DNA of 64,000 nt from positions 160-64,159 of the forward strand of contig DAOKZJ010000001.1 of the NCBI GenBank assembly GCA_035325685.1, given 5' to 3'. This document shows, piece by piece, positions 1 through 64,000 of the stretch. A program made the position numbers and the translations under genes. How positions within the stretch are numbered: position 1 is the first letter of the stretch; every line of letters begins with the position of its first letter. This DNA comes from Candidatus Moraniibacteriota bacterium. GTDB lineage: Bacteria > Patescibacteriota > Minisyncoccia > Moranbacterales > GWC2-37-73. Below the pieces are notes generated by a model. That model made no database searches. It was not told the origin of the DNA and worked only from the letters and a program-made list of their open reading frames with translations.

Positions 1-803
1 CCATCGCCTATTTTGGCATTCGTTACCGCTCCGTCTTGGATTTTGAGCGTCGCCACGCTGCCGTCGGCCAATTTGATTTGGGTTACCGCGCCGTCGGCGA
101 TTTTTCCTTGCGTGATTGCTCCGTCCACAATATGCGCGGTCATTATCGCCCCATCCGCGATTTTTATAGCCGTAATTGCCCCGTCTTGGATTTTGGCCCC
201 GTTTATTCCCAAGTCGGCTATGTCTTGTGCGGTTATGGTTCCATCGGCAATCTTTGCCCCATTTACCGCTCCATCCGCAATTTCAGCGTTACCCACGGCA
301 CCGTCCGCGATAGCCGCACTGCCGACGCTGTCTGTATCCAATTTTGCTGCCGTAATCGCTCCGTCTTGGATTTTGGCACTCGTTACCGCGCCATCGGCAA
401 GCTTTACGCTTACAACCGCCCCATCCGCGATTTTACCGCTCGTTACCGAGCCCTCCAGGATCTGCACCGGCACCAAAACACCCGGTGCTAACTTGGCTGC
501 GGTGATAGCGCCGTCGCGAATATCGCGCGTGCGTATCTTTCCCTTCAAATCCAGCTTCTTGTAACTTATGTTGGCGCTGCTTGAAATGTCCTTGTCTTTT
601 ATTTTGCGCGAGACGACCTGGAAATATTCCTTGCCATCCTCATAAAGCACTTTTACGATGCGGTTACGTGCTTCGGCCTGGAAGAAAACGACTCCGAAAG
701 ACAAAAAAACCACGGCAAAAAATACCGCGGCCCCTTTTGTTGAAAGTCGCTTCTTCCACACACCACACGTTTCTCCCGCAGCAATCCTTGGCTGCTTGCC
801 CAT
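1..803 (-). CDS. Membrane-anchored tandem-repeat protein, partial (C-terminus lies beyond the window start)
   Basis: My own minus-strand translation from the ATG at 803 gives MGKQPRIAAGETCGVWKKRLSTKGAAVFFAVVFLSFGVVFF..., i.e. an N-terminal TM helix. More than 25 tandem 11-residue repeats of the form K-I-x-D-G-A-[IV]-T-x-x-x follow (e.g. SGKIADGAVVSVKLADGAVTSAKIQDGAITAAKL). The 33-nt periodicity is visible in the DNA from 13 to 560. The plus-strand track ORFs 13..564 and 36..491 are the antisense shadow. Confidence 0.6.
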   Translation of the reverse strand, partial: MGKQPRIAAGETCGVWKKRLSTKGAAVFFAVVFLSFGVVFFQAEARNRIVKVLYEDGKEYFQVVSRKIKDKDISSSANISYKKLDLKGKIRTRDIRDGAITAAKLAPGVLVPVQILEGSVTSGKIADGAVVSVKLADGAVTSAKIQDGAITAAKLDTDSVGSAAIADGAVGNAEIADGAVNGAKIADGTITAQDIADLGINGAKIQDGAITAIKIADGAIMTAHIVDGAITQGKIADGAVTQIKLADGSVATLKIQDGAVTNAKIGD

Positions 804-875
804 ACGTGTATGGATAACTACTGTTTATGACGAAACAGCATAGTCTACACTATCGCTTCGTTTTTGTCAATGACG

Positions 876-1967
876 TCAAACTCCTTCCTGCCCCAGCTCC
901 TTGATGAGCCGCTCCTGTGTGCGGGTAAGTTTTTTGGGTATGTCCACCACCACTTTCACTATTTGATCTCCCCGCCCGGAGCGCCCCAAGTGAGGAATGC
1001 CCCTGCCCTTGATGCGAAACAGTTCTCCGGATTGCGTTCCGGAAGGTATTTTCATAGTCACATCTCCATCCACTGTTTCCACTTTTATTTTATCTCCGAG
1101 CGCGGCCTGGGAAAAACCGACATGCTCCGTCGACAAAATATCATCACGCTCCCGTACGAAGCGCGCATGAGACGCAACGTGCACTGTCACGTAAAGATCG
1201 CCGCTGCGCGCACCTCTTTCGCCTGCTTCGCCCTGTCCGGCAAGGGAAATCGTTTGTCCATCCGCTATTCCGGCGGGTATTTCAATGCGCACATCTTCTT
1301 CGGTCTGAACCCGGCCGTCGCCACCGCACTCGCCGCATTTTTTTTCATAATATTTCCCGCTTCCATGGCATTCTGGACAAATAACCACCTGCTCGATAGT
1401 TCCCAGAAAACTTTGCACGCTTTTGCGCACCTGTCCAACTCCTCCGCAAGTGGGGCATTTCTGTTCTTTACTGCCCTCTTCGCCACCTGTTCCGGAACAT
1501 TTTTTGCAAACCGACCTTCTGCGCAATTTAACCAGACGTTCGGCACCATGCACCATTTCTTCAAACGTTATTTCCACGTCCACTTGGATATTCCGCCCGC
1601 TACGCGATCGTGCGGAAGCGCGACCGCCGAAACCGCCGCCGAAAATATCTTCGAAAATATCCCCAAAGCCGCCGCCGAAATCAAAACCTCCTGCGCCACC
1701 AAAGCCGCCGAAATCAAACCCGCTAAATCCCGCGCTGCCCGCACCGCCCCCGCCCTGCTCGAACGTGCGTCCAAATTGGTCGTATTGGCTTCTTTTGGTT
1801 TTGTCCGAAAGAACCTGGTAAGCTTCGTTTATTTCCTTGAATTTTTCACTGTCGCCTCCGGCTTTGTCCGGGTGGTATTTGTGTGCAAGCTTGCGGAATG
1901 CCTTTTTTATCTCATCGTCGCTGGCTTCCTTGCCTACACCCAATATGTCATAATAATTCTTTGCCAT
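876..1967 (-). CDS. dnaJ: Chaperone DnaJ (Hsp40)
   Basis: J-domain (YYDILGV...KKAFRKLAHKYHPDK), G/F-rich linker and four CxxCxGxG zinc-finger repeats. Start taken at MAKNYYD (ATG at 1967), not the upstream in-frame Met. Confidence 0.95.
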   Translation of the reverse strand: MAKNYYDILGVGKEASDDEIKKAFRKLAHKYHPDKAGGDSEKFKEINEAYQVLSDKTKRSQYDQFGRTFEQGGGGAGSAGFSGFDFGGFGGAGGFDFGGGFGDIFEDIFGGGFGGRASARSRSGRNIQVDVEITFEEMVHGAERLVKLRRRSVCKKCSGTGGEEGSKEQKCPTCGGVGQVRKSVQSFLGTIEQVVICPECHGSGKYYEKKCGECGGDGRVQTEEDVRIEIPAGIADGQTISLAGQGEAGERGARSGDLYVTVHVASHARFVRERDDILSTEHVGFSQAALGDKIKVETVDGDVTMKIPSGTQSGELFRIKGRGIPHLGRSGRGDQIVKVVVDIPKKLTRTQERLIKELGQEGV

Positions 1968-2031
1968 ATCCTCATAAAATCTTATTCTTGACCGAAGGAA
2001 TTTTAGCACGCCCTGAAACTGTTAGCAATCC

Positions 2032-2058
2032 CTCTTTGCGAGTGCTAAATCTAGTACG
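2032..2058. promoter_or_regulatory. CIRCE-like inverted repeat (HrcA operator) upstream of dnaJ
   Basis: TTAGCAATC-N9-GAGTGCTAA against consensus TTAGCACTC-N9-GAGTGCTAA. It lies 65 nt upstream of the dnaJ start. Confidence 0.7.
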
Positions 2059-2059
2059 A

Positions 2060-3121
2060 TTAACCTTGAATTATCCTTTCGCGTTCCACCGTTATTCTTT
2101 CCGTTCCGACCAAGCCAAAACGCGCCAAAACTTTAAAAACAGGATCCGCCACCCAGACCACTATTCCCGAAAGAAAAGATCCCAGTGGCAAAATAGTGAG
2201 CAAAAGAAGTGTCGCCAAGAGCAAGGGAAAAGCATTCACCTTCTGATCCGGCATGGTATCCGGAGCCAAATATTCGGCGATACGCTTGTTTATAATCAAG
2301 GTAAATATCTGCGAGACAGACTCGCTCCCTTGCAGCTCCCTTCCAGCCAAAATACCTAGCTGCCTCCTTCCCTCCGCCAAAAGAAGCGCTTGCTGCTGAG
2401 CCATTATCCTTTGGGAAAATTCCTGCGTTTTTTCCCGGGTCTCTCTTTTTGCTACCTGGCGCTGCTCCGGGGTCAATTCCGTGGGAAGATTGTCTTCAAT
2501 CAGCTGTTCCGTTTGCAAATCCATCTCTGTCGGCAAATTTTCCTGCTGGGAACTAAGGATGAATTCATCCACTGTCGCATCTTTTCGAGCCAGGGAAGAA
2601 AATTGCGGACTTACGAAAGCCAGCGCTTTGCCCAGATAATGAGCGCCGCGCGAACCCACTTGGATGCGCGGCATCGCTTTTTCTCCACTACTAGTGGAAA
2701 TGAGTGCGTAATATTGCACTGCCACCATTAGCGCAAGCGCCAAAACCACCAAAGCTTTTCCCGTACGCAAAGATTTGGCCAAATTTATGCGGATATTGAG
2801 ATCCAAATCCGTCCGGATGCGCCTGGCGCCAGCTGCAATAAGAGCTGTGGCCAAAAAGGCCGCCAGCGCCACCTCTTTAGAAGGGGAAAAAAGGAGCGCC
2901 CCGAAACAAACCGCGGCCGCAGCTATTTCCGCAAGCATGAAATCGCGGCACAGAAAGATCGCAAAAGAAAGCAAAAAGAAGACCAACAGAAACCAAAGTG
3001 CCGGCACTGTCCACGTGCTGGCTCCGACGTCAACCGCCGCCCTTTGCACGCTGTGCCAAAATCCCAGCGCCGCAAGCGGCGCAGCCACGGCCAAATAATT
3101 GGCCCATTTATTTTTACGCAT
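2060..3121 (-). CDS. Hypothetical membrane protein
   Basis: 353-aa ORF with N-terminal and C-terminal hydrophobic helices and a central Q/E-rich region. No family recognised. Confidence 0.55.
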   Translation of the reverse strand: MRKNKWANYLAVAAPLAALGFWHSVQRAAVDVGASTWTVPALWFLLVFFLLSFAIFLCRDFMLAEIAAAAVCFGALLFSPSKEVALAAFLATALIAAGARRIRTDLDLNIRINLAKSLRTGKALVVLALALMVAVQYYALISTSSGEKAMPRIQVGSRGAHYLGKALAFVSPQFSSLARKDATVDEFILSSQQENLPTEMDLQTEQLIEDNLPTELTPEQRQVAKRETREKTQEFSQRIMAQQQALLLAEGRRQLGILAGRELQGSESVSQIFTLIINKRIAEYLAPDTMPDQKVNAFPLLLATLLLLTILPLGSFLSGIVVWVADPVFKVLARFGLVGTERITVERERIIQG

Positions 3122-3566
3122 GCTTCCATCTTACCATCGATCCGCCGATAAAAAAACGGGGCAGCCTTTTGGCTACCCCCGGGGAACCGTGGATGCTCAC
3201 TGAGAGCAGATGGGATCCGGGCAATCCCCGCCGTGGATCGGACATCCCTCCTCCTTCCCCCTTCCTCCGCAAAGAGGGGTGCCCGGAGAAGTTTTGGGAC
3301 CATCCACCTTGCACCTCCCCATTTCGGGAGTCACGATTCCAACTCCCACGTCCACCGTTACTTTTTTTTCCCCACTCATACGGCTCCTCCCGCCCAATCT
3401 TCTGGCGCTTCTTTTTGGCGCGGTCTTTGCCGCGCTTAGCTGTCCTTTTCTTATCTCTTTTTTCAATATTTGTCAACACTCTTGCCTAATTTGAGATTTT
3501 CCTTATACTGCCTTAGGATGAATATCCGGCTGTTTTTTAAAATAACCTAAGTGCCAGGAGGAAAAG

Positions 3567-4091
3567 ATGGACCAAAAATCGACACCCAAAAAAGAAAATT
3601 TTTCGGAGTTGGTGGAACATTTCCGCGCCATGTACGAGCAGCTTCGCGATCTCCAAAAAGTTGAACAGCAAAAACATCTTCCTTCGGGAGAAACCACTTT
3701 GGAAGCGCTGGCGCTGCTTTGGAGGAAAACGTTCTCTCCCTTACTGCCCGTTTGCAATATCTGCTTCGTGCTCGAAGAAATCCAGCTCCGTCTCCGCAAA
3801 ATGCATCGCTTCATTTTGTCCTTGAATATCTGTTTGCACTCCGGCAAGGAAAATATTCCCACCCTTTCCCAAATAGAAGCTTCTCTTATCTCTCTTGGAG
3901 AAATAAGAACTCTTACGCGCGAAATCATATCCCTAAGCGACAAGGAACGCATCTTCGATCACACCTGGGAAGAAGCCGTGCGACTACGCCGCACACTCAC
4001 AAGGCTGGAGGCTTCACTTGCAAAGAAGCGCTCCGAAATGCTCAGCACAACAAGCCGGCATGAACTGAGTCACGATTGTCCGACCCAATGA
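3567..4091 (+). CDS. Hypothetical protein (174 aa)
   Basis: Strong SD (caGGAGGaaaag-ATG). First gene of a plus-strand run of small ORFs. No recognisable domain. Confidence 0.55.
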   Translation: MDQKSTPKKENFSELVEHFRAMYEQLRDLQKVEQQKHLPSGETTLEALALLWRKTFSPLLPVCNICFVLEEIQLRLRKMHRFILSLNICLHSGKENIPTLSQIEASLISLGEIRTLTREIISLSDKERIFDHTWEEAVRLRRTLTRLEASLAKKRSEMLSTTSRHELSHDCPTQ

Positions 4092-4108
4092 GTAAGGAGG
4101 GATGCAAA

Positions 4109-4450
4109 ATGGAGGTCATCATTTTCACTGCGGTTCTCTTTTGGGGAGCAAAAATCTGCGGCAAGCTTTACCTTTACGCCTCAACCAAAGCGACCAGCAC
4201 CGCTTGCCATCTCGAAAGATGCTCTTGGCTGCTGGGTGCTGCCAATTTTGCCTTGAGCGTTTTTGTTTTGTGCGCCTTGGGCACGCTTTTCCTTTTCGAA
4301 ATAGGCAAAGCCGCGTTCGGTTCATATCAAGAAAAGACGTGGCTTTTCAATTCCGCTTGGATTTGCGTTTCCTTGCTTTTCTCCCGCGGAATGCTTCCCC
4401 CAAAAACATCAATGCCCCCGGAGGAAAGCAATGACCTTGTCGGAACGTGA
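4109..4450 (+). CDS. Small hypothetical membrane protein (~113 aa)
   Basis: SD AAGGAGGG lies 7 nt before the internal ATG (MEVIIFTAVLF...). Two or three predicted TM helices. Confidence 0.5.
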   Translation: MEVIIFTAVLFWGAKICGKLYLYASTKATSTACHLERCSWLLGAANFALSVFVLCALGTLFLFEIGKAAFGSYQEKTWLFNSAWICVSLLFSRGMLPPKTSMPPEESNDLVGT

Positions 4451-4769
4451 CATAAAGGCCTTGGGACACCTGTTTAGCATCAAGGATCAGCGCCATGCGG
4501 AACTTTTGCTCCAAAGGCGCCTCCGCCGGGACGGTTTTCTTTTCGCGCGCATTGCCGTTTCTTACCCAGGCTTGCGCAAAAAGGCGATTCGGCGCATTTG
4601 CGGCCTTAAGGATTGCCGCGCGGATTCCCTGCGCTTCGTCTTGGAGCGTTCTTTGGCTGAAAGAAAGGAACAATGCAAGCTTGCCAAACTCTTGCTGCGC
4701 CTTGACTCGCGCAAAGATACCGCAGAGTTTGTGCGGCGCTGCTTGGTCCAAAACAAAGCCGGATCGTAA
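4431..4769 (+). CDS. Hypothetical protein (112 aa)
   Basis: SD GGAGGaaagca-ATG. Overlaps the upstream gene by 20 nt. A terminator follows. Confidence 0.5.
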   Translation: MTLSERDIKALGHLFSIKDQRHAELLLQRRLRRDGFLFARIAVSYPGLRKKAIRRICGLKDCRADSLRFVLERSLAERKEQCKLAKLLLRLDSRKDTAEFVRRCLVQNKAGS

Positions 4770-4794
4770 TTATCGATCCGGCTTTTCTTTTTTA
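4756..4794 (+). terminator. Rho-independent terminator
   Basis: Hairpin gccggatcg/cgatccggc followed by a T-run (ttttcttttttatt). Confidence 0.7.
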
Positions 4795-5204
4795 TTGCTT
4801 TCTTTTTCGCTCAGACGTCTTTTTTGCCCGATTTTTTTGGGCAAGTGCGGCCAAGATAAGCAAAAAAACAATGAGTCTGGTCTTTCCGACCTTGAGTCCT
4901 TCCGAGCTGAAGCAACCCATCCTTTGTACATCCTTCTCTAATAAAAAATCCGAAACCCTGGGTATTTCTACTACTCTGTATCTGACACCCTTCACGATCC
5001 TCTCCTCGCCTCCGGCTCCCTCTTTTTTCTTCAAAGAATCCCTCATGGCCTCCTCCTTTTTGACCAATCGAAACAGTTGTCAATATACTTTTTTGATTTT
5101 CCATGATAAATCAAAAAAACCTCTCCGTCAACTCTCTTGACTGCTTTTGGTTTTGACGCTTCAATTGTCAAAGAGTCCTTTTATAAAAATCCAAGGAGGT
5201 CCCT

Positions 5205-5621
5205 ATGGAATATGAAAATTTATACAACCGCATTCCCCAGCGCCAGGCGGCCGCAGAAAATGAGGCGTCTATCGTAATTGAGCTGCAAAAAATGCTTCTG
5301 GATCTCTGGGATGTTTTTTTCTTTTCCCAGGAAATACTCGTTCTTCCCCAAATAGCCAGCGGAACCAAAAGACACATCGTCGCTATCCAGGAAAAAATCA
5401 TGACTCACATTATGAACTTCGGTTACGCCTTAAGCTCCGCTCCTTTGCCGCAACTGGAAAAGGAAGAAGACTTGCTTTGTACCAAGATAGACTCGGTCAT
5501 CGATGAATTGAGTTTCTTTCTGGATGAATTGGAGGCTGCCTGGATGCTATTGGAACCGGATAGGCCCCTGCGAAGATTGCCCAGCGGCAAAATACAATTT
5601 CACAAAACCAGCGAGTGTTGA
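5205..5621 (+). CDS. Hypothetical protein (138 aa)
   Basis: SD AAGGAGGtcccT-ATG. No recognisable domain. Confidence 0.5.
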   Translation: MEYENLYNRIPQRQAAAENEASIVIELQKMLLDLWDVFFFSQEILVLPQIASGTKRHIVAIQEKIMTHIMNFGYALSSAPLPQLEKEEDLLCTKIDSVIDELSFFLDELEAAWMLLEPDRPLRRLPSGKIQFHKTSEC

Positions 5622-5630
5622 AAAAAAGGG

Positions 5631-5909
5631 ATGGATATAAGAGAAGCTCTCGCTCAAGTCTTAGATATCCTGTGTACAAAAATTGGGATATATTCTCCGC
5701 TAAAAAAAGCCCTCAACCTGGAATTTATCAATCGCTTATCTGTCCTGATAATGCTTTTGGTGGACGGCCGGTTTTCTTTACGCCTGCTTTTGATTTCCGA
5801 CTGCCTGCGCCGCAACAAGCATGAATGTGAACTCAGCCGCAAAGCGATCCGCTTTTTGCTTCCGACATACCGCTTACCGACATACCGTACGAGCTGGCCA
5901 GACGAGTAA
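5631..5909 (+). CDS. Hypothetical protein (92 aa)
   Basis: ORF 10 nt after the previous stop; only a weak SD (aaaaaaaggg-ATG). Called mainly from its co-orientation and spacing. Confidence 0.35.
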   Translation: MDIREALAQVLDILCTKIGIYSPLKKALNLEFINRLSVLIMLLVDGRFSLRLLLISDCLRRNKHECELSRKAIRFLLPTYRLPTYRTSWPDE

Positions 5910-6061
5910 AGTCCAGGCATGTTTTTAACCGCAAAAAGAAAGCTTTCGTACCTCGCGCGCTTCCCAGCGCCTACGCCCTTCGCCGAATGTTTGACCCTCC
6001 TAAATTATGAATTACTGCCCCCCAGCCATCCGCTGCCGGGGCTTTTTCTTTTTCCCCAACG

Positions 6062-6108
6062 CCCCACCCAAAAGCGAAGCTTTTGGGTAATGGCTCAAAT
6101 AAGGCAAA
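6062..6108. repeat. 47-bp direct repeat, copy 1, containing a GCGAAGC mini-hairpin
   Basis: ccccacccaaaagcgaagcttttgggtaatggctcaaataaggcaaa occurs again at 6765..6811. It carries a perfect hairpin cccaaaagc-GAA-gcttttggg; a third, partial hairpin is at 6112-6140. Confidence 0.85.
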
Positions 6109-6151
6109 TTCCTAAAGCGAAGCTTTTGGAGAAGCTTTAGAGCAAAAAATA

Positions 6152-6190
6152 AAGGCCGGATTATAAATTTAATCCGGCCTTTTCTTTTTT
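6152..6190. terminator. Bidirectional rho-independent terminator
   Basis: aaggccggatt-ataaa-ttaatccggcctt with an A-run before and a T-run after. Could terminate the plus-strand small-ORF run and the minus-strand gene 6621..6247. Confidence 0.75.
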
Positions 6191-6246
6191 TGCATGAGCA
6201 CCTGCTTCAATTAATTTCTGGAAATCATTTTGAAAATAAATCCCCG

Positions 6247-6621
6247 CTAGCTCCTCCTCTCCTCAGTCCGATAATTCTCCCAAAAGACATCCATAAAAGA
6301 AATAGCCTTTAGCAATTTTTCCGTCAAGCAAGAGGCATTTGCCATTACCGCCCCATTTATCCTGAAGCGCCTTTTATTCATGGAAACTCCCTGTCCATAC
6401 TCAGATAGAAAATAATCCTCTCCGTCCGGACCCTTGAAAATGAGGTTTATTTCGGAAGGACGGCCCAGATATTTTTGAGCCAGCCAAATGCGCAAAAAAT
6501 GACAATAAGCTTCGCGCAATGAACGCATGGGATTATTTGCATTCAACTTGAAATGGACTTCCAAAGCGAGCTTGCGATCCGCCAAAATAGCACAGCAATA
6601 ACTTCCGTGGCCGATTCCCAT
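6247..6621 (-). CDS. Hypothetical protein (124 aa), possibly a small nuclease-like protein
   Basis: Strong SD (aagaaGGGGGGAtttATG). Only a faint resemblance to small PD-(D/E)xK/YraN-like proteins (EINLIFKGPDGEDYFLSEYG). The gene lies between the two 47-bp direct repeats. Confidence 0.45.
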   Translation of the reverse strand: MGIGHGSYCCAILADRKLALEVHFKLNANNPMRSLREAYCHFLRIWLAQKYLGRPSEINLIFKGPDGEDYFLSEYGQGVSMNKRRFRINGAVMANASCLTEKLLKAISFMDVFWENYRTEERRS

Positions 6622-6764
6622 AAATCCCCCCTTCTTATAAAGTGAAGTGCTCTTATTTTAAAAAACTTCGTCTTAAATCCAAATATTCCTATCCCATCCT
6701 ACACCCGAAAAAAACATATGCAAAGTATCCCTCCTCCCAAAAAAATCCCCATTAATCCCAAAAA

Positions 6765-6811
6765 CCCCACCCAAAAGCGAAGCTTTTGGGTAATGGCTCA
6801 AATAAGGCAAA
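6765..6811. repeat. 47-bp direct repeat, copy 2
   Basis: Identical to 6062..6108. Confidence 0.85.
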
Positions 6812-6894
6812 AAACTCTTGGGGAAAGGGCAAAAAAGAACCTTTGCGCCATACTCCAAGGGGGTTGTTTTTTAAGTCATCCGGAAACATTCACT

Positions 6895-6925
6895 TAAAGA
6901 GCGGGGTTCAATCCCCGCTCTTTTT
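6895..6925. terminator. Hairpin / terminator at the dnaK 3' end
   Basis: agagcgggg-ttcaat-ccccgctct with a T-run on the plus side and an A-run before. It lies directly after the dnaK stop. Confidence 0.5.
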
Positions 6926-6930
6926 TCAAA

Positions 6931-8832
6931 CTATTTTTTATCGCCGTTTTCTACTTCCGCGTCTTTCACCTCACCTTCGTCTTTTTTCTCTTCGCTGCCT
7001 TCAGCGCCGGCTTGTGTGCCTTCGGCGGCTTGCGTGGCGGCATAAAGCTTCTCGCCGATCTTTTGCGCCGCTTGGGAAAGCACTTCGGTCTTGGCCTTGA
7101 TCTGCTCCAGGTCGTCGCCGTTTTTCACCTTGTTGAGCTCCTCGATCGCCTCCTTAACGGGCTTGGCTTCTTCTTCACTCACTTTGTCGCCCGCCTCCTT
7201 AAGCGCTTTTTCCGTGGTGTACACCAACGTGTCGGCCAAGTTGCGCGCTTCCACCAGTTCCTTTTTGCGCTTGTCCTCTTCGGCATGCATCTCGGCATCT
7301 TTTTTCATCTTTTCGATTTCTTCCTTGGAAAGACCGCTGGAGGCTTCAATCTTGATGGATTGCGACTTGCCGGTCGCCTTATCCTTGGCGGTCACGCTCA
7401 ATATCCCGTTTGCGTCGATATCGAAAGTTACTTCGACTTGAGGAACACCGCGAGGAGCGGGAGGAATCCCGTCAAGAATGAACCGTCCCAATGTCTTGTT
7501 CCCGCTCGCCAATTCGCGCTCGCCTTGCAGGACATGGATCTCCACGCTCGGCTGGTTGTCAGCTGCGGTTGAAAATACCTGCGACTTGGCTGTCGGTACG
7601 GTCGTGTTCCTTTCGATAAGCGGAGTGGAAATTCCGCCCATCGTTTCTATTCCGAGTGTCAACGGAGTTACGTCCAACAGTAACACGTCCTTGACGCTTC
7701 CCTCCAAGACTCCGCCCTGGATTGCGGCCCCCAGGGCCACCACTTCGTCCGGATTCACGCTGATATTGGGTTTTTTGCCAAAAAACTTCTCCACTGTCGA
7801 AAGCACTAACGGCATCCTCGTCATTCCACCGACCATCACCACCTCGTTGATATCGGCAGCGCTCAGTTTGGCATCAGCCAAGGCTTTCTTTACCGGCTCC
7901 AAGGTTTTTTCCACCAAATCTCCTACCAATTCTTCCAGTTTGGCTCGCGTGAGCTTCATAACCAGGTGCCTGGGACCCGAAGCATCGCTCGTGATGAACG
8001 GTTGGTTTATTTCCGTTTCTTGCGCGGTCGAAAGTTCGATTTTGGCTTTTTCCGCAGCTTCCTTGATGCGCTGCAGTGCCAGCGGATCCTTGGAAAGATC
8101 AATTCCTTCTGTTTTTTTGAATTCGTCGATGATCCAAGTGATGATCTTTTGGTCAAAGTCATCCCCACCCAAGTGCGTGTCGCCGTTGGTCGACTTTACC
8201 TCCACTGTGTCTCCACCCACTTCCAAGATGGAAATATCGAACGTGCCGCCTCCCAAGTCATATACGGCTATTTTCTCATCGTTTTTCTTGTCGAATCCAT
8301 AAGCCAAAGCAGCCGCCGTCGGCTCATTGATGATGCGGCGCACGTTCAGGCCGGCGATTTCGCCCGCTTCTTTGGTTGCCTTTCTTTGCGAGTCGTCAAA
8401 ATAAGCCGGCACGGTAATGACCGCATCCGTGATCGTCTCGCCCAATTTCTCCTCCGCATCCGCTTTGAGTTTTTGGAGAATCATCGCGGATATCTCCTGC
8501 GGCGTATAATCTTTGTCGCCCATCTGCACCTTGACCGTTTCGCCGGCATGCACAATTTTGTACGGCATGAGCTTTTCGTCACGCTGTACTTCGCTGTCAT
8601 GATAAGCCCGTCCGATCAAGCGCTTGATGGAAAACAAGGTATTGGTCGGATTGGTCACCGCTTGGCGCTTAGCCAAAAGACCCACCAGCCTCTCGTTAGT
8701 TTTAGAAATAGCTACCATTGAAGGTGTGGTACGCGCCCCTTCTTTGTTCTCGATTATCTCGGGTTTTCCTCCCATCACGACGGCCATCGCCGAATTGGTG
8801 GTGCCCAGGTCGATTCCCAAAATCTTGCCCAT
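6931..8832 (-). CDS. dnaK: Chaperone DnaK (Hsp70)
   Basis: [14 protein letters not shown]..., DLGGGTFD, the [11 protein letters not shown] motif, and a 633-aa length with a C-terminal lid domain. Confidence 0.97.
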
Positions 8833-9044
8833 ATTTTTTGTGAAAAATTCTTAACTTATTAATTATTGCTTTTTTTCCGGGTCATGTGCCCGGCGCGAAA
8901 TTCCCAAAAAAAGAACTTCGCGTCCAACCATGACCATTGACAATTCTCATCTTCCATGCCAGACTTACCGACGGATTGGACAGGTCAACGACCTGCCTTA
9001 GCCCTCGGCATTTTTCCTCCTTTTGCCGGGGGCGCTTTTTTTAT

Positions 9045-9073
9045 TTGACTTTTTTAATTTTATATGATATAAT
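9045..9073 (+). promoter_or_regulatory. Consensus sigma-70 promoter
   Basis: TTGACT, a 17-nt spacer, then TATAAT, about 40 nt upstream of the small ORF at 9117. Confidence 0.6.
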
Positions 9074-9116
9074 AGAAAGAACATCCGTTATTTTACATCA
9101 TCCAAAGGAGGAGATC

Positions 9117-9320
9117 ATGAGTCGCCACATCATCAAGGCCGCCAGTCCGGAAGCGGCCAAAATCCGCCCCATCGACATGTTTACCTTCGCCGCTCCGCTC
9201 ATCCTAAAGCTGGAAAAAAATCCAGCAGACCGAATCTTGAGCGGGGTGTTTGCCGTAAATCCCACTCACGCAACCGAAGAATTCACCCCTTGCGCTTGGT
9301 TTATTGCCAGGCGAAGATAA
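9117..9320 (+). CDS. Small hypothetical protein (67 aa)
   Basis: SD AGGAGGagatc-ATG and a consensus promoter upstream, with a strong terminator downstream. Sequence MSRHIIKAASPEAAKIRPIDMF... Confidence 0.5.
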   Translation: MSRHIIKAASPEAAKIRPIDMFTFAAPLILKLEKNPADRILSGVFAVNPTHATEEFTPCAWFIARRR

Positions 9321-9335
9321 TCTTCTTTTGCTCTG

Positions 9336-9371
9336 CGGGACCGCACATTGCTTGCGGTCCTTTTTTATTTT
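9336..9371 (+). terminator. Rho-independent terminator
   Basis: ggaccgca-cattgct-tgcggtcc followed by ttttttatttt. Confidence 0.75.
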
Positions 9372-9449
9372 CCCTTCAAAAAAACTCGGGACGTGCTTTG
9401 CCCGCTTGGCCGTCCCTTGCAAAAAGAGACGACCTGCCGGAAAAACACC

Positions 9450-9869
9450 TTACTTGGCCTTGATGGCGATTTTCTTGGGCTTCACTTCCTCGGCCTTAGG
9501 CAAAGATATTTTAAGGATTCCCTTTTCATACGTCGCCTCGGCCTGCTCGCCCTTGACCTGCATCGGCAAGATTACCGAACGCGAGAAGCCGCCCATCCGA
9601 ATCTCTTTGCGATAATAATCTTCGCGGCGCACCTCGCTCTTCCCCTCGGCTTTTCCGGAAATAGTAAGTACATCATTTTCAATCGATATATCCACCTTTT
9701 CCGGATCTATGCCGGAAAGCGCCGTTTCCACGATCACGTTGTCCCTGTCCTGATAAACATCAATTGCCGGAATAAAATCCGCGCCGTCCAATCCGGAGAG
9801 TTCGTCAAACATCCGGTCGAAATCCCTCCACATGAATCCTGGCGTATAGCGCATAATTCCCCTGTTCAT
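9450..9869 (-). CDS. Small heat-shock protein, Hsp20/alpha-crystallin family
   Basis: Alpha-crystallin domain (IDVYQDRDNVIVETALSGIDPEKVDISIENDVLTISGK...). SD gaaaGGGGGtgaaaaat-ATG at the internal Met (MNRGIM). Confidence 0.9.
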   Translation of the reverse strand: MNRGIMRYTPGFMWRDFDRMFDELSGLDGADFIPAIDVYQDRDNVIVETALSGIDPEKVDISIENDVLTISGKAEGKSEVRREDYYRKEIRMGGFSRSVILPMQVKGEQAEATYEKGILKISLPKAEEVKPKKIAIKAK

Positions 9870-9926
9870 ATTTTTCACCCCCTTTCTGTTTATTATTTCA
9901 ACTCTTGCTTTCATCCTCGCGATACC

Positions 9927-10517
9927 CTATTCCACCACCACCCGCGCCGGGCGGATGACGCGCTCCCCCATTTTGTAGCCTTTCTGCACGATTTTCTTTA
10001 TGCGATTGAGGTATTTCTTTTCCCCTTGGCAATGGGTGCATTCCTTATCTTCGACTGCTTCATGGAGAGCCGGATCAAAACTATCCCCTTCCTTGGCGGC
10101 TATCTCCTCCAACCCGCCGCTTTCCAGTACCTGTTCCAACTGTTTTTGGATGTGCATGATGCCTACCAACCAACCGCTCTCCTTTTGATCCTCCGGCACA
10201 TGCTCGGTCGCGCTGCGGAAATTGTCCAGCACCGGAATAAGCTCCAAGACCAGATTCTGCGTGGCATATTTGACCAAATCACGCTGCGCGTCTCCCTGAA
10301 GACGACGGTAATTTTCAAACTCCGCCTGACATCTGCGCCATCCGTCCAGATATTCATCCGCCTGTTTCCTGAGGGAAGCAATCGTTTCTTCTTGCTCCAC
10401 CACTATCTGTTCCTCCACATCCTTGATATCTTTTCTCATTTTGCTATCCTCAGCCGCAGATTCCTTCTCGCTTTTTTTATGCTTTTCGGTCATGATTTTT
10501 TGGTTAAGATTTTTCAA
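9927..10517 (-). CDS. grpE: Nucleotide exchange factor GrpE
   Basis: GrpE signature (LRKQADEYLDGWRRCQAEFENYRRL...VLDNF...SFDPALHEAV). The start is either the TTG at 10517 or the ATG at 10493. Confidence 0.9.
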   Translation of the reverse strand: MKNLNQKIMTEKHKKSEKESAAEDSKMRKDIKDVEEQIVVEQEETIASLRKQADEYLDGWRRCQAEFENYRRLQGDAQRDLVKYATQNLVLELIPVLDNFRSATEHVPEDQKESGWLVGIMHIQKQLEQVLESGGLEEIAAKEGDSFDPALHEAVEDKECTHCQGEKKYLNRIKKIVQKGYKMGERVIRPARVVVE

Positions 10518-10532
10518 ATCCGTGTTGCAATT

Positions 10533-11291
10533 TCAAAATCCCAGTACTCTTGCGGATTCAGTGGCAATTATTATTACCGCCGAACCGCTCAGCATCTTCT
10601 TTACGTATTCGATAAGCGATTTGTTCTTGTCGTAGCGCATGCGCTTGGGTCCGATAAGCGCCAAAATGCCTTTTTCCCCTTGTTTGGTGCGATACGGCGA
10701 CACGATCATCGAACAATTGGAGATGTCTGTGATGGGGTTTTCTTTGCCAATAAAGATGCGCGTCTCGCCGTCTTTCAATTCAGCCATGAGCAAATCGAAT
10801 TTCTCATCCACATAATCCAGCACTTCCGCCAAACGGCACACCTCGTCCAGTTCGCGAAATTCCGGCTGCTCCATCAGCTCGCGCATGCCGAACTCGGAAA
10901 ACTCGTCTTTGTCCAAAATGCCGCTGATTGCCAGATTGCCGCTCAGATGCGACATGAGCTTGGCGGTCGTCTTGGTTAGGCGCGTATGCTGCGCTTTGAG
11001 TTTCAAAAATTCCTTTTGCAATTTGAGCTGCTCCTCGCGCGAAAGCTCCTTGTCAGCCATCACTTTCTCCACGAAAAAGCGATACCCTTTGTCGGTCGGA
11101 ATGCGTCCGGCGCTGGTGTGCGGCTGATGCAAAAAACCTTTCTCTTCCAAGGCCGCCATATCGTTGCGGATCGTAGCCGGACTTACCTGGAAATCATATT
11201 TGTCCACCAGCACTTTGGAACCGACCGGCTCGGCGGTCTGCGTGTATTCCTCAATGATGGCCGCCAATATTTTTTCTTGTCTTGTATTCAT
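10533..11291 (-). CDS. hrcA: Heat-inducible transcription repressor HrcA
   Basis: N-terminal winged HTH (QEKILAAIIEEYTQTAEPVGSKVL...SPATIRNDMAALEEKGFL). Positioned upstream of grpE, with a CIRCE element upstream. Confidence 0.9.
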   Translation of the reverse strand: MNTRQEKILAAIIEEYTQTAEPVGSKVLVDKYDFQVSPATIRNDMAALEEKGFLHQPHTSAGRIPTDKGYRFFVEKVMADKELSREEQLKLQKEFLKLKAQHTRLTKTTAKLMSHLSGNLAISGILDKDEFSEFGMRELMEQPEFRELDEVCRLAEVLDYVDEKFDLLMAELKDGETRIFIGKENPITDISNCSMIVSPYRTKQGEKGILALIGPKRMRYDKNKSLIEYVKKMLSGSAVIIIATESARVLGF

Positions 11292-11355
11292 ATAAAACCC
11301 CGCTGTCCCGAATGAATGCACTGATTACGCTGATGAATATATCTTATCTCATAGG

Positions 11356-11382
11356 TTAGCAGTCGTCAAGTCCGAGTGCTAA
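11356..11382. promoter_or_regulatory. CIRCE-like element upstream of hrcA
   Basis: TTAGCAGTC-N9-GAGTGCTAA. A TTGACG -35-like hexamer lies within the spacer and a TAAGAT -10 follows on the minus strand. Confidence 0.75.
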
Positions 11383-11489
11383 TTCGTTATTTACTACTTC
11401 CCTTGCCGGCTTTTTCTTGCATTTCTAAGCACGAAAAAGCCGCCCGGGAGTCCCTGGCGGCTCTAAATTCGCTATTTGAGATTGTGGCC

Positions 11490-11678
11490 CTAATTAAAAC
11501 AGGCCAACTTGCACTCGTGGGTGCAAACCTCTCTCTCCCCTTCACTGGCCAATTCGTAGAAAGCCGTGACCGCATTGAAGCTGGTTATCTCCGCAACGCC
11601 GGTCTTGCTTTCGCTGAGGCGACAATTGACCGGGCGGTCGCCTGCGCATGCAAACGCTGACACGCTTGCTTTTCCCAT
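11490..11678 (-). CDS. Small cysteine-rich hypothetical protein (62 aa)
   Basis: Strong SD (aaaAAGGAGGGatggcaac-ATG). Sequence MGKASVSAFACAGDRPVNCRLSE...EVCTHECKLACFN with 5 Cys. Confidence 0.45.
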   Translation of the reverse strand: MGKASVSAFACAGDRPVNCRLSESKTGVAEITSFNAVTAFYELASEGEREVCTHECKLACFN

Positions 11679-11697
11679 GTTGCCATCCCTCCTTTTT

Positions 11698-11943
11698 TTA
11701 ACTCCTCTTATTTGGCAGACAAGCGAAGCCGCTTTGGCCGCAACCGGAAATGCACACCTCCATACGGTGGCTAGGCCCCGAGCTCATAATAACTTCGGTT
11801 GCCGAACTCACAGGGATGCTCTTTCCTGCCCGCGGACAGAAAACATGATCCCGGGCTATCTTCTTGCCGTGGCGCACCGTAACCATGGCACCAGATACTG
11901 TCAACACCACCGACCCATGAAGCGAGTTTTTAGCATGCACCAT
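11698..11943 (-). CDS. Small hypothetical protein (81 aa)
   Basis: Strong SD (aaAAGGAGagagaac-ATG). Cys-containing C-terminus (CPRAGKS...CISGCGQSGFAC). Confidence 0.5.
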   Translation of the reverse strand: MVHAKNSLHGSVVLTVSGAMVTVRHGKKIARDHVFCPRAGKSIPVSSATEVIMSSGPSHRMEVCISGCGQSGFACLPNKRS

Positions 11944-12011
11944 GTTCTCTCTCCTTTTTTCAATGAATTGAGATGCAGCGCCGCAAAGCTCCCCCTTTCC
12001 GCCCTCCTGGC

Positions 12012-12146
12012 TTAATTACCCCTCTTCTCCTGTTCGCTACGGGGATCCTCCGCTTCCTTGGGACAATCGCCCATAATGGAAACAGGGATGCTTCTTTTTG
12101 GATCACCCGCCGTCCTGCGCATTTCCTCGCAAATATCTTCTGTCAT
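12012..12146 (-). CDS. Possible micro-ORF (44 aa)
   Basis: My own translation: MTEDICEEMRRTAGDPKRSIPVSIMGDCPKEAEDPRSEQEKRGN, preceded by aaaggacagg. Not in the ORF track (under 60 aa). Confidence 0.25.
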   Translation of the reverse strand: MTEDICEEMRRTAGDPKRSIPVSIMGDCPKEAEDPRSEQEKRGN

Positions 12147-12207
12147 GACCTGTCCTTTCCCGCGTTTTTAAAAAGCGCGTATTTTGTTTTCAAAAAACCA
12201 CCTTTTC

Positions 12208-12513
12208 CTATATATTGAAATCCTCTTTTTTCCCTATTGCTTGCACATTGTCGCTTTTTTCAATCCCCCGTTCCGGCACCGGATCATATCCGCCTTCATT
12301 CCAGGGATGGCAACGCAAAACCCTCTTGGCCGCAAGCCAACCGCCGCGCACCACGCCGAATCTCCCGATAGCCGCATAGGCATATTCGCTGCAGCTAGGA
12401 TAATGCCGGCAAACGCGCAGCGGCAAAATCCTGCCCAAAAGCCCGTGGTCCAACGAAAGCGTCTTTTGGTAAGCCTTTAGCAATAAAAGTACGGCCTTGC
12501 TCATATAAGGCAT
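12208..12513 (-). CDS. yidD: Membrane protein insertion efficiency factor YidD
   Basis: YidD (haemolytic-domain) signature: [46 protein letters not shown]. Confidence 0.85.
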
Positions 12514-12536
12514 ATCCTACGTATTTTGACCATTTT

Positions 12537-12565
12537 TGTCAATAAGACTTTTTGGCTGTATAATG
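12537..12565 (+). promoter_or_regulatory. Sigma-70-like promoter for corA
   Basis: TTGTCA, a 17-nt spacer, then TATAAT, about 50 nt upstream of the corA ATG. Confidence 0.5.
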
Positions 12566-12614
12566 AAAGCTGAGCTTTCTTTAAATTACGCAAGATATTC
12601 TAAAACAAAAACTC

Positions 12615-13523
12615 ATGAAGACCGTCTCCTTCAAAAACACTACCTGGGTCGATTTTGCCAACCCGAGCGCAGACGACATTCTTTATCTGCAGGAAAATTT
12701 TGACATCCATCCGATCGCTATCGAGGAATTTGTAACGCCCACCTTCCGCCCCAAGGCTACCCAATATGACAACTGCCTTTTTCTTACCGTCCACATCCCG
12801 CTTTACGACACGGTTTCGCGCACCACTTATCCCGGAGAACTGGATATCGTACTCACCCGCGACCACCTGATCACCGGACATACCGATGAAATCTACCAAC
12901 TGGAAGAATTTTTCCAATCCCTGGAAGAAAGCGAAGGCAAAAGGCGCCTTTATATGGAAAACTCTCCAGCGCACCTGCTCTACCATTTACTCAACCTGCT
13001 CTTGGAATCATGCTTTCCGCGCCTCGACCACGTGCACCGCAAACTTACGGATATCGAGGACAAGGTTTTTCATGGCAAAGAAAAAGAAATGGTATACGAG
13101 ATCAGCGTGGTCAAACGCGATATCCTCAATTTCCGTCGCACGCTCAAGCCGCAACGCTCCGTACTGGAATCGCTCGCCCAAAAAGACACGCCATTTATTT
13201 CCGAAGACCTGCGGCCTTATTTTCAAGACCTTATCGGCACCAATATCCGCCTCTGGAATGCCCTGGAAAGCAACAAGGAAACGATCGAATCCATGGAAGA
13301 AACCAACAACTCCCTACTTTCCAACAAACTGGACCATACCATGAAGGTGCTCACCATCTTCTCGGCCATCATGATGCCCATGACCGTCTATTCCAACATC
13401 CTGGCTATGAGCGCGGACATTCCGTTTGGCAAAAACCCCAACGGCTTCTGGATCCATATGGGAATCATGATTTTCATTTCCCTGTTCACAATTTCGGTTT
13501 TTAAGGGCAAGAAGTGGCTGTAA
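12615..13523 (+). CDS. corA: CorA-family Mg2+/Co2+ transporter
   Basis: ~300 aa, with a soluble N-terminal domain and two C-terminal TM helices (MPMTVYSNILAMSAD...GIMIFISLF), as in CorA. The canonical GMN loop appears degenerate. Confidence 0.8.
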   Translation: MKTVSFKNTTWVDFANPSADDILYLQENFDIHPIAIEEFVTPTFRPKATQYDNCLFLTVHIPLYDTVSRTTYPGELDIVLTRDHLITGHTDEIYQLEEFFQSLEESEGKRRLYMENSPAHLLYHLLNLLLESCFPRLDHVHRKLTDIEDKVFHGKEKEMVYEISVVKRDILNFRRTLKPQRSVLESLAQKDTPFISEDLRPYFQDLIGTNIRLWNALESNKETIESMEETNNSLLSNKLDHTMKVLTIFSAIMMPMTVYSNILAMSADIPFGKNPNGFWIHMGIMIFISLFTISVFKGKKWL

Positions 13524-13638
13524 TAAAAAATCGTCCCGCTAATGCCCTGGCATGCCAATTTGACACCGCTCTCTTATTTTTATATTTTTCAATGAACGCG
13601 CCCACTCGCAAACCCCCTAATCGAACAAACCAAGCGCA

Positions 13639-15066
13639 ATGAAAATATACAACACCCTGTCCAAGAAAAAAGAAGTCTTTGAACCGCTCAACCCCGGCAA
13701 AGTCGGCATGTACACCTGCGGACCCACCGTTTACGGCGATGTGCATGTCGGCAACATCCGCGCTTACGTGGTAGCCGATACGCTGCGCCGTTATTTGCAA
13801 TACCTGGGATACGAGGTGCGCCACATCAAAAACATCACGGACGTGGGCCATCTGACGGCAGACGACGTGGCCCAGGGAGATAGCGGCGAAGACAAAATTG
13901 AAAAAAAGGCGCGCGCCGAGAAAAAAACTCCCGAAGAAATTGCCCGTTTTTACGAGCAGCGTTTTCGCGAGGTGGAAAAGGAGATGAACATCTTGCCGGC
14001 CAATTATTTCCCGCGCGCGACCGCGCATGTCGGACAGATGATCCGCGCGATCGAAACGCTCCTTTCCAAAGGATACGCCTACGAAAAAAACGGCAACGTC
14101 TTTTTTGACGTGACCAAATTCCCCGCTTACGGCAAATTGAGCGGCAACACCTTGGAAAAATTGAAGGTCGGGGCGCGGCTTGAAGAGCATCCGGACAAGA
14201 AAAATCCCTGGGATTTCGCCCTCTGGCTGAGCGCCCCCAAAGAGCATCTGATGAAATGGGATTCGCCCTGGGGAGTCGGTTATCCCGGCTGGCATATCGA
14301 ATGTACCGCCATGAGCACCGAATATCTGGGTTCGACGATCGACATCCATACCGGGGGCGAAGACAACATCTTTCCGCACCACGAAGCGGAGATCGCCCAG
14401 ACCGAATGCGCCACCGGCGAGCAATTCGTGCGCTACTGGCTGCATGTCCGCCATTTGCTGATGGACGGCGAAAAGATGAGCAAATCCAAGGGAAACCTGT
14501 TCACATTGGAAGATCTCATAAAAAAAGGATATTCGCCCATGGCGGTACGGCTTCTGCTTCTTTCTTCACACCACCGTTCGCAGCTCAATTTCACCTGGGA
14601 CGCGCTGGAGCAAGCCAAAAAAAACTTGCAGCGGATAAACGATTTTGCGCTCAATTTGGAAGCCTTCAAAGGCGAAGTAAAGAAAGAAAATCCAAACCCT
14701 CTGGCTATCGACTCTTTCCGCCAAAGGTTTGAAGCGGCCATGGACGACGACCTCAACACTCCGCTGGCGCTGAGCATCATCTACGAGCTGATAAGCGCCG
14801 CCAACCGCGCAGCCGATGCGGGCACGCTCGGAGCCGATGATGCCGCGCACCTTCTTTCCTTCTGGAAAAAAGCCAATTCGATTTTGGGACTGGCTCTGAG
14901 CGGCCAGGCCGAAATACCCGAAGAGATAAAAAAATTGGCTGCCGAACGGGAACAGGCCAGGGCAAAAAAGGATTTTGCCGCTTCCGACCGGCTGCGCACC
15001 CTGATTGAAAGCCGCGGCTACACGGTAGAAGACAGTCGCGACGGCATGAAAATATTCAAACATTAA
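13639..15066 (+). CDS. cysS: Cysteine--tRNA ligase
   Basis: Class I motifs HVGN(IR) and KMSKSKGN; [16 protein letters not shown] is typical of CysS. Confidence 0.97.
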
Positions 15067-15100
15067 AAAAGGCGAGGAATTTTTTCCTCGCCTTCTGTTT
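15067..15100. terminator. Bidirectional terminator hairpin
   Basis: ggcgagga-attttt-tcctcgcc, flanked by an A-run and a T-run. A near-identical hairpin recurs at 15444..15474. Confidence 0.7.
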
Positions 15101-15103
15101 CGG

Positions 15104-15352
15104 TTAGATTTTTTCAATTTCCGCCTTGGCCATTTCCTTGAGCAGATCCTTGACGATCTGCAGCAAGATGATTTCCGGAACGTGGCACTCGATCGCTTTT
15201 TTCTTGCACCATAACTCCGCCGAGCGCGGATTAACGCAGATAACATTCCCGAAAACCAGCATGCCCTCCTTCCTGATCGCATTACGAATAGAACTCATTC
15301 CCACTTCTTCGATCACATTCCGCCGTTGCTGCTCAGAAAACTCTTTTTGCAT
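15104..15352 (-). CDS. Small hypothetical protein (83 aa), faint RemA/DUF370-like resemblance
   Basis: SD aaAGGAGGGtgtt-ATG (MQKEFSEQQRRNVIEEVG...). SSIRNAIRKEGMLVFGN loosely recalls the SAPIKRxIQEAxExGxLID motif of DUF370. Confidence 0.45.
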   Translation of the reverse strand: MQKEFSEQQRRNVIEEVGMSSIRNAIRKEGMLVFGNVICVNPRSAELWCKKKAIECHVPEIILLQIVKDLLKEMAKAEIEKI

Positions 15353-15443
15353 AACACCCTCCTTTCGGCTCCGTTGAGCCATTGGTGCTCTTAAAAACCA
15401 AATTGGCGCTGACTTGCTATTATACACCTTCCGCATGAAAAAG

Positions 15444-15474
15444 TCAAGGCGAGGATTTTTTTCCTCGCCTTTGC
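15444..15474. terminator. Bidirectional terminator hairpin (second copy)
   Basis: ggcgagga-ttttttt-tcctcgcc. Confidence 0.65.
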
Positions 15475-15488
15475 AAGCTCGTGGGCGC

Positions 15489-16193
15489 TCAGAACGCAGG
15501 GAATGTTTCCCCTTTTTTCCTTCGTTGAAGCGCATATTTTATTCCTTGGTCGCTGACTCCTAGGCAAAGCAAAGCCTGGAAACGATGCGCAGCAAGCAAA
15601 ATCGCTATCGCTTCTATGGTTTTTTCGCTTATGTTCCCCAGCGGCAAATCGGGGCGGACCTCCCTTATTTTGCCGGCTACGGATTCGACAAACTCCAAGG
15701 ATCTTCCTTTGTGCCAGATCTTGAGTCTGACTCCCGCTCCATCCCGACTGTCGGGGAAAGAAAAGAGCAATATGGTTTTTCCGAGGAGTTTTTGTCTTTT
15801 GGGAGATGATGGACTGGACATCCTCAAAAAGCGCAGCACTTCATGCTTATTCGTATGCCCTTTGAAAGCAAATTCGCCCTTTCTTGCGGATGCGGCGCTG
15901 TTTTTAAGCACGCATCCCTTTTCGTAAGCGATCAGTCTGGCTACCGCCTCTCTGTTTTCTGGCGGCAGGTCAAAAAAATTGAGCGTGGCTTGCTTGTTGA
16001 TCCGCGAAGAATTCAGTTCGCCAAAACTCCTTATGCCCCGCTTGTTGCTCACCAGAAGCCTCACGTGTCCCAAGGGGTCATCTTCCGGATCCGTGAAGAT
16101 CAGCTTGTCATGCACGCTGATGCCCACATGTTTGGTTTCTGCGGCGTCCGGCATCACGAAAATCCTCCGCCACGCGGAAATATCCATTTCCAT
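15489..16193 (-). CDS. Hypothetical protein (~234 aa)
   Basis: SD aaAAGGAGGAGGAG before ATGGAAATGGAT (MEMDISAW...). No family recognised. Confidence 0.55.
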   Translation of the reverse strand: MEMDISAWRRIFVMPDAAETKHVGISVHDKLIFTDPEDDPLGHVRLLVSNKRGIRSFGELNSSRINKQATLNFFDLPPENREAVARLIAYEKGCVLKNSAASARKGEFAFKGHTNKHEVLRFLRMSSPSSPKRQKLLGKTILLFSFPDSRDGAGVRLKIWHKGRSLEFVESVAGKIREVRPDLPLGNISEKTIEAIAILLAAHRFQALLCLGVSDQGIKYALQRRKKGETFPAF

Positions 16194-16341
16194 CTCCTCC
16201 TCCTTTTGCGGCAATAAAATAAAGGTGCGAATTTTTTTTACCACATAATAATTCCTATGTCAAGAAAAAGAACCGTTCCCTGCTTTTGGTGGATAAACGG
16301 TGGTTAAACAGCGATTGCCAAGTATTGAGCGACTGGCTATA

Positions 16342-17790
16342 ATGGACTGGCTACAAAAAATCTTCCCTAAAAACATGCGCGATTCCAAATCCCTTTTCAA
16401 TAAAAACAAGCAAAACCAAAACCCCCGACCCAAACCGGCCGCTGGCGAGCTTCGCATGGCGCCCCAAAATTTGGAAGCGGAAATGTCCGTTTTAGGCTCA
16501 CTCATGCTGGACAAGGACGCGATCATCAAAATAGCCGATCTTTTGAAGGTGGGAGATTTTTACAAGGACGCCCACAACGACATCTACGAGGTAATGCTCG
16601 AACTTTACGAAGAAAGGGAACCCTTGGACGTACTGAGCATCTCCAACAAGTTGGACGAACGCAAGATTTTGGATAAGGTGGGCGGATCCAGTTATCTGGC
16701 TTCCTTGGTGAGTATGGTGCCCAGCGCTTCGCACGTCGTCCATTACGCCAAAGTTGTACAGAAAAAAGCGATCCTGCGCCGCCTCATATCGGCGGCAAGC
16801 GACATCGTGGAGGCCGGATACCAAGAAGGTGAAGAAATAGACAAGATACTGGACGAAGCCGAACAAAAACTTTTCGGCGTTTCCCAAAAATACATCAAAC
16901 AGGACTTCATCCCGATCCGCTCCGTGCTGGAGTCGGCGTTCAACCGCATCGACGAACTGCACAAACACGGCGACAAATTCCGCGGCATTCCTACCGGCTT
17001 TCCGGATCTGGACGGCATCTTGGCCGGACTGCAAAAGTCGGACTTGGTTATTTTGGCCGCGCGTCCCTCCGTCGGAAAAACTTCCTTCGCCCTGGATCTG
17101 GCCCGCCATGCGGCGGTACGCGAAGGCGCAGCCGTGGGCATCTTCTCGCTGGAAATGTCCTCCGACCAGTTGGTAGACCGCATGCTCGCCGCCGAAGCGA
17201 ACGTGGATCTTTGGCGCCTAAGGACCGGCCGGCTGAAAAGCGAAGGCGCGGACAATGATTTCCAAAGGATCGGCGAAGCGATGGGCGTGCTCAGTGAAGC
17301 GCGCATCTTCATCGACGACACGGCTTCGGCCAACATTATGGAGATGCGCACTATGGCGCGCCGCCTCCAGGCGGAACATGATTTGGGACTTATCATCATC
17401 GACTATTTGCAGCTGATGGAGGGACGCGGCGGACGCGACAACCGCGTGCAGGAAATATCCGAAATATCGCGCGGACTCAAAAACCTGGCGCGCGAATTGA
17501 ACATTCCCATCATCGCCCTTTCCCAGCTTTCCCGTGCCGTGGAAGCGCGCTCCCCGCAGATCCCCAAGCTCTCGGACCTTCGTGAATCCGGATCGATCGA
17601 GCAGGACGCGGACGTGGTTCTTTTCCTTTACCGCGAAGACCGCGAAAAACCGGATACGCCCAATAAGGGCATCGTCAAAATAATCATCGCCAAACACCGT
17701 AACGGTCCGGTCGGCGAAGTAAGCGCCTTCTTCCAAGAAGGCAGCGCATCCTTCAGGTCGCTGGAAAAAATCCACACCAACCTCCAATAA
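16342..17790 (+). CDS. dnaB: Replicative DNA helicase DnaB
   Basis: N-terminal DnaB domain (PQNLEAEMSVLGSLML), Walker A GxRPSVGKT, and RecA-like motifs. An alternative GTG start lies at 16300. Confidence 0.95.
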   Translation: MDWLQKIFPKNMRDSKSLFNKNKQNQNPRPKPAAGELRMAPQNLEAEMSVLGSLMLDKDAIIKIADLLKVGDFYKDAHNDIYEVMLELYEEREPLDVLSISNKLDERKILDKVGGSSYLASLVSMVPSASHVVHYAKVVQKKAILRRLISAASDIVEAGYQEGEEIDKILDEAEQKLFGVSQKYIKQDFIPIRSVLESAFNRIDELHKHGDKFRGIPTGFPDLDGILAGLQKSDLVILAARPSVGKTSFALDLARHAAVREGAAVGIFSLEMSSDQLVDRMLAAEANVDLWRLRTGRLKSEGADNDFQRIGEAMGVLSEARIFIDDTASANIMEMRTMARRLQAEHDLGLIIIDYLQLMEGRGGRDNRVQEISEISRGLKNLARELNIPIIALSQLSRAVEARSPQIPKLSDLRESGSIEQDADVVLFLYREDREKPDTPNKGIVKIIIAKHRNGPVGEVSAFFQEGSASFRSLEKIHTNLQ

Positions 17791-17872
17791 TCCCGATCGC
17801 AGTCAATTCCATGCCTTCTCCATTTTGTGTTATTGTTTTGATTTTTGGATTTTGATTTTTGATTTTATTAAA

Positions 17873-18457
17873 ATGCACCCCAAAGCTTTCCAAAAACTGA
17901 TCCGGAATTTTTCCTCCCTGCCTTCCGTGGGACCCAAAATGGCCGAACGGCTGGTCCTTTTTCTGTTCAAGCAAGACAAGGAGGTTCTTGAAGAATTTGC
18001 CGCAAACCTTACCGCCATCAAGGAGCTGACTGTCTGCAAGCGGTGCCACAACATCGCCCAGGACGCAGAATGTTCGATCTGCACGGACAACCGTCGTGAC
18101 AAAAAAACACTCTGCGTCGTAGAAGAGCCCTTGGACATCTTATCCATCGAACGCACCGGCGCTTACCGCGGCCTTTACCATGTGCTCGGCGGCGTCGTTT
18201 CCGGCGCAAAAGTCCAAAACCTCACCATCTCGCATCTTCTGGACCGCGTTGGCAAAGAAAATATCGCCGAAGTGATTTTGGCCACCAATCCGACCACCGA
18301 AGGCGACGCCACCGCCCTTTACCTCAGACAAAAAATGCGCCCCTTGGGCGTAAAAATAACGCGCCTGGGCCGCGGCCTATCCACCGGGGCGGACCTGGAA
18401 TACGCCGACGAAGTAACGCTTTCCGAAGCATTGACAAATCGCAAGGAACTTGCATAA
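17873..18457 (+). CDS. recR: Recombination protein RecR
   Basis: HhH motif, C4 zinc finger (CKRCHN...CSICTD) and Toprim domain (LCVVEEPLD). Confidence 0.93.
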   Translation: MHPKAFQKLIRNFSSLPSVGPKMAERLVLFLFKQDKEVLEEFAANLTAIKELTVCKRCHNIAQDAECSICTDNRRDKKTLCVVEEPLDILSIERTGAYRGLYHVLGGVVSGAKVQNLTISHLLDRVGKENIAEVILATNPTTEGDATALYLRQKMRPLGVKITRLGRGLSTGADLEYADEVTLSEALTNRKELA

Positions 18458-18507
18458 TGAGAAGTCGCTTAGATCCTTAAAAACCAAAGGTACGGAAAGG
18501 AGCATAT

Positions 18508-19011
18508 ATGCCCAAAATGGACAAATTCAATCCCCAAAAACATGGCGGAGCATCGGCACTGGGAAGAAGGGAGATTTTAACGCTCCTCAACAAGGAAGCT
18601 GGCCTGTCCTTCGACATCTTGAAAATGGCCGTGATTGAAAAAGAGAATGGCCAAATAAGGGCTTTTGCCTTCATGGAACATTCCGATCTTTTTCTGAGGC
18701 GCTGCATGGATGCGGCAGCTCTTCTTGCCTGCGCCGTTTTTAATCCCCAGGCAACTTTGCGACCGCATATCCGTTGCTTTTTGACCTCTGCAACAGAAAA
18801 TAAAAACGTGCCGCCCGGAACTGACCTGGAAATAATCGCAAAGTCGTTGGAAAGCGCAGCTCCTATCCAAAAACGTTTCGGCGTGCAAGTTTTGCGCCGG
18901 GACACGGGCCAAGAAATAGCTCGAAGTCACGTGGAAGTGGATCCGTTCGCGTCGGCCACTTATTCGCCTTATGAAAAAATTGCCGGCAAAATAAGCCGCG
19001 GTCTAATCTGA
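18508..19011 (+). CDS. Hypothetical protein (167 aa)
   Basis: SD aAAGGAGcatat-ATG. No family recognised. Confidence 0.5.
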   Translation: MPKMDKFNPQKHGGASALGRREILTLLNKEAGLSFDILKMAVIEKENGQIRAFAFMEHSDLFLRRCMDAAALLACAVFNPQATLRPHIRCFLTSATENKNVPPGTDLEIIAKSLESAAPIQKRFGVQVLRRDTGQEIARSHVEVDPFASATYSPYEKIAGKISRGLI

Positions 19012-19022
19012 AAGGAGAGCAC

Positions 19023-19361
19023 ATGAAGGAAAAAGTCAAAACCTGGGGAGAAATTGTAGCGATGTATCCGTCCAGCGAATACTTCGTCATGACTAGCAGG
19101 CTCACCCCTTTTCGGGGAAATCCCGAAGCTTTCCTGGACAAAGTCGTCTTGGAAAGATCCTTGCTTTCAGGGCATGGCATCGCCCGCCCCGTAAAGACAA
19201 TAAGCGACACCAAACACTTCCCCGTCGGACGCAGGTTCTACGGCACGAACATCATCAGCGGAATATTCTGCAAGCCGGGCGAGCACGCCGTTTTGGCTGT
19301 CCAGCTGCTCGACAGCAATAACCGCCCTCTGCGCACCCATATAACGGAGCTGCGCGCCTGA
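19023..19361 (+). CDS. Hypothetical protein (112 aa)
   Basis: SD gAAAGGAGagcac-ATG, and a terminator follows. Confidence 0.5.
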   Translation: MKEKVKTWGEIVAMYPSSEYFVMTSRLTPFRGNPEAFLDKVVLERSLLSGHGIARPVKTISDTKHFPVGRRFYGTNIISGIFCKPGEHAVLAVQLLDSNNRPLRTHITELRA

Positions 19362-19398
19362 AAAAAATCCCCCACCGGAACACCGGCGGGGGATTTTC
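19362..19398. terminator. Bidirectional rho-independent terminator
   Basis: cccccaccgg-aaca-ccggcggggg, flanked by an A-run and a T-run. It lies between a plus-strand hypothetical gene and rplU. Confidence 0.7.
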
Positions 19399-19426
19399 AT
19401 ATCATTCGAAAGTTTTTGCTATATGC

Positions 19427-19735
19427 TCAGGCTATCTTGCTGATTTCCACTTCCGTAAAAGACTGACGGTGACCGAATTTCACCTTATAACGTTTTTTGG
19501 GCTTATGCTTGATGCCCCAAACTTTGTTTGCACGATCCTGCTTGGTGATGACCGCCTCCACTTTTGCCCCGGAAACGAGCGGGGTTCCGACTCTCACCTC
19601 CTTTTCGTCCCCGACCAAAAGGACTTCTTCGAAAGAAATCTTTGCTCCTACTTCCCCTTCCAATTTTTCCACTTTGATCTTCTCCCCTTCGGAAACCTTG
19701 TATTGCTTGCCTCCGGTCTTGATAATAGCCAACAT
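19427..19735 (-). CDS. rplU: 50S ribosomal protein L21
   Basis: MLAIIKTGGKQYKVSEGEKIKVEKL...KFGHRQ is typical of bL21. Confidence 0.93.
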   Translation of the reverse strand: MLAIIKTGGKQYKVSEGEKIKVEKLEGEVGAKISFEEVLLVGDEKEVRVGTPLVSGAKVEAVITKQDRANKVWGIKHKPKKRYKVKFGHRQSFTEVEISKIA

Positions 19736-19815
19736 TGCCGTAAAAATAAGGATAATTGTTACTGGATAATTCTATCCCAAAGGCCCCGTTCTGTCAACAT
19801 CGGAAGATGCTGCGC

Positions 19816-21669
19816 CTACTCCAGCACCGCCTTGATTCTCCGCACTCCCGCGCTGGAAGCCTCCTCTTTGACGATGCGGAATTTGCCCAAAACGCCGGTC
19901 CTTTCGGCGTGCGGTCCGCCGCATATTTCCCTGCTGTAAACCACTCCGCCCTTTTCGACGGTATAGACCGTCACTTTTTCGCCGTATTTGGCCTCAAAAA
20001 CACCCATGGCTCCCGACAGCCTGGCCTTGTCCAATTCCATCTCCTCAAAGCTTACAGGGGCGTCTGCGGCGATTGCAGCGTTCACATAGCTTTCCACGGC
20101 CTCTTTTTGCTCCTGGGTCATTTTTTCGCCATGGGCAAAATCAAACCTGAGTCTTTCCGGCGTGATATTGGAACCTTTTTGGATTACATGGTCGCCCAGA
20201 ACCTTGCGAAGTCCCGCCAGCATCAGATGAGCTGCGGTATGGAGCCTTTTGGTTTCCTCTCCGCTGTCTTGGAGCCCGCCTTTGAACATGCCGGCTGAGG
20301 CCGTACGGGAAAGCTCCTGATGTTTTTTAAGCTCCTGCTCGAAAGCTTTTTCGTCTACCAAGATCCCTTTTTCTTTGGCCAACTCCTTGGTCATTTCCAA
20401 AGGAAAGCCATATGTGGCATAAAGATCAAATGCTTCCTTGCCGCCCACCTCCTGCATCTTGCCAAAAAGCCGCATGCCGTTCTCCAGCGTTCTTGAAAAT
20501 TTTTGTTCTTCTTTGGTAAGTTCTTCCAAAATAACCGTGTTTTGGGTTACGAGCTCCCCGTAAAAATCACCGAATTGACTGATAGCCACAGCAGCCACCT
20601 GGGCGGTGAAATCCCCTTCAATCCCGAGGAGTTTGCCGTAGCGCACCGCCCGACGAATCAGGCGACGCAAAACATACCCCGCTCCGGTATTGGAAGGCGT
20701 GATTCCGTCGGCAATGATGAAGGACGCGGCTCTCACGTGATCGGCGATTATGCGGAAAGCCTTGGTTGATTCCGTGCTTTCGCTGTATTTTTTGCCGCAA
20801 AGCTCCGCGATTTTGGCAAAAATCAATTCGAATATTTCCGTTTCGAATACCGTCTTTTCACCTTCGAGCACCATGAGCGTCCGTTCCACGCCCATGCCGG
20901 TGTCCACATTGGGCTTGGCCAGCTTCTCGTATTTCCCTTCGGCGGTCTTATTGAACTCCATGAACACGTCGTTCCAAACTTCAATCAGCTTAAAACTGTC
21001 CACCAAGTCCCCGAATTTCCCTTCCAGGGGATTTTCGGCGCGCTCCTCGTCGCTTCTTACGTCATAGAACATTTCCGTATCTCCCCCGCAAGGACCGGTT
21101 GTTCCCGCAATCCAAAAATTATCCTCGATGCCTAGCGGAATTATCCGGACGTTTTCTTTGACAATCTCGTCATTCGCAGCCACCTCGGCCGCCATGCCCG
21201 CTTTGGCAAAAACTTCCTGCCAGATGGCGATGGCCTCCTCATCACGCGGAATATCCTCCCCGCCTTCATCCGAAGCGGGTTCCCCTTTAAAAACGGTTAC
21301 GTACAATCTGTTTTTGTCCAAACCGAGCCATTGGGGACTGGTCAGGAATTCAAAACTCCACTCTATCGCTTCTTTTTTGAAATAATCCCCGAAACTCCAA
21401 TTGCCCATCATCTCAAAGAAAGTAAGGTGGCGATTATCCCCCACATCCTCAATGTCTCCGGTGCGCACGCATTTTTGCACGTTAGCCACCCTCTTGCCCC
21501 CCGGGTGTTCCTGGCCCAAAAGGTAAGGCACCAAGGGGTGCATACCGGCTGTCGTAAAAAGCGTGGAGGCGTCCGTTTCCCGCGGAACAAGTGAAGCGGA
21601 GGGGATGATCGTATGCCCCTTGGAGGCGAAAAAATCCAGATATTTGCGGCGCAATTCGTTGGCATTCAT
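19816..21669 (-). CDS. alaS: Alanine--tRNA ligase (short form lacking the C-terminal domain)
   Basis: Class II core (FFASKGH...TTAGMHP...FFEMMGNWSFGDYFK) and editing domain (HTAAHLMLAGLRKVL...CGGPHAERTG). About 618 aa from MNANELRRKYLDFF. Confidence 0.93.
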   Translation of the reverse strand: MNANELRRKYLDFFASKGHTIIPSASLVPRETDASTLFTTAGMHPLVPYLLGQEHPGGKRVANVQKCVRTGDIEDVGDNRHLTFFEMMGNWSFGDYFKKEAIEWSFEFLTSPQWLGLDKNRLYVTVFKGEPASDEGGEDIPRDEEAIAIWQEVFAKAGMAAEVAANDEIVKENVRIIPLGIEDNFWIAGTTGPCGGDTEMFYDVRSDEERAENPLEGKFGDLVDSFKLIEVWNDVFMEFNKTAEGKYEKLAKPNVDTGMGVERTLMVLEGEKTVFETEIFELIFAKIAELCGKKYSESTESTKAFRIIADHVRAASFIIADGITPSNTGAGYVLRRLIRRAVRYGKLLGIEGDFTAQVAAVAISQFGDFYGELVTQNTVILEELTKEEQKFSRTLENGMRLFGKMQEVGGKEAFDLYATYGFPLEMTKELAKEKGILVDEKAFEQELKKHQELSRTASAGMFKGGLQDSGEETKRLHTAAHLMLAGLRKVLGDHVIQKGSNITPERLRFDFAHGEKMTQEQKEAVESYVNAAIAADAPVSFEEMELDKARLSGAMGVFEAKYGEKVTVYTVEKGGVVYSREICGGPHAERTGVLGKFRIVKEEASSAGVRRIKAVLE

Positions 21670-21759
21670 AAAAATCAATTTGAAAATTAAAGGATGGTCT
21701 TTGGAATTTGGAATTTTTATCAAAACCCCTGTTGCATGTTATAAATTGTCGCTGCCTTC

Positions 21760-22038
21760 CTAAAGCAACTGCACTTCTCGCTTGAGTCGGCGCATTTCGT
21801 TGGCCAAAGCTATCTGCGCGGCACCGATTCTGGCCATATCTCCTTCGGCCTTTTTGATATCCATTTCAAGCTGAATCTTTTTGCGCTTCAACTCACGAAT
21901 CATTCCTTCCAGCTCCGTCTTTTTGCGTTCATTCTTGCGATATTCCGATTCGCGCAAAATAGCCTCCATCTGCAGCGAGCGCTTCTTAGCTTCTTTTTGC
22001 GGATCGCGGGTTCTGCTTTGCATACTTTTTCTGAACAA
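21760..22038 (-). CDS. Hypothetical coiled-coil protein
   Basis: 92-aa K/E/R-rich ORF with heptad character. No TM helix. Confidence 0.4.
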   Translation of the reverse strand: MFRKSMQSRTRDPQKEAKKRSLQMEAILRESEYRKNERKKTELEGMIRELKRKKIQLEMDIKKAEGDMARIGAAQIALANEMRRLKREVQLL

Positions 22039-22066
22039 ATATTAAGGTCTAACGAGGCTTAGCAAA

Positions 22067-23164
22067 TCATAATGCTTCCTCTATGCTTCCGCCGCCGTAT
22101 ATCTCTCCGTCCTCGCCATAAAAAACCGCGCTCTGCCCAATGGTCACCGCGCGCTGCGGCTCTGAAAATCTAACTTCATACACATCATCCCCTTCTGCGC
22201 GCTCCACCAAACATGCCACGTTCGGATGCCGGTAACGGATCTTTACAAGGGCTTTCAGCGGCAACTTGGGTTCAAAGGCAACCCAGTTGGTCATTTTCAC
22301 TTTCATTCCCTTGCGCAAAATGAGCGGATCGCTTTCATTGTTTGTAACCACCAGCGCATTCGCGCCGAAATCGCGGTCAACCACGTAATACGGACCCGTA
22401 CCGCCGATATTTATGCCTTTGCGCTGGCCTATCGTATAAAGCTCCAACCCCTGATGCTCTCCCAGAACTTTGCCGGCCGTGTCTATTATTTTGCCTGGCG
22501 TGAGTTGCAAGTTGCGCTTCAGAAATTCTGTCGGATATTTTTCCGGCGTAAAGCAAAGACCCTGGGAATCATCCTTGTCGAAAACTGGCAGGTTGAATTC
22601 CTGGGCCATTTCCCGCACCCTGGCCTTGTCGTAACCGCCCACCGGAAAAAGGACTTTTTCCAGCTGGCCCTGCGTCAAATTGTACAAAAAGTAAGTTTGG
22701 TCCTTTTCGTCATCGATCGAAGTATAAAGATGTTTTCTGCCGCCCTTTTCGCGCACTGTCGCATAGTGGCCCGTAGCCACATAGTCAGCGTCCATCTCCA
22801 GCATTTTGCGCATAAGCACCTGGAACTTGATGCGCTGATTGCAAACCACGCAAGGATTGGGCGTGCGCCCGTTCTTGGTCCCTTCCAGATATGCATCCAC
22901 CACTTCGCGTTTAAATTCCGCAGCCACATTCGCCGTGTAAAGCGGGATGTCCAGAATATGCGCAACCGTACGCGCGTCTTGTTGCGATTCCAAAGAGCAG
23001 CATTTATTTTCCCTCAATTCGTCTTGACCCGGCTCTTTCCAAAAATGCATGAACACGCCGATAACTTCGTATCCTTGCTTTTTGAGCAAAGCGGCGGCCA
23101 CCGACGAATCCACGCCGGCGCTCATCCCCAAAACCACTCTTTTTTTCCTAATTTCTTTCTTCAT
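22067..23164 (-). CDS. mnmA: tRNA-specific 2-thiouridylase MnmA
   Basis: PP-loop SAGVDSSV, and the catalytic cysteines (NKCCSLE...NPCVVCNQRIKF). Confidence 0.93.
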   Translation of the reverse strand: MKKEIRKKRVVLGMSAGVDSSVAAALLKKQGYEVIGVFMHFWKEPGQDELRENKCCSLESQQDARTVAHILDIPLYTANVAAEFKREVVDAYLEGTKNGRTPNPCVVCNQRIKFQVLMRKMLEMDADYVATGHYATVREKGGRKHLYTSIDDEKDQTYFLYNLTQGQLEKVLFPVGGYDKARVREMAQEFNLPVFDKDDSQGLCFTPEKYPTEFLKRNLQLTPGKIIDTAGKVLGEHQGLELYTIGQRKGINIGGTGPYYVVDRDFGANALVVTNNESDPLILRKGMKVKMTNWVAFEPKLPLKALVKIRYRHPNVACLVERAEGDDVYEVRFSEPQRAVTIGQSAVFYGEDGEIYGGGSIEEAL

Positions 23165-23252
23165 ATGATATCCATGATATCAGCAAAAAAAGGCTTTGTA
23201 AACAAAAAGCTAAGCTTTAAACACGCTTTAAAGCTTAGCTTTGAAAAGAAAT

Positions 23253-25163
23253 TTAGTCCTTGCGCATCGAGCCGATCATGGAACGAATGTCCTCCAAATT
23301 GGATTCCACTTTTTTGCGTGTCGGTTCAAACTTCTTGGGACCCAGTCCGCTGAGCGAAGAAAGCGACATTGGTTTTTCTTCCGGGGCGATGACCTTGCGC
23401 TCTACCTGGCGCACGGACTTAGCCGGCGCGGATTGGATTGGCCGCTGGCGCATTTCAGGACCTTTGGGCGCAAAAGGCTTTCTGCCGATAGGCTTGGATG
23501 CGGCGTTCATTCCTTGCCGAAAGTCGTTCCGCCCGGAAGGCGCGCTTTGCGAAGCCGGTCTGGCAGCCGCCTGAACCGGTACGATTTTGTCCTGAATTAA
23601 GGGCTTGCCCATGGCAGCAAAACGCTCTTCCTTGAGCTTGGCTTTGGCTTGCATTCTTTGGAAATCCTTAAGGCAATCCTTGCAGAAAGTGGGTCTTTTG
23701 CCGTCCGGCTTGAAAGGCACTTTTATCTGGTCGCCGCATGTTTCACACAGCGCATCAAAAAGTTCCTTTTCTTCTTTGGGCGGATCAGCCGGAGCGGGAT
23801 TTGCGGAAAAATCCTCACTCGACGCAACTTGGCTCGCCTGGATCGATACTCCCGCACCGCCGCTTTGTACCGGAGCGGAAACGGGCGGCATCATTCCAGC
23901 CCAACGCGCAATCTTTTCTTCCACTTCCGCGCGAGGCGATCCATAGCGTTCGCGCGACACGGCTATCACCTTCTCCTCATTTTCCTTGGTGTCATCTATA
24001 TAGATCGGCGGCAATGTGGTGGCCGAAAAAGCGTCTCCGGCGATACCGTCGATCATCAGCTTGAGATATATGTTGTATTTGGGCAGATTGACGATATCGT
24101 TCTGCATGAAAACGGGCGCAAATTCCTTTTCCAAAAATTCCGCATCCATCGCGCCCACCCGAAACGAAATGATGGAACCCACGTTGCCAAAGATGGCATT
24201 GCGCACCGTTTCGGCGATCTGCTCGACGTACTGGTTGGCCAAAATAAGGTTAAGCCGGTATTTGCGCGCTTCCGAAAGGATGTTGGCAAAAGATTCGGTC
24301 GAGAAATTTTGAAACTCGTCCACGTACAGGTAAAAATCCTTGCGCGTTTCCTCCGGAATGTCCACGCGACCCATCGCCGCCAGCTGAATCTTAGTGATCA
24401 TCATGGCGCCAAGCAACGCGCTGGCATCCTCCCCGATTCTTCCTTTGGAGAGGTTCATGATCAAAATCTTGCGCTCATCCATGATGGTACGCACATCAAA
24501 AGAAGATTGGGGTTGTCCCACGATATTGCGGATAAGCGAATTGGACAAAAACTGCCCCACTTTATTTTGAATCGGAGAAACCACTTCTTGGAGCACTTTG
24601 TCGCTCCACTTGGGAAACTCATCCACCCAGAACTGGCGGATGACCGGATCGGTAATCCTTTCCACCACCTTGTCGCGGTATTTTTTATCCACCAAGATGC
24701 GGGTCACGCCCAAGAGCGTACTGCCCGGATATTCCAAAAGACCCATAATGGCGTTGCGCAAGATATATTCCAATCGCGGCCCCCATGAATCCGCCCAGAT
24801 CTTTTTAAACACCCCGACCAAACCGGAAGCCACCAAGTGGCGATATTCCGGATCGATCGATTCCATCGCGTTAAATGCAATCGGAAAGCCTTGGTCAGCC
24901 GGATTGAAATAAATGACATCATTGATGCGTTCGGACGGAATGGCTTTGAGCAGCTTTTCGGCGGTGTCGCCGTGCGGATCGATGTAACAAACCCCGTGTC
25001 CGTTGCGGATATCTTGGACGGCCATGTTTTCGAGCAAATTAGTTTTGCCCATGCCGGTCTTTCCAATGATATACATGTGCCTCCTGCGGTCGTCCGTCTT
25101 GATACCAAACACCCTCTCCTGGTTGCGGAAATTTGTTTTGGCAAAAAAAGTGATTTCATCCAT
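23253..25163 (-). CDS. VirD4/TraD/TrwB-like (type IV coupling protein family) P-loop ATPase with a C-terminal zinc ribbon and a basic low-complexity tail
   Basis: Walker A IIGKTGMGKTNLL followed by CYIDPHGD, Walker B LYVDEFQNF, and ARKYRLNLILANQY. A CxxC-x17-CxxC zinc ribbon (CETCGDQ...FCKDCL) follows, then a ~130-aa P/K/R/S-rich tail. No N-terminal TM helix. Confidence 0.75.
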   Translation of the reverse strand: MDEITFFAKTNFRNQERVFGIKTDDRRRHMYIIGKTGMGKTNLLENMAVQDIRNGHGVCYIDPHGDTAEKLLKAIPSERINDVIYFNPADQGFPIAFNAMESIDPEYRHLVASGLVGVFKKIWADSWGPRLEYILRNAIMGLLEYPGSTLLGVTRILVDKKYRDKVVERITDPVIRQFWVDEFPKWSDKVLQEVVSPIQNKVGQFLSNSLIRNIVGQPQSSFDVRTIMDERKILIMNLSKGRIGEDASALLGAMMITKIQLAAMGRVDIPEETRKDFYLYVDEFQNFSTESFANILSEARKYRLNLILANQYVEQIAETVRNAIFGNVGSIISFRVGAMDAEFLEKEFAPVFMQNDIVNLPKYNIYLKLMIDGIAGDAFSATTLPPIYIDDTKENEEKVIAVSRERYGSPRAEVEEKIARWAGMMPPVSAPVQSGGAGVSIQASQVASSEDFSANPAPADPPKEEKELFDALCETCGDQIKVPFKPDGKRPTFCKDCLKDFQRMQAKAKLKEERFAAMGKPLIQDKIVPVQAAARPASQSAPSGRNDFRQGMNAASKPIGRKPFAPKGPEMRQRPIQSAPAKSVRQVERKVIAPEEKPMSLSSLSGLGPKKFEPTRKKVESNLEDIRSMIGSMRKD

Positions 25164-25231
25164 AAAAAGTTTTTTCTCCTTGCTTCCCTCCCCTTTTTAA
25201 GGAGAGAGCCAGGGTGAGGTTTTTCCCTTTT

Positions 25232-26524
25232 TTATTCAATAGGCAAATTGGCTGGCGCGCCACTGCGACGAGCTTCCACGCGCGTCACCGAAGGAGCGAC
25301 CACTTGCATATCCGGCAAATGAAAAACCGTGGCCAATTCTTCCGTGTTGAGCGCAAATGTTTTGCCCGCGTCACTGCGACTGCGATAACGACCTAAGATC
25401 TTGCGCTGGCGAAAACGCAAGCGCGGCTTGATGAATACGAAGTTGGCGAAAGTCTTGGAATCGTTATCCGGCTTGAACCCATTGAGGTTGTCGTCATTGA
25501 ATTGCTTGATTCCTCCGATAAAGGAACTGACGAAAGTTTTGTCAAATCCCTGCTTGCGCCCAATAAGAATCATGCGCATCTTCACATCATAAAATATCTT
25601 GCCCAAGCTGTCCTCCACGGCTTTGAGCACGTCCCTTTCCACGGGAGAAAGACGAAATTCCAAGGGCTGATCTTCTTTTTTGCTTTTTTCAGTAAGTTTC
25701 ACCTCGCCCTTGAGCGCTCCGATACTGAATGCGTTAAAAATGACGTCCTTAAGATCCGTCCAGACTTTGCTTAAAAAGCTTTCCTCCTCCACGACTTTTC
25801 CTTTAAGCTTATCCGCCGCTTTTCGGCCCTCTTTCGCCGCCCACGCTGGCGAAAGAGGGGTGATCACATACTGAAGCCAGATTTTTTGGCCCGGCGGAAG
25901 TTTGCCCATCGCTTCCACCAATCCGGACAGGGGATCGATCATCTTGCCGGTAACCGATTCTTCAAACCTGTCGTAAGTGCGGATCGGAAAAGCGTCTGCC
26001 TTGGTCAATTCAAAATCGGTACCCCAAAGATCCCACTGCTTGTTGGGCACAACCTTGGGCACGTCATTGACGTAATCCTCCGCTTCGCGCACTTCCACAT
26101 CCGGATATTGCGCGTAAAGATGCGCTTCCACCAAGTGGCGGTATTTGCGCAGCGTACGGATATAAAAGTGTACCTGTCCGCCGTCACTGACCAATTCCAA
26201 ACTGAAAGAGTCTGCAAACATGCCCTGGACATATATTTCCGTAGGCAAAAATCCTTTTTCCACCCCCGCCATGCCGGCAAAAAGCGCCTCCATCGGCTTG
26301 GGACTTTTTTCAATATCCTTGGGCGGAATTATTTCCAAAAGCATCCAATCCAAACTAAGCCAATACTGTACCCTTATATGATACAGCCAGAAAATCATAA
26401 AAATGGGAAAAAGCATCGCCGGTAAAGCGACGTACCACGCGTAAGAAAACACGTGCAAAGTCTGCGACAGCGAAGTTCCCAAATTAACTGCTGCTTGGCT
26501 GAATGCCTGTTGGACAAGTTCCAT
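25232..26524 (-). CDS. Membrane-anchored hypothetical protein (430 aa)
   Basis: One N-terminal TM helix (YAWYVALPAMLFPIFMIFWLY), then a large soluble domain. It lies 68 nt upstream of the ATPase and co-oriented with it. Confidence 0.6.
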   Translation of the reverse strand: MELVQQAFSQAAVNLGTSLSQTLHVFSYAWYVALPAMLFPIFMIFWLYHIRVQYWLSLDWMLLEIIPPKDIEKSPKPMEALFAGMAGVEKGFLPTEIYVQGMFADSFSLELVSDGGQVHFYIRTLRKYRHLVEAHLYAQYPDVEVREAEDYVNDVPKVVPNKQWDLWGTDFELTKADAFPIRTYDRFEESVTGKMIDPLSGLVEAMGKLPPGQKIWLQYVITPLSPAWAAKEGRKAADKLKGKVVEEESFLSKVWTDLKDVIFNAFSIGALKGEVKLTEKSKKEDQPLEFRLSPVERDVLKAVEDSLGKIFYDVKMRMILIGRKQGFDKTFVSSFIGGIKQFNDDNLNGFKPDNDSKTFANFVFIKPRLRFRQRKILGRYRSRSDAGKTFALNTEELATVFHLPDMQVVAPSVTRVEARRSGAPANLPIE

Positions 26525-26575
26525 GTGCCTATTTCGCCCGAGAAACGCCCGGGCGGCCTTTTTGCAAAAGGTGCC

Positions 26576-27628
26576 CTATTTGCCGAGCGTATAATGGCCG
26601 GCGGCGTTCTTGCGGAAAAAATTGTTCAGATTTATAACTACCGTGGACTTTTTCACTTGGCGTACTTTCAACACTTCTTCGATCACCTGGTCGCGACTGA
26701 GTCCCTTGGGATTCTTTTTGAGAATATCTTCAATGACATCCTTGACCGTTCCGGTTTTATACCCCCATTCACTCAGAGCGTATATGCCGCGTCCGACCAG
26801 CACGAAATTGTCATCCTTGATCAGTTCATTATGCACGGTTTGCGGATGAGTGGCGCGCTTGCCCAATTTAAAACTGTCTATGCGCTTGGCTATCTCGCGG
26901 AAATGAAGCGGCTCCTTGGCCTCCTTGAGTATCAAATATGCCCTCTCGCGGGTCCCCTTGGGAGTAACTTCCTTCCACCTGCTAAGACCCCACTTACCGA
27001 AGGTGTTACTCTTTATATCTTCAGCCGCCCCCAAAAAATTCCTGATGGATTTTTCCGTGGCCACACCCTTACCCAAAGATGCCACCATCTTGGAAACAAG
27101 CTCGGCCTCTTCCAGGGGACGCTCTTCTTTTTCCAAAACCGCCCGCGCCGCCGCATGCACTCTCTCCCAATCCTTAAGCTCGAAAGAATTCAAGGCGTAA
27201 GAATATTTGAGCTTCCCTCTTATTTCCACGCCCTTGACGTCGCTAAGACATTCCAGAAAAAACCGCGCCGCGCCGGCCTCTTTGGAATCATTGGCGCCGA
27301 GGGCCGCGATGAGCGACTCTTCATCCATTATACCATCATGTGCCGAAACTTCATAGCGGATAGCCTCCCTTACCGGTGCCAGCGCTTCTTCGTCTTTAAT
27401 TTGGGACACCTTGCGACATATTTCGCGAATAATCTGACGGATACGTTCGCGTGTCACGCCGTATTTGTTGCCGATTTCTTCGAGCGTAAGCATCTTGGCT
27501 TTGCCGATGCCGTAACGCGATCTGACTATTTCGCCGCTCCGCTCGGGAAAGTGTACCGACAACGCTTCCAGCGCTGCCAGAAAACTCACTTTTTTTTCGA
27601 ATTTTTCGCCACCTTGGGTGTTTTTCAT
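26576..27628 (-). CDS. Sigma-70 region 4-like HTH + HARE-HTH domain protein (putative DNA-binding regulator)
   Basis: The N-terminus has a sigma70_r4-type HTH (IVRSRYGIGKAKMLTLEEIGNKYGVTRERIRQI). The C-terminus resembles HARE-HTH (LHFREIAKRI...FVLVGRGIYALSEWGY). Confidence 0.65.
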   Translation of the reverse strand: MKNTQGGEKFEKKVSFLAALEALSVHFPERSGEIVRSRYGIGKAKMLTLEEIGNKYGVTRERIRQIIREICRKVSQIKDEEALAPVREAIRYEVSAHDGIMDEESLIAALGANDSKEAGAARFFLECLSDVKGVEIRGKLKYSYALNSFELKDWERVHAAARAVLEKEERPLEEAELVSKMVASLGKGVATEKSIRNFLGAAEDIKSNTFGKWGLSRWKEVTPKGTRERAYLILKEAKEPLHFREIAKRIDSFKLGKRATHPQTVHNELIKDDNFVLVGRGIYALSEWGYKTGTVKDVIEDILKKNPKGLSRDQVIEEVLKVRQVKKSTVVINLNNFFRKNAAGHYTLGK

Positions 27629-27707
27629 ATATTTGCCTTAAGAAAATATGGATTATCGCATTCACATTATACTAACATATATTATAATTTTGTCAATGAT
27701 TTATTTC

Positions 27708-27748
27708 CTTATCCCAAAAAACGACTTATTCCCCCATGAATAAGTCGT
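27708..27748 (-). terminator. Rho-independent terminator after pheT
   Basis: On the minus strand: cgacttattc-atggggg-aataagtcg followed by ttttttggg. Confidence 0.6.
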
Positions 27749-27776
27749 TTTTGCTTTTTTGCGAAGATTTCGCCGT

Positions 27777-30215
27777 CTACTTTCGCAGCGCCACCGGAAG
27801 TTCTTTTTCCATCTGGGCAATAATTTTTTCCAGCGCCACTTCCGCTTCCTGCCCGCTAAGCGTGCGTTCTTTGGAACCAAGCGTGATGTGCAACGCGTAA
27901 CTCACCGTCCCATCCTTGGAAACAAAGGTGTCGAAAAGCTCCACTTCCCTAACCAGGGGATCGCTTTGCTTGATTATCTTTTCCAATTCAGCCGCTTTGA
28001 GAGATCCGCGCACCTCCAAAGACAGGTCGCGCCGTACATAAGGAAATTTGGGAGCTTCTTCATATTCCCTTTTTTGTCGTGCTGCTGCTTCGCGCCATTT
28101 GTCTATTTCCAATTCGCAAAGAGCCAAGCCTTCCGGAATATCCGCGGCGGCGGCGACAAAAGGATTGACTTCGCCGCAATACCCGAGCGGTTCATCCATT
28201 CCTTCCACTCTTATTTCGGCACTCCGCCCCTTGCGCCAAAAAGATTTCCATTGCCCCGCGGGCGCACCGTCCAGATCGGAAAGGTACCAATCCTTAATCC
28301 CCGCCGCTTCCAAAAGCGCCCCGCAGCTGTGCTTGATTGCAAAAAAGATCTGTCCGCTGCGCACATCCGCAGCAGGAAAACTTTCTTCAGGGATATCCCC
28401 GCTCAAAGCAAGCAGCAGCATTTCCTTTTCCTCTATTTCCCCTTGCGCATTGTACCGGTAAACCCTGCCCTCTTCAAAAGCACGTATCTGCCTTCGGTAT
28501 TTAAGGTTTTCCCTGATCGCCTTGAGCATATTGGGAACCAGACTTGCTCTCATCAAAGAAAGTTCCGGACTTTGCGGGTTTTCAATTTCCACATGCGCTA
28601 CTCCTTCCAATCCGCCCATATTGGCTTCCTTTGGGCCATAAAAAGCATAGTTGTACACTTCGGAAAATTTCTCACCGGCCGCCCAATGCTTGGCTTTGCG
28701 CACAAAAACACGGCGCTCATTAACCTGCGGCGAAGCAACGGAAACCAACGGGGCAGCCGGCCCTATCTTGTCATAACCGGCGATCCGGCCGATTTCCTCA
28801 ATCAAATCTTCCGCGCTAACTACATCCAACCGAAAAGCAGGGACCTGGACTTTCAATTTTGCGCCGCCGGACATAACAACAAAGCCCAAGGAAGAAAGAA
28901 TCCTTTTGGCCTCTTTTTCTTTCAAGACAATGCCCAAGAGTTTTTGGGCCTTTTCCATTTCCAAGGAAAGAAGAGGTGTTTTTTCCTTTTTTAACTTCTC
29001 CATAGCAACCCCCTCCAACTTCCCTCCGGCCGTGTGAGTTATAATTTCCACGCAACGCACCAACGCCTTTTCGGCAATGCTCGGCGATATTCCTTTTTCG
29101 AACCGGAGTGCCGCATCGGTGGCAAAACCGCTACGCATGCGGCTGCGCCTGATCGTGGCCCCATCAAAAGTGGCTGCCTCCAGCACGATATTTTCGGTTC
29201 TGTCACTAACGGCACTTTCTACTCCCCCCATGATACCGGCCAAGGCGATCGCTCCCTTGCTGTCCGCGATTACGATATCTTCCCCGGCGCATAGCGCAGC
29301 ATCGACTCCGTCCAACAAGGAAATCCTCTCTCCTTCCTTGGCCAGACGCACCATTATTCCTCCGGAAAGCTTGTCGGCATCAAAAGCGTGCAGCGGATTG
29401 CCCAGTTCCAGCATCACGTAATTTGTCGCATCCACGACGTTGTTGATCGGTTTTATGCCGCAAGCCCTCAGTCTGCGAACAAGCCAATCCGGCGAAGGGC
29501 CGACTTTCACCCCTTCGATAAGCGCGCAGCTATAAAAAGGCGTTTTGGCGTTTTTGGCAACTGACACTTTTATCTTCTTGCTTTTTTGCGAAAGGGGCTT
29601 TATCTCGTCATAGGCATACTCCATTTTTGTGCCTTCAATGGCCGCTATTTCCCGCGCCATACCGACATGGCTGAGCGCATCATGCGCGCGGTTAGCCAAA
29701 ACATCTATTTCCAAAACGATGTCTTCCAGACCCAGTTGCTTGGCCAAAGATTCACCCACTTTGGCTTTTCGATCCAAGATCATTATTCCGCTGTGATCCT
29801 CGCCCAACCCCAATTCGTCCTTCGCGCACAGCATCCCAAAAGAACGCACGCCGCGGATTTCAGCTTCCTTTATCTCTAATCCGCCGGGAAGCTTGGCACC
29901 CACCAAAGCCAGCGGCACCTTATCGCCCACCGCTATATTATGCGCGCCGCACACGACCGTAAGCGAATCGCGCCTTTTTTGCTCGCTTCCCCAAAAAGAA
30001 AATTTTCCAGCATCGACTTGTACGACCTGCAACCTATCCGCATTCGGATGCTTTGCTATTTCCAATATCTCGCCCACCACCACGTTCTCCAAGGAAGCAT
30101 CCTGCCTGGACATGCCCTCCACCTCAAAAGCATGCATCATGATACGCTCACCAAGTTCTTTGGCGGAAAGAGAGGTGTTTGTAAGCTCCTTGAGCCATTT
30201 ATAGGAATATTTCAT
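27777..30215 (-). CDS. pheT: Phenylalanine--tRNA ligase beta subunit
   Basis: Begins MKYSYKWLKEL, the typical PheT N-terminus, with tRNA-binding, B3/B4, B5 and FDX-ACB regions. The upstream in-frame extension in the track is ignored. Confidence 0.93.
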   Translation of the reverse strand: MKYSYKWLKELTNTSLSAKELGERIMMHAFEVEGMSRQDASLENVVVGEILEIAKHPNADRLQVVQVDAGKFSFWGSEQKRRDSLTVVCGAHNIAVGDKVPLALVGAKLPGGLEIKEAEIRGVRSFGMLCAKDELGLGEDHSGIMILDRKAKVGESLAKQLGLEDIVLEIDVLANRAHDALSHVGMAREIAAIEGTKMEYAYDEIKPLSQKSKKIKVSVAKNAKTPFYSCALIEGVKVGPSPDWLVRRLRACGIKPINNVVDATNYVMLELGNPLHAFDADKLSGGIMVRLAKEGERISLLDGVDAALCAGEDIVIADSKGAIALAGIMGGVESAVSDRTENIVLEAATFDGATIRRSRMRSGFATDAALRFEKGISPSIAEKALVRCVEIITHTAGGKLEGVAMEKLKKEKTPLLSLEMEKAQKLLGIVLKEKEAKRILSSLGFVVMSGGAKLKVQVPAFRLDVVSAEDLIEEIGRIAGYDKIGPAAPLVSVASPQVNERRVFVRKAKHWAAGEKFSEVYNYAFYGPKEANMGGLEGVAHVEIENPQSPELSLMRASLVPNMLKAIRENLKYRRQIRAFEEGRVYRYNAQGEIEEKEMLLLALSGDIPEESFPAADVRSGQIFFAIKHSCGALLEAAGIKDWYLSDLDGAPAGQWKSFWRKGRSAEIRVEGMDEPLGYCGEVNPFVAAAADIPEGLALCELEIDKWREAAARQKREYEEAPKFPYVRRDLSLEVRGSLKAAELEKIIKQSDPLVREVELFDTFVSKDGTVSYALHITLGSKERTLSGQEAEVALEKIIAQMEKELPVALRK

Positions 30216-30265
30216 ATTCGTTTTACAATCTGCGCAAGAAAAGAAAAGCGCAGCCGTTGCATTTA

Positions 30266-31315
30266 TTAGAATTGTTCGGTAAACCTCAGATCTCCACTGT
30301 GGAAAAGACGGATGTCCGGGATGCGACTGCGCATCATCAAAAGCCTTTCCAAGCCGAACCCCCAGGCGAATCCTTGCCATTGTCCGCGCCTGTATCCGGC
30401 AGCGACAAACACTTCCTGGTTGACCATGCCGGCGCCGCCCACTTCCAGCCAGCCGGTATGCTTGCAAGAAGCGCATCCTCGCCCTCCGCAAACCGTACAG
30501 CTGATATCAAATTCAAAGCTCGGCTCCGTAAACGGAAAGAAGCTGGGACGCAACCTCACGGTCACATCCTGCCCAAAAAAACGCGAAAAAAACTCCTGCG
30601 CCACATGCTTGAAGTTGCCCACATTTATTTCTTTATCCACCATCAGCGCCTCGAACTGGTAAAAAGTATGTTCGTGTGTCGCATCCGTCGCCTCGTTACG
30701 AAAGCATTTCCCCGGAGCAATGATGCGCAGCGGCGGCTTATGGGTCTGCATATAACGCACCTGCACCGGCGAAGTGTGCGTGCGCAAAAGAATCCTTTCT
30801 CTCTTTTTCTCCGCTCTGAAATTTGGATTTTCGGATTTTATCCAAAAAGTATCCCATTTGTCGCGTGCCGGATGATCTTTGGGTATGTTGAGCGCGTCAA
30901 AATTGTGCCATTCCGTTTCTATGTCCGGACCATCCGCAACCGCAAAGCCCATCGCCCCGAAAATATCTTCAATTTCTTCCTGAATAAGCGTAAGTGGGTG
31001 CAGATGCCCTCTTTTGATTTTCTTGGCCGGGAGCGTCACGTCCAGATTTTTAGCTGCCGCACCCAACTGCAAGTTCCTGAGCTCTTCTTCCTTTCGGGCA
31101 AAGGCCGCCTCTATTTCCGCCCTCGCTTCGTTGGCTACCTTACCCGCCTCAAAACGCTCCTTTTCTTCCATATCTTTAAGGGAGCGGAGCAGCGCCGTCA
31201 GTTCACTTTTACGCCCGGCGTATTTTACCCGCGCACTTTCCAAATCAGCCAAAGATGAAGCTGCTGCCGCGGCGGCCAATGCCTTGCTTTTGAGATCGAA
31301 GATTTTTTGCTGCAT
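30266..31315 (-). CDS. pheS: Phenylalanine--tRNA ligase alpha subunit
   Basis: Class II motifs (LRTHTSPVQVR, FRNEATDATHEHTFYQFE, GFAWGFGLERL). Start at MQQKIFDL. Confidence 0.95.
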   Translation of the reverse strand: MQQKIFDLKSKALAAAAAASSLADLESARVKYAGRKSELTALLRSLKDMEEKERFEAGKVANEARAEIEAAFARKEEELRNLQLGAAAKNLDVTLPAKKIKRGHLHPLTLIQEEIEDIFGAMGFAVADGPDIETEWHNFDALNIPKDHPARDKWDTFWIKSENPNFRAEKKRERILLRTHTSPVQVRYMQTHKPPLRIIAPGKCFRNEATDATHEHTFYQFEALMVDKEINVGNFKHVAQEFFSRFFGQDVTVRLRPSFFPFTEPSFEFDISCTVCGGRGCASCKHTGWLEVGGAGMVNQEVFVAAGYRRGQWQGFAWGFGLERLLMMRSRIPDIRLFHSGDLRFTEQF

Positions 31316-31528
31316 AAACGTAAAAAAAGAAAAATATGCGCCGCTGCCAAACGGCGACGATACTGTAATACTACCAAGGCACCCCTTGATTTGCAACTGC
31401 CGTTTTTGAGCCAAGGAAAAGTCTTTTTCGCGCTTCTCTTGACTTTAAATTATTTTAGGTGTATAATTAGAGATTACGTCCCCTGGTTACCCAAGTTTTT
31501 TGACAAAAATGAAAGAGAGGAAGAACTC

Positions 31529-32299
31529 ATGCTTTCCAAAACAGCGCTACTTACCCGCAAAGCGGAACATTGTCTCCATAAGCACTGGGAAAAAACGTGC
31601 GCTTGGTGGTCGGAAAAGCCTAATTCCAGGCAAATAATCTGGGCCCTTGCTTGCGCCTCAACCGCTTCCTTGTTGTTTTTATGGATTCATCATTTTTTGG
31701 CTTTCACGATTTTGCGCCTTTGGGCGGATGTGCTGATGCTCCTGCTGAGCATATCCGTAATGATGCTTTTCTTTTTGCTCATAACCAAAACTCTTCGCCT
31801 CAAAAGCGAAGTGGAAAAGGTTTCCGTGAAAGATCCCCTTACCGGGCTGTACAACCGCCGCTTCCTGGAAATGCAACGGGATGCGATAGAAGAGCAAGCT
31901 AGGCGTACCGGACTGCCTTACGGCGTAGCCATGATCGATGTCGACAACCTCAAACCCATCAACGACACTTTCGGCCACGCAAGCGGAGACCGGTTGCTTA
32001 AGGAAGTAGCCGCGCTCATCAAAGGAACTATCCGTAAAAACGACCAAGCCTTTCGCCTGGGCGGGGACGAATTCATGATCATCTGTTTTTTTGGGAAAGA
32101 CGAATCGTCCGACTCCTTCGAAGACAGGCTGCGCGAATCCCTGGGCAGATTTCCCTTCCGCGAACAAGGAGTGGACGTCGTGGCCTCCGCCTCTTTGGGA
32201 GTCGCCATCTGTGTGGATGCGCGAAAAAATTCGCTTGAAAGCGTCATCCATGTAGCGGACATGAACATGTACCGCGAAAAAGCGGCGCGTAAACGCTGA
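31529..32299 (+). CDS. GGDEF-domain diguanylate cyclase with an N-terminal membrane anchor
   Basis: DPLTGLYNRR...IDVDNLKPINDTFGHASGD...RLGGDEF. SD aaAGAGAGGaagaactc-ATG. Two N-terminal TM helices. Confidence 0.85.
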   Translation: MLSKTALLTRKAEHCLHKHWEKTCAWWSEKPNSRQIIWALACASTASLLFLWIHHFLAFTILRLWADVLMLLLSISVMMLFFLLITKTLRLKSEVEKVSVKDPLTGLYNRRFLEMQRDAIEEQARRTGLPYGVAMIDVDNLKPINDTFGHASGDRLLKEVAALIKGTIRKNDQAFRLGGDEFMIICFFGKDESSDSFEDRLRESLGRFPFREQGVDVVASASLGVAICVDARKNSLESVIHVADMNMYREKAARKR

Positions 32300-32360
32300 G
32301 CCCACCGAATACAAAAGGGAGCTGGAAAATATCCAACTCCCTTTTTCCTTTTCAACCTCC

Positions 32361-32636
32361 CTACAAAAGGCCCAGTCTTTTTTTGGCTTCGAATACCTGG
32401 TGGCGGTTCATCTGCCCGCTTTTTTCCATTTGTTCAAGCATTTCCACTATTTGTTTCTTGTTCTTTTGGATGTTGTCTGGCGAAAGCATCTTGCGCATCA
32501 GCGCTTCGCGCTCGCTTGGATTCATCTTCATGATCTTTTTGTACGCGATGCGCTGGAGCATCCCCATATTCTGAGGATCCAGGGGATTTGCGGCAGAGCT
32601 TTCCTTTTTTTTCTTAAACTTGTCCAAAATTCCCAT
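32361..32636 (-). CDS. Hypothetical protein (91 aa)
   Basis: Met- and Lys-rich small ORF downstream of secF. No family recognised. Confidence 0.4.
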   Translation of the reverse strand: MGILDKFKKKKESSAANPLDPQNMGMLQRIAYKKIMKMNPSEREALMRKMLSPDNIQKNKKQIVEMLEQMEKSGQMNRHQVFEAKKRLGLL

Positions 32637-32708
32637 ATCTTATAGAAAAATTCGAATCTTCCTGCCTTGCCAAGATGGCCAAGGAAAGCGGCGGTTCGAA
32701 ATTTTTAA

Positions 32709-33611
32709 TTATTTGTTATGCTTTTTTGCCATCCAGTCCCGACTTGTCACCAAAAGCGAAGAAGCGATAAAGATGGACGAATAAGTGCCGAACGTGATGC
32801 CGATAAGCAATGCCAACGAGAAGTCCCGGATCGATTCGCCGCCGAAAAGATAGATGGCCAGCAGCGTGATAATCACCGTGAGCGAAGTGTTGATCGAGCG
32901 CACGATCGTTTCATTGAGACTGCGATTAACCGTGGCGGCAAAAGTCTTTTCCGGCGAGCGCAACAGATTTTCGCGCGTACGGTCGTATACCACGATCGTG
33001 TCATGTACCGAAAATCCCAAAATGGTAAGGAGCGCGGCCACAAACGGAATGCCCACTTCCACCGAATAAAAATGGCCCAGCGCAGCGAATGCGCCGACCG
33101 TGATAAGGATGTCGTGTACCAGTGCCACTACCGCCAATGCGCCATATTGCCAAGAAGGCACGGGACGCGACACTTTGCGAAAAGCCCAGGCAATATACGC
33201 CATAATTGCCGCAACTGCCCAAAAAATCGCCAACAAAGAATTGCGCTTCAATTCGCCCGAAACGGTCGAATTGATGAAATCCACCCTGAGTCGTACCGCG
33301 TCTGTCCATTTGGCGGAAATTGCTTGCCAGGCTTTCTCGTTAACCGCGTCATCTTCGCTGGCATAGCGCAAAAGGGCGCTGCCGTCACCGGAAGCCTGGA
33401 TGGTAAGACTTTGCAAATTTTCTCCTTGCAAAACCTCGCTTATTTCCGTATTTTGCGGCACGCCGGACGGGAAACGCACTTCCATAAGCGTTCCTCCGGA
33501 AAAGTCGATGCCGAACTTAAGACCCCAGGTGGCAACGCTTAGGATAGCCGCTGCGGTAATAACGAGGGAAAAGGCATAGGCGTAGCGCCTTTTGGAAACT
33601 ATATCTATCAT
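32709..33611 (-). CDS. secF: Protein translocase subunit SecF
   Basis: SecF architecture with six TM helices and conserved FGIDFSGGT. Confidence 0.93.
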   Translation of the reverse strand: MIDIVSKRRYAYAFSLVITAAAILSVATWGLKFGIDFSGGTLMEVRFPSGVPQNTEISEVLQGENLQSLTIQASGDGSALLRYASEDDAVNEKAWQAISAKWTDAVRLRVDFINSTVSGELKRNSLLAIFWAVAAIMAYIAWAFRKVSRPVPSWQYGALAVVALVHDILITVGAFAALGHFYSVEVGIPFVAALLTILGFSVHDTIVVYDRTRENLLRSPEKTFAATVNRSLNETIVRSINTSLTVIITLLAIYLFGGESIRDFSLALLIGITFGTYSSIFIASSLLVTSRDWMAKKHNK

Positions 33612-33616
33612 ATTTT

Positions 33617-35311
33617 TTACTTTTTTTCGGTCTTATTTTCAATATATCCTCCTTTTGCCACATGCATAAACACCCAGGGATGTTTATCCGCCCAATCTCC
33701 GGAAATAAAGCGAAGGATGGTGCGACTCACCACTACCGCCGTAAACATGGACACCACCACGCCCAAAAAGAGCGTGGCCGCAAATCCTTTGACAAATCCC
33801 GTACCCATGCCGTAAAGAATGGCTGCCGTGATAAGTGAAGAAACGTTACCATCTCTGATCGATGTCCAGGCGCGCACAAATCCTTCCTCCAGCGCTGCGC
33901 GCGAAGATCTTCCGCGCCTGAGCTCTTCCTTGGTTCGCTCAAAGATGAGAATGTTGGCATCCACCGCCATCCCGATAGACAAAATGAAACCGGCAATGCC
34001 CGAAAGAGTCAACGTGATGCCCGGAAAAATCTTGAAGATGGAAATCATCAGCGCCGTGTAAATGACAAGCGCCAAAGAAGCGGCCAGGCCTAAAAAGCGG
34101 TAATAGACGACCATGAAAAAGATCACCGTGCCCAGACCAATCGCGCCCGCTTTCAAGCTTTGCCGCAAAGAAGCTTCCCCCAAGGAAGCTTCGATGCTGC
34201 TTTGGCTGACCAAAGTCAAGGGCACCGGCAAAGCTCCCTGGTTGAGATTCTTGGCCAATTCCTTAGCTTCAGTCACGGTAAAGCTCCCGGTAATGACGGC
34301 TTCGCCGTTGGTTATTTCTGTCTGCACGGTGGGGCTGGAAAGGAGTTCGCCGTCCAAAAAGATCGCCAACGGCTTACCGATATTATTCTTGGTAAGCTCC
34401 GCGAACATCTTCGTTCCTTCGTCGTCAAATTTTAAAGAAATTTGCGGCTCACTTATGCCTTGGCTGGCAAAAACCACCGTCGCACTCTTCAGGTTTCTGC
34501 CCGTAAGGCCGGTATCGACGAATTTGAATTCACTGTATTGTTCGGGCGACTGCTTGGCAAACAAGATATGCCTGGCACGCACTTCCTTTTCCTCTCCTTC
34601 GCCGCGCGATTCTTCGAATTTGATAATGTGCCAGCCAAATTGGGTTTCCACCAATTGACCATAGACCTCCCCGGCTTTGAGGTTTTTGCCAAAAAGGACT
34701 TCGTCAAATTCCGGAACAAATGTTCCTTTTTTAACGAAATCCAGATCCCCGCCTTTTTCCTTGGTTCCCGGATCTTGACTCAACTCTTTGGCCAAAGCCG
34801 CAAAATCCTGCCCGGCCAAAGCTTTTTTGAGCGTTTCTTCAGCTTGGGACTTGGCCTCCTCGTTGAGATTATCAAACATCTCCTTTATTTCCGCACTCGG
34901 CTCCCCTTCCTGTTTGAATTCCAACAAAGGCGTTTCTTTTATTTTTTGCTTGGCTTGTTCTATATCCTTTATTCCCGGAAGTTCCACAATGATGCGGTAA
35001 TCATCGCCGCGGCGCGCTGCCTGCACCAATGGTTCACCCACCCCGAACGCATTGACGCGCCTTTCGATCACGTCCTGCGCCCCGCTCAAAGATTCGGAAA
35101 TTTTGTCCGCCTCTATCTTACTCACGTCCGCTTGGTATTCCAGGTGGATTCCTCCTTGCAAATCCAAACCCAAACTGAGTTTCAGCTTGGCAAGGGAATT
35201 ATGAAGATATGGCACCCCCCGAACAGCTTCCGGGTAAGAAACCAAAGCGCTGGCCGCAAAAAGTAGCATGACCAGGGCGAATTTGAGACGCAATTTTGAT
35301 TTGGTATTCAT
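33617..35311 (-). CDS. secD: Protein translocase subunit SecD carrying an inserted parvulin-type PPIase domain
   Basis: SecD signature LGLDLQGGIHLEY and a C-terminal 6-TM SSD-like region. Residues ~160-255 read as a PpiC/parvulin domain (GQDFAALAKELSQDPGTKEKGGDLDFVKKGTFVPEFDEVLF...GEVYGQLVETQFGWHIIKF). Confidence 0.9.
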   Translation of the reverse strand: MNTKSKLRLKFALVMLLFAASALVSYPEAVRGVPYLHNSLAKLKLSLGLDLQGGIHLEYQADVSKIEADKISESLSGAQDVIERRVNAFGVGEPLVQAARRGDDYRIIVELPGIKDIEQAKQKIKETPLLEFKQEGEPSAEIKEMFDNLNEEAKSQAEETLKKALAGQDFAALAKELSQDPGTKEKGGDLDFVKKGTFVPEFDEVLFGKNLKAGEVYGQLVETQFGWHIIKFEESRGEGEEKEVRARHILFAKQSPEQYSEFKFVDTGLTGRNLKSATVVFASQGISEPQISLKFDDEGTKMFAELTKNNIGKPLAIFLDGELLSSPTVQTEITNGEAVITGSFTVTEAKELAKNLNQGALPVPLTLVSQSSIEASLGEASLRQSLKAGAIGLGTVIFFMVVYYRFLGLAASLALVIYTALMISIFKIFPGITLTLSGIAGFILSIGMAVDANILIFERTKEELRRGRSSRAALEEGFVRAWTSIRDGNVSSLITAAILYGMGTGFVKGFAATLFLGVVVSMFTAVVVSRTILRFISGDWADKHPWVFMHVAKGGYIENKTEKK

Positions 35312-35390
35312 AGGATGCATTATAGAATGAGGCGGCAAATAAGGCAAATAAAAGAAGCGGGACAAATTTTATCCCGCTTTTTCCAAAAAC

Positions 35391-35942
35391 TCAGGTCAAC
35401 GCAGTCTTTTTCGGATAACCGCCCAATTCGGCTTCCCCGACAAGTTTGGCAAAGATTGCCTTACTCAGCTCCTCGGCACGCCCCGTTAGGGCCAGATAAG
35501 AAACGCAGCCGCGCCGCAGACTTCTAAGCAATTCTTTTCGACCACGACAAACGGCTTTGAAACTGGCCAATTCCTGATAAGAAAGCCGGTATTCTTTTTG
35601 CCACAACCCCTTTTCTATTTTTTCGTAAAGGACAAGCAATTCACAAACAAGACCGTATTGCTCCGTCAGTTTTTCCAAATAAAGGCCTACCCGCGCCGCC
35701 TTGGACCAAGGGAAAAAATCGATAAATGGGCCCAAGAAAAAAACTTTGCTCTTGGCCTGCGCCAATTCCCCCTTGGCGAAAGAAATTTTCTCTTCCAGAT
35801 GCGCTTTGAGGTCCTCGAAATCACCCCTGAGTCTTAGAAAAAGCTTTCCCCAAAAACAAAGATTCTCCATACATCCTCCCTTGTATGCGCCTTTCGGGCA
35901 AAAATAAGCGCCATCGCCAAGCGATATCGCTTCAAATCCCAT
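35391..35942 (-). CDS. Hypothetical protein (183 aa)
   Basis: ORF from the track. No family recognised. Confidence 0.45.
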   Translation of the reverse strand: MGFEAISLGDGAYFCPKGAYKGGCMENLCFWGKLFLRLRGDFEDLKAHLEEKISFAKGELAQAKSKVFFLGPFIDFFPWSKAARVGLYLEKLTEQYGLVCELLVLYEKIEKGLWQKEYRLSYQELASFKAVCRGRKELLRSLRRGCVSYLALTGRAEELSKAIFAKLVGEAELGGYPKKTALT

Positions 35943-36009
35943 TGTTTGTTCAAAAACAAGAACTGCTTCCAGTATACCTGGGCTAAAATTACACGCAAGC
36001 TTACCCGCT

Positions 36010-36276
36010 TTATTTAACCAAAAACTTCCAGCGACTTTCCAGATCTCGCTCGATCTGCACTAGATCTTCCTCGTCCCGAAAAAAACCGTAGCCGCGTTTT
36101 TCTTCGATCAATCCGCGCACCATATCCCGGTAAGCATCGAAATCCTCTATTCCTTCCTCCTCCACTTTTTCTTTAAGCTCGCGAAAAAGCTGCTGAGAAG
36201 AGTATTCCGCTCCTGAATATTGTATGTTTTCCATATATTTTTTTGGGAAAATACTCCACCTTGGAAATACCCCCAA
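36010..36276 (-). CDS. Hypothetical small acidic protein
   Basis: ORF from the track; the start is uncertain (possibly MENIQYS). Confidence 0.35.
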   Translation of the reverse strand: MGVFPRWSIFPKKYMENIQYSGAEYSSQQLFRELKEKVEEEGIEDFDAYRDMVRGLIEEKRGYGFFRDEEDLVQIERDLESRWKFLVK

Positions 36277-36279
36277 AAA

Positions 36280-36786
36280 TTACCGCTTCTTATGCGGTAA
36301 TACATCCGAAAAAAAACCCTCTTTCCCTTTCCGAGAAATGAAAAGATGTGCTTTTTGAAGAATGCGCCGCGTTCCCTTGGCGCGGACCTTTTGGAGCGCT
36401 TGCTCTATGTTGCTCCAGGAATAAGCTGAATTTTCGTGATCAAGTGTGACCTTTTCGGTATCCGTGACAGTGAGGTAATAAACAGCTTTTTTGCCTATGA
36501 ATATGCCGCGTCCTTCCTCCCGCCGTTCCTTCAATTCGTTTCCCTTGGCGCGATAAGCATAAAAACTGCTCTTCCTGAAACCCAAAGCTCTCTCGATATC
36601 CCTCAGGCCGGTTTCTTCTTGCACCTCGCGTTGAAGCGTGTCTTCTTCCTTTTCTCCTTTTTCCATGTGGCCCTTGGGCAAATCCCATTGACCGCTGCGA
36701 TATTTGAGCAGCAAATAAAGAGGTGTTTCATTTTCGAACCTCACAATGACAGCACCCACTGATTTTTCGAAGGAAATAAACTTCAT
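36280..36786 (-). CDS. NUDIX hydrolase
   Basis: Nudix box GHMEKGEKEEDTLQREVQEETGL. Start at MKFISFEK. Confidence 0.85.
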   Translation of the reverse strand: MKFISFEKSVGAVIVRFENETPLYLLLKYRSGQWDLPKGHMEKGEKEEDTLQREVQEETGLRDIERALGFRKSSFYAYRAKGNELKERREEGRGIFIGKKAVYYLTVTDTEKVTLDHENSAYSWSNIEQALQKVRAKGTRRILQKAHLFISRKGKEGFFSDVLPHKKR

Positions 36787-36847
36787 AAGGACATCATAAC
36801 ATGAAGATGCATCCCGTCCCAGGATGCATCTTTGCACAACTTACAAG

Positions 36848-37249
36848 CTATTTCGCTTTGGTAGTGGCGCTGCGCGATTCGGAATAAGAGCTATAACCGC
36901 TGTCTCCCGAAGCTTTTTTGATCTTAACCTTGAACGAGTATTTCACTCCCGGCTTCAAGTCGTCGATCACCAGCTTCTTGCGCCCTTCGTCTTCGCTAAG
37001 CGTCTTACGGTAAGTACGCGTTTCCACCATGCCGGTGGAATTGTCACGAATCCTTACCTTTATGACAACCCTTTCATCCTCCCGCTCCTCGTACTTAAGA
37101 GGAAGCGTTATGCTCGTGGTCGTCCGCTTAGTTATCTCCTTAATCTTCGGCTTGGACGCAAGTGCTCCAGAAAACGGAGCCAACAATATCGTCATCGCAA
37201 AAGCTGAAACCAATCCCGCCAAAGCGACTTTTCTACTTATGCTACGCAT
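36848..37249 (-). CDS. Secreted fibronectin type III-like domain protein
   Basis: Signal peptide (MRSISRKVALAGLVSAFAMTILLAPFSGALA) and an FN3-like strand pattern (LKPGVKYSFKVKIKK). Confidence 0.55.
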   Translation of the reverse strand: MRSISRKVALAGLVSAFAMTILLAPFSGALASKPKIKEITKRTTTSITLPLKYEEREDERVVIKVRIRDNSTGMVETRTYRKTLSEDEGRKKLVIDDLKPGVKYSFKVKIKKASGDSGYSSYSESRSATTKAK

Positions 37250-37456
37250 AAAATTATGTCGCTTTAGGAAATAAAGTCTTTTCCAGGCCGGATACCGACC
37301 TTTGTTTTAATACCCGGACCGAGAAAACGGTTGCAAATGGGCAACTTTTTCTTTCCTTTCCCTTTTGTCCCCTTGCCCCCAAAGACCCAAGGAATTCCTT
37401 TCTTTTCGTTCGTCAGTTATTACAACTGAGAAGCTTTTTTATTTTCCTCAAAACGC

Positions 37457-37482
37457 CAAAAGCGACGAAAAGTCGCTTTTTT
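37457..37482. terminator. Terminator hairpin distal to secA
   Basis: agcgac-gaaaa-gtcgct with T-runs on both strands (the minus strand reads ...cgtcgcttttggcgtttt). Confidence 0.6.
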
Positions 37483-37498
37483 AAAAACAAACCTCTTG

Positions 37499-37598
37499 CC
37501 GACCCCTTTCCTGGCCGCAACAATTAAAAAACCTTCTCACTTCCCGCAGCACTTTTTGAATTTCTTGTCGCTGCCGCACGGACAAGGATCGTTGCGGC
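37499..37598. repeat. 100-bp direct repeat, copy 1 (duplicate of the secA 3' end plus 3' UTR)
   Basis: Differs at one base from 37662..37761. In one minus-strand frame it still encodes ...[19 protein letters not shown]. Confidence 0.85.
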
Positions 37599-37661
37599 GT
37601 CGTTTCGCTCCTTAAAACCTTGCGGTTTTAATATTTCCACCCCGGGAAAACCCAGGTTTTC

Positions 37662-37761
37662 CCGACCCCTTTCCTGGCCGCAACAATTAAAAAACCTTCT
37701 TACTTCCCGCAGCACTTTTTGAATTTCTTGTCGCTGCCGCACGGACAAGGATCGTTGCGGC
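37662..37761. repeat. 100-bp direct repeat, copy 2 (authentic secA 3' end plus 3' UTR)
   Basis: Spans the last ~20 codons of secA and ~38 nt downstream. The copies are separated by a 63-nt spacer that holds the hairpin cgggaaaacc-ca-ggttttcccg. Confidence 0.85.
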
Positions 37762-40324
37762 CTACTGTAGAAGTATTTTTTTGGGGAAGCGTGGCTCCTT
37801 TTTGCGGGGAGACCGCAAATTGCCCCACCTCCTCGTCCGCGCCGCTGTAGCGCAACCCTTCGGGCACCTTTGTTTCCTTGGCCGGCGTTTCCACGCTCAC
37901 TTGACTGATATGGAAAATGGTGCGCAGCACCGTGGTGCGGATGTTTTCTACCAGATGGGAAAAGAGGTTGAAAGCTTCCCGCTTGTACTCAATAAGCGGA
38001 TCGCGTTGACCATAACCTCTAAGCCCTATTCCTTGCCTCAAATAATCTATTTCATCCAAATGATTCATCCAGAGCGTATCTATCGTTTGCAGCAAAATGC
38101 TTTTTTCCACCGAGCGCATCAGTTCCGCTCCGAGCGCGCTTTCCTTGGCTATATAAGCTTCCTTGGCTGCCTGGATAACCTCCCCCGTAAGCGCGGTCGC
38201 TTTTTCGGAATCATTTTTGGATCTGTCTTCCCCGATCGCCTTAAGTTTGACTCTTATCTCCTCCGAAATTGCAAACACTGCCGCCGCATCCGCCGCAACA
38301 CCCTCCGTGTCCCAAAAAGTTCCCTCCCCCCCGGCAATACGTGCCGAAACCATCCGCTCTGCCGCTTCTTCCGTGTATTTAAGTATGTCCTGCTTCACCT
38401 CTTTCTTTTCCAGCGCTTCGCGACGCTTCCGGTATATCACTTCGCGCTGCTTATTCATCACGTCGTCATACTCCAGAACATGTTTGCGCATATCGAAGTT
38501 ATACCCTTCGATTTTGGTCTGGGCGCTTTCGATTGTTTTGGAAATGAGCGCGTTTTGAATCGGTTGATCTTCCGGAAGACCCAGTTTATCCATCATCCCC
38601 TTGAGTCGGTCTCCGCCGAAACGCCGCATCAACTCATCTTCCAGGGAAACATAGAACTGGCTCACCCCCGGATCTCCTTGGCGTCCGGCGCGACCGCGCA
38701 ACTGATTATCGATGCGCCGCGCTTCATGTCTTTCCGTACCGATAATAAAAAGCCCGCCTTTTTCACGCACACCCTCCCCTAATTTTATGTCCGTTCCGCG
38801 CCCCGCCATATTGGTGGCGATAGTCACCGCCCCCATTCTTCCAGCGTCAGCCACGATTGCTGCTTCCCTTTCGTGCTGCTTGGCGTTGAGCACTTCGTGC
38901 CTTACTCCTTCCTTTTTGAGCAATGCGCTCAAATATTCGGATTTCTCGATGGCGATAGTACCGACCAATACCGGCTGCCCTTTGGCATGCACCTCTTTTA
39001 TTCTTTCCACAATAGCGGCAAACTTCCCTTTTTCCGTTTTATAAACCACATCTCCCAAATCCTTGCGGACAAGTGATTTATTGGTGGGTATCTCCAAGAC
39101 ATCCAGTTTGTACACTTTGGAAAATTCTTCCGCACTGGTGGAAGCCGTTCCGGTCATGCCGGCAAGCTTTTCATACATGCGAAAATAATTTTGGAAAGTG
39201 ATTGTGGCCAAAGTGCGGGATTCTTTTTGCACCTCCACTCCTTCCTTGGCCTCGATCGCCTGATGCAAGCCGTCGCTGTAACGCCTGCCCGGCATAAGCC
39301 GCCCCGTAAAGTCATCCACGATAATCACCTCTCCATCTTTCACTACATAATCGCGATCCAGCTTATAAAGCGCGTGTGCACGGAGTGATTGCTCCAGATG
39401 ATGCACATAGTTGATCTTTCCGGGATCGTAAATATTGCCCATGCCTAAGGCATTTTCCACCTTGGCTATTCCGGATTCAGTAAGAACCGCCGCACGCATT
39501 TTTTCGTCCACTTCGTAATCAACCCCTTCCTTAAGGAGAGGCACGATTCCGGCAAAACGCTGGTAGAGTTTGGTCGACTCGCTGTCCGGCGCCGAAATAA
39601 TGAGCGGCGTGCGCGCTTCATCGATCAAGATGGAGTCCACTTCGTCCACGATTGCGAAATTAAGGGGGCGCTGCACCATCTGGGCAAGCGATTGCGCCAT
39701 GTTGTCGCGCAGATAATCAAATCCGAACTCATTATTGGTACCGTAAGTTATATCCGCTTCGTAAGCTTGCCTGCGTGAAACGGGAGTAAGATTTTCCATT
39801 TCCACCGTAACCTCGTCCGCATCCCGCACTTTGGGCTGAAAAAGATAGGAAGCATCATGCATTATGCAAGCCGTCGTAAGGCCCAAAAAATGATAAATTG
39901 ATCCCATCCAGTTGCAGTCACGCCTGGCCAGATAATCATTGACCGTCACCACATGTACTCCCTTGCCGCTCAAAGCATTCAGATAAATAGGCAACGTGGA
40001 GGTAAGGGTTTTTCCTTCCCCTGTTTTCATTTCCGCTATTTTGCCTTGGTGCAAAACAATTCCTCCGATCAACTGCACTTCGTAATGACGCTCGCCGATG
40101 ACCCGCTCCGCCGCCTCACGCACCACCGCAAAAGCTTCCGGCAAAATATCTTCCAGCGTTTCTCCTTTGGCCAGTCTTTGGCGAAACTCCCCTGTCTTGG
40201 CGGCAAGCTCTTCGTCCGAAAGACGTCTTGTCGCTTCTTCCAGCGAGTTTATTTTGCCCGCCAAGGGGCGCAATTTGGCTATCTCCCTTTCGTTTGAACC
40301 GAAAATATTGCTCAAAAATCCCAT
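37700..40324 (-). CDS. secA: Protein translocase ATPase SecA
   Basis: DEAD-like motor domains, preprotein cross-linking domain, and the C-terminal zinc-binding [14 protein letters not shown]. Confidence 0.97.
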
Positions 40325-40361
40325 AAGTTCTCTTTTTTAACATATTTTTCCACTCGCTCGA

Positions 40362-40389
40362 ATATACCATTCCCGCAAGACCGCGTCAA
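40362..40389 (-). promoter_or_regulatory. Putative sigma-70 promoter for secA
   Basis: On the minus strand: TTGACG, a 17-nt spacer, then TATATT, ~35 nt upstream of the secA ATG. Confidence 0.45.
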
Positions 40390-40550
40390 AACCCCAAGCG
40401 CTCCGCACCTCATATCTGGTGCTTGGCATCTTACATCCTCGAACTTGAAACTTAAAGCTCGCGACCAAACCCGCCAGCTCGCTAAAGCATTGACCGTTTA
40501 ATGTGCAACTTTTTTAACTTTTAACTTTTGCCTTTTACCTTTTCACCCGC

Positions 40551-41795
40551 CTATTCCCACCCGCTCATCAGGATGCCCAAATCCTTGGTATTAACTATGC
40601 CGTCGCTGTTTTTGTCCGAAGCGGCGTTGGCAGTGAGCCAAGCAGCAATAAACTGAAGAAAGTCAAAGATGTCATAAGATGCCCCCTGGGAAGAACCGAA
40701 AGTTATCGGATAGCCGCTTGCATTGGCGGAGCCATTGGCGTCTACCACGTAAAGATAGGCAGAAGAGCCATCGGAAAAAGATCCTTGGTTGACACTTATC
40801 TCCAGTGCCGTATCCGCCCATTGGTTTTGGGGTAGTTGGATTTCACAATGACTACTTGCTGCTTTGGTCGAGCTTTCGCATATCTCCACCCTGGCCAAAG
40901 TGTTATCCACGTATATTTCTCCAAAATCTACCGTTGCCGCATCGGGGCTATAATCAAATTCCGGCATCCAGCCTAGGGCGCCTATGCCGTTGATGCTGGC
41001 AAGATTTCCCTCCGAAGCTCCTCCGCTCATACAATCGACTTTGCCCGAATAACAATCTAAAAATTCCTCGTTATTTACAGAAAGTCTTATTCTGGGATGA
41101 TAAGGTAAAGATCCGTTATCTAAAATCTTTTCCATCCTGTTCCAAGCGCCTCTGTTTATAAATGATTCGTGCCAGGCGCCAAACCTGTACCCTTGGGAAA
41201 AATCATAACCGGTAGTGTGCTCCGGCGACCAAATAATGGAAGCAATTTCCCATTGTCCTGTTGGCGTAAATCTTGTAAATTTATTTTGCGAATTATCCAG
41301 GGTACCATTTGCACTCACCCAATTCCACCAAGTAACATACATGCTCTTATTATTCGCTTCAGGAAAAACTTCTCCTCCCACGGCCGCCCATTCATGTGCC
41401 GCGTCAATATTTGAATTTGGATTGTTGCTGTATTTTGCAGTCCATTTTCCCCTGGGGTTTATGGTTTTATAATAGGGGGATTCTCCGGCATAACCTTCGT
41501 TCCAAGGATAACTTGCCCCGACAGGAATCCTATTTCCGTTTGACAAGCCAGCATACATGCCGTCTACCGGGTCCCACTTGAGAGGAGCTACCGGATTTTT
41601 TATTCCAAATCCATTCCCCGAAATTGTCACGCTCTGTCCATGCCGCAAGGCATTGCTCACGCTTGAAATGCTTGGCGCGGCAAAAGCAGTCTGCGCGGCA
41701 AAAAAAGACCCTACTGATATAGCCAAACATATTTTATTACGTAACTCGTTACGTAATAAGTTACGTAATTTCTTTTTCTTCATTTCTATATGCAT
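40551..41795 (-). CDS. Secreted protein with a C-terminal dockerin-like Ca-binding segment (paralog A)
   Basis: Signal peptide, then AAPSISS...GQSVTISGNGFG (TIG-like), a W/G/N-rich body, and the C-terminus SDKNSDGIVNTKDLGILMSGWE. The last ~95 nt are identical to paralog B. Confidence 0.7.
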   Translation of the reverse strand: MHIEMKKKKLRNLLRNELRNKICLAISVGSFFAAQTAFAAPSISSVSNALRHGQSVTISGNGFGIKNPVAPLKWDPVDGMYAGLSNGNRIPVGASYPWNEGYAGESPYYKTINPRGKWTAKYSNNPNSNIDAAHEWAAVGGEVFPEANNKSMYVTWWNWVSANGTLDNSQNKFTRFTPTGQWEIASIIWSPEHTTGYDFSQGYRFGAWHESFINRGAWNRMEKILDNGSLPYHPRIRLSVNNEEFLDCYSGKVDCMSGGASEGNLASINGIGALGWMPEFDYSPDAATVDFGEIYVDNTLARVEICESSTKAASSHCEIQLPQNQWADTALEISVNQGSFSDGSSAYLYVVDANGSANASGYPITFGSSQGASYDIFDFLQFIAAWLTANAASDKNSDGIVNTKDLGILMSGWE

Positions 41796-41891
41796 GTCGT
41801 ATTGATTATTTCGTATTTCCTTTCTGCAACTCTCTACTTGTATCTTGTACTTTTCACCTTTTAACTTTTTAACTTTTAACTTTTCGCCCGC

Positions 41892-43142
41892 CTATTCCCA
41901 CCCGCTCATCAGGATGCCCAAATCCTTGGTATTAACTATGCCGTCGCTGTTTTTGTCCGAAGCGGCGTTGGCAGTGAGCCAATTCACCACTAGTTGCAAA
42001 AAGTCAGAAACAGAATAAGTCTGCGGCTGCGCTTGGCTGCCAATGGTAATTGGATATCCCTGACTTACGGAATTGTTCTGATCCGTCACAAAAAGATAAG
42101 CTGTCGCACCGTTGCTGAAGCTGCCTTGATTGACCGTGAAAGATACCTGGGAACTGTTCCATGCGCTCGGTATCTGGATTTCGCGATGCGTACAGTCCGC
42201 ATAAACCGGCGCATTTCCTATCTCCACCCGCGCCCATGTCCGATCTATATACAAATCGTCTATGTACGCATCCGCGCCGGTATTGGCCGGCATGGAAATA
42301 GGATCACCCGGATCTTCATCAGTCGCCCAATAATGTCCGATGCGTATTTCCGTGGGCAGGACATTGCGCAAACGGAATACAACGGTATTGGAAAAGGGAG
42401 TTGAAGGACGCGAATTTACATAGCGATACATGACCCCGTCGCCCACGCCGGGAGTCGACGTCTTGTAAATGACTTGCTCATGCTTCCAGGTGCCATACAT
42501 GCGATCCTCGTCATTCCAAAGCTCCACGCCCGGTGGCTGCGTCGGATACGCATCATCCCAAATCGCAAAAAGCCCCCCATTTCCGGGCCTGAATATGCCC
42601 GGATTCATTTGCAAAGTTATGTCATTGGTCCACACCCGCCAGGGTTTGTAATTGCGCCCATTTGTCCCGCTGCTATCCAACGGCGTCAAGCGATACCAAT
42701 AATCCAAATACAGTAACGGATAGCCGTTATCGTAATCATTGACACAAAGCGAAACGTTTTCCGTGGCAGGACGAAAGGAATGCTTGCTGGAAATTGAATG
42801 ACCCGAAGATCCGCGTGAAACTTCGGAAGAATAGCGCGCCAGATCGGATCCCGTTCCGCCACTCCAGCCGGTAACCAACTGGCCGGAAGCTCCTTGTTCA
42901 AAATTATCCCAGCGATAAGGAGCGGCGCTGCTCTTTGTTCCGAAATTGCTTCCCGAAACGGTGATTGTCTGCCCTTGCTGGACAGTGCCTTGCAAAGAAG
43001 AGATGCTTGGCGCAGCATGAGCCACATTCATCCCCCAAAAGATTGCGCTCAGCGCACCCAAAAGCGTTCCGCCATATAACAAGCCGGGTAATTTATTTTT
43101 TCTCGCTCCTGTTGCCATAAAAATAGTTGTAGTAGGGGACAT
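41892..43142 (-). CDS. Secreted protein with a C-terminal dockerin-like segment (paralog B)
   Basis: Same N-terminal AAPSISS...GQTITVSGSNFG module and an identical C-terminus. The start is uncertain (ATG 43142, ATG 43118, or TTG 43208). Confidence 0.65.
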   Translation of the reverse strand: MSPTTTIFMATGARKNKLPGLLYGGTLLGALSAIFWGMNVAHAAPSISSLQGTVQQGQTITVSGSNFGTKSSAAPYRWDNFEQGASGQLVTGWSGGTGSDLARYSSEVSRGSSGHSISSKHSFRPATENVSLCVNDYDNGYPLLYLDYWYRLTPLDSSGTNGRNYKPWRVWTNDITLQMNPGIFRPGNGGLFAIWDDAYPTQPPGVELWNDEDRMYGTWKHEQVIYKTSTPGVGDGVMYRYVNSRPSTPFSNTVVFRLRNVLPTEIRIGHYWATDEDPGDPISMPANTGADAYIDDLYIDRTWARVEIGNAPVYADCTHREIQIPSAWNSSQVSFTVNQGSFSNGATAYLFVTDQNNSVSQGYPITIGSQAQPQTYSVSDFLQLVVNWLTANAASDKNSDGIVNTKDLGILMSGWE

Positions 43143-43208
43143 ATATCTTTTTATTTGCACCTTGCCCCTTATCTTTTCTATTATACCACCTCTCCTTGTT
43201 TGACCCAA

Positions 43209-43246
43209 AAAAAGAAAGGGGCTGCCCGCTCAGGCAGCCCCCCTCA
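43209..43246 (-). terminator. Rho-independent terminator after hpf
   Basis: On the minus strand: gggggctgcc-tgagcg-ggcagcccc followed by tttcttttttt. Confidence 0.65.
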
Positions 43247-43256
43247 CCACACCTTT

Positions 43257-43601
43257 TTAGAAACGCGCATTCTCGTCAATGACGGTTTTCTTTTTTATGG
43301 ATCTTCCGCCTCTTTTTTGCAGCGTAAGCAACTTATCCTTAAGATGGGCTATTTGGTCTTGAATTTCATCCACCACCAGATCGGTTGAACCCTCGATGCT
43401 TTCCGTCGTATTTTCGGCACGGAACAAGTCGCGCGGCGTCCTGACCATTACTTCCACCCGGAACTTGCCTTTTTTATCCACGCCTATCTCCACTTCGGTT
43501 TGTAATATGTTTTCCGTCATCTTGCCTATGGATTCGAGCCTCTTGCTTACGTACTCCCGCGTTCGCTCATCCACTTCCACCCCCTTGAACAAAAATCTCA
43601 T
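43257..43601 (-). CDS. hpf: Ribosome hibernation promoting factor (HPF/RaiA family)
   Basis: MRFLFKGVEVDERTREYVSKRLESIGK...FRVEVMV... shows the S30AE/HPF beta-alpha-beta-beta-beta-alpha pattern. Confidence 0.85.
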   Translation of the reverse strand: MRFLFKGVEVDERTREYVSKRLESIGKMTENILQTEVEIGVDKKGKFRVEVMVRTPRDLFRAENTTESIEGSTDLVVDEIQDQIAHLKDKLLTLQKRGGRSIKKKTVIDENARF

Positions 43602-43697
43602 GTTGCTCGTTGCTCCGTTTGGCATATGTTTGTCTTTAAGGAATTACCGGACCATTTTAACATAATACAACTTTGAAAGCCAAAAATTCTTTTTTTC

Positions 43698-44627
43698 TCA
43701 AAATCCCAAATAACTGACCTCTTCCTGCAGCTGTACGCCGAATTTGTCGCGCACCTGTTGTTTTACGAAACTGGAAAGCATAGCCACATCGCTGGCAGTC
43801 GCATCTTGAAAATTTATGATGTAATTGGCATGGTCCTTGCTCACCATCGCTCCGCCTATCCTTTTGCCCCCGAGGCCAGCCTTGTCCACAAACCACCCGG
43901 CTGGCAACCGCTCATCCTTGGGCTCCTTTCCTTGATCCAAAGAAAATTCCTGCCTGAGATTTTCATCTTCCACTATCGGGTTCATAAAAAAGGAACCGGC
44001 GCTGCGCATCCCGTGCAGTCCTCTTTCGGCTCTTTGCTTAACTATGCCAGCTGTCTTTTCCTGCACCTCTTTGGCCTCGCTTGCAGTCAAAACAAATTTC
44101 GCTCCCGTTATTATCTTACCCGCATCCCCTTTGAAAACGCTGCTGCGATAAGCGAACGCGCAGCTCTCTTTTGGAAGTTCTCTTATGGTTTTTTGCTGCA
44201 GATCATAAAAAGTCACGGCTTCAAGCTTATCGGCAGTTTGAGCACCAAACGCTCCGGCATTGCCCCTTACCGCCCCGCCCAGACTACCCGGAATGCCGGC
44301 AAGCCCCTCCATCCCGCCAAGACCGCTCTCGGCAGCCATATTGACTACTTTTATAAGCGGAGCTCCGGCATCTGCAAAAATGGTGTGGCCTTCTACGCTT
44401 ATCTTATTCATCTTCATGCGAACAACTAACCCCTTCACCCCGACGTCATTTACCAATACATTGCTGCATCCGCCCAAAACTACCAAGGGAACCCTCTTAT
44501 CTTCGGCCCAACGCACCGCTTCTTCCAAATCTTCCACATCCCAAATGGTGCAATAAAACTCAGCCCTGCCTCCTATCCTGAAGGAAGTCATCGGTCCCAA
44601 GGGAATATTTTCTTCTATTTTTAGCAT
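43698..44627 (-). CDS. murB: UDP-N-acetylenolpyruvoylglucosamine reductase
   Basis: FAD-binding N-terminus (TSFRIGGRAEFY...VLGGCSNVLV) and the MurB C-terminal domain. Confidence 0.93.
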   Translation of the reverse strand: MLKIEENIPLGPMTSFRIGGRAEFYCTIWDVEDLEEAVRWAEDKRVPLVVLGGCSNVLVNDVGVKGLVVRMKMNKISVEGHTIFADAGAPLIKVVNMAAESGLGGMEGLAGIPGSLGGAVRGNAGAFGAQTADKLEAVTFYDLQQKTIRELPKESCAFAYRSSVFKGDAGKIITGAKFVLTASEAKEVQEKTAGIVKQRAERGLHGMRSAGSFFMNPIVEDENLRQEFSLDQGKEPKDERLPAGWFVDKAGLGGKRIGGAMVSKDHANYIINFQDATASDVAMLSSFVKQQVRDKFGVQLQEEVSYLGF

Positions 44628-44644
44628 ATTTTTATCGTTATTAT

Positions 44645-47380
44645 TTACGGAGAAAATTCTTTTCCGTTAGCTTTACGCGCCTCTTCGTAAAGGAAAACTG
44701 CTACCGTAACTCCCCCGGCAAACAGCCATTCCCTCGGTCCGATAGGATAAAGCCCCAAAAGGCCAGAAATCTGCGGCACGTAAATGAATGCTGCCAAAAT
44801 ACCAACCGAAGCACAGATGGCATATATGGCGGCACGGTTGGAAAAAAATCCGAGTTTAAAAACAGAAATTGTTTCGCTGCGCGCCGCCAAAAGATTGGCC
44901 ATCTGGCTAAGCGCCAAGACCGCGTAAGCTGCCGTGGTGGACTTAGCATAAAGTACGCTTGAGACATCTATTTCCTTTCCGAATTCCCAGCCTCCTGCAA
45001 GCATGGTAACCAAAAAAGCGGCTATTGCCCCGGTGGCCATAAGCAAGCCAACCCGCATCAACCGCCAAAATCCCGCGGCTGTGAGCACTTTAGCTGCCGG
45101 CACAAAAGGCCTTCGACGCATAATGCCGGGCTCAGGTTTTTCCGCACTCAGTGAAAAAGAAGGAAAAATATCCGTTCCCAAATCGATTGCCAATATTTGC
45201 ACCGCGGTTATCGGAGCCGGAAGCCCCAAAAGCACTCCCATAACGACTGTCAGAAATTCACTGGCATTGGAAGTGAACACATAATAAACAAATTTTCGAA
45301 GATTTTGGTAAATGGTGCGTCCCTCTCGCACCACCCGCACAATGGAAGCAAAATTATCATCCAAAAGAATCATGTCCGCGGCTTCCTTGGCCACGTCGCT
45401 GCCTATTTTGCCCATAGCGATCCCTATGCTTGCTTTTTTAAGCGCCGGCGCATCATTGACCCCGTCCCCCGTCATGGCGATAACCGCACCGCTTGTCGTA
45501 AGGATGCGAGCTATCCTTAGCTTCTGCTCAGGAGCGATCCGCGCAAAAACCACCTCTTTGCTGCACAGCACCCCCAAAAGCTCTTCGTCGGAAATGTTAT
45601 CCAGCTGCTTGCCGCTTATGATCTGGTAATTTCCCGGACTTATCATGCCCACCGCACGCGCAATCGCTTCAGCCGTTTTTTCATAATCGCCCGTTATCAT
45701 GATCACTTTTATCCCCCCGCTTCTGCATTCTTCTACCGCCTTGCCCACATCCGCGCGGGGCGAATCAATCATCCCCGCCACACCCAGCCATGTAAGGCCT
45801 TTTTCCGCCTCCTCTTCCCATTCCGCCTTCCCAACACAATTTAGCTCCCGCTCAGCCAGGGCTAACACGCGCAACGCTTGCGAAGAATAGCGATCGTAAT
45901 TTCTTTTTAGCCTTTCTTTATCCTCGGGCGTTATGATCCTCGGCTTATTTCCTGCAAAAATGTGCGTACATCTTTCTATAAGAACATCCGGCGAGCCTTT
46001 GACGTAAGAAAATGCCTTACCGGAAGAATCCTCTTTGAAAATCACGCTCATGCGCATTCTTTCCGAAGAAAACGGCACCATTCCCACTTTGGAAAAACCT
46101 TCCTGGAAATAATTTTCGCCTGGGGCGTATTTGCGCGAAGCCACAACCAGAGCTCCTTCCGTGGGATCGCCGGTTATTTGCCAAGATCCTTCTGCTTGCC
46201 CGAGAGTCGCTTCACTGCATAGCGCACTCACGCGCATGCATTTGCTTATTGCCAAAAAATTCTTAGGATCGATTTTTCTGCCGAATTGCCAAAAATCCCC
46301 TTTTATATCGTAACCTTCGCCGGTCAAAGAAAACTCTCCTTCGGCCGTACTTAAAACCGTCACCATGAGCTCGTTGCGCGTGATCGTTCCGGTTTTATCC
46401 GTGCAAATGACCGACACGGAAGAAAGGGTTTCCACCGCGTTCAATTTCTTGGCCAAGACATTGCTTTTGAGCAGACGCCGCATCCCCAAAGAAAGCGCGA
46501 CCGATACGGCCGCCGGCAAGCCTTCCGGAACAACCGAAACCGACAGAGCCAAGGCAAACAAAAAAGTTTCATACCAACCGATTCCTTGCGAAATGCCGGC
46601 CACCAAGACCAAGACAGCAATCAGCAGTGAAAGCACGGTGACGTCTTTTCCCAAAACGCGCATCTGTTTTTGCAGTGGCGTTTCTTCTTCTTCCACCTTG
46701 GCCACCATGTCCGCAATTTTGCCCAACTCCGTTCCCATGCCGGTAGCAGTCACCAACATCACGGCCTCTCCGCGCGTAAGAGAAGTCCCCATATGCAACA
46801 TATTGCCGCGTTCGGCCACTGCTTCCTCCTTTTCGCTTCCTTTTTTGCGCACCTCTTTGCGTTTTGGCTTGGATTCCCCCGTGAATACGAATTCATTGGC
46901 ATAAACTTCATATCCTTCTATAAGCAGACCGTCCGCAGGCACACTGTCGCCGGCGCTCAACATAACGATATCTCCCGCAACCAAAAGGCTGCTGTCTATT
47001 TCTCGCCGTACTCCGCTTCGCTTAACTACCGCCCTATCGGCCGAAAGTTTACGAATACTTTCGAGTGTCCGCTCAGCCTTGTATTCCTGAAAAAAACCGA
47101 TGAGCGCGTTAACCAGCACTATGCAAATAATGATACCGAAGTCCCTTTTTTCCCCAAAAATAAGAGCCAGCAGCGCTGCCACCAAAAGTATCCACACCAG
47201 CGCGCTGTTGAACTGTCCCCCGAATATCTTGGCAACAGAAAAACCTTTTTTGCTTTTGAGGATATTGCGTCCGTTTTTTTTGAGTCGCAAAGCGGCTTCA
47301 CCGTCCGAAAGACCTTCCGGAAAAGATTTCAGCTCGACAAAAGCTTCCTCGATGCCCAGCAAGTATTGTTTCTTTTCCAT
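44645..47380 (-). CDS. P-type cation-transporting ATPase (type II-like)
   Basis: DKTGTIT, TGDGVNDAPALKKA, a TGES-like segment, and about 10 TM helices. Start at MEKKQYLL. Confidence 0.93.
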   Translation of the reverse strand: MEKKQYLLGIEEAFVELKSFPEGLSDGEAALRLKKNGRNILKSKKGFSVAKIFGGQFNSALVWILLVAALLALIFGEKRDFGIIICIVLVNALIGFFQEYKAERTLESIRKLSADRAVVKRSGVRREIDSSLLVAGDIVMLSAGDSVPADGLLIEGYEVYANEFVFTGESKPKRKEVRKKGSEKEEAVAERGNMLHMGTSLTRGEAVMLVTATGMGTELGKIADMVAKVEEEETPLQKQMRVLGKDVTVLSLLIAVLVLVAGISQGIGWYETFLFALALSVSVVPEGLPAAVSVALSLGMRRLLKSNVLAKKLNAVETLSSVSVICTDKTGTITRNELMVTVLSTAEGEFSLTGEGYDIKGDFWQFGRKIDPKNFLAISKCMRVSALCSEATLGQAEGSWQITGDPTEGALVVASRKYAPGENYFQEGFSKVGMVPFSSERMRMSVIFKEDSSGKAFSYVKGSPDVLIERCTHIFAGNKPRIITPEDKERLKRNYDRYSSQALRVLALAERELNCVGKAEWEEEAEKGLTWLGVAGMIDSPRADVGKAVEECRSGGIKVIMITGDYEKTAEAIARAVGMISPGNYQIISGKQLDNISDEELLGVLCSKEVVFARIAPEQKLRIARILTTSGAVIAMTGDGVNDAPALKKASIGIAMGKIGSDVAKEAADMILLDDNFASIVRVVREGRTIYQNLRKFVYYVFTSNASEFLTVVMGVLLGLPAPITAVQILAIDLGTDIFPSFSLSAEKPEPGIMRRRPFVPAAKVLTAAGFWRLMRVGLLMATGAIAAFLVTMLAGGWEFGKEIDVSSVLYAKSTTAAYAVLALSQMANLLAARSETISVFKLGFFSNRAAIYAICASVGILAAFIYVPQISGLLGLYPIGPREWLFAGGVTVAVFLYEEARKANGKEFSP

Positions 47381-47436
47381 TTTTTTGGTTTTTAGTTCGA
47401 AAGATTCCTTGTTGAAGAAAATAAAATCAGCCAAAG

Positions 47437-48831
47437 TTAATCTTTCAGCTTGTGAGAAATTTCCCACACATTTCCCGCCCCCATCGTGATAAGAACATCT
47501 CCTTCGCCCAAGATTTTCTCCAAAACCTCTACGGTCTCGAGCACCGTTGGAACATGTTCGGCCTTGTTGGGGATAAACCTGTTAATCAAGCGCACCAAAT
47601 CCTGCGAAGAAACCCCTCCTTGGGTTTCGCGCGCGCTACCGTAAATGTCCAACACATAAACCAAATCCGCATCGTCAAAACTCTGGGCAAATTCTTCCAA
47701 GAGAGCTTTGGTGCGCGTGAAAGTGTGCGGATGGAAAACCACCACGATACGCTTTTTCTCGAACATGGCGCGTGCGCCGGCTAACGTCGCTCTTATTTCT
47801 TCCGGATGATGGGCGAAATCATCAATCAAAATACTCCCCTTTCTTTTGCCCACATATTCAAAGCGCCGCGCCGTCCCCGCAAAAACGCTTATCGCCAATC
47901 GCACCTTTTCCATATCAAGTCCCATGTGGTGGCACACGGCAATCGCCGCGGCAGCATTGAGCACGTTGTGCTTTCCGGAAAGTTTCGTTTCAAAAAAACC
48001 CAAGCTATCCTCTTGGCAAACCACCTCAAAAACCTGCTTGGCTCCGACACCTTCCGCGGGATCTTTTTCCAATCTGTGCCCTTTGATGCTATAGCCGTTA
48101 TCCTCTCCGAAACCGTACGTAAGCACTTTGCAGGAAGCATCTTCGGCCACCTCCTGCGTATCCACGCTATCTCCCCACACCGCCAAAAATCCGGCTTTGG
48201 GGATGCGTGATACGAAGCGTTTAAAGGTTTCCTTGTATGAAGCAAAGTTCTTAAAAAAATCCGGATGATCCCAGTCCGCGCTGGTCAATACCGCGCCCCA
48301 AGGGGCATAAAAACGCAATTTATCTTGATATTCATCAGCTTCGATCAACATATATTCCCCTTTTCCGATGCGGGCATTTCCATTCCATTGCGGCACCGCG
48401 CTTCCCACGATAACCGTCGGATCTGCTCCTGCCATTTCCAAAGCTGTCCCCAGCAACGCCGTCGTCGTGGTTTTGCCGTGCGTTCCGCAAACCGCAAGAC
48501 CAACCTTGGTAGAAAGTATTTCACCCAAAGCTTCCGGATAGCTGAGCAGCCGCATGCCGCGTGCCTTGGCTGCACGCATTTCAGCATTGTTTTCTTCATT
48601 GTAAGCGGTCGAATAAATAACCGCATCCACATCTGGCGGAATATTTTCAGGCGCGAAATGCTCCACAAAAGGTATCCCCGCCGCACTCAATATCGCGTCC
48701 GTGGTAAATTTTTCTTCCGTATCGGATCCGGTTATCCTTATGCCCTGCGCCCCCAAAAACTGCGCCAAAGCTGTCGTCCCTTGTCCTTTGATTCCTATGA
48801 TGTGCACGTTCCTTGCGCTCTTTAAATCCAT
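47437..48831 (-). CDS. murC: UDP-N-acetylmuramate--L-alanine ligase
   Basis: HIIGIKGQGTTALAQ... and GTHGKTTTT (Mur ligase P-loop). Confidence 0.95.
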   Translation of the reverse strand: MDLKSARNVHIIGIKGQGTTALAQFLGAQGIRITGSDTEEKFTTDAILSAAGIPFVEHFAPENIPPDVDAVIYSTAYNEENNAEMRAAKARGMRLLSYPEALGEILSTKVGLAVCGTHGKTTTTALLGTALEMAGADPTVIVGSAVPQWNGNARIGKGEYMLIEADEYQDKLRFYAPWGAVLTSADWDHPDFFKNFASYKETFKRFVSRIPKAGFLAVWGDSVDTQEVAEDASCKVLTYGFGEDNGYSIKGHRLEKDPAEGVGAKQVFEVVCQEDSLGFFETKLSGKHNVLNAAAAIAVCHHMGLDMEKVRLAISVFAGTARRFEYVGKRKGSILIDDFAHHPEEIRATLAGARAMFEKKRIVVVFHPHTFTRTKALLEEFAQSFDDADLVYVLDIYGSARETQGGVSSQDLVRLINRFIPNKAEHVPTVLETVEVLEKILGEGDVLITMGAGNVWEISHKLKD

Positions 48832-48836
48832 ATTGG

Positions 48837-49943
48837 TTACAAAGTTAACTCGATTATTCCGTTGGCGATTATATCCGCTGCCGCTTGATTATAAAAAGCG
48901 CGGATATTGCGTGAAAGCGCTCTATTTAAATCATCATCTCCCAAAACCTCTCCTATTTTTTGCAAAAGCAGATTCTGTCCCAAATTGTTTTCATCGATGA
49001 CTATCGCCGCGCCCTGCGTAGAAAGCGCATGCGCGTTAAGGCGCTGATGATCATTGGCTGCCCCTTCCAAAGGAATGAGGATGAGCGGCTTGCCCACTGC
49101 CGCGCTTTCGGCTATGGCCGTGGCTCCAGCACGGCTAACAATTGCATCTGCAAGCGCATAAGCATCGCGTAACATCGCTTCATCCAAAAAAGCAACCGGA
49201 TAGTAACCCTCCCGCTCAGCTTTTATTCCTTGCGTCGCCGCGAGCCGTACCACCGCTTCATAATTAGCCTTGCCCGTCTGGTGGATTATTTGCATTTTGG
49301 GCAAAAGTTGCGGCAAAGCACGCACGATAATGCCATTTATAGCGCTTGCGCCCTGACTGCCGCCCAAAACCAAAAGGACCGGCTTGGACTGGGTGAATCC
49401 CAGCTTGGAACGCAACGCTTGCGCACTTCCCTCCAAAAGCGCGGGCCTGACCGGATTGCCCACCAAGGCGGTTTTCGCCGCGGGAAAATATTCTTTGGCT
49501 GAAGGGTAAGCAACCGCAATCCTTTGGGCGAAACGCGCCAAAAATTGATTGGCCACTCCGGGAACCGCATCTGATTCATGAATCATCACCGGGATGCGAT
49601 AAGTGCGAGCGGCAAGCACAACCGGCAAGGCGGCATACCCCCCCTTGGAAAAGACTGCGTCCGGCATGTTCCAGAGCAATATCCACAGAGATTGCAAAAA
49701 TCCTGCGGGAATTTTAAAGATATCCGTAAAATTTTTAAGCGAAGGATACCTGCGCCATTTACCGCTGAGTACGAACCGCATCGGGATGTTGGCCGCGCCC
49801 ATTACTTCCTTTTCCAATGGCGCCCCGCTGCCTATGTACAAAAACTCCGCTTCCGGGCCTAGTTTTTCTTTGAGTTTTTCCGCCACGGCCACTAAGGGGA
49901 AAAGATGTCCTCCCGTTCCTCCGCCCGTAAGTATTATCCGCAT
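48837..49943 (-). CDS. murG: Undecaprenyldiphospho-muramoylpentapeptide beta-N-acetylglucosaminyltransferase
   Basis: MRIILTGGGTGGHLFPLVAVAEKL, GT28 family. Confidence 0.93.
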   Translation of the reverse strand: MRIILTGGGTGGHLFPLVAVAEKLKEKLGPEAEFLYIGSGAPLEKEVMGAANIPMRFVLSGKWRRYPSLKNFTDIFKIPAGFLQSLWILLWNMPDAVFSKGGYAALPVVLAARTYRIPVMIHESDAVPGVANQFLARFAQRIAVAYPSAKEYFPAAKTALVGNPVRPALLEGSAQALRSKLGFTQSKPVLLVLGGSQGASAINGIIVRALPQLLPKMQIIHQTGKANYEAVVRLAATQGIKAEREGYYPVAFLDEAMLRDAYALADAIVSRAGATAIAESAAVGKPLILIPLEGAANDHQRLNAHALSTQGAAIVIDENNLGQNLLLQKIGEVLGDDDLNRALSRNIRAFYNQAAADIIANGIIELTL

Positions 49944-50051
49944 ATTTTTAAAAAATAATTCTAAATGACTTTTTTTATTTTCAGCCCTTTTGTCCGCTTA
50001 ACTTGCTTATTGTTTTTTATGTTTTCATATTTACCTGCCTACACACTTCAA

Positions 50052-51164
50052 TCACGCGCCCGACCTTCGGGAAATACTGAGCAAAATCCCCACCGATGCC
50101 AACAAAAAAAGCAGCGATGTCCCTCCGTAACTTACAAAAGGAAGCGGAATCCCGGTCAGCGGAATAAGCGCGACGTTGGCGCCTATATTGACGAATGCCT
50201 GCAGCACTATCCAGGCAGTAACACCCACGGCCACATATCTGCCGAATTCGTCCGGCGCATTTTTGGCGATACGCAGCCCCCTCATGGCGATAAATACAAA
50301 AAGTCCCACGAGCAAAAATGCGCCGACAAACCCCAGTTCTTCCGAAATGACCGCAAAAATGGAATCCGTTACCGGCTCCGGCAGATAATTGAACTTTTGC
50401 CGGCTATGCCCTAAGCCGTTTCCCCAAAAACCGCCGCTTCCCACCGCCAAAAGCGCCTGCGTAACTTGATATCCTATTCCTTGCGGATCTCCGGCGGGAT
50501 TGAGGAAGGCCAAGAGCCTGTTAAGCCGGTATGGCTCCATCGCGACAAGCAGCCCCAAAAGGGCCACTCCTCCGGCCAAAATCCCAGCTATATGCGAAAA
50601 ACGTGCACCGGCTACGAAAAAAATAGCGAAAGCACTGAGCGCGATCACGCCGAAAGTGCCGGTGTCGGGCTGCTTAAGCACCAAAAGGCCCACCACGCCC
50701 ACTATACCCAAAAAAGGAACCAGTCCTTCCAAGAAATCCGCCACCTGCCTGGAAGTGCGCGAAGAAAGCCAGGCGCTCACGTACAAAATAACACTCAGCT
50801 TAGCCATTTCGGACGGCTGAAAAGAAAAAGATCCGAGTTGCAGCCAGCGGCTCGCTCCGTAAACGCGCGAACCCACCCCGGGAACAAAAACCAACAAAAG
50901 CAAAACTATCATTAACATGAAAATAGGTACGGCAAATTTCTTCCAAATACGGTAATCGATGCGAGCCATAAGCCACATAGCCGCAAGTCCGGGCAATACC
51001 CCAAAAACCAATTGGTGCTTGAAAAACCAATAGGAATCGCCAAACCTGGTCGTGGAATAGATGATCCCCGCGCTGGAAATCATGACTAGCCCGAAAACCA
51101 GCAGCGCGATTACCGCGCCTAAAAAAGCTTTTTCCTCCTTAGGCTTTTGTTCACTTCTTGTCAT
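50052..51164 (-). CDS. ftsW: SEDS-family peptidoglycan glycosyltransferase FtsW
   Basis: 10-TM SEDS protein; called FtsW because it lies directly upstream of murG. Its start overlaps the trmD stop (ATGA). Confidence 0.88.
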
Positions 51165-51865
51165 TTGATTTCTCTTGCGTTTTCACTGTCCGAAAAACTC
51201 GCTTCGCCGGACATGCCCAGGCGCCATTTTTCTATCTCCGCATGATTGCCGCTCAAAAGAATTTCCGGAACCTTCCATCCGTTAAACTCTTCCGGCTTGG
51301 TATATTGCGGGTACTCCAAATACCCTCGTTTGCTGTGCGATTCAATTTCCGCGCTTTGCTTGTTGCCCAACACTCCCGGAAGCAATCTGGTTATGCTATC
51401 CACCAAAGCCATTGCCGGTATTTCTCCGCCAGTCAGCACGAAGTCACCCAAAGAAATCTCCTCGTCCGCAACATACTGGGCCACCCTTTCATCTACGCCT
51501 TCGTATCTTCCGCAAATAAGAATGAGCTGGTCATATTTCGAAAGTCTTCGGGCGTCTTCTTGCGAAAATCTTTTGCCCTTGGCCGAAAACAAAATCACCT
51601 TGACTTTTTTCTCGCTTTTTTCTCCCTCTCCCTCCTTTTGCTTGAGCGCCTTCACGCAGCTATATATCGGCTCCACTTGCATCACCATTCCCGCCCCTCC
51701 GCCATAGGGGGTGTCGTCCACATTGCGATGCTTGTTCGTCGAATAGAAGCGCAGATCGTGCGCCGCTATTTCAACCGCACCAGCCTCTCGGGCACGCTTC
51801 ATAATGGACTCGCCGAAGTAAGAATCAAAAATCTTGGGAAAAATTGTAAGGATATCGAAACGCAT
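51161..51865 (-). CDS. trmD: tRNA (guanine37-N1)-methyltransferase
   Basis: [10 protein letters not shown]...[13 protein letters not shown]...[13 protein letters not shown] is the typical TrmD SPOUT fold. Confidence 0.95.
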
Positions 51866-52007
51866 AAAATGTGCTTTAGCTTTGCAAATTGTCCTCAGCC
51901 GGATACGTATATATCTTATTTTATCACGACTTAAAAAATAAAAAAAGGGCTTACAAAAAAGAAAAACGGCCCCCGCGATAACGAGAGCCGTACAATTTCA
52001 AAGCTGC

Positions 52008-52502
52008 TCACTCCACATATTTGAAGCAATAGAGCGCCAGATGGAAAGATTCTTCTCCGCCCTGTTGGTGGCAAAGCTGCAGCATGCACTCCTGTGCCTT
52101 GGCATAATCCTGGAACGGACGAAGGCCATTTTCCCTAAGGCTGTTACCGCCTTGGGATGCCCAGCGGGCCGTGCTCTTTTTCCGGGCGCCGATTAGGTCA
52201 TATTCTTTGAAGTTCTTGGCAATGACCACAAAGGAACCGTTTTCATTCTTACGAAACAATTTCCGATCCCGCACATCTTCGGCAATTATGAGTTGCATAT
52301 GCCCCAGAAAAATTTCCTGGAAAATGCCTCGCCGCGAAAGTTCTTCCCTTGCTTTTTCAGCTTGCCTTTTGCAAAAAAAGAATTCCAATCCGTTTTCCTG
52401 GATATTTTCGCAAAAACAACCTTTCGCCTTGCCTTTACCCCAAAAAACAACCCTATCCCTTCCAAGCAAAGCGATACACAAATACCCTTTTTTCACTTTC
52501 AT
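52008..52502 (-). CDS. Hypothetical protein (164 aa) in the position RimM would occupy
   Basis: SD gAAAGGAGactgggg-ATG. It lies between khpA and trmD, where rimM normally sits, but the sequence resemblance to RimM is weak. Confidence 0.45.
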   Translation of the reverse strand: MKVKKGYLCIALLGRDRVVFWGKGKAKGCFCENIQENGLEFFFCKRQAEKAREELSRRGIFQEIFLGHMQLIIAEDVRDRKLFRKNENGSFVVIAKNFKEYDLIGARKKSTARWASQGGNSLRENGLRPFQDYAKAQECMLQLCHQQGGEESFHLALYCFKYVE

Positions 52503-52687
52503 CCCCAGTCTCCTTTCAGCTTGTTTTCAAAGAATACCGCTACTTAAGCCAGATTTTTTATTTCAGCGCCCAAGCAAGGCTAAGCCAAAGCCTTATTCCC
52601 GACATAAAACCGGAGTCTTGCTCCGGTTTTTAACTATAACTCCTTTTATAATTATACACCCAAATCAGAATTTAGTCAAGCACAAAA

Positions 52688-52714
52688 AACCCCGCTGCAA
52701 GCGGGGCTTTTATT
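52688..52714. terminator. Hairpin terminator downstream of khpA
   Basis: ccccgct-gcaa-gcgggg, flanked by an A-run and a T-run. Confidence 0.6.
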
Positions 52715-52723
52715 GCGCTGATA

Positions 52724-53059
52724 TTACATGCTCAGGTCTCCCATCACGTCATCGATGCTCTTGGGAGCATCGCCGGCAGGAGCTGCGCTGCCACGGGTGG
52801 AACCGGCAGGTTCATTGATTTTGAGATTCACGCGTGCATTGTTGCGTGCGCCGATCACGCGCAAAAGGGTGCGCAGCGCTTTGGCTGTCTGTCCTTCGCG
52901 TCCGATAACCATGCCCATATCCGCAGGATTCACGTCGAGCGTGATAAGCACTCCCATCTCGTCTATCTTGCGCTCCACCTTCACATCTTCCGGACTGTCC
53001 ACAAGAGCCTTGACGGCGAATTCGAGGAATTCCTGATCTGTTGGTCTTTTGTCTGTCAT
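52724..53059 (-). CDS. khpA: KH-domain RNA-binding protein KhpA-like
   Basis: KH domain carrying the GXXG loop (VIGREGQTAKALRTLL). Sits upstream of trmD, as in rpsP-khpA-rimM-trmD operons. Confidence 0.8.
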   Translation of the reverse strand: MTDKRPTDQEFLEFAVKALVDSPEDVKVERKIDEMGVLITLDVNPADMGMVIGREGQTAKALRTLLRVIGARNNARVNLKINEPAGSTRGSAAPAGDAPKSIDDVMGDLSM

Positions 53060-53169
53060 ATTCTTATCTTTTTACTGCTATTTAACACTCCCGGAGTCCC
53101 GCAGTCGGCCGACTACCGCCCTTGGAAACCCTCCTTCCTTCTTATTATGCCCTTGACCGATATCTCTTG

Positions 53170-54603
53170 TCAATTGCGCCTTCTGCGCAAAAGAACTACT
53201 GCGGTTTTAAGGCCTATTTGGATATCCAGCCATAGCGACCAGTTCTCTATGTAATACAAATCAAGCTTATATTCGTCCTCAAAATCCAGGTCTGAGCGCC
53301 CGGAAATCTGAGCCATCCCGGTGATACCCGGCTTGATAGTAAGCAAGCGGCGATGATATTCATGATATTTATCCACCTCCCGCTGCTGGTGTGGCCGCGG
53401 ACCAACCAAGCTCATCTCACCCTTCAGGACATTGAACAGCTGCGGCAATTCGTCGATGGAATAACGCTCCAAAAAGGAACCTACTCGCGTTTTGCGCGGA
53501 TCGTCTTTTATTTTGTAAAGAGGTCCTTTACGGATGCTGCGCTGCCTAATGAGTTGCTGCTCATAAAGAAGCGCTTTTTTACCCTCGGGCGTATTGGGGT
53601 CCGTACAAAACTCCCACTTCATATATCGAAATTTGAGCACGTCAAATTTTTCCCCGTTAGCGCCTATACGCTCATTGCGATAAATGATCGGCCCGCCCTT
53701 TTTCCTCTCAAAAAAAGATTCCGCCTTCACCGCCAAAGCGGCCAAAGTCATCAGCGGCGAAAAGAGAACGATAAGCACTGAAGATCCCGTAAGGTCGAAA
53801 ACTCTCTTGAGGATGCGTCCCCAACCTTCCAAGGGGGTGTGCCTTATTTCAATGATCGGCTCGCCCATGAGGATGCCGGTTTCGAAGCGGGATGTTTGCA
53901 ATGTGGTCGGAATGAACTTGTACGCGATATTGTTGATGGCCGAGTAGTCAATGAGCTTTTCCTGTTCCGCATCCGTCAACATGGAATCGCATACGATGAT
54001 TTCATCTATGCCCTTGGCTTGCCGCATTTCCCGTACGGCTCGAATGCTTCCGCTATCGAGATGCCCCACGACCTTGTATCCAAGTTCTTTGCGTTTTTTA
54101 AGTATTTCACTGATACGCTTCATTTTGCCGTTACTGCCGATAAGCAATACGCGATGCACGCCCATCCCCTTGTGTACCAAAAGCCATTTCTGAACCAAAT
54201 GCAACAAATAACGCCCGAAAGTGACATAGAAAGCGGCCAAAATCCAGCCAGAAAGAATGATAAAGCGGGAAGAAAACCATTCGCGCTTCAAAAAAATAGT
54301 AACGATGATCGCCACCAAAACCAGCGAGGTGGCCGTAAACACCTTGCGCGCTTCATGTGAAAAGCGCCGGGTCACTTGGGTATTGTAAAGACCCTCCAAA
54401 GCAAACACTGCCAAAAAAAGCGGCAGCACGTAAAGCACTATTTTGAGATATTGATCGAAAGGAAAATTGTAAAGCTTGGGTTTGAGAGCCAAAATTTCCG
54501 GAATATTGCGGATAGCGAAAGCGCTGAGTGCGGCCAGCATCACCATCCCCGCATCCAACGGCACTTGTACTGCGCTAAAAAGCAGTTCACTGCGTTTTTT
54601 CAT
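53170..54603 (-). CDS. Polyprenyl-phosphate sugar phosphotransferase (bacterial sugar transferase, WbaP/CpsE-like)
   Basis: C-terminal Bac_transf domain ([19 protein letters not shown]...KFRYMKW...VGPRPHQ...[16 protein letters not shown]). Several N-terminal TM helices. Confidence 0.92.
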
Positions 54604-54649
54604 ATTTGATTTCTTTTAGAGTTGGCCGGAAGACCCCTGGCAAAAGGGA

Positions 54650-55117
54650 GGGGAAAATGAGTATGTTGCCTGCCCAAGCAAACATGTAAGCCGGATTCTG
54701 TCACTTCCGCAAAACAGAAGCGGACAACTATTTATCTAGCTCTGGCGTTTCCGCCAGAATCAAGCGGCACTCCGCCGACGCAAAAGCGTCGCCGGCACGG
54801 CCTTGCACCACGCAGGGTTTGCCATCTTCCGCCGTCGCCGGCGGAGAACTGCCGTAGCCCACATCCTTTGCTAATCAGCTGATGAAGCAAAGTCGTGTAC
54901 CTCGGCAAACTTTTCACCTTTTGCCAGCGCTGCGCACTGGCTAGTATAGTCTCTGTGGCACTTTCCCTTCCACGGCGTCACCGCTGTGGCGGTGGGCGTT
55001 ACCCACTGCGCCTAATCCCGACAAGTCGGAATTGGTGTCCGGACTTTCCTCTCTCCGCCTAAGCGGACAGCAGCTGTCCCGCCTGCTACGACAGGCAACA
55101 CACTCATCTTTTCCCGG
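54650..55117 (-). ncRNA. rnpB: RNase P RNA (bacterial-type)
   Basis: The minus strand has GGCGGAGAGAGGAAAGTCCGGACACC (P4 5' strand) and ACAGAATCCGGCTTAC (P4 3' strand / CR-V). An extended P1 pairs 5' GAGUGUGUUGCCUG with 3' CAGGCAACAUACUC. Length is about 450 nt; the ends are approximate. Confidence 0.8.
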
Positions 55118-55150
55118 CTGTCAAAAAACTCTTTTGGGCCCATTTTTTCC

Positions 55151-55179
55151 ATTATGTATCCCTCTTGGTCTTTTGTCAA
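55151..55179 (-). promoter_or_regulatory. Putative sigma-70 promoter for rnpB
   Basis: On the minus strand: TTGACA, a 17-nt spacer, then CATAAT, upstream of the RNase P RNA 5' end. Confidence 0.45.
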
Positions 55180-55211
55180 TCCCTTTTAGTATTTTTTTGG
55201 CTTATTTAAAG

Positions 55212-57092
55212 CTAATTTCTCCCACCAAAATACCATTCGTAAACCTCTTTGGTAACTGGAACGGCTCCTGACTGCCCTTCTCCGGCTCCTTCCACCAAAA
55301 CAACCATGGCTATCTCCGGATTTTCATACGGAGCAAAGGAAACAAACCAGGAATGCGTCCTATTCTCGTTTCCAAATTGCGCCGTACCCGTTTTGCCAGC
55401 TACCGCCACCGGAAGATCCTTGAGCTGCTGTGCCGTACCGTCCGTTATGGTTTTGCGCATCCCCTCCAGCACGACTTGCATGATGCGCTTGTCCATTATG
55501 CCGCTTCTTATTTTTTCAGACTTGACTGAAGATTCCTCTCCGTTTTGGTTTTTGATTTTACTTACGATATGCGGCCTCCAAAGTGTTCCGCCGTTAGCCA
55601 GCGCCGCCGTATAATTAGCCAACTGCAACGGAGTGGACGTTACGTATCCTTGCCCTATGGAAGCATGGTAACTGTTACCGATATACCACTTCTCCCCCAA
55701 TTTATCCAACTTCCATTGCTCATTCGGAATAAAACCGCTTGCCTCTCCTCCCATATCCACTCCTGTCGGATGACCGAAACCAAAAAGCTCATAATATTTT
55801 TTCATCCTGGTCATACCCATTCCTCCGATAGAGCCGTATCCTCCGCCAATCGTATAAAAAAAGATGTCATTACTTTCGGCAATAGCCGTACGCACATCGC
55901 TTGGACCATGCACCTTCCAATCCCCAAACGAAAAACTTCCTATCCGAAGCGTACCTCCGAGTCCGTCTATGATTGTCTCGGGGGTTATAATTCCTTCCGC
56001 CAAAGCTCCGGCGGCGATTGCCGGCTTTATTGTTGAACCGGGCGCGTATTCTCCAGCCACGGCTCGGTTGAAAAGCGGCTTGTCCTTGTCAGCAATAAGT
56101 GCGGCATATTGTTCGGACGGAATCTTTTTGGCAAAAAGGTTATTGTCAAAACTAGGCACATTGACCAGGGCCAACACTTCTCCATTACGCGGATCGATAG
56201 CTACTGCCGCGCCCGTTCGCGTTTGGGCTCCTTCCAATTTGGAAGTCAGGCTATCATATAGCTTCTTTTGCAATTGAGCATCTATCCCTAAAAAAAGATC
56301 GCTGCCCGGCGTGGGATTGATAATGCCCAATTCGCGCTTGGCATTGCCGCGCGAATCCACTTCTAACTGCCTGGCGCCATGCACGCCGCGAAGTTCTTTC
56401 TCGTAAGATTTTTCTATCCCTTGTTTTCCGATATAATCCGTGAGCAAATAACCTTGCGCGGCATTTTCTTCATATTCTTTGCGCTCTATCTTTCCTTCGT
56501 ATCCCAACACATGCGCAAAAATAACACTATCCGCATATTCGCGGATTGCCGTCTTTTCAATACTTACGCCGCCAAGTTGCGCCTCCTTTTCCATCAAAAC
56601 CAGCGCTTCACTGTGCGTGATGTTTTCCTTAAGGAGCACCGCTGCCGAAGATTTGCGATCAGTATTTTCCATTCGCACCATCACATCTTCCTCATTCATT
56701 CCCAAAACATTCGCCGCCTCCTTGGCTATCGTATTTCTCAACTGGCCGTCTTCGGGAAGATCCGACGGAACAATCACCGCATCGATGCTGGGGATATTGC
56801 TGACCAGTGGCGTGCCAAAACGATCGAATATTCTTCCGCGCGGAGCCTTGATTACCACCGAGCGCACACTGTTCCCTTTCGCCACCTGGGCATAATAAGG
56901 ACCTTTTACCACGGCCAAGTAAGTGGCGCGAAGACTTAACAAGAAAGCGGCAATCAAGGCGATCCACCAAAGCATCTCCAGCCCTTTCTGTCCGAGCGGA
57001 CGCTCCATCTTGGCTGCTTCGCGTTCAGTCGCCGTAAGCACATAATCTTCTATTTCCATCCCGGCATTGCCTGATCTTCTTCTTTTGAACAT
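55212..57092 (-). CDS. mrdA: Penicillin-binding protein 2 (class B transpeptidase)
   Basis: PBP dimerisation domain and transpeptidase motifs (STIKP, SxN, KTGT). Lies downstream of mreBCD. Confidence 0.92.
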   Translation of the reverse strand: MFKRRRSGNAGMEIEDYVLTATEREAAKMERPLGQKGLEMLWWIALIAAFLLSLRATYLAVVKGPYYAQVAKGNSVRSVVIKAPRGRIFDRFGTPLVSNIPSIDAVIVPSDLPEDGQLRNTIAKEAANVLGMNEEDVMVRMENTDRKSSAAVLLKENITHSEALVLMEKEAQLGGVSIEKTAIREYADSVIFAHVLGYEGKIERKEYEENAAQGYLLTDYIGKQGIEKSYEKELRGVHGARQLEVDSRGNAKRELGIINPTPGSDLFLGIDAQLQKKLYDSLTSKLEGAQTRTGAAVAIDPRNGEVLALVNVPSFDNNLFAKKIPSEQYAALIADKDKPLFNRAVAGEYAPGSTIKPAIAAGALAEGIITPETIIDGLGGTLRIGSFSFGDWKVHGPSDVRTAIAESNDIFFYTIGGGYGSIGGMGMTRMKKYYELFGFGHPTGVDMGGEASGFIPNEQWKLDKLGEKWYIGNSYHASIGQGYVTSTPLQLANYTAALANGGTLWRPHIVSKIKNQNGEESSVKSEKIRSGIMDKRIMQVVLEGMRKTITDGTAQQLKDLPVAVAGKTGTAQFGNENRTHSWFVSFAPYENPEIAMVVLVEGAGEGQSGAVPVTKEVYEWYFGGRN

Positions 57093-57115
57093 TTCTTTGC
57101 TTTTATATCCGCCTT

Positions 57116-57646
57116 TTATTTAAGCACCAATCCTGCTGTGGGCGCAAAGCGCCTCTTCAATGCTCGGATTATCCATATACCCAAAACCATAGCCGCAAAA
57201 TTGGCAAACCATTGCGAAAAAAGCGCCTGCATGCTAAAAGCTTGTTTCACCGCATCAACAATCGCCATTCCCTCTTTTTGCCAATACAAAGCATGGGAAA
57301 AGCGCAGCAGTAAGGTGGCTGCCAATGCCCATCCTGCCATAAGCAGAATTCCTCCGGCTTGAGCATCCGCAACCAATCTTCGGGAAAAAAAACTTACCAA
57401 ATATATGCTCGCAATAAGAGGAAGCACATGAAAACCAATTTTCGAAAAAGTAGCCGTATCATAAACAAGTCCCGCCACCACAGACCACCCCAGCGAAGCT
57501 TCAAACCCCAAGACTCTGGCTGCAGCCATAGCGAACATCAAAACGATATCCGGTCCGCGATCCGCTCCAAAAAGAGGAGCCACGAAACCGGTCTGCAAAA
57601 AAACAAGCAAAGAGATGACGGCTAATATGAGAAAACGTCTTTTCAT
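57116..57646 (-). CDS. mreD: Rod shape-determining protein MreD
   Basis: 176-aa polytopic membrane protein directly after mreC; the start overlaps the mreC stop. Confidence 0.75.
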   Translation of the reverse strand: MKRRFLILAVISLLVFLQTGFVAPLFGADRGPDIVLMFAMAAARVLGFEASLGWSVVAGLVYDTATFSKIGFHVLPLIASIYLVSFFSRRLVADAQAGGILLMAGWALAATLLLRFSHALYWQKEGMAIVDAVKQAFSMQALFSQWFANFAAMVLGIWIIRALKRRFAPTAGLVLK

Positions 57647-58467
57647 TTATTTTTTTCCTCAAGCGCTCCTTTAACCACAAAGACGTGTTCCAAGGCAGAA
57701 AAACGCACCGGTGAAGAAATCACCGCTTGCTGGAAAAGATGGTCTTCCGAGGGATGGGTCTGTTGCACCCCCCCTACCAAAAGACCTCTGGGCATTTCAC
57801 TGCCAATGCCTGAAGTAACTATGCTATCCCCTTTGTTTAAAACATCCATTTGCAAAACCATATCCATTATCATCCCCAAGCCGTATTCGCCTTTGAGCAC
57901 GCCTTTGGCCCCCGTCTGGGCCGAAACGACATTAATCGCGCTCTTGGGATTGGACAAAAGCATCACCTTGGCACGCGATTCATAAACCTCCTCCACCCTC
58001 CCGATTAATATGGAACGCGACACCACAACCGCCATACCGCTCCTTATGCCAGCCTCTTCCCCTTTGTTTATTTCTATCCAAGTCCCCCTGCCGGCCTCGT
58101 CCATGCTCAAAATACTAGCCGCTATCAATGCATACTTATCGCGGGGCAAAAGCTCCAGCTGCTCCCGCAAAAGCGCATTCTCCCTTTGCATATCTTTGAG
58201 AAGCGCATTTTCCGCTTCCAAATCAAGATTATGCATTCTTATCTGTTCATTCTCTTTTTTAAGGCTGCCGATGGCACCCAAAAATCCGCCCACCTCTTTA
58301 AAAGTAAGCGCCGCGGAATGTATGGCGGATCTTACCGGAGCGGTCAAAGACAAAAAGATGTTCGAAACCCCTTTGGGCGCATAATTGCCAAAGAAAACCA
58401 AGAAGCCCCCCCAAAAAGCTCCCAACAAAAGTACCTTAAAAAGCCTGGTGGCAAAAAATTTCCGCAT
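57643..58467 (-). CDS. mreC: Rod shape-determining protein MreC
   Basis: N-terminal TM helix, coiled coil (LEAENALLKDMQRENALLREQLELL), and a beta-rich C-terminal domain. Confidence 0.85.
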   Translation of the reverse strand: MRKFFATRLFKVLLLGAFWGGFLVFFGNYAPKGVSNIFLSLTAPVRSAIHSAALTFKEVGGFLGAIGSLKKENEQIRMHNLDLEAENALLKDMQRENALLREQLELLPRDKYALIAASILSMDEAGRGTWIEINKGEEAGIRSGMAVVVSRSILIGRVEEVYESRAKVMLLSNPKSAINVVSAQTGAKGVLKGEYGLGMIMDMVLQMDVLNKGDSIVTSGIGSEMPRGLLVGGVQQTHPSEDHLFQQAVISSPVRFSALEHVFVVKGALEEKNK

Positions 58468-58508
58468 CCCTTTTTCTCTTTAAATTTAGGCTTTTGCGGA
58501 TAAACTTT

Positions 58509-59600
58509 TCAGATGAATGACTTGGACCGCTGATCTTCTACCAATACCTCGCTTAGGGTGTCCAAATCTTCCAAAACAATACCCGCCCCCCTCACTACTG
58601 CCGTAAGGGGATCTTCCATAGTACGCACTGGCATTTCCGTCTGATTCGCAATCAAAGTGTCAAAACCTCGAATAAGTCCGCCGCCTCCGGCCAGCACTAT
58701 TCCACGCTGCATGATATCTGCCAAAAGTTCAGGGGGCGTTTCCTCGATAACCGTCTTTATATTATTTACGATTATCCTGACTGATCTGGAAATGGCTTCG
58801 CGCACCTGCTCGTCTGTTATAGTGACTTCCTTGGGCAAACCGCTGACCAGATCGCGTCCCCGTATGGGCATAGTCAATTGTTCCTTCAAAGGATGGGCGC
58901 TCCCAATTGCTATTTTAACATCCTCGGCCGTCTTTTCTCCGACAAGAAGATTGAATTCGTCACGACAATACCTGACGATATCTTCGTTCATCTCATCCCC
59001 CGCCACGCGCAAACTCCGTGCGCTCACTATTCCTCCGAGTGAAATAACGGCTATCTCGCTGGTCCCTCCTCCTATGTCCACTATCATATTGCCGCGCGCT
59101 TCAGTAACCGGAAGCCTTGCTCCGATTGCTGCCGCCATCGGCTCCTCGATCAAAAAAGCTTCGCGCGCACCCGCATTGAGCGCCGCATCCGTAACCGCTT
59201 TTTTCTCCACCTCGGTTATCCCCGAAGGAATTCCGATAAGCACCCGCGGGCGCGGCATAAACGAAAAAGATTCGCTATGCACCTTTTCAATAAAGAAACG
59301 GAGCATCTGCTCAGTCACCTCAAAATCACTGACCACACCGTCAACTAAAGGACGGGTTGCCACTATATGGCCGGGGGTCTTGCCCACCATGCGCTTGGCG
59401 TCTTTGCCGATCGCCAACACCTGCCCGGTCCGTTTATTCACGGCAACCACGGACGGCTCGTTGATCATAATACCCTTGCCTTGCACATACACAAGCGTAT
59501 TGGCCGTACCCAAATCTATCCCGATATCTCTGGAAAGATTACCGAAAGCATTGCCCGTGAGCTTGCCGATTAAGCTTTTTAGCACCGCATATTTAGCCAT
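58509..59600 (-). CDS. mreB: Rod shape-determining protein MreB
   Basis: Actin-like ATPase (IGIDLGTANTLVYV, DIGGGTSEIAVISLGGIV). Start at MAKYAVLK. Confidence 0.95.
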   Translation of the reverse strand: MAKYAVLKSLIGKLTGNAFGNLSRDIGIDLGTANTLVYVQGKGIMINEPSVVAVNKRTGQVLAIGKDAKRMVGKTPGHIVATRPLVDGVVSDFEVTEQMLRFFIEKVHSESFSFMPRPRVLIGIPSGITEVEKKAVTDAALNAGAREAFLIEEPMAAAIGARLPVTEARGNMIVDIGGGTSEIAVISLGGIVSARSLRVAGDEMNEDIVRYCRDEFNLLVGEKTAEDVKIAIGSAHPLKEQLTMPIRGRDLVSGLPKEVTITDEQVREAISRSVRIIVNNIKTVIEETPPELLADIMQRGIVLAGGGGLIRGFDTLIANQTEMPVRTMEDPLTAVVRGAGIVLEDLDTLSEVLVEDQRSKSFI

Positions 59601-59718
59601 AAACAGCTGGGAAAAGATTAAGCCTGGCGCCACTTAGGACTCCACGCCATACTGTCGTCAATAATACCGGACTGCGTCAGCACTGTCAAAATAACCCGCT
59701 CCTTTCCAAGTAACATTT

Positions 59719-60744
59719 TTATAAACCATATTTTCCCTTATTGGCAACATGCTCCTCAAATGTCCTTGAGAAAATGGTTTCTCCCGTCTCAGTGTCGCTC
59801 AAAAAGAAAAAATATTCGCTTTTTTGAGGATAAATAGCTGCAGCAATAGCTGAAATTCCCGGATTATTGATGGGTCCTGGAGGAAGGCCGAAGGCGCGAT
59901 AAGTGTTGTACGGAGAATCCGCTCCGGTTTCCGCCACGGAATGCTGCTTTTTGCGCTCTCCGCCCAAGGCATAGGCCAGCGTAGCGTCGCTTTCCAGCCT
60001 CATTCCCACCTGCAAGCGCTTCCAAAATATACCACTTACGATATATCTGTCCTCTTCGCGCGGCACTTCTCCTTCTATTACGCTGGCCATAACCAGAACG
60101 TCAAAAAACTTTTTTTCCTGCGCAGATATTTCCGCGATCATATCAGGACTCACCTTGCGTTCAAAATTGGCAAGCATTCTGGCTATCACCTCTTCGGCAG
60201 GACTTCCGTAAAGAAAAAGATACGTGTCCGGAAAAAGAAAACCTTCCAAGGAAGAACCTTCGGGAAGATTTTCCTTTACGAGCGGATAGTTGGCCAAAAG
60301 AGCAGCTGGGGGATTTTTTGCAATGCGTAAAAATTCTTCCCCTTCGAATCCGTTTTCCTCCAGACGTTTGGCCATATCCGCCATCGTCCAGCCTTCCGGA
60401 AAAGTAATTCTCACCTGCCTCTTGTCCCCACCCTCTTCTGTAAGCAAGAAAGCGACTTCGGGAATGGTAAGCAAAGGAGGAATATCATATTCTCCCGCCT
60501 TAAGTTCATGGAGTTTATTTTCTTTCCAAAGATAAGCTCCGAAATAAATCCAGTGAGAAATAAGCCCTTCAGCCTGAAGCGCCTTGCCGACCTCTAGTGC
60601 ATTTTTCCCGCGCTCCAAAACAAAATGAGTCTTTTCTGTCGCGTTTCCTTGCGAAAAAAGCATGCGGTTACGAACATAAAAATATCCCGTCCCCAAAAAA
60701 AGCACTGCGACCAGTGCGATGCTCACATTTCTACGCAATGTCAT
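59719..60744 (-). CDS. mltG: Endolytic murein transglycosylase MltG (YceG family)
   Basis: N-terminal TM helix and a YceG-like domain (SGIFWKRLQVGMRLESDATLAYALG...YNTYRAFGLPPGPINNPG). Confidence 0.9.
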   Translation of the reverse strand: MTLRRNVSIALVAVLFLGTGYFYVRNRMLFSQGNATEKTHFVLERGKNALEVGKALQAEGLISHWIYFGAYLWKENKLHELKAGEYDIPPLLTIPEVAFLLTEEGGDKRQVRITFPEGWTMADMAKRLEENGFEGEEFLRIAKNPPAALLANYPLVKENLPEGSSLEGFLFPDTYLFLYGSPAEEVIARMLANFERKVSPDMIAEISAQEKKFFDVLVMASVIEGEVPREEDRYIVSGIFWKRLQVGMRLESDATLAYALGGERKKQHSVAETGADSPYNTYRAFGLPPGPINNPGISAIAAAIYPQKSEYFFFLSDTETGETIFSRTFEEHVANKGKYGL

Positions 60745-60821
60745 AAAATGTTTTTCTTTTTTCAGAAATTAAGCTTTTATTTCCCGACTCCCTTTTAAAA
60801 TGCCCTTAGGAGTACGGCCGC

Positions 60822-61442
60822 CTATCTTCGCTCCAGAAGCGGCACAAAGGAAAATCCTCCGAACTTCTCTTGCGCAAAAGAACCGTCTTCCTTTTTTTCC
60901 AAATAACAAATGTTGTTACGGATGGGAATTACCATTTTCCCCCCAATTTTAAGCTGCTCCTTGAGGGCCTGGGGGACTTTTTCTGCGGCGGCGGAAACCA
61001 AAATGCGATCATAAGGCGCATAAGGAGCATATCCCTTGCTGCCATCCAGGCAATGAAATGAGGCTACCCCGGCGGAAACAAAGCCGAATTTTTCCACATT
61101 GTGCTCTCCGCGCTGACATAATTGCGCTATTAATTCCAGCGAGGTGACCTGTCCGGTTTGTCCAACTATGTGCGCAAGTAATGCCGTGGTCCAACCACTG
61201 CCGCTACCCACATCCAAAACCTTGTTGCCTTTGCGGGGATCAAGCAATTCCATCATGAAAGCCACCGTGAGCGGTTGCGAGATGGTCTGGCCATGACCTA
61301 TAGGTAGCGGGATATCCATCTCTGCCGCGCCTATCAGATCATCGGGCACAAATTCTACTCGACTTATTTGCGCAAAAGCGTCTATTATCGGATCGCTTCT
61401 CAAATATCCCGTCCGGATAAGCTCATTGATTAGCCTGCTCAT
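60822..61442 (-). CDS. pcm: Protein-L-isoaspartate O-methyltransferase
   Basis: GHGQTISQP, VLDVGSGSGWTTALLA, and SAM-MTase motifs. Confidence 0.9.
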   Translation of the reverse strand: MSRLINELIRTGYLRSDPIIDAFAQISRVEFVPDDLIGAAEMDIPLPIGHGQTISQPLTVAFMMELLDPRKGNKVLDVGSGSGWTTALLAHIVGQTGQVTSLELIAQLCQRGEHNVEKFGFVSAGVASFHCLDGSKGYAPYAPYDRILVSAAAEKVPQALKEQLKIGGKMVIPIRNNICYLEKKEDGSFAQEKFGGFSFVPLLERR

Positions 61443-61454
61443 ATACCGCCTCCT

Positions 61455-61901
61455 TTAAGCCCCAATCACGCTGACCACTATGTCACGCGTCCTGGCTCCG
61501 TCAAATTCCACCGCAAAGATACTTTGCCTTTCGGTAAGCATAAGCATTCCGCTCGTCAAAGGGATTGTCTCGCTTGCGCCCAAAAGGAGCGATTTGCAAT
61601 GCGAATGGCCATTGCTGCGCGCATCCGATTTGCTGTCTCTCCTTAATTCAAAAAGGTCGTGAGAATAGCGATCATCCATGGGGACCAATTTATACAGCAC
61701 CCGCATAAAATCCTGGATGAGCATTGGCTCATTGTGATTGATGGAAACTGCCATGGTGGTATGCGGAGCGTAAACAGTAACTTGTCCTTCCCGGATTCCA
61801 CTTTTTTCCACTGCTTCCTGCACCCTGGCCGTAATATCCAAAAATTCGATCTGGGTAGTGCTTTTCACTTCGATCTTTTGGGTGTGTATTTTTATGTTCA
61901 T
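61455..61901 (-). CDS. YjbQ/UPF0047 family protein (secondary thiamine-phosphate synthase-like)
   Basis: ITARVQEAVEKSGIREGQVTVYAPHTTMAVSINHNE...RSNGHSHCKSLLLGASETIPLTSGMLMLTERQSIFAVEFDG. Confidence 0.85.
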   Translation of the reverse strand: MNIKIHTQKIEVKSTTQIEFLDITARVQEAVEKSGIREGQVTVYAPHTTMAVSINHNEPMLIQDFMRVLYKLVPMDDRYSHDLFELRRDSKSDARSNGHSHCKSLLLGASETIPLTSGMLMLTERQSIFAVEFDGARTRDIVVSVIGA

Positions 61902-61993
61902 CTCAATTCCCCACGGATATACAATTTTTACAAAACCGCAAAAAGAGTTTGTCACTTTTGCAGTTTTGCATTCTTTGTAGTTTCGCAGGCTTA

Positions 61994-63124
61994 TTATTTT
62001 TTAAAAACTGCCGAAACCGCTTTCACGGCGCGCTTGTCCAGAGCGTCCGGTATTATTTTACCACGGCTGGGTCTTTTCACTAAAGCCGCCAAGGCAATCG
62101 CCGCCTTCAATTTGTGAGTATCCGTTATCTTGGCCGTACGACTATCCAAAGCTCCCCGAAATATCCCCGGAAAAGCCAATACGTTATTAAGCTGATTAGG
62201 ATAGTCGCTTCGTCCCGTAGCCACCACCGCTGCTCCGCCAGCAAGAGCTTCCTCCGGCATTATTTCCGGAACCGGATTGGAGAGGGCGAAGACGACAGCT
62301 CCTTTCGCCATCAGGCGTACCTCTTTTTCCCCGATAAGTTTCGGAGCGCTTACCCCAACAAACACATCCGCTCCTCGAAGCGCATCCGCCAAGGTCCCCT
62401 TGATATTGTCCGGATTGGTTATTGCCGCAATTTCCACTTTGTGATCACTTAACCCCTCCGCACGTTCGCGGTAAATAACTCCTTTGCTGTCCACCATTAC
62501 AATATTCTTCGCTCCGTAATTCATCAGGAGGTTCATGATTGCCACACCAGCCGCGCCGGCTCCAGAAATGACTATGCGGATTTTTCCCATTTCTTTACCC
62601 ACCACCCGGAGCGCATTGATAAGGCCGGCCAAAACGACGATCGCCGTACCGTGCTGGTCGTCATGCATAACCGGAATATCCAATTCCTCTTTGAGTCTTT
62701 TTTCTATTTCAAAACACCTGGGCGCGCTTATGTCTTCCAGATTAATCCCGCCGAAAGTGGGCGCCACGGATCGCACTATTTTGATTATCTCTTCCGTATC
62801 TTGCGTGCGCAAAACAAGAGGAAAAGCGTCCACCCCTCCCAGTTCCTTGAAAAGCAAAGCCTTCCCTTCCATGACCGGCAACGCTCCTTCCGGACCGATG
62901 TTGCCCAACCCCAAAACTGCGCTGCCATCGGAAACGACCGCTACGCTGTTACGCCGGATGGTGTATTCAAAAGACAATTCCCTTTTTTTAGCCACAGCCA
63001 AAGAAACTTCCGCCACACCGGGAGTATACAAAACCTTGAGCGTCTCAGCCGTTAATTTTTTCTTGGATCTCGTTTCTATCTTGCCGCCAAGCTTTTTGGA
63101 CAATTCTATAGCATTCATATTCAT
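61994..63124 (-). CDS. NAD(P)-dependent malic enzyme (short form)
   Basis: LYTPGVAEVSLAV..., FNDDQHGTA-like (VMHDDQHGTAIV), and a GAGAAGVAI Rossmann motif. Confidence 0.9.
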   Translation of the reverse strand: MNMNAIELSKKLGGKIETRSKKKLTAETLKVLYTPGVAEVSLAVAKKRELSFEYTIRRNSVAVVSDGSAVLGLGNIGPEGALPVMEGKALLFKELGGVDAFPLVLRTQDTEEIIKIVRSVAPTFGGINLEDISAPRCFEIEKRLKEELDIPVMHDDQHGTAIVVLAGLINALRVVGKEMGKIRIVISGAGAAGVAIMNLLMNYGAKNIVMVDSKGVIYRERAEGLSDHKVEIAAITNPDNIKGTLADALRGADVFVGVSAPKLIGEKEVRLMAKGAVVFALSNPVPEIMPEEALAGGAAVVATGRSDYPNQLNNVLAFPGIFRGALDSRTAKITDTHKLKAAIALAALVKRPSRGKIIPDALDKRAVKAVSAVFKK

Positions 63125-63220
63125 TTACCGATGTTTGCGCTTTTGCAATTTGCCACCTGAAAGCAACCGCGCAAGCATCTCCCTGAAACCTTAGTCTATT
63201 CCCAGCTCATACGCCCCTGG

Positions 63221-64000
63221 TCACTTTTTGTTAATTTTAAGCTTCTTGTAAATACTTCCGGCTGCTACCGCACCTTCGGCTACCGCCGTTATGATTTGAC
63301 GGAATTTATTGGAACCCGTAGTTACGTCTCCGGCAGCCCACACCCCCGGCACGCTTGTTTCCTGTGTCTGATCTACGATTATGTATCCCTGCTCATCAGT
63401 TTCCACCCCCAACTCCTTGGCGATAGCCACTCCGGGAACAGTGCCCACCTCTATGAATACCCCTTGGACCGGAAGTTCTTTCTCTTGGGAATTTTCTTCA
63501 TACGTTATGGATGAAACGGCACCCTCCCCTTTAATCTCCTTTATATCCGTACAGCAAAGCATCTTGAGCTTGCTTTGCCCATTGGCTTCATCCACCCACG
63601 AAGGCTCGCAAGTTAGCTTTTCCCGGTAAAGCAAATACACCTTATTGGCGAACTCTCCCAGATGGATAGCGGCCGTAATCGCACTGTCTCCTCCGCCAAT
63701 AACAGCCACATCCTTGCCGCGAAAAAACATTGCGTCGCAAGTGGCGCAATAACTCACCCCTTTGCCCAAAAAAGCATCTTCTCCCTTGACATTCATCTTG
63801 CGGGGCTTCATTCCTAAGGCGAAAATAAGCGCCTTAGCCTCATGCACGGCACCGTCGGCATGCACCGCAAAACCTTCTTTTGTGCGCTCAACTTTGCGCA
63901 CACTTTCCTGCACAATCTTGCCTCCCAAATCCTCGGTCTGCTTGCGGAATTTGTCCATCAATTCCTTGCCGGAGATGGAATCGAAACCGGCGTAATTTTC
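63221..64000 (-). CDS. trxB: Thioredoxin-disulfide reductase, partial (N-terminus lies beyond the window end)
   Basis: CATCD redox motif (VSYCATCDAMFFRGK), the NADPH-binding GGGDSA motif, and a C-terminal FAD segment (GVWAAGDV). The reading frame continues through 64000. Confidence 0.9.
   Translation of the reverse strand, partial: ENYAGFDSISGKELMDKFRKQTEDLGGKIVQESVRKVERTKEGFAVHADGAVHEAKALIFALGMKPRKMNVKGEDAFLGKGVSYCATCDAMFFRGKDVAVIGGGDSAITAAIHLGEFANKVYLLYREKLTCEPSWVDEANGQSKLKMLCCTDIKEIKGEGAVSSITYEENSQEKELPVQGVFIEVGTVPGVAIAKELGVETDEQGYIIVDQTQETSVPGVWAAGDVTTGSNKFRQIITAVAEGAVAAGSIYKKLKINKK

Follow-up and report, generated by a model that had tools for sequence, protein, structure and literature searches.

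Homologues of the coupling protein (T4CP), the type of motor that delivers DNA to bacterial transfer machines, have been reported in 2,918 of 3,035 Patescibacteria genomes (96%), and only 148 of the 5,713 homologues lie near virB4 (PMC12102498). Since relaxases are nearly absent from Patescibacteria, with 109 in 103 of the 3,035 genomes (PMC12102498), classical DNA export is unlikely. The orphan T4CP of the phylum has already been remarked on, without being dissected (PMC12102498), and neither a coupling protein nor a relaxase can be recognised in the T4SS locus of S. epibionticum (PMC10633639).

The locus described here lies on a Moranbacteria (Patescibacteria) chromosome and was analyzed within a window of 64 kb, the whole stretch of DNA considered. 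It consists of three adjacent, co-oriented minus-strand genes bounded by two strong hairpins. Gene A (26576-27628, 350 aa) encodes a sigma-70 region-4 HTH and, C-terminal to it, HARE-HTH-type winged helices; gene B (25232-26524, 430 aa) carries Pfam DUF8128 (PF26449) and represents the anchor and N-terminal-domain half; gene C (23253-25163, 636 aa) encodes a P-loop ATPase of the VirD4/VirB4/DndH clade whose zinc ribbon is followed by a basic tail of low complexity. Features within the genes are likewise given on the minus strand. The ORF coordinates agree with the gaps given in the preliminary description (51 nt between A and B, 68 nt between B and C), and its view of the trio as operon-like holds. 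A hairpin with a 15-bp stem (27717-27752) stands immediately 3' of the pheT stop codon, marking the upstream unit boundary where a pheT terminator had been placed. It is followed by a sigma-70-type promoter-like site (27669-27696, minus strand) composed of TTGACA, 16 nt and TG-n-TAGTAT, an extended -10. This site is not a chance match, because all 11/11 Moranbacteria-type loci have TTGACA and an extended -10 upstream of gene A. The TATAAT proposed earlier overlaps this site but would need a 19-nt spacer. Behind gene C, an intrinsic terminator (23206-23242, minus strand; 16-bp stem and T-run) precedes a promoter-like site for mnmA (23202-23174).

The setting of the trio is a housekeeping one (secDF ... 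mnmA-alaS). A Pfam scan of 30 ORFs in the window matched 20, all housekeeping, and left 10 without a match; RecR-, L21-, MnmA-, AlaS-, PheS/T-, SecD/F- and GGDEF-like ORFs were recognized only by translation and related loci. No T4SS, relaxase or integrase gene was found by Pfam or translations anywhere in the 64 kb, which extends to the whole window the earlier remark that no other T4SS genes lie near the ATPase. The window also holds no replication gene and no paralogue of A, B or C, neither it nor the unit contains a nuclease, methylase or other mad/dnd gene, and GC content across the trio does not deviate locally. The earlier opinion that this is not a conjugation system fits the lack of T4SS or mobile-element context, and a conjugative element is unlikely.

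Comparison across species-level (GTDB) Patescibacteria loci revealed that B and C are neighbors on the same strand in 72/80, separated by a median of 22 nt, and that the order A-B-C is kept in 62/80. The genes secD-secF precede the pair in 47/80 loci, and the synteny secDF-(A)-B-C-mnmA-alaS is a fixed one. Identity of the C ATPase domain across loci is 62-87%, compared in the same loci with 63-65% for PheS, 44-46% for PheT, 35-59% for AlaS, 38-65% for MnmA and 49-57% for SecD. Patescibacteria inherit the B-C pair vertically as part of their core genes, with a promoter of its own, and purifying selection on it is unusually strong; its motor half is better conserved within the phylum than several core housekeeping enzymes.

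The ATPase domain of C (residues 1-420; 23904-25163) carries an all-alpha insertion at about 105-229, which the AF2 model resolves as eight helices between core strands; local pLDDT there is about 62-91 per 10-residue block in a model of moderate overall confidence (pLDDT 65). Walker A (G34-KTGMGK-T41; 25041-25064) is invariant in 42 sequences, as are D282, E283, F284, Q285 and N286 of the Walker B and T4CP signature (Y278-LYVDEFQN-286; 24306-24332). All the coupling-protein motifs listed beforehand (GKTGMGKT, YIDPHGD, DEFQNF and ARKYRLNLILANQY) are present and invariant or nearly so in 42 homologues. HMM searches place C in the VirD4/TraD class (TrwB_AAD_bind E 3.3e-9; TraG-D_C E 9e-5); it groups with T4CP profiles (TrwB_AAD_bind, TraG-D_C, TraD, VirD4-like) and has no match to the VirB4 profiles CagE_TrbE_VirB and AAA_10. 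Fold-comparison figures were 19.3 for DotL, 18.2 for the VirB4 C-terminal domain, 17.3 for TrwB and only 7.1 for FtsK. C is not an FtsK/SpoIIIE protein, as the FtsK alpha/beta motor fold with gamma winged helix was not found, nor is it a HerA, which would combine a HAS-barrel N-domain and HerA ATPase with NurA or another nuclease partner.

Following the ATPase domain, a treble-clef zinc ribbon of the zf_Tbcl_2/TIGR04272 family (CxxC-x17-CxxC, residues 466-499; 23667-23768) was identified (PF23477 E 1.9e-11; TIGR04272 E 2.2e-12). In small proteins of M. mazei, a CxxC-x17-CxxC domain binds zinc (PMC12704099). The ribbon is present in 47/74 C homologues and, because it is missing from about a third, is not essential to the core mechanism. 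The tail (residues 500-636; 23256-23666) is basic and Pro/Ala/Ser-rich, with a short conserved helix motif (..NLEDIRSMIGSMRKD) at its end; homologue tails recurrently end in 'DLxxLRxxL' and/or 'KPGQxIKF'. Past the zinc ribbon it comprises 136 aa (K+R 29, D+E 13, P 14), in line with the zinc ribbon and basic, proline-rich tail of about 130 aa read from the letters alone. Measured as a T4CP, C has the VirD4-type nucleotide-binding domain with Walker A/B and the all-alpha insertion; no T4SS or relaxase is co-encoded in the 64-kb window, and the N-terminal TM is not on the same polypeptide. The scan found no hydrophobic segment in C, as had been noted, and the TM is supplied in trans here and in cis in a homologue from an Embleya plasmid.

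B belongs to DUF8128 by a precomputed Pfam match on a 100%-identical protein (P0271) and on 120/120 of the homologues listed, and PF26449 is also carried by neighbors in L001-L003. A Kyte-Doolittle scan found one hydrophobic segment, a predicted N-terminal TM helix at residues ~25-50 (26375-26452), in agreement with the single-TM protein of 430 aa described before; residues 2-57 form a long helix in the AF2 model. The alpha/beta domain that follows (residues ~60-410; 25295-26347) folds like the N-terminal domain of VirB4 (TrwK). B ends in the peptide SGAPANLPIE-COOH (residues 421-430; 25235-25264), conserved as (K)KGxPPxxLP[IVFT]x and predicted to be disordered (pLDDT <50 in the AF2 model); in 79/80 loci a P-x-x-(L/I)-P ends at, or <= ~10 residues from, the C-terminus. 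This peptide corresponds to the pre-ATPase linker of fused homologues, the Embleya T4CP having ...PPARIP... at the junction.

As judged by profile alignments, B and C are two polypeptides of one Gram-positive-type T4CP split by gene fission. In phage G gp156 (825 aa), residues 50-320 match B (E 4e-11) and 381-752 match C (E 2e-46), and in PHROG 5156 (824 positions) B falls at 76-358 and C at 407-806. In the Embleya plasmid T4CP (WP_331738717, 812 aa), a TM at 34-56 precedes a B-like N-terminal domain (hhalign E 2.4e-4, motif ELAxxHLP...PPxxIP included), which is followed by T4SS-DNA_transf, TrwB_AAD_bind and TraG-D_C. B is therefore not the separate membrane partner first supposed but the missing N-terminal half of the coupling protein, fused to it in phage and Gram-positive plasmid homologues. 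B brings a single-pass membrane anchor and a cytoplasmic domain of VirB4 N-terminal-domain fold; C brings the RecA-like motor of VirD4/TrwB type, which contains the all-alpha insertion, together with a zinc ribbon and a basic, motif-bearing disordered tail. The two sides of the former linker, the PPxxLP peptide of B and the invariant, unstructured first ~30 residues of C, may hold the halves together, and the assembly would be a ring-shaped ATPase on the cytoplasmic side of the membrane.

Most likely, B-C is a core membrane translocase serving a T4SS-like apparatus encoded elsewhere in Patescibacteria genomes. We infer that it would move nucleic acid or nucleoprotein across the membrane, and the direction could be import. 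With moderate confidence, the whole is best explained as a split T4CP, part of the phylum core, that is the motor for a monoderm-type T4SS without a dedicated coupling protein, with A as regulator or adaptor. Such a T4SS is found elsewhere in ~80% of Patescibacteria genomes (PMC12102498, PMC10633639), and the earlier notion of a self-contained trio is not supported. The motor would feed substrate to this apparatus or pull it, and this T4SS link is the least certain step. Relatives of the pair point in the same direction: the Embleya fused homologue adjoins PrgI-like, ATPase, Replic_Relax and NlpC/P60 genes, that of Pontibacillus lies 8-15 kb from a cluster of VirB4 (CD1110-family) and pilin-like genes, that of SPO1 is beside a Replic_Relax nickase, and that of phage 0305phi8-36 is beside a relaxase (PMC3357382). 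The absence of any T4SS gene from the 64-kb window counts against such coupling. So does S. epibionticum, in which a t4cp homologue, putatively orthologous to C, was reported as non-essential in Tn-seq, whereas the T4SS genes were essential.

Gene A is an exact match to the NCBI entry 'HTH domain-containing protein [Candidatus Moranbacteria bacterium]'. The fusion of a sigma-70 region 4 HTH to a HARE-HTH domain, proposed from the letters, was borne out by significant Pfam matches to both. Region 4 (residues 28-74; 27407-27547; Sigma70_r4 E 7.7e-11) also matches solved SigA/RpoD region 4 structures at E about 5e-7, and its motif TLEEIG..YG.TRERIRQI is nearly invariant in the homologue alignment, as is QTVHNELIKD.RFVLVGRGIYAL.EWGY in the HARE-HTH (residues 228-288; 26765-26947; E 8.6e-15). 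Segments 97-225 and 292-350 gave sub-threshold HARE-HTH matches (E 0.031 and 0.075), and the protein probably has three tandem winged helices. It has no TM segment in the hydrophobicity scan. A is not a sigma factor of the sigma-70 family, because region 4 alone was detected and regions 2 and 3 are missing; NCBIfam sigma matches span only the C-terminal ~50 profile positions, far under the cut-offs. It is not an RNA polymerase delta subunit (RpoE, Bacillota) either. Its HARE-HTH resembles the delta N-domain model TIGR04567 (E 2.4e-8), at 34.0 bits against a cut-off of 42; delta, however, consists of an N-terminal HARE-HTH and a long acidic C-terminal tail, whereas the HARE-HTH of A is internal and followed by a winged-helix-like segment with no acidic tail. 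A may be a multi-winged-helix DNA-binding protein that acts as operon regulator, or a nucleic-acid adaptor docking on the C tail, by analogy with TraM on the TraD tail. Its tie to B-C is synteny only and, since 62/80 loci is only moderately stronger than the SecDF tie (47/80), the association may partly be inherited gene order.

Among the alternatives, B-C could be a T4SS-independent housekeeping nucleic-acid translocase, working alone or with another channel, for instance in DNA uptake by ComEC or type IV pili, or in the handling of chromosome or RNA at the membrane; A would tether or select nucleic acid. A hint of such a role comes from the occurrence of T4CP homologues in 96% of genomes versus 80% for VirB4, and the conservation of C above aminoacyl-tRNA synthetases, the fixed synteny with housekeeping genes, the zinc ribbon and basic tail, and weak NCBIfam matches of C to the archaeal DNA-import ATPases CedD (E 1.2e-6) and CedB (E 4.6e-4) agree with it. 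Nevertheless, all non-Patescibacteria relatives examined, except one Sulfitobacter copy, adjoin T4SS, relaxase or nickase genes; loss of comEC does not affect S. epibionticum viability (PMC12857230); and FtsK-like proteins are apparently separate (t4cp2 matches, Table S3; annotated ftsK in TM7x). We consider this alternative rather unlikely, though worth weighing. The Sulfitobacter copy is an orphan without the N-domain, beside transposases on a plasmid.

It is improbable that B-C is a protein- or pilin-handling ATPase acting on membrane or secreted proteins, as in VirB4 pilin extraction or type VII EccC/EccE. C fits the VirB4 C-terminal domain nearly as well as T4CPs, the pair often follows secD-secF, and the Patescibacteria T4SS makes VirB2-like pilins (PMC10633639). 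The profiles nonetheless put C with T4CPs and not with VirB4, the genomes already have VirB4 with an adjacent TrsD-like N-domain protein, partners in relatives are DNA-processing enzymes, and inherited gene order may explain why SecDF is adjacent. A defense role had also been suggested; an anti-phage module akin to MADS (mad8) or DndH-type translocases, in which the HARE-HTH of A would sense modified DNA, is highly improbable. PADLOC mad8 matches C at E 3e-20, HARE-HTH is known from restriction enzymes (Pfam description), and region 4 of A matches MzaA, a match limited to generic sigma region 4. A and B match no MADS/Dnd component in PADLOC, and no nuclease, methylase or other mad/dnd gene lies nearby, so C is not a member of these systems; moreover, practically all lineages have the unit, at a fixed position among housekeeping genes, and its very strong conservation is the opposite of patchy, fast-evolving defense islands. 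That an integrated conjugative or mobilizable element or a prophage left the unit behind, or carries it as cargo, is scarcely credible. Its relatives do occur on plasmids, in ICE-like clusters and in phages, but integrase, relaxase, replication gene and GC deviation are all absent, selection is strongly purifying, and the orthologous position in 80 species-level genomes effectively refutes it.

No named system matches the trio, as was first thought, and the split T4CP is best placed by comparison with known ones. Archaeal Ced/Ted are conjugation-derived ATPases that import DNA, a conceptual precedent for an inward motor; C is not supported as a member, scoring far under the family cut-offs (27.5 vs 600 bits) with no CedA-like partners. 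It also differs from VirB4 (TrwK) and from the TrsD and VirB4 pair of monoderm and Patescibacteria T4SSs, as it matches no VirB4 profile and the genomes have a genuine VirB4 besides, encoded next to a TrsD-like N-domain protein. With T4CPs (VirD4, TrwB of R388, DotL/IcmO, TraD/TraG), C shares the RecA-like nucleotide-binding domain with inserted all-alpha domain, Walker A/B, the DEFxN signature and the TraG-D_C region, and TrwB and DotL match it best in sequence and structure; its disordered C-terminal tail with short conserved motifs recalls TraD. Unlike them, C lacks an N-terminal TM domain, the anchor being in trans on B as a single helix with a 350-aa VirB4-N-like domain, has no adjoining T4SS or relaxase, and adds a zinc ribbon; it is a chromosomal protein found throughout the phylum, and its conservation far exceeds that of plasmid T4CPs. 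The fused proteins of Gram-positive T4SS clusters and Bacillus phage 'DNA translocation operons' differ in being single polypeptides, 22-33% identical to B and C, that adjoin a Replic_Relax nickase/relaxase and T4SS or VirB6-like genes in neighborhoods without gene A, and the phage versions have no N-terminal TM anchor. However, the Embleya T4CP, phage G gp156, SPO1 gp27.4 and 0305phi8-36 orf201 (PMC3357382) contain both modules in identical order, the Embleya and Pontibacillus proteins have an N-terminal TM as in B, and the junction motif ELAxxHLP...PPxxLP is common to these fused proteins and B-C.

The three neighbouring minus-strand genes A (26576-27628), B (25232-26524) and C (23253-25163), open reading frames (ORFs) of 350, 430 and 636 aa, are a split, chromosomal, phylum-wide type IV coupling protein (T4CP) with a DUF8128 anchor and a region-4/HARE-HTH companion, whose function we infer. 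The operon-like trio noticed in the preliminary description is thereby confirmed, and its reading as a translocation, uptake or defence module around an orphan VirD4/TraD-like ATPase is supported in part: the coupling-type motor stands, it has a partner in B, and defence is improbable.

The ATPase motifs of protein C are intact, with Walker A (GKTGMGKT) and Walker B (YLYVDEFQN) both invariant, and the protein matches TrwB_AAD_bind and TraG-D_C above the Pfam cut-offs. The model of residues 1-505 was of moderate quality (pLDDT 65), and its core matched DotL best (fold-match score 19.3), followed by the DndH C-domain (18.6), the VirB4 C-terminal domain (18.2), TrwB (17.3), Cag-beta (16.1), HerA (13.7) and, last, FtsK (7.1). 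This ranking puts C in the VirD4/VirB4/DndH branch of the FtsK-HerA superfamily, within which sequence profiles favour a T4CP; the C-family profile found nothing in the PDB beyond TrwB and DotL around the P-loop. A CxxC-x17-CxxC zinc ribbon follows at residues 466-499, a domain type for which zinc binding was demonstrated experimentally in small proteins of Methanosarcina (PMC12704099), and the protein ends in a basic tail of 136 aa. The ribbon is present in 47 of 74 C homologues, and the variable tail usually ends in a DLxxLRxxL helix (NLEDIRSMIGSMRKD in the window) and/or a KPGQxIKF motif, both of which look like docking peptides. At least 8,000 homologues of C are present in the databases, and one name given to them in Patescibacteria metagenome-assembled genomes (MAGs) is "CxxC-x17-CxxC domain-containing protein."

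Protein B carries one N-terminal TM helix, and precomputed annotation assigns it and all its homologues to DUF8128 (PF26449), a family that our local Pfam copy did not match and for which the literature search returned no papers. A sequence search of B against the PDB gave no match, and only the fold comparison was informative; it shows B to be a VirB4-N-domain-like membrane anchor, which gives DUF8128 a structural and functional assignment. The family comprises 1,913 representatives at 50% clustering, and no relative was confirmed among the IMG/VR viral contigs scanned with B. Its C-terminus reads (K)KGxPPxxLP[IVFT]x, and in 79 of 80 loci a recognisable P-x-x-(L/I)-P motif lies at the C-terminus or no more than about 10 residues away from it.

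Relatives in phages and plasmids are among four independent lines showing that B is the missing half of C. The phage family PHROG 5156 (824 positions) aligns with B at 76-358 and with C at 407-806, and in gp156 of Bacillus phage G (825 aa) residues 50-320 align with B (E 4e-11) and residues 381-752 with C (E 2e-46). Similarly, an 812-aa plasmid coupling protein of Embleya (Streptomycetaceae) has a TM helix at 34-56, then a region resembling B (302 columns, hhalign E 2.4e-4, with the stretch ...ELAALAHLP...PPARIP...) and then T4SS-DNA_transf, TrwB_AAD_bind and TraG-D_C domains. The B partner explains how a coupling ATPase devoid of a TM helix gets to the membrane. The conserved end of B and the largely invariant residues 1-39 of C are both predicted at pLDDT <50; since both ends are strongly conserved yet predicted to be unstructured in isolation, we infer that each may be one side of a linker that formerly lay within a single protein. 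Directly upstream of gp156, phage G encodes a second ATPase, gp155 (2196-3845 of the phage locus; P-loop_TraG, AAA_10), whose model also resembles the fold of B (Foldseek E 1e-6), so that this phage has two tandem VirB4/T4CP-like proteins.

In contrast to the split genes of Patescibacteria, the module elsewhere is a single protein beside DNA-processing and type IV secretion system (T4SS) genes. The Embleya gene order is PrgI-like, 643-aa ATPase, fused T4CP, Replic_Relax (E 2.7e-36) and NlpC/P60; in SPO1, gp27.4 precedes gp27.3, a Replic_Relax protein (E 2.9e-12), and an MreB-like "partition protein" is encoded close by. A homologous "DNA translocation operon" of phage 0305phi8-36, with a relaxase, a TM-less coupling ATPase, VirB6-like and MreB-like genes, is dispensable in the laboratory (PMC3357382). 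The ATPase domain of C alone matched 365 plasmid records, mainly from Streptomyces, Bacillus and haloarchaea and mostly annotated as T4SS coupling proteins. Two such matches, in Priestia megaterium (NZ_CP045273, 693240-695600; three tblastn pieces over ~2.4 kb) and Miltoncostaea oceani (NZ_CP064357, 739574-740887; annotated "LAGLIDADG family homing endonuclease"), suggest intein insertions, which would fit the high conservation of this ATPase family.

On an 898-kb replicon of Pontibacillus, a B-like ORF with a TM segment and a C-like gene in fragments lie 8-15 kb from a cluster of VirB4 (CD1110 family) and pilin-like genes. The record (sp. ALD_SL1, "plasmid unnamed," NZ_CP062975.1, circular, 897,839 bp; region 325000-372000, our loci L087/L088) shows the C-like gene in at least four pieces after the B-like ORF, and its Gram-positive T4SS cluster includes the CD1110-family VirB4 and an Mbov_0395-type pilin-like protein. 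Listed as a non-mobilizable plasmid, it also holds chromosome-like genes (PBP, ClpX, SSB, a tubulin-like protein and a flagellar gene cluster) and represents either a chromid or a small second genome that was deposited under the name of a plasmid.

Within Patescibacteria, a B-family profile scan of one genome per GTDB species gave at least 587 confirmed matches (587 of 600 among the matches listed). The 80 loci retained came from Moran-, Uhr-, Magasanik-, Kerfeld-, Doudna-, Buchanan-, Terry-, Portnoy-, Lipton- and Niyogibacteria and Paceibacterota. In 72 of them, the next gene after B on the same strand is C (median gap, 22 nt), the eight exceptions being four contig ends, three loci where C is not adjacent (L026, L045 and L082) and L034. 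A precedes B in 62 of the 80 (median gap, 58 nt), SecD/SecF lie upstream in 47, and mnmA and alaS lie downstream in 20 and 12, respectively, which points to the ancestral order secD-secF-(A)-B-C-mnmA-alaS. The linkage of B and C is supported by the fusions; that of A comes from synteny alone and could partly be inherited order. In L045 and L082, both from Patescibacteria MAGs, A and B are followed by a gene that is YceG/MltG-like, as judged from its N-terminal sequence alone, with alaS further downstream in both and mnmA as well in L045; the motor gene has been either moved or lost in these lineages.

Conservation was compared as the identity of each window protein to its counterparts in related loci. 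The C ATPase domain reached 62-87%, and the other proteins of the same loci were much less conserved: PheS 63-65%, SecD 49-57%, SecF 42-79%, PheT 44-46%, MnmA 38-65%, AlaS 35-59%, B 34-60% and A 30-51%. It is unusual for a coupling-type ATPase to evolve more slowly than aminoacyl-tRNA synthetases, and this indicates a core, heavily constrained function.

The trio is also delimited as a transcription unit, with gaps of 51 nt (A-B) and 68 nt (B-C). Upstream, a hairpin with a 15-bp stem follows the pheT stop codon (27717-27752), and a promoter (27696-27669) with TTGACA, a 16-nt spacer and an extended -10 element (TG-n-TAGTAT) precedes A; downstream of C lies a hairpin with a 16-bp stem and a T-run (23206-23242), beyond which mnmA has its own promoter-like site. 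TTGACA and the extended -10 recur upstream of A in all 11 Moranbacteria-type loci despite differing flanking sequence, so that the promoter is both real and conserved.

Protein A, 100% identical to an NCBI protein of a Candidatus Moranbacteria MAG, combines a sigma-70 region-4 HTH (residues 28-74; Pfam, E 7.7e-11) with a HARE-HTH (residues 228-288; Pfam, E 8.6e-15). The segments before and after the latter gave sub-threshold HARE-HTH matches (E 0.031 and 0.075), and A is probably region 4 plus three winged helices. Sigma region 2 is missing, A scores under the RNAP-delta cut-off, and its presence does not correlate with the zinc ribbon of C. Kinship with Replic_Relax nickases was rejected (A family versus Embleya protein by hhalign, probability 0.1%), as was kinship with the sigma-like protein near the Pontibacillus homologue, a Tn916-Orf7-type HTH_16/Sigma70_r4_2 protein, which BLASTP did not match. 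A may regulate its own operon; alternatively, it may act as a nucleic-acid adaptor on the tail motifs of C, much as TraM binds the TraD tail.

The surrounding genes are either housekeeping or unassigned. A Pfam scan of 30 window ORFs gave matches for 20, all housekeeping, and none for 10; RecR, L21, AlaS, MnmA, PheS/T, GGDEF and SecD/F were recognised from translations and related loci alone. The genes include those for DnaJ/K, HrcA, CorA, CysS, DnaB, RecR, L21, AlaS, MnmA, PheS/T, SecD/F, SecA, MurB/C/G, FtsW, TrmD, PBP2, MreB/C and YceG. GC content does not deviate locally over the trio, and in the 64 kb there is no gene of a T4SS, no relaxase or integrase, and no paralogue of A, B or C. Bacterial class A RNase P RNA (54671-55089, minus strand, 177 bits) was the sole Rfam family at the gathering threshold in the window. 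Five sizeable ORFs amid the housekeeping genes had no Pfam match at E<=1e-4/1e-5: four on the minus strand (2060-3121, 353 aa; 15489-16244, 251 aa; 40551-41795, 414 aa; 41892-43208, 438 aa) and one on the plus strand (9348-10979, 543 aa), which, in a mostly minus-strand region, may not be a real gene. A gene for a GGDEF protein with TM segments (31307-32299, plus strand) lies divergently between pheS and a small gene after secF, at the same position in the Moranbacteria loci L001-L003, and in the Pontibacillus replicon, too, the B/C-like genes have a GGDEF gene within a few kb. In L001-L003, a PIF1-family helicase gene follows two to four genes downstream of C (~11-13 kb, locus coordinates); it is absent at the corresponding window position, where mnmA directly follows C.

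Quinonero-Coronel et al. (2025) counted 5,713 T4CP homologues across 2,918 of 3,035 Patescibacteria genomes and placed only 148 of these homologues near virB4, with VirB4 in 2,417 and relaxases in 103 genomes (PMC12102498); C was thus already known as an orphan ATPase, though uncharacterised. Their table lists t4cp1 (VirD4-like) apart from t4cp2 (TcpA/FtsK-like) and places TrsD, which is VirB4-N-domain-like, next to VirB4 in T4SS loci, and they described the t4cp of S. epibionticum as not essential and remarked that it "may be exapted for other functions" (PMC12102498). In turn, Wang et al. (2023) described an essential T4SS with no recognisable coupling protein or relaxase (PMC10633639). What appears to be new here is the obligate DUF8128 partner of C with its VirB4-N-like fold, the reading of B and C as a split gene, the operon structure of A-B-C and its conserved promoter, and the extreme conservation of the ATPase domain. 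The "orphan T4CP" of 96% of Patescibacteria genomes is a two-gene unit, in most cases preceded by a multi-winged-helix DNA-binding protein dedicated to it.

Much of bacterial diversity belongs to the Patescibacteria (CPR), which are unable to synthesise nucleotides, lipids or most amino acids and rely on a T4SS-like machine that is essential to them. On the most likely reading, B and C would form a ring at the membrane and act as the substrate motor of this monoderm-type T4SS-like apparatus, which is encoded elsewhere, shares a Gram-positive affinity with the module and has no T4CP of its own. Two findings count against such a connection: T4CP homologues occur more widely than VirB4 does, and the ML1 t4cp is reported to be non-essential. 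A housekeeping translocase independent of any T4SS is unlikely but worth serious attention. A VirB4/EccC-like protein or pilin handler, to which the fold of B, an EccE match and the SecDF adjacency would point, is decidedly improbable. For a defence system, resemblance to mad8 or DndH is the whole case; it is confined to the ATPase, with context and conservation to the contrary, and we give it very little credence. The fold distance and the presence of separate FtsK-like genes speak against a replacement of FtsK. A mobile element or prophage, even as a remnant, was rejected as extremely improbable, given that hallmark genes are absent and the position is orthologous across species.

Whatever their substrate, A, B and C are three concrete candidate genes for macromolecule traffic between ultra-small epibionts and their hosts, a long-standing question, and the trio is a testable handle on how Patescibacteria energise this traffic. 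The B-C motor may pull nucleic acid inwards, like the conjugation-derived archaeal Ced system; relaxases are essentially absent, nucleotides are needed from hosts, and a cultivated member takes up host RNA (bioRxiv 10.64898/2026.06.21.733656), all of which would fit that direction. That A-B-C is an ancestral, phylum-wide cytoplasmic motor importing host RNA and/or DNA through the essential T4SS-like pilus apparatus is a speculative and rather doubtful extension, in which the zinc ribbon and basic tail of C, together with the winged helices of A, would deal with the polymer as it enters. If true, it would supply a mechanism, so far lacking, for the life of nucleotide scavenging and RNA feeding recently reported for that cultivated member (bioRxiv 10.64898/2026.06.21.733656). 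C matches CedB and CedD only weakly. Import of this kind would amount to a conjugation apparatus working backwards, on the model of the archaeal Ced/Ted importers.

Follow-up and report, generated by a model that had tools for sequence, protein, structure and literature searches.

The window analysed here, a stretch of 64,000 nucleotides from a Candidatus Moraniibacteriota bacterium, carries a secD gene at 33617..35311 on the minus strand, as are all features described below. A single long open reading frame (33617..35365), continuous throughout, encloses positions 34600-34890, where a sequence-only reading of this DNA had proposed a parvulin-type peptidyl-prolyl isomerase (PPIase) domain embedded in SecD. 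The ATG at 35311 is most likely the secD start codon and, with the stop codon at 33617, yields a protein of 564 amino acids, whose numbering is used throughout. Database comparison returned 100% identity over the full length to a protein translocase subunit SecD from a Candidatus Moranbacteria bacterium (P0001). The peptide quoted for the proposed isomerase is encoded exactly on this strand, and positions 34600-34890 correspond to residues about 141-238 of SecD. The secF gene (32709..33611; 300 amino acids; PF02355, E 8.4e-56, plus Sec_GG) begins 6 bp past the secD stop codon, and the two genes probably form one operon. A promoter-like sequence, TTGCCT-17-TATAAT (35347-35319), lies just before the secD start codon and a terminator-like hairpin of the upstream gene lies at 35379-35355; both are putative, being consensus matches only.

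Outside the proposed isomerase, the protein has the architecture of SecD as defined by Pfam matches and modelled helices: TM1, a large P1 domain made up of base and head, and five C-terminal TM helices, with secF adjacent. The NCBIfam model TIGR01129 (secD) matched residues 47-533 over its entire length (profile positions 1-397 of 397) with 390.5 bits against a cut-off of 244.4. Alignment to Thermus SecDF (3aqp) gave an E value of 9.8e-77, and a Foldseek search with the SecD model returned SecDF structures as the best matches. TM1 (residues ~8-25, LKFALVMLLFAASALVSY; 35237..35290) is a hydrophobic stretch in the sequence and falls within a model helix spanning residues 3-25. From this N-terminal helix and the homology to SecD, we infer that P1 and everything inserted into it would lie outside the cytoplasmic membrane. 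The N-terminal part of the P1 base (SecD_1st, PF21760, E 4.6e-17; residues 78-135; 34907..35080) aligns to Thermus SecDF 32-119, and its last strand, LLEFK (model strand 130-135), enters the insert. The P1 head (SecDF_P1_head, PF22599, E 2.3e-31, profile positions 19-114 of 114) occupies residues 267-363 (34223..34513). The membrane domain, TM2-TM6 (SecD_SecF_C, residues 367-536; 33704..34213), was assigned from Pfam and the Thermus alignment. It contains D451, which is invariant in 81 homologues; here GMAVD451ANILIFER pairs with Thermus GAAVDGNVLSFER, the aspartate being that of AVDGN. We take it to be the counterpart of Thermus D340, the conserved membrane Asp of the proton pathway.

Between the base and the head lies an inserted segment of residues 136-262 (34526..34906), which Pfam, a de-permuted construct and structure models identify as a circularly permuted parvulin. 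The part that matches Pfam linearly, from α1 to β4, covers residues 149-234 (34610..34867) and includes D180, L190, F198, F202, T223 and H228. Searches with the full SecD sequence gave 79.5 bits for Rotamase_3 (PF13616, residues 150-234, E 3.7e-22, cut-off 22.5) and 73.4 bits for Rotamase (PF00639, residues 149-233, E 3.1e-20, cut-off 21.7), scores that are far above chance. These two matches sit between SecD_1st and SecDF_P1_head, and the segment has no alignment to a normal P1 head. Instead, SecD 44-134 pairs with Thermus 32-119 and SecD 269-537 with Thermus 160-426, leaving ~134 residues between the LLEFK base strand and the head as compared to ~40 in Thermus, a net gain of ~94 amino acids. 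Thus, both profile searches and the comparison with Thermus bear out the proposal of a parvulin-type domain embedded in the extracytoplasmic P1 of SecD. A helix at residues 140-165, which HMMER weakly aligned to Thermus 120-154, was considered as a part of the P1 head and ruled out: Rotamase covers residues 149-165 as α1, and a model of the insert alone packs the helix confidently with the parvulin.

When searched alone, the insert also matches the NCBIfam models for PrsA, SurA and PpiC, and its best sequence matches in the PDB include PrsA and the P2 domain of SurA. The PrsA, SurA and PpiD models cover the parvulin part only and score far under their cut-offs, and no Pfam match to SurA_N or a related chaperone domain was found in SecD. 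The fusion is therefore not a member of the PrsA/SurA/PpiD-type chaperones, though it may work like one. An HMM built from the insert detected no second parvulin within the 64-kb window.

The parvulin in SecD has the family fold in circularly permuted form, with β1 placed after β4. The usual linear order of a parvulin is β1-α1-α2-α3-β2-α4-β3-β4, and the insert departs from it, running α1-α2-α3-β2-α4-β3-β4-loop-β1. In parvulins, β1 carries the first catalytic His. In native order, the Pfam Rotamase match spans only profile positions 14-96 of 97, with the N-terminal β1 absent from its usual place; the strand is found further along, where β4 (FGWHIIKF) is followed by a short loop (EESRGEGEEK) and then by EVRARHILFA. 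This relocated β1, identified by the de-permuted construct, the models and conservation, occupies residues 243-252 (34556..34585) and bears His248. The loop between β4 and β1 (residues 237-242, GEGEEK; 34586..34603) was delimited by conservation and is part of a conserved RGEG motif. The sequence-only reading had described a complete parvulin followed by ARHILF. The domain is real, but in linear order it is incomplete, and ARHILF is the missing β1 itself; moreover, this strand lies outside and downstream of 34600-34890, the interval given there for the domain.

Placing the VRARHILF strand ahead of α1 in the de-permuted construct extended the PF00639 match to profile positions 1-96 and raised its score to 78.6 bits, compared with 76.8 for the native order. 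Similarly, Rotamase_3 aligned over profile positions 14-113 with 87.8 bits (84.0 native). The gain of about 2-4 bits is small because β1 is short. Many Pin1 chains align with the de-permuted sequence across the whole PPIase domain.

Structure models gave the same order of elements, and the insert has the three-dimensional fold of a parvulin. The full-length AlphaFold2 model, built from an 81-sequence alignment, has a mean pLDDT of 77.7, the insert being the most confident part at 83-91. Its elements are α1 (140-165), α2 (170-177), α3 (181-184), β2 (189-194), α4 (200-208), β4 (226-236) and the strand at 243-252. As its pTM is 0.47, this model makes no statement on where the parvulin sits relative to the P1 head or SecYEG. 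The insert-only model, from 44 diverse sequences, was confident (pLDDT 94, pTM 0.83) and shows the SecD strands entering and leaving the insert on the flanks of the parvulin. In both models β4 (226-236) leads directly into strand 243-252. Judging from the order of secondary structure, model confidence and conservation, the relocated strand appears to take its place in the parvulin sheet. From the known topology of parvulins, the permutation would bring the chain ends to where β1 and α1 are normally joined, near each other and suited to insertion into a loop of a host domain. Of 235 fusions, 186 space the two His by 20 residues. In one fusion (P0125), β4 and the relocated β1 are separated by a long acidic insertion, so the segment between them behaves as a loop.

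The insert retains the residues of a parvulin active site. The counterparts of Pin1 H59, C113, T152 and H157 are presumably H248, D180, T223 and H228 of SecD; an Asp in place of the Cys is usual in bacterial parvulins. All four are present, and L190, F198 and F202 of the hydrophobic proline pocket are conserved. Among 81 close homologues, D180 is found in 81, H228 in 80 and H248 in 79, and position 223 is T or S in all 81. We extended the comparison to 235 fusions taken from two homology searches. Asp at position 180 (Pin1 C113) occurs in 231/235, His at 228 (Pin1 H157) in 233/235, His at 248 (Pin1 H59) in 230/235, and Thr or Ser at 223 (Pin1 T152) in 235/235; in the pocket, Leu at 190 (Pin1 L122) is kept in 230/235 and Phe at 202 (Pin1 F134) in 232/235. 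Within the relocated ARHIL motif, the His is conserved in 230, the Ile in 234 and the Leu in 233 of the 235. The mean majority fraction across this set is 0.81 for the parvulin core, 0.82 for the SecD membrane domain and 0.83 for the P1 base. On this sequence evidence the insert is under strong purifying selection, and its conserved residues are consistent with an active PrsA/Par10-type parvulin that is not phospho-specific. The parvulin domain of PpiD and the P1 domain of SurA have a good fold and are catalytically inactive; because well-folded parvulin domains can be inactive, the conserved residues are no proof of catalysis.

The fusion is widespread among relatives of the source organism. 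SecD domains together with Rotamase were present in 120 of 120 listed homologues of the window SecD (61-88% identity) and in 120 of 120 listed homologues of a divergent fusion (P0137), and most matches in a further homology search also carry this architecture. Going by source names and locus titles, the fusions come from Candidatus Moranbacteria, Veblenbacteria, Kerfeldbacteria, Nomurabacteria, Buchananbacteria, Komeilibacteria and Falkowbacteria, as well as from sources labelled 'Parcubacteria/Patescibacteria group'. At least five genomes of GTDB species carry it (L001-L005), as checked by tblastn with the flanking SecD parts. Among the matches listed in a scan of genome contigs, most were ordinary parvulin genes of many phyla, these five were the only SecD fusions, and none was seen outside Patescibacteria. 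The junction motifs PLLEFKE and TGL(T/S)GK are common to the fusions, indicating that the insertion site is identical throughout. The source organism is uncultured and its genome was assembled from a metagenome, and an artefact of assembly or gene calling, or a recent chance fusion without function, might be suspected on that ground. We regard this as extremely improbable: the reading frame is unbroken, the architecture and its junction motifs recur in hundreds of independent contigs (NCBI, JGI, ENA, Logan) from different sources and candidate phyla, and the insert is under strong purifying selection.

Variants of the fusion point to a source for the permuted order. In SecD proteins of about 670-690 amino acids (P0272, P0364, P0216), Rotamase matches twice, the second time from profile position 1 because the β1 following the first unit is usable. 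Additionally, a protein with three parvulins (P0124) aligns at 40% identity in one unbroken stretch that runs from α1 past β4 and the linker into the β1 of the next domain. Judged from these sequences, the permuted unit is most likely a register-shifted slice of a tandem-parvulin chaperone, since β4 of one domain naturally precedes β1 of the next in such a protein. Separately, a PrsA-like protein from Saccharimonadales (L026) at first resembled a second permuted parvulin; Rotamase_3 aligns to it from profile position 15, and a degenerate canonical β1 may be present.

The ectodomain also exists without the membrane part of SecD. We found free proteins of 349-373 amino acids with lipoprotein-type signal peptides that consist of a P1-base-like region, a permuted parvulin and a P1 head and that end before TM2. 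At one locus (L081) such a gene directly follows secD(parvulin)-secF, and at another (L083) it lies 1.9 kb downstream of the pair. These loci encode both forms, so genomes that bear the fusion also have the P1-parvulin ectodomain as a separate unit. Its existence as a lipoprotein argues for an autonomous, chaperone-like function. The fusion had been put down to genome economy; a free paralogous lipoprotein encoded beside secDF argues against economy as its only driver.

Taken together, we consider it likely that this protein is a real, conserved variant of SecD, bearing in P1 a circularly permuted parvulin that is most likely tandem-derived and that would act on emerging chains. SecDF uses the proton-motive force (PMF) to move the P1 head and thereby pulls unfolded polypeptide out of SecYEG. 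A parvulin beside the P1 head would be the first to meet the emerging chain; it could bind the chain, catalyse cis/trans isomerisation of prolyl bonds and hand the chain on to fold. A single polypeptide would thus do what PpiD, SurA and PrsA-like proteins do elsewhere by docking to the translocon. Most likely, the insert serves emerging chains as a foldase or holdase tethered to the translocon. The analysis shows how the fusion is built, that its parvulin is permuted, how well it is conserved and where it occurs; we infer the catalytic activity of the insert, its contact with substrate and any coupling to movement of the head. A more ambitious version, in which the chain is brought to the isomerase site every time the PMF swings the head, such that pulling and isomerisation form one cycle, is plausible enough to state but rather doubtful; this version also holds that the P1-parvulin ectodomain is an autonomous chaperone unit, duplicated in some Patescibacteria as a free lipoprotein whose gene neighbours secDF.

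The main alternative is that the insert is a non-catalytic module for chaperoning or substrate binding, like P1 of SurA or the parvulin of PpiD, which does no more than enlarge the binding surface of the P1 head. A conserved fold and a hydrophobic pocket would suffice for binding, and it is general knowledge that several translocon-associated parvulin domains have no measurable PPIase activity and still matter for chaperoning. However, the Asp/His/His/Thr(Ser) set is 98-100% conserved in 235 sequences from several candidate phyla, which is tighter than expected for a fold and a groove alone, and the nearest sequence matches (PrsA, SurA P2) are active-type domains. We therefore judge a purely binding role unlikely. 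It is far less probable still that the insert mainly serves SecD itself in a structural or regulatory role, for example by tuning the swing of the P1 head as a spacer or lever or by giving another envelope component a place to dock, and does not act on translocating substrates. The location fits such a role, lying at the boundary of P1 base and head where the movement occurs; other lineages seem to hold different extra sequence there (~40 residues in Thermus), and the NCBIfam SecDF model NF009585 crosses the site in one stretch, with the insert alone giving no match to that model. A mechanical spacer, however, would have no need for conserved catalytic residues, and the P1-parvulin unit also occurs as a free lipoprotein lacking the membrane motor, which speaks for a function independent of head movement.

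In the full-text literature that we searched, neither a SecD-parvulin fusion nor a parvulin with circular permutation is described; a description may exist beyond that literature. Public annotation names the fusions simply 'SecD', and precomputed Pfam annotations show the combination of domains. The protein appears to combine known parts in a new arrangement, one present in databases yet seemingly undescribed, and its insert seems to be a parvulin fold that was circularly permuted in nature. One polypeptide here unites two components that associate only non-covalently in model bacteria, as it does in many relatives among the ultra-small Patescibacteria, with a parvulin that is apparently intact by sequence. 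How chains are handed over from SecYEG to folding factors is still unclear, and evidence for parvulin action at the SecDF P1 head has so far been indirect, namely the crosslinking of PpiD, models of SurA from AlphaFold and the dome seen in Mycoplasma. The conserved, covalent attachment of a parvulin to that very part of SecD, across a large bacterial radiation, offers independent evolutionary support for the partnership and a simple single-chain system for its structural and biochemical study. If the coupled foldase reading were true, the fusion would be direct evolutionary evidence for the SecDF P1 head as the physiological docking site of parvulin chaperones in all bacteria. The fusion would also show how a register-shifted slice of tandem domains can yield a unit with adjoining chain ends that is insertable in another domain, and it bears on the biology of the cell envelope in Patescibacteria, an uncultured and little-studied group.

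Several known systems place a parvulin near the same site. PpiD, with YfgM, is likewise a parvulin-containing chaperone at the periplasmic exit of the SecYEG/SecDF translocon in E. coli and Vibrio; it photo-crosslinks to the SecD P1 head at position D359, and its cooperation with SecD/F late in translocation is non-redundant (PMC7793623; PMC9643414). Unlike the fusion, PpiD is anchored in the membrane as a protein of its own, with chaperone domains of the SurA_N type and a parvulin in canonical order that is reported to be inactive. The parvulin of the SecD fusion is covalently inserted and permuted, lacks a SurA_N domain and retains its catalytic residues. The holo-translocon also binds SurA, whose two parvulin domains AlphaFold predicts on the SecDF P1 head (PMC9987972). 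The tandem parvulins of SurA show the same β4-linker-β1 arrangement as the SecD insert. SurA, however, works in the periplasm of diderm bacteria as a soluble chaperone that brings substrates to BAM, while the fusion has one permuted domain, joined to SecD, in Patescibacteria. The proposed union of PpiD/PrsA-like function and translocon in one chain fits both the contact between PpiD and the P1 head (PMC7793623) and the predicted docking of SurA (PMC9987972).

In Mycoplasma pneumoniae, PrsA-like lipoproteins (the Mdp436/444/489 'dome') cap the Sec/SecDF translocon, and substrate density touches the active parvulin (10.1101/2025.04.25.650208). Both the dome proteins and PrsA of Firmicutes are separate lipoproteins with the parvulin inserted in an N/C chaperone domain; in the fusion, by contrast, SecD P1 houses the parvulin, whose strands follow a permuted order. 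With canonical SecD/SecDF (Thermus thermophilus 3AQP, Deinococcus 5XAN), the fusion has the full framework in common, namely TM1, P1 base and head, TM2-6 and the membrane Asp, and differs by the ~94 extra residues that form the parvulin. Lastly, SlyD carries a chaperone domain, IF, inserted in an FKBP-type PPIase. Like the SecD fusion, it pairs a PPIase with a chaperone or substrate-binding function through insertion of one domain into another. The SecD fusion uses a different PPIase family and the reverse polarity, with the PPIase going into the substrate-handling domain.

The NCBIfam SecDF model NF009585 (993 positions) spans the parvulin insertion site of the window SecD (33617-35311, minus strand) unbroken, with residues 61-534 aligned to profile positions 162-645, while the insert alone gave no match to this model. 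Other lineages may have extra sequence of another kind at this point in P1. If so, the P1 site would be a hot spot for insertion.

Several database SecD proteins carry two parvulin units at one P1 site: P0272 (668 aa), P0364 (685 aa), P0216 (686 aa), P0367, P0373 and P0387 (each ~690 aa), and P0240. The first unit of P0240 has lost the β4 histidine (EGYALYRL). In two-unit SecD, the Pfam Rotamase match of the second unit starts at profile position 1 because this unit uses the β1 strand located after the first unit.

Free proteins of ~350–375 aa with lipoprotein-type signal peptides were also observed (P0192, P0193, P0226, P0241 and P0393-P0404). Each contains a SecD-P1-base-like region, a permuted parvulin and a P1 head, without the membrane domain. 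The gene for such a protein lies directly 3' of secD(parvulin)-secF at locus L081 (8001-9056; NCBI JBPMTB010000006.1) and 1.9 kb downstream of the pair at a second locus, L083 (8001-9095). Thus, the free P1-parvulin protein is a SecD ectodomain that has been duplicated and detached.

A membrane-anchored, PrsA/SurA_N-like protein with a possibly permuted parvulin is encoded in the Candidatus Saccharimonadales MAG CAZWEJ010000011.1 (locus L026, 2353-3429, plus strand), with the strand 'VQASHILIKG' located after β4. Its Pfam Rotamase_3 alignment begins at profile position 15, suggesting that the protein may additionally retain β1 at the canonical place in degenerate form (KIKFQLL).

On the minus strand of the window, secA (37700-40324) precedes secD by ~2.4 kb, and the two Sec genes are loosely clustered. 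Two minus-strand genes lie between them: one (36848-37249) encodes a small protein with an fn3 domain and a signal peptide, the other (36280-36837) a NUDIX hydrolase. Three small ORFs flank secDF on the same strand, encoding 183 aa (35391-35942, directly upstream of secD), 88 aa (36010-36276) and 91 aa (32361-32636), and none of the three has a Pfam match. Convergent with secF, a plus-strand gene (31307-32299) encodes a GGDEF diguanylate cyclase whose N-terminal region contains membrane segments; the long N-terminal extension of this ORF as listed, from a TTG start, may not be real. The next gene is pheS (30266-31414), followed by pheT (27777-30491), both on the minus strand.

A strong terminator-like hairpin (35379-35355, minus strand) stands between the 183-aa ORF and secD. 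Downstream of it is a promoter-like TTGCCT-17-TATAAT (35347-35319, minus strand), with only 7 nt separating the -10 box from the secD ATG. No Shine-Dalgarno sequence is visible before this ATG (35311-35379, minus strand). Together, the short spacing and the lack of a visible Shine-Dalgarno sequence suggest that the secD mRNA may be translated leaderless or nearly so.

Outside the Patescibacteria, a Prosthecochloris sp. MAG (RAZP01000019.1, locus L020), from a green sulfur bacterium, encodes an ordinary parvulin (3001-3315) ~2.5 kb downstream of a SecD/SecF-type membrane-domain gene (7-522). This neighbourhood may be an echo of the SecD-parvulin partnership or a coincidence.

Follow-up and report, generated by a model that had tools for sequence, protein, structure and literature searches.

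Composite 163-bp insertion at the secA 3' end in a Candidatus Moraniibacteriota genome: a probable strain-level structural variant

Main finding

The intergenic region between secA and the downstream gene for a fibronectin type III (FN3) domain protein was analysed within a stretch of 64,000 nt (64 kb; hereafter the window) and probably represents a strain-level structural variant, in which an insertion of 163 bp consists of a second copy of a 100-nt secA tail and a 63-nt spacer (S) that is in part FN3-leader sequence, the change being likely neutral. The duplication is very probably genuine and common to several strains; it is young or restricted to one lineage, and possibly polymorphic.

Layout of the repeat

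The coordinates of the features at the locus are collected in Table 1. Read on the minus strand, the locus runs from the body of secA through copy A, S and copy B into unrelated sequence leading to an A-tract, a hairpin and a U-tract, and it is copy A that completes secA, stop codon included, so that the gene is restored at its 3' end. Pairwise alignment of the two copies gave one mismatch over 100 consecutive columns (99/100 identity, same strand), and a repeat search returned a single direct-repeat family at the locus (37484-37598 / 37647-37761, spacing 163). A duplication of the secA 3' end and 3' UTR, with one substitution and the second copy 163 bp further along, had been reported in an earlier note on this DNA, and all of its coordinates proved accurate on alignment. 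The designation as a tandem duplication holds in that the copies are near-identical, close together and on the same strand, but they do not lie head-to-tail, 100 of the 163 nt being repeated and the 63-nt spacer having a separate origin. The secA repeat is the longest near-perfect member of nine repeat families of at least 30 nt found in the 64 kb, and S occurs once in the window with 0 occurrences expected by chance; a chance origin is therefore excluded. No second copy of S was detected with blastn-short in the window or in 86 loci, and the sequence 3' of copy B is unlike the spacer, with matches at 9 of the next 16 bases.

Table 1. Positions of the features at the secA-FN3 locus, numbered from the first nucleotide of the window
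Feature	Position	Strand	Description	Basis
secA CDS	37700..40324	(-)	intact, 874 aa, SEC-C zinc-binding tail, stop TAA	ORF and translation
Copy A	37662..37761	(-)	final 59 nt of the secA coding sequence, TAA stop at 37700-37702, 38 nt of 3' UTR	
Spacer S	37599..37661	(-)	63 nt, single occurrence in the window; holds hairpins 1 and 2	
FN3-leader-homologous block in S	37617..37652	(-)	GGTTTTCCCGGGGTGGAAATATTAAAACCGCAAGGT	local alignment to sister species
Copy B	37499..37598	(-)	untranslated pseudo-terminus; TGA (37537-37539) replaces TAA; contiguous with ancestral downstream sequence	
Probable secA intrinsic terminator	~37450..37482	(-)	AAAAAAGCGAC-UUUUC-GUCGCUUUU GGCGUUUU	9-bp stem in both folds
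FN3 leader, paralogue of the S block	37250..37330	(-)	conserved with sister species	
FN3 gene	36848..37249	(-)	133-aa secreted FN3-domain protein, HMN19007.1 (fibronectin type III domain-containing protein)	

The copies differ solely in the second base of the stop codon, copy A having TAA and copy B TGA, a change that leaves the codon a stop, as only 2 of the 300 possible substitutions would do. This stop-preserving change could hint that copy B was once, or elsewhere, a working terminus; the secA gene of the sister species also ends in TGA.

The C-terminus of the encoded SecA fits the SEC-C zinc-binding motif (Cys-x-Cys...Cys-Cys/His, PF02810), and the protein is identical to P0001 (HMN19008.1), which is named SecA, belongs to a Candidatus Moranbacteria MAG and has precomputed Pfam assignments to PF07517, PF07516, PF21090, PF01043 and PF02810. 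The next-nearest SecA proteins are ~75% identical and also come from Moranbacteria/Parcubacteria, and the best match among GTDB representative genomes reaches 66%. The genes around the locus are those of two secreted paralogues, hpf, murB, FN3, NUDIX and secDF.

The description of copy B as a silent pseudo-C-terminus was borne out by its reading frame. The period of 163 is 3n+1, placing copy B out of frame with secA, and its zinc-finger frame carries an in-frame TAA five codons upstream, with no ATG, GTG or TTG start codon between that TAA and the Cys codons. On these grounds copy B cannot be translated as a zinc finger. Read-through or frameshifting into copy B was considered and rejected, given the 3n+1 period and the fact that in-frame read-through meets a TAA in the spacer after 23 codons, as was use of the spacer AAGGAG as a ribosome-binding site for a mini SEC-C peptide, there being no ATG, GTG or TTG in reach and a TAA preceding copy B. 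The sole ORF that crosses S is 74 aa long, starts with TTG and lies in a different frame, and no record was matched to it in a protein look-up.

Evidence from other assemblies

An ENA contig (ERZ794915 NODE_111, L081; 107 kb, SPAdes-style name, 6x coverage) encodes an identical SecA and shares 99.9% DNA identity with the window, with 9 SNPs in 12.7 kb, so that the two are not the same consensus. In alignment it matches the window identically on either side of the insertion but is without exactly the 163 nt, having a single copy (TAA) joined directly to the terminator region. Two further contigs, both from Logan and each from another run, contain the genes downstream and have their first bases within the repeat. 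The first, SRR2107133_9259, opens with TTTAATTGTTGCGGCCAGGAAAGGGGTCGG followed by CAAGAGG, that is, with exactly 30 nt of repeat and then the C of the downstream sequence. In the strain of SRR12799671_449, position 37498 is G rather than C, so that the downstream sequence has GAA in common with the beginning of S; this contig opens 3 nt further on, with AATTG...GGTCGGGAA followed by G, again exactly 30 nt before divergence from S. Logan contigs are built from k=31 de Bruijn graphs, with every 31-mer distinct in the contig file and bubbles simplified by Minia3 (PMC12424806). Since each 31-mer is present once, a contig end lying k-1 before a point of divergence marks an unresolved fork, and starts at exactly 30 nt (k-1), with a 3-nt shift that tracks the strain sequence, therefore indicate a repeat followed by two different sequences.

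The window and these three contigs (L081, L082 and L085) represent four different haplotypes, and the evidence comes from independent populations. A contig that ends at the start of the repeat would be expected in Logan; when the 414-aa gene upstream was looked up, no contigs other than the three long ones were recovered. From the graph forks it is inferred that the copy-to-spacer junction is present in the reads of at least two further data sets and that the duplication is very probably real, and a pure assembly artefact is unlikely. The earlier note had named long reads with a single copy as the sign of such an artefact; a single copy does occur in the ENA contig, but the forks in the two other runs indicate that the copy-to-spacer junction exists in raw reads elsewhere. 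The L081 form may be a true deletion allele or a low-coverage SPAdes collapse: recombination between the copies downstream of the SNP would yield exactly the TAA and terminator region seen in L081, and multi-k bubble popping at low coverage would alternatively give the same sequence. As short-read graphs cannot separate one unit of copy and spacer from several, the copy number is given as 2 or more.

Distribution among relatives

The closest different species available (L083, Logan SRR24236065; hereafter the sister species), in which the FN3 protein is 95% identical and the DNA 76-86% identical, has one secA tail (CPCGSGKKYKQCHGK, with TGA as its stop codon), lacks S and carries a terminator in the corresponding position. 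The duplication is absent from the sister species and 84 other secA loci; it was not found in 80 more distant secA loci, nor in L095 and L097, two relatives with 75% SecA identity. On this distribution, the single-copy state appears to be ancestral and the duplication to be confined to the species-level lineage of the window. A scan of JGI metagenomes for the exact secA tail peptide followed by the stop gave 0 matches. Three patterns (tail peptide, UTR and spacer) gave 0 exact matches among IMG/VR viral contigs, a result that lends no support to a phage attP origin.

Origin of the spacer

Positions 10-45 of S (37652-37617) align with the secA-FN3 intergenic region and FN3 leader of the sister species at 30 of 36 positions with a local score of 34, a value reached by 0 of 2000 dinucleotide shuffles (17.5 +/- 2.5). 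Two words, TATTAAAAC and GTTTTCYCGGNNNGG, each occur exactly twice in the 64 kb, in S and in the FN3 leader at 37304-37328, and keep the same order and orientation in both places. By these alignments, 36 of the 63 spacer nucleotides are homologous to the conserved FN3 leader and the spacer is not random filler. The core of S matches the FN3 leaders of the window and of the sister species at 20-24 of 29 positions and is roughly equidistant from the two, whereas the repeat copies are 99% identical; gene conversion, a foreign donor or an unsampled intermediate is therefore needed to reconcile these values.

The FN3 leader is ~90% identical between the window and the sister species over ~80 nt, against 76-86% for coding DNA, and is the best-conserved non-coding stretch between the two. 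Parts of the leader also precede distant FN3 homologues elsewhere in other genomes. The FN3 gene is a lineage-specific insertion: in the Moranbacteria L095 and L097, whose SecA is 75% identical, secA is followed directly by NUDIX. The FN3 homologues P0123 and P0124 do not lie beside secA, and the leader travels with the gene. A JGI metagenome scan with the FN3 protein returned only relatives of ~40% identity in another gene context (tRNAs upstream).

Some further observations were made on the FN3 gene and its surroundings. Homologues at ~50% identity lie downstream of an LPG-synthase gene in other genomes, and leader parts (AAAGGTCG...TGGAAAA...GACATAACCATATG) precede distant FN3 homologues in another gene context. 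The leader (window 37250-37330; L083 1270-1354) holds a GGTCGG-TAT-CCGGCC hairpin; the leader as such has no match in Rfam and may have a regulatory role. Downstream of the secA terminator and before the FN3 leader, an A-rich stretch is followed by a small hairpin (~37405-37440, minus strand; L083 ~1160-1195) that is altered on both arms, CAGTT-GTAATA-AACTG in the window and CTGATT-GTAGTA-AATCAG in L083; this region could belong to the FN3 leader or form a small structured RNA in its own right. Further on, a terminator-like hairpin, GTTGCCCATTTGCAAC and CGTTTTCTC, is located at 37330-37345.

Predicted transcripts and RNA structure

Both spacer hairpins described in the earlier note are present in the sequence and in the predicted fold: hairpin 1, CGGGAAAACC-TG-GGTTTTCCCG, at 37643-37664, of which the first 3 nt lie in copy A, and hairpin 2, TTAAAACC-GCAA-GGTTTTAA, at 37612-37631. 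Neither has a U-tract after it, so that secA transcription is expected to run through copy B to the hairpin and U-tract at ~37450-37482, and no convincing terminator was found ahead of that site. The suggestion that secA transcripts cross copy B before reaching their terminator is, judged from sequence, probable. The terminator itself falls just under the T-run rule of the pattern scan, but the sister species has a terminator in the corresponding position. A 13-nt exact inverted match (37221-37233 / 37467-37479; AAAGCGACTTTTC / GAAAAGTCGCTTT) links the secA terminator hairpin to the first FN3 codons, in the signal-peptide region, and could reflect chance or long-range pairing.

The start of the 100-nt unit coincides exactly with that of the 5' arm of an inverted repeat of 12 bp, and GGCCGCAACGAU (GRND codons) pairs with AUUGUUGCGGCC in the UTR to form a predicted stem-loop spanning the secA stop codon. 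An equivalent stem, with two compensatory changes, can be formed in the sister species, but this long-range stem at the secA stop was not recovered in relatives at 75% or 65% SecA identity. Compared with shuffled sequences, the single unit gave weak fold z-scores (-1.6 and -1.4) and the duplicated region a z-score of -3.3, a value expected of a direct repeat that contains an inverted repeat, which inflates the fold score. No sigma-70-like promoter site was found in the spacer by a consensus scan, promoters of these bacteria being poorly defined, and the spacer has no counterpart of the TTGCAA that precedes TATTAA by 18 nt in the genuine FN3 leader. No Rfam family was recovered: the one match, to a eukaryotic lncRNA model, scored 21 bits where the gathering score is 40 and is noise.

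Related Moranbacteria hold the secA stop codon within a short hairpin, in which the ...QCHGK codons pair with their complement just past the stop (L095 3310-3345; L097 3330-3375; L083 1005-1035; for example CAAUGUCAC-GGUAA-GUGACAUUG). L095 and L097 carry short hairpins over their own secA stop codons instead of the long-range stem, and the secA of the window, with its KKCCGK tail, is without the stop-codon hairpin of these relatives.

Proposed origin and alternative explanations

The order of the elements, namely secA tail, FN3-type leader fragment, secA tail again, original terminator, and real FN3 leader and gene, is composite and thereby rules out simple slippage of one unit. In bacteria, intergenic segmental duplications and indels arise by illegitimate or short-homology recombination, and unstable direct repeats are deleted by slippage or RecA. 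The locus resembles such local segmental duplication or indel polymorphism in having close, near-identical repeats that vary between near-identical strains or assemblies, and in that the single-copy form is the expected product of recombination between the repeats; it differs from a local tandem duplication in that the 63 nt between the secA copies come from the nearby FN3 leader and are much more diverged. We infer an origin by local illegitimate or homology-assisted recombination. In this process, a larger segment spanning the secA tail to the FN3 leader could have been duplicated and then shortened by an internal deletion, or a fragment that included the secA tail could have been inserted in a Campbell-type or homology-assisted manner. 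The near-identity of the copies would reflect a recent event or homogenising gene conversion. A counterpoint to a single recent local event is the spacer, which is far more diverged than the 99%-identical copies and would call for gene conversion or a foreign donor. Recombination between the copies could in turn remove the insertion and produce a single-copy allele. The sole predictable effect of the insertion would be a secA 3' UTR ~163 nt longer, with extra hairpins and the same terminator, and the insertion is most likely selectively neutral or nearly so, as argued from its non-conservation and the lack of signals.

Three other accounts of the locus were weighed against such a structural variant. 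That the true genome is single-copy and the assembler mis-threaded strain variants carrying the TAA and TGA alleles is very unlikely, because the 63-nt spacer and both junctions must derive from reads, and single reads would span so short a spacer together with its flanks. The graph moreover forks exactly at the repeat/spacer boundary in two runs, shifted by 3 nt where 3 more nt are common, and the spacer has local homology rather than being foreign junk. In favour of mis-threading are the single copy in the 99.9%-identical SPAdes contig and the nature of the SNP between the copies, which is of the between-strain kind in a population that is clearly multi-strain. The two assemblies, from near-identical populations, also differ by exactly one repeat period, as in short-read repeat collapse or expansion; unlike in an artefactual expansion, the longer form is supported by the forks in two further data sets, and a collapse in the 6x SPAdes contig is a likelier error than an expansion in the window. 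Integrative elements that target gene 3' ends carry a replacement 3' end and leave attL/attR repeats, as is known from islands targeting tRNA and tmRNA genes. An element with the secA 3' end might likewise have inserted here, in a site-specific or Campbell-type manner, leaving attL/attR-like repeats, and then have been deleted nearly wholly, to 63 nt. The duplicated secA segment resembles attL/attR in spanning the 3' end and the stop codon, so that the gene stays intact, and the restoration of a target gene's 3' end by direct repeats is the hallmark of such integrations. The FN3 gene and its leader are themselves a lineage-specific insertion between secA and the NUDIX gene and have homologues elsewhere in other genomes, so that FN3 cassettes move, and the spacer is a piece of such a leader. 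We nevertheless regard an integration scar as unlikely: no integrase or mobile-element gene was seen beside the locus among the ORFs and called genes, the repeats enclose no element body but just 63 nt, neither a viral- or plasmid-like match nor an exact viral-contig match was obtained, and precise excision leaves one copy, so that a second, internal deletion must be assumed.

A role as a functional RNA, which the earlier note had raised as a cis-acting UTR element or an sRNA in the making, was found to be unsupported, the duplication being absent from the sister species, from other relatives and from the 99.9%-identical assembly and having neither a promoter-like site nor an Rfam match. In bacteria, sRNAs derived from 3' UTRs include CpxQ and SroC, and the extended, structured secA 3' UTR is like these in using the mRNA's own terminator; it is unlike them in that neither an internal promoter nor a processing site is in evidence, and in being neither conserved nor matched to a known family. 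Such a role could take the form of a duplicated stem module and spacer acting as a 3' UTR stabiliser or regulator, or of an FN3-leader-like block driving a copy-B sRNA that ends at the secA terminator. Consistent with either form, the repeat coincides with the predicted GGCCGCAACGAU/AUUGUUGCGGCC stem-loop, for which the sister species has two compensatory changes, the fold of the duplicated region scores better than those of shuffled sequences (z = -3.3), the spacer reproduces a section of a conserved leader with the -10-like hexamer TATTAA, and the duplication is found in at least three haplotypes. A functional RNA is improbable all the same, given a fold score inflated by a repeat with an inverted repeat (z = -1.6 only for a single copy), a stem that was not recovered at 75% or 65% SecA identity, a spacer without the -35-like TTGCAA of the FN3 leader, no promoter in the scan, no Rfam match, and the absence of the element from the sister species and one near-identical assembly. 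Highly improbable is a more elaborate proposal in which the 100-nt unit would be a functional, stop-spanning secA stem-loop that was duplicated with an FN3-leader fragment and kept identical by gene conversion, giving a regulatory 3' UTR module or a new sRNA with a secA tail that could couple secA and FN3 expression.

Implications

The duplicated secA tail is probably an ordinary structural variant. As a composite of a gene terminus and the leader of a neighbouring gene copied together, it provides a small example of intergenic reshuffling in reduced CPR genomes. The secA 3' region differs between assemblies by one repeat period, which is a caveat for primer design, strain typing and UTR analyses, and users of the locus should note that both forms exist or one assembly is collapsed. 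If the stem-loop were functional, it would give an uncommon view of how a 3' UTR evolves in an uncultured lineage, but nothing here argues for it.

Other repeats in the window

Just upstream of secA, the minus-strand genes at 40551-41795 and 41892-43208 are tandem paralogues of 414 and 438 aa with signal-peptide-like N-termini and an identical C-terminal ...ANAASDKNSDGIVNTKDLGILMSGWE. Their 3' ends and ~43 nt downstream form a 171-nt repeat (40508-40678 / 41849-42019; 83% identity overall and ~95% over 132 nt), a second instance in this window of the duplication of a gene's 3' end along with the flanking sequence downstream. A 56-nt direct repeat (6053-6108 / 6756-6811; 95% identity, 703 nt apart) holds the hairpin CCCAAAAGC-GAA-GCTTTTGGG, and a similar pair of terminator-like hairpins, 70% identical, is located at 4750-4793 and 6147-6190; both are probably repeated intergenic modules between small tandem genes. 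Positions 1-465 of the window contain a 30-nt periodic repeat, with nine 45-nt copies in register at 62-73% identity, which presumably codes for a protein of 10-residue repeats running off the window edge.
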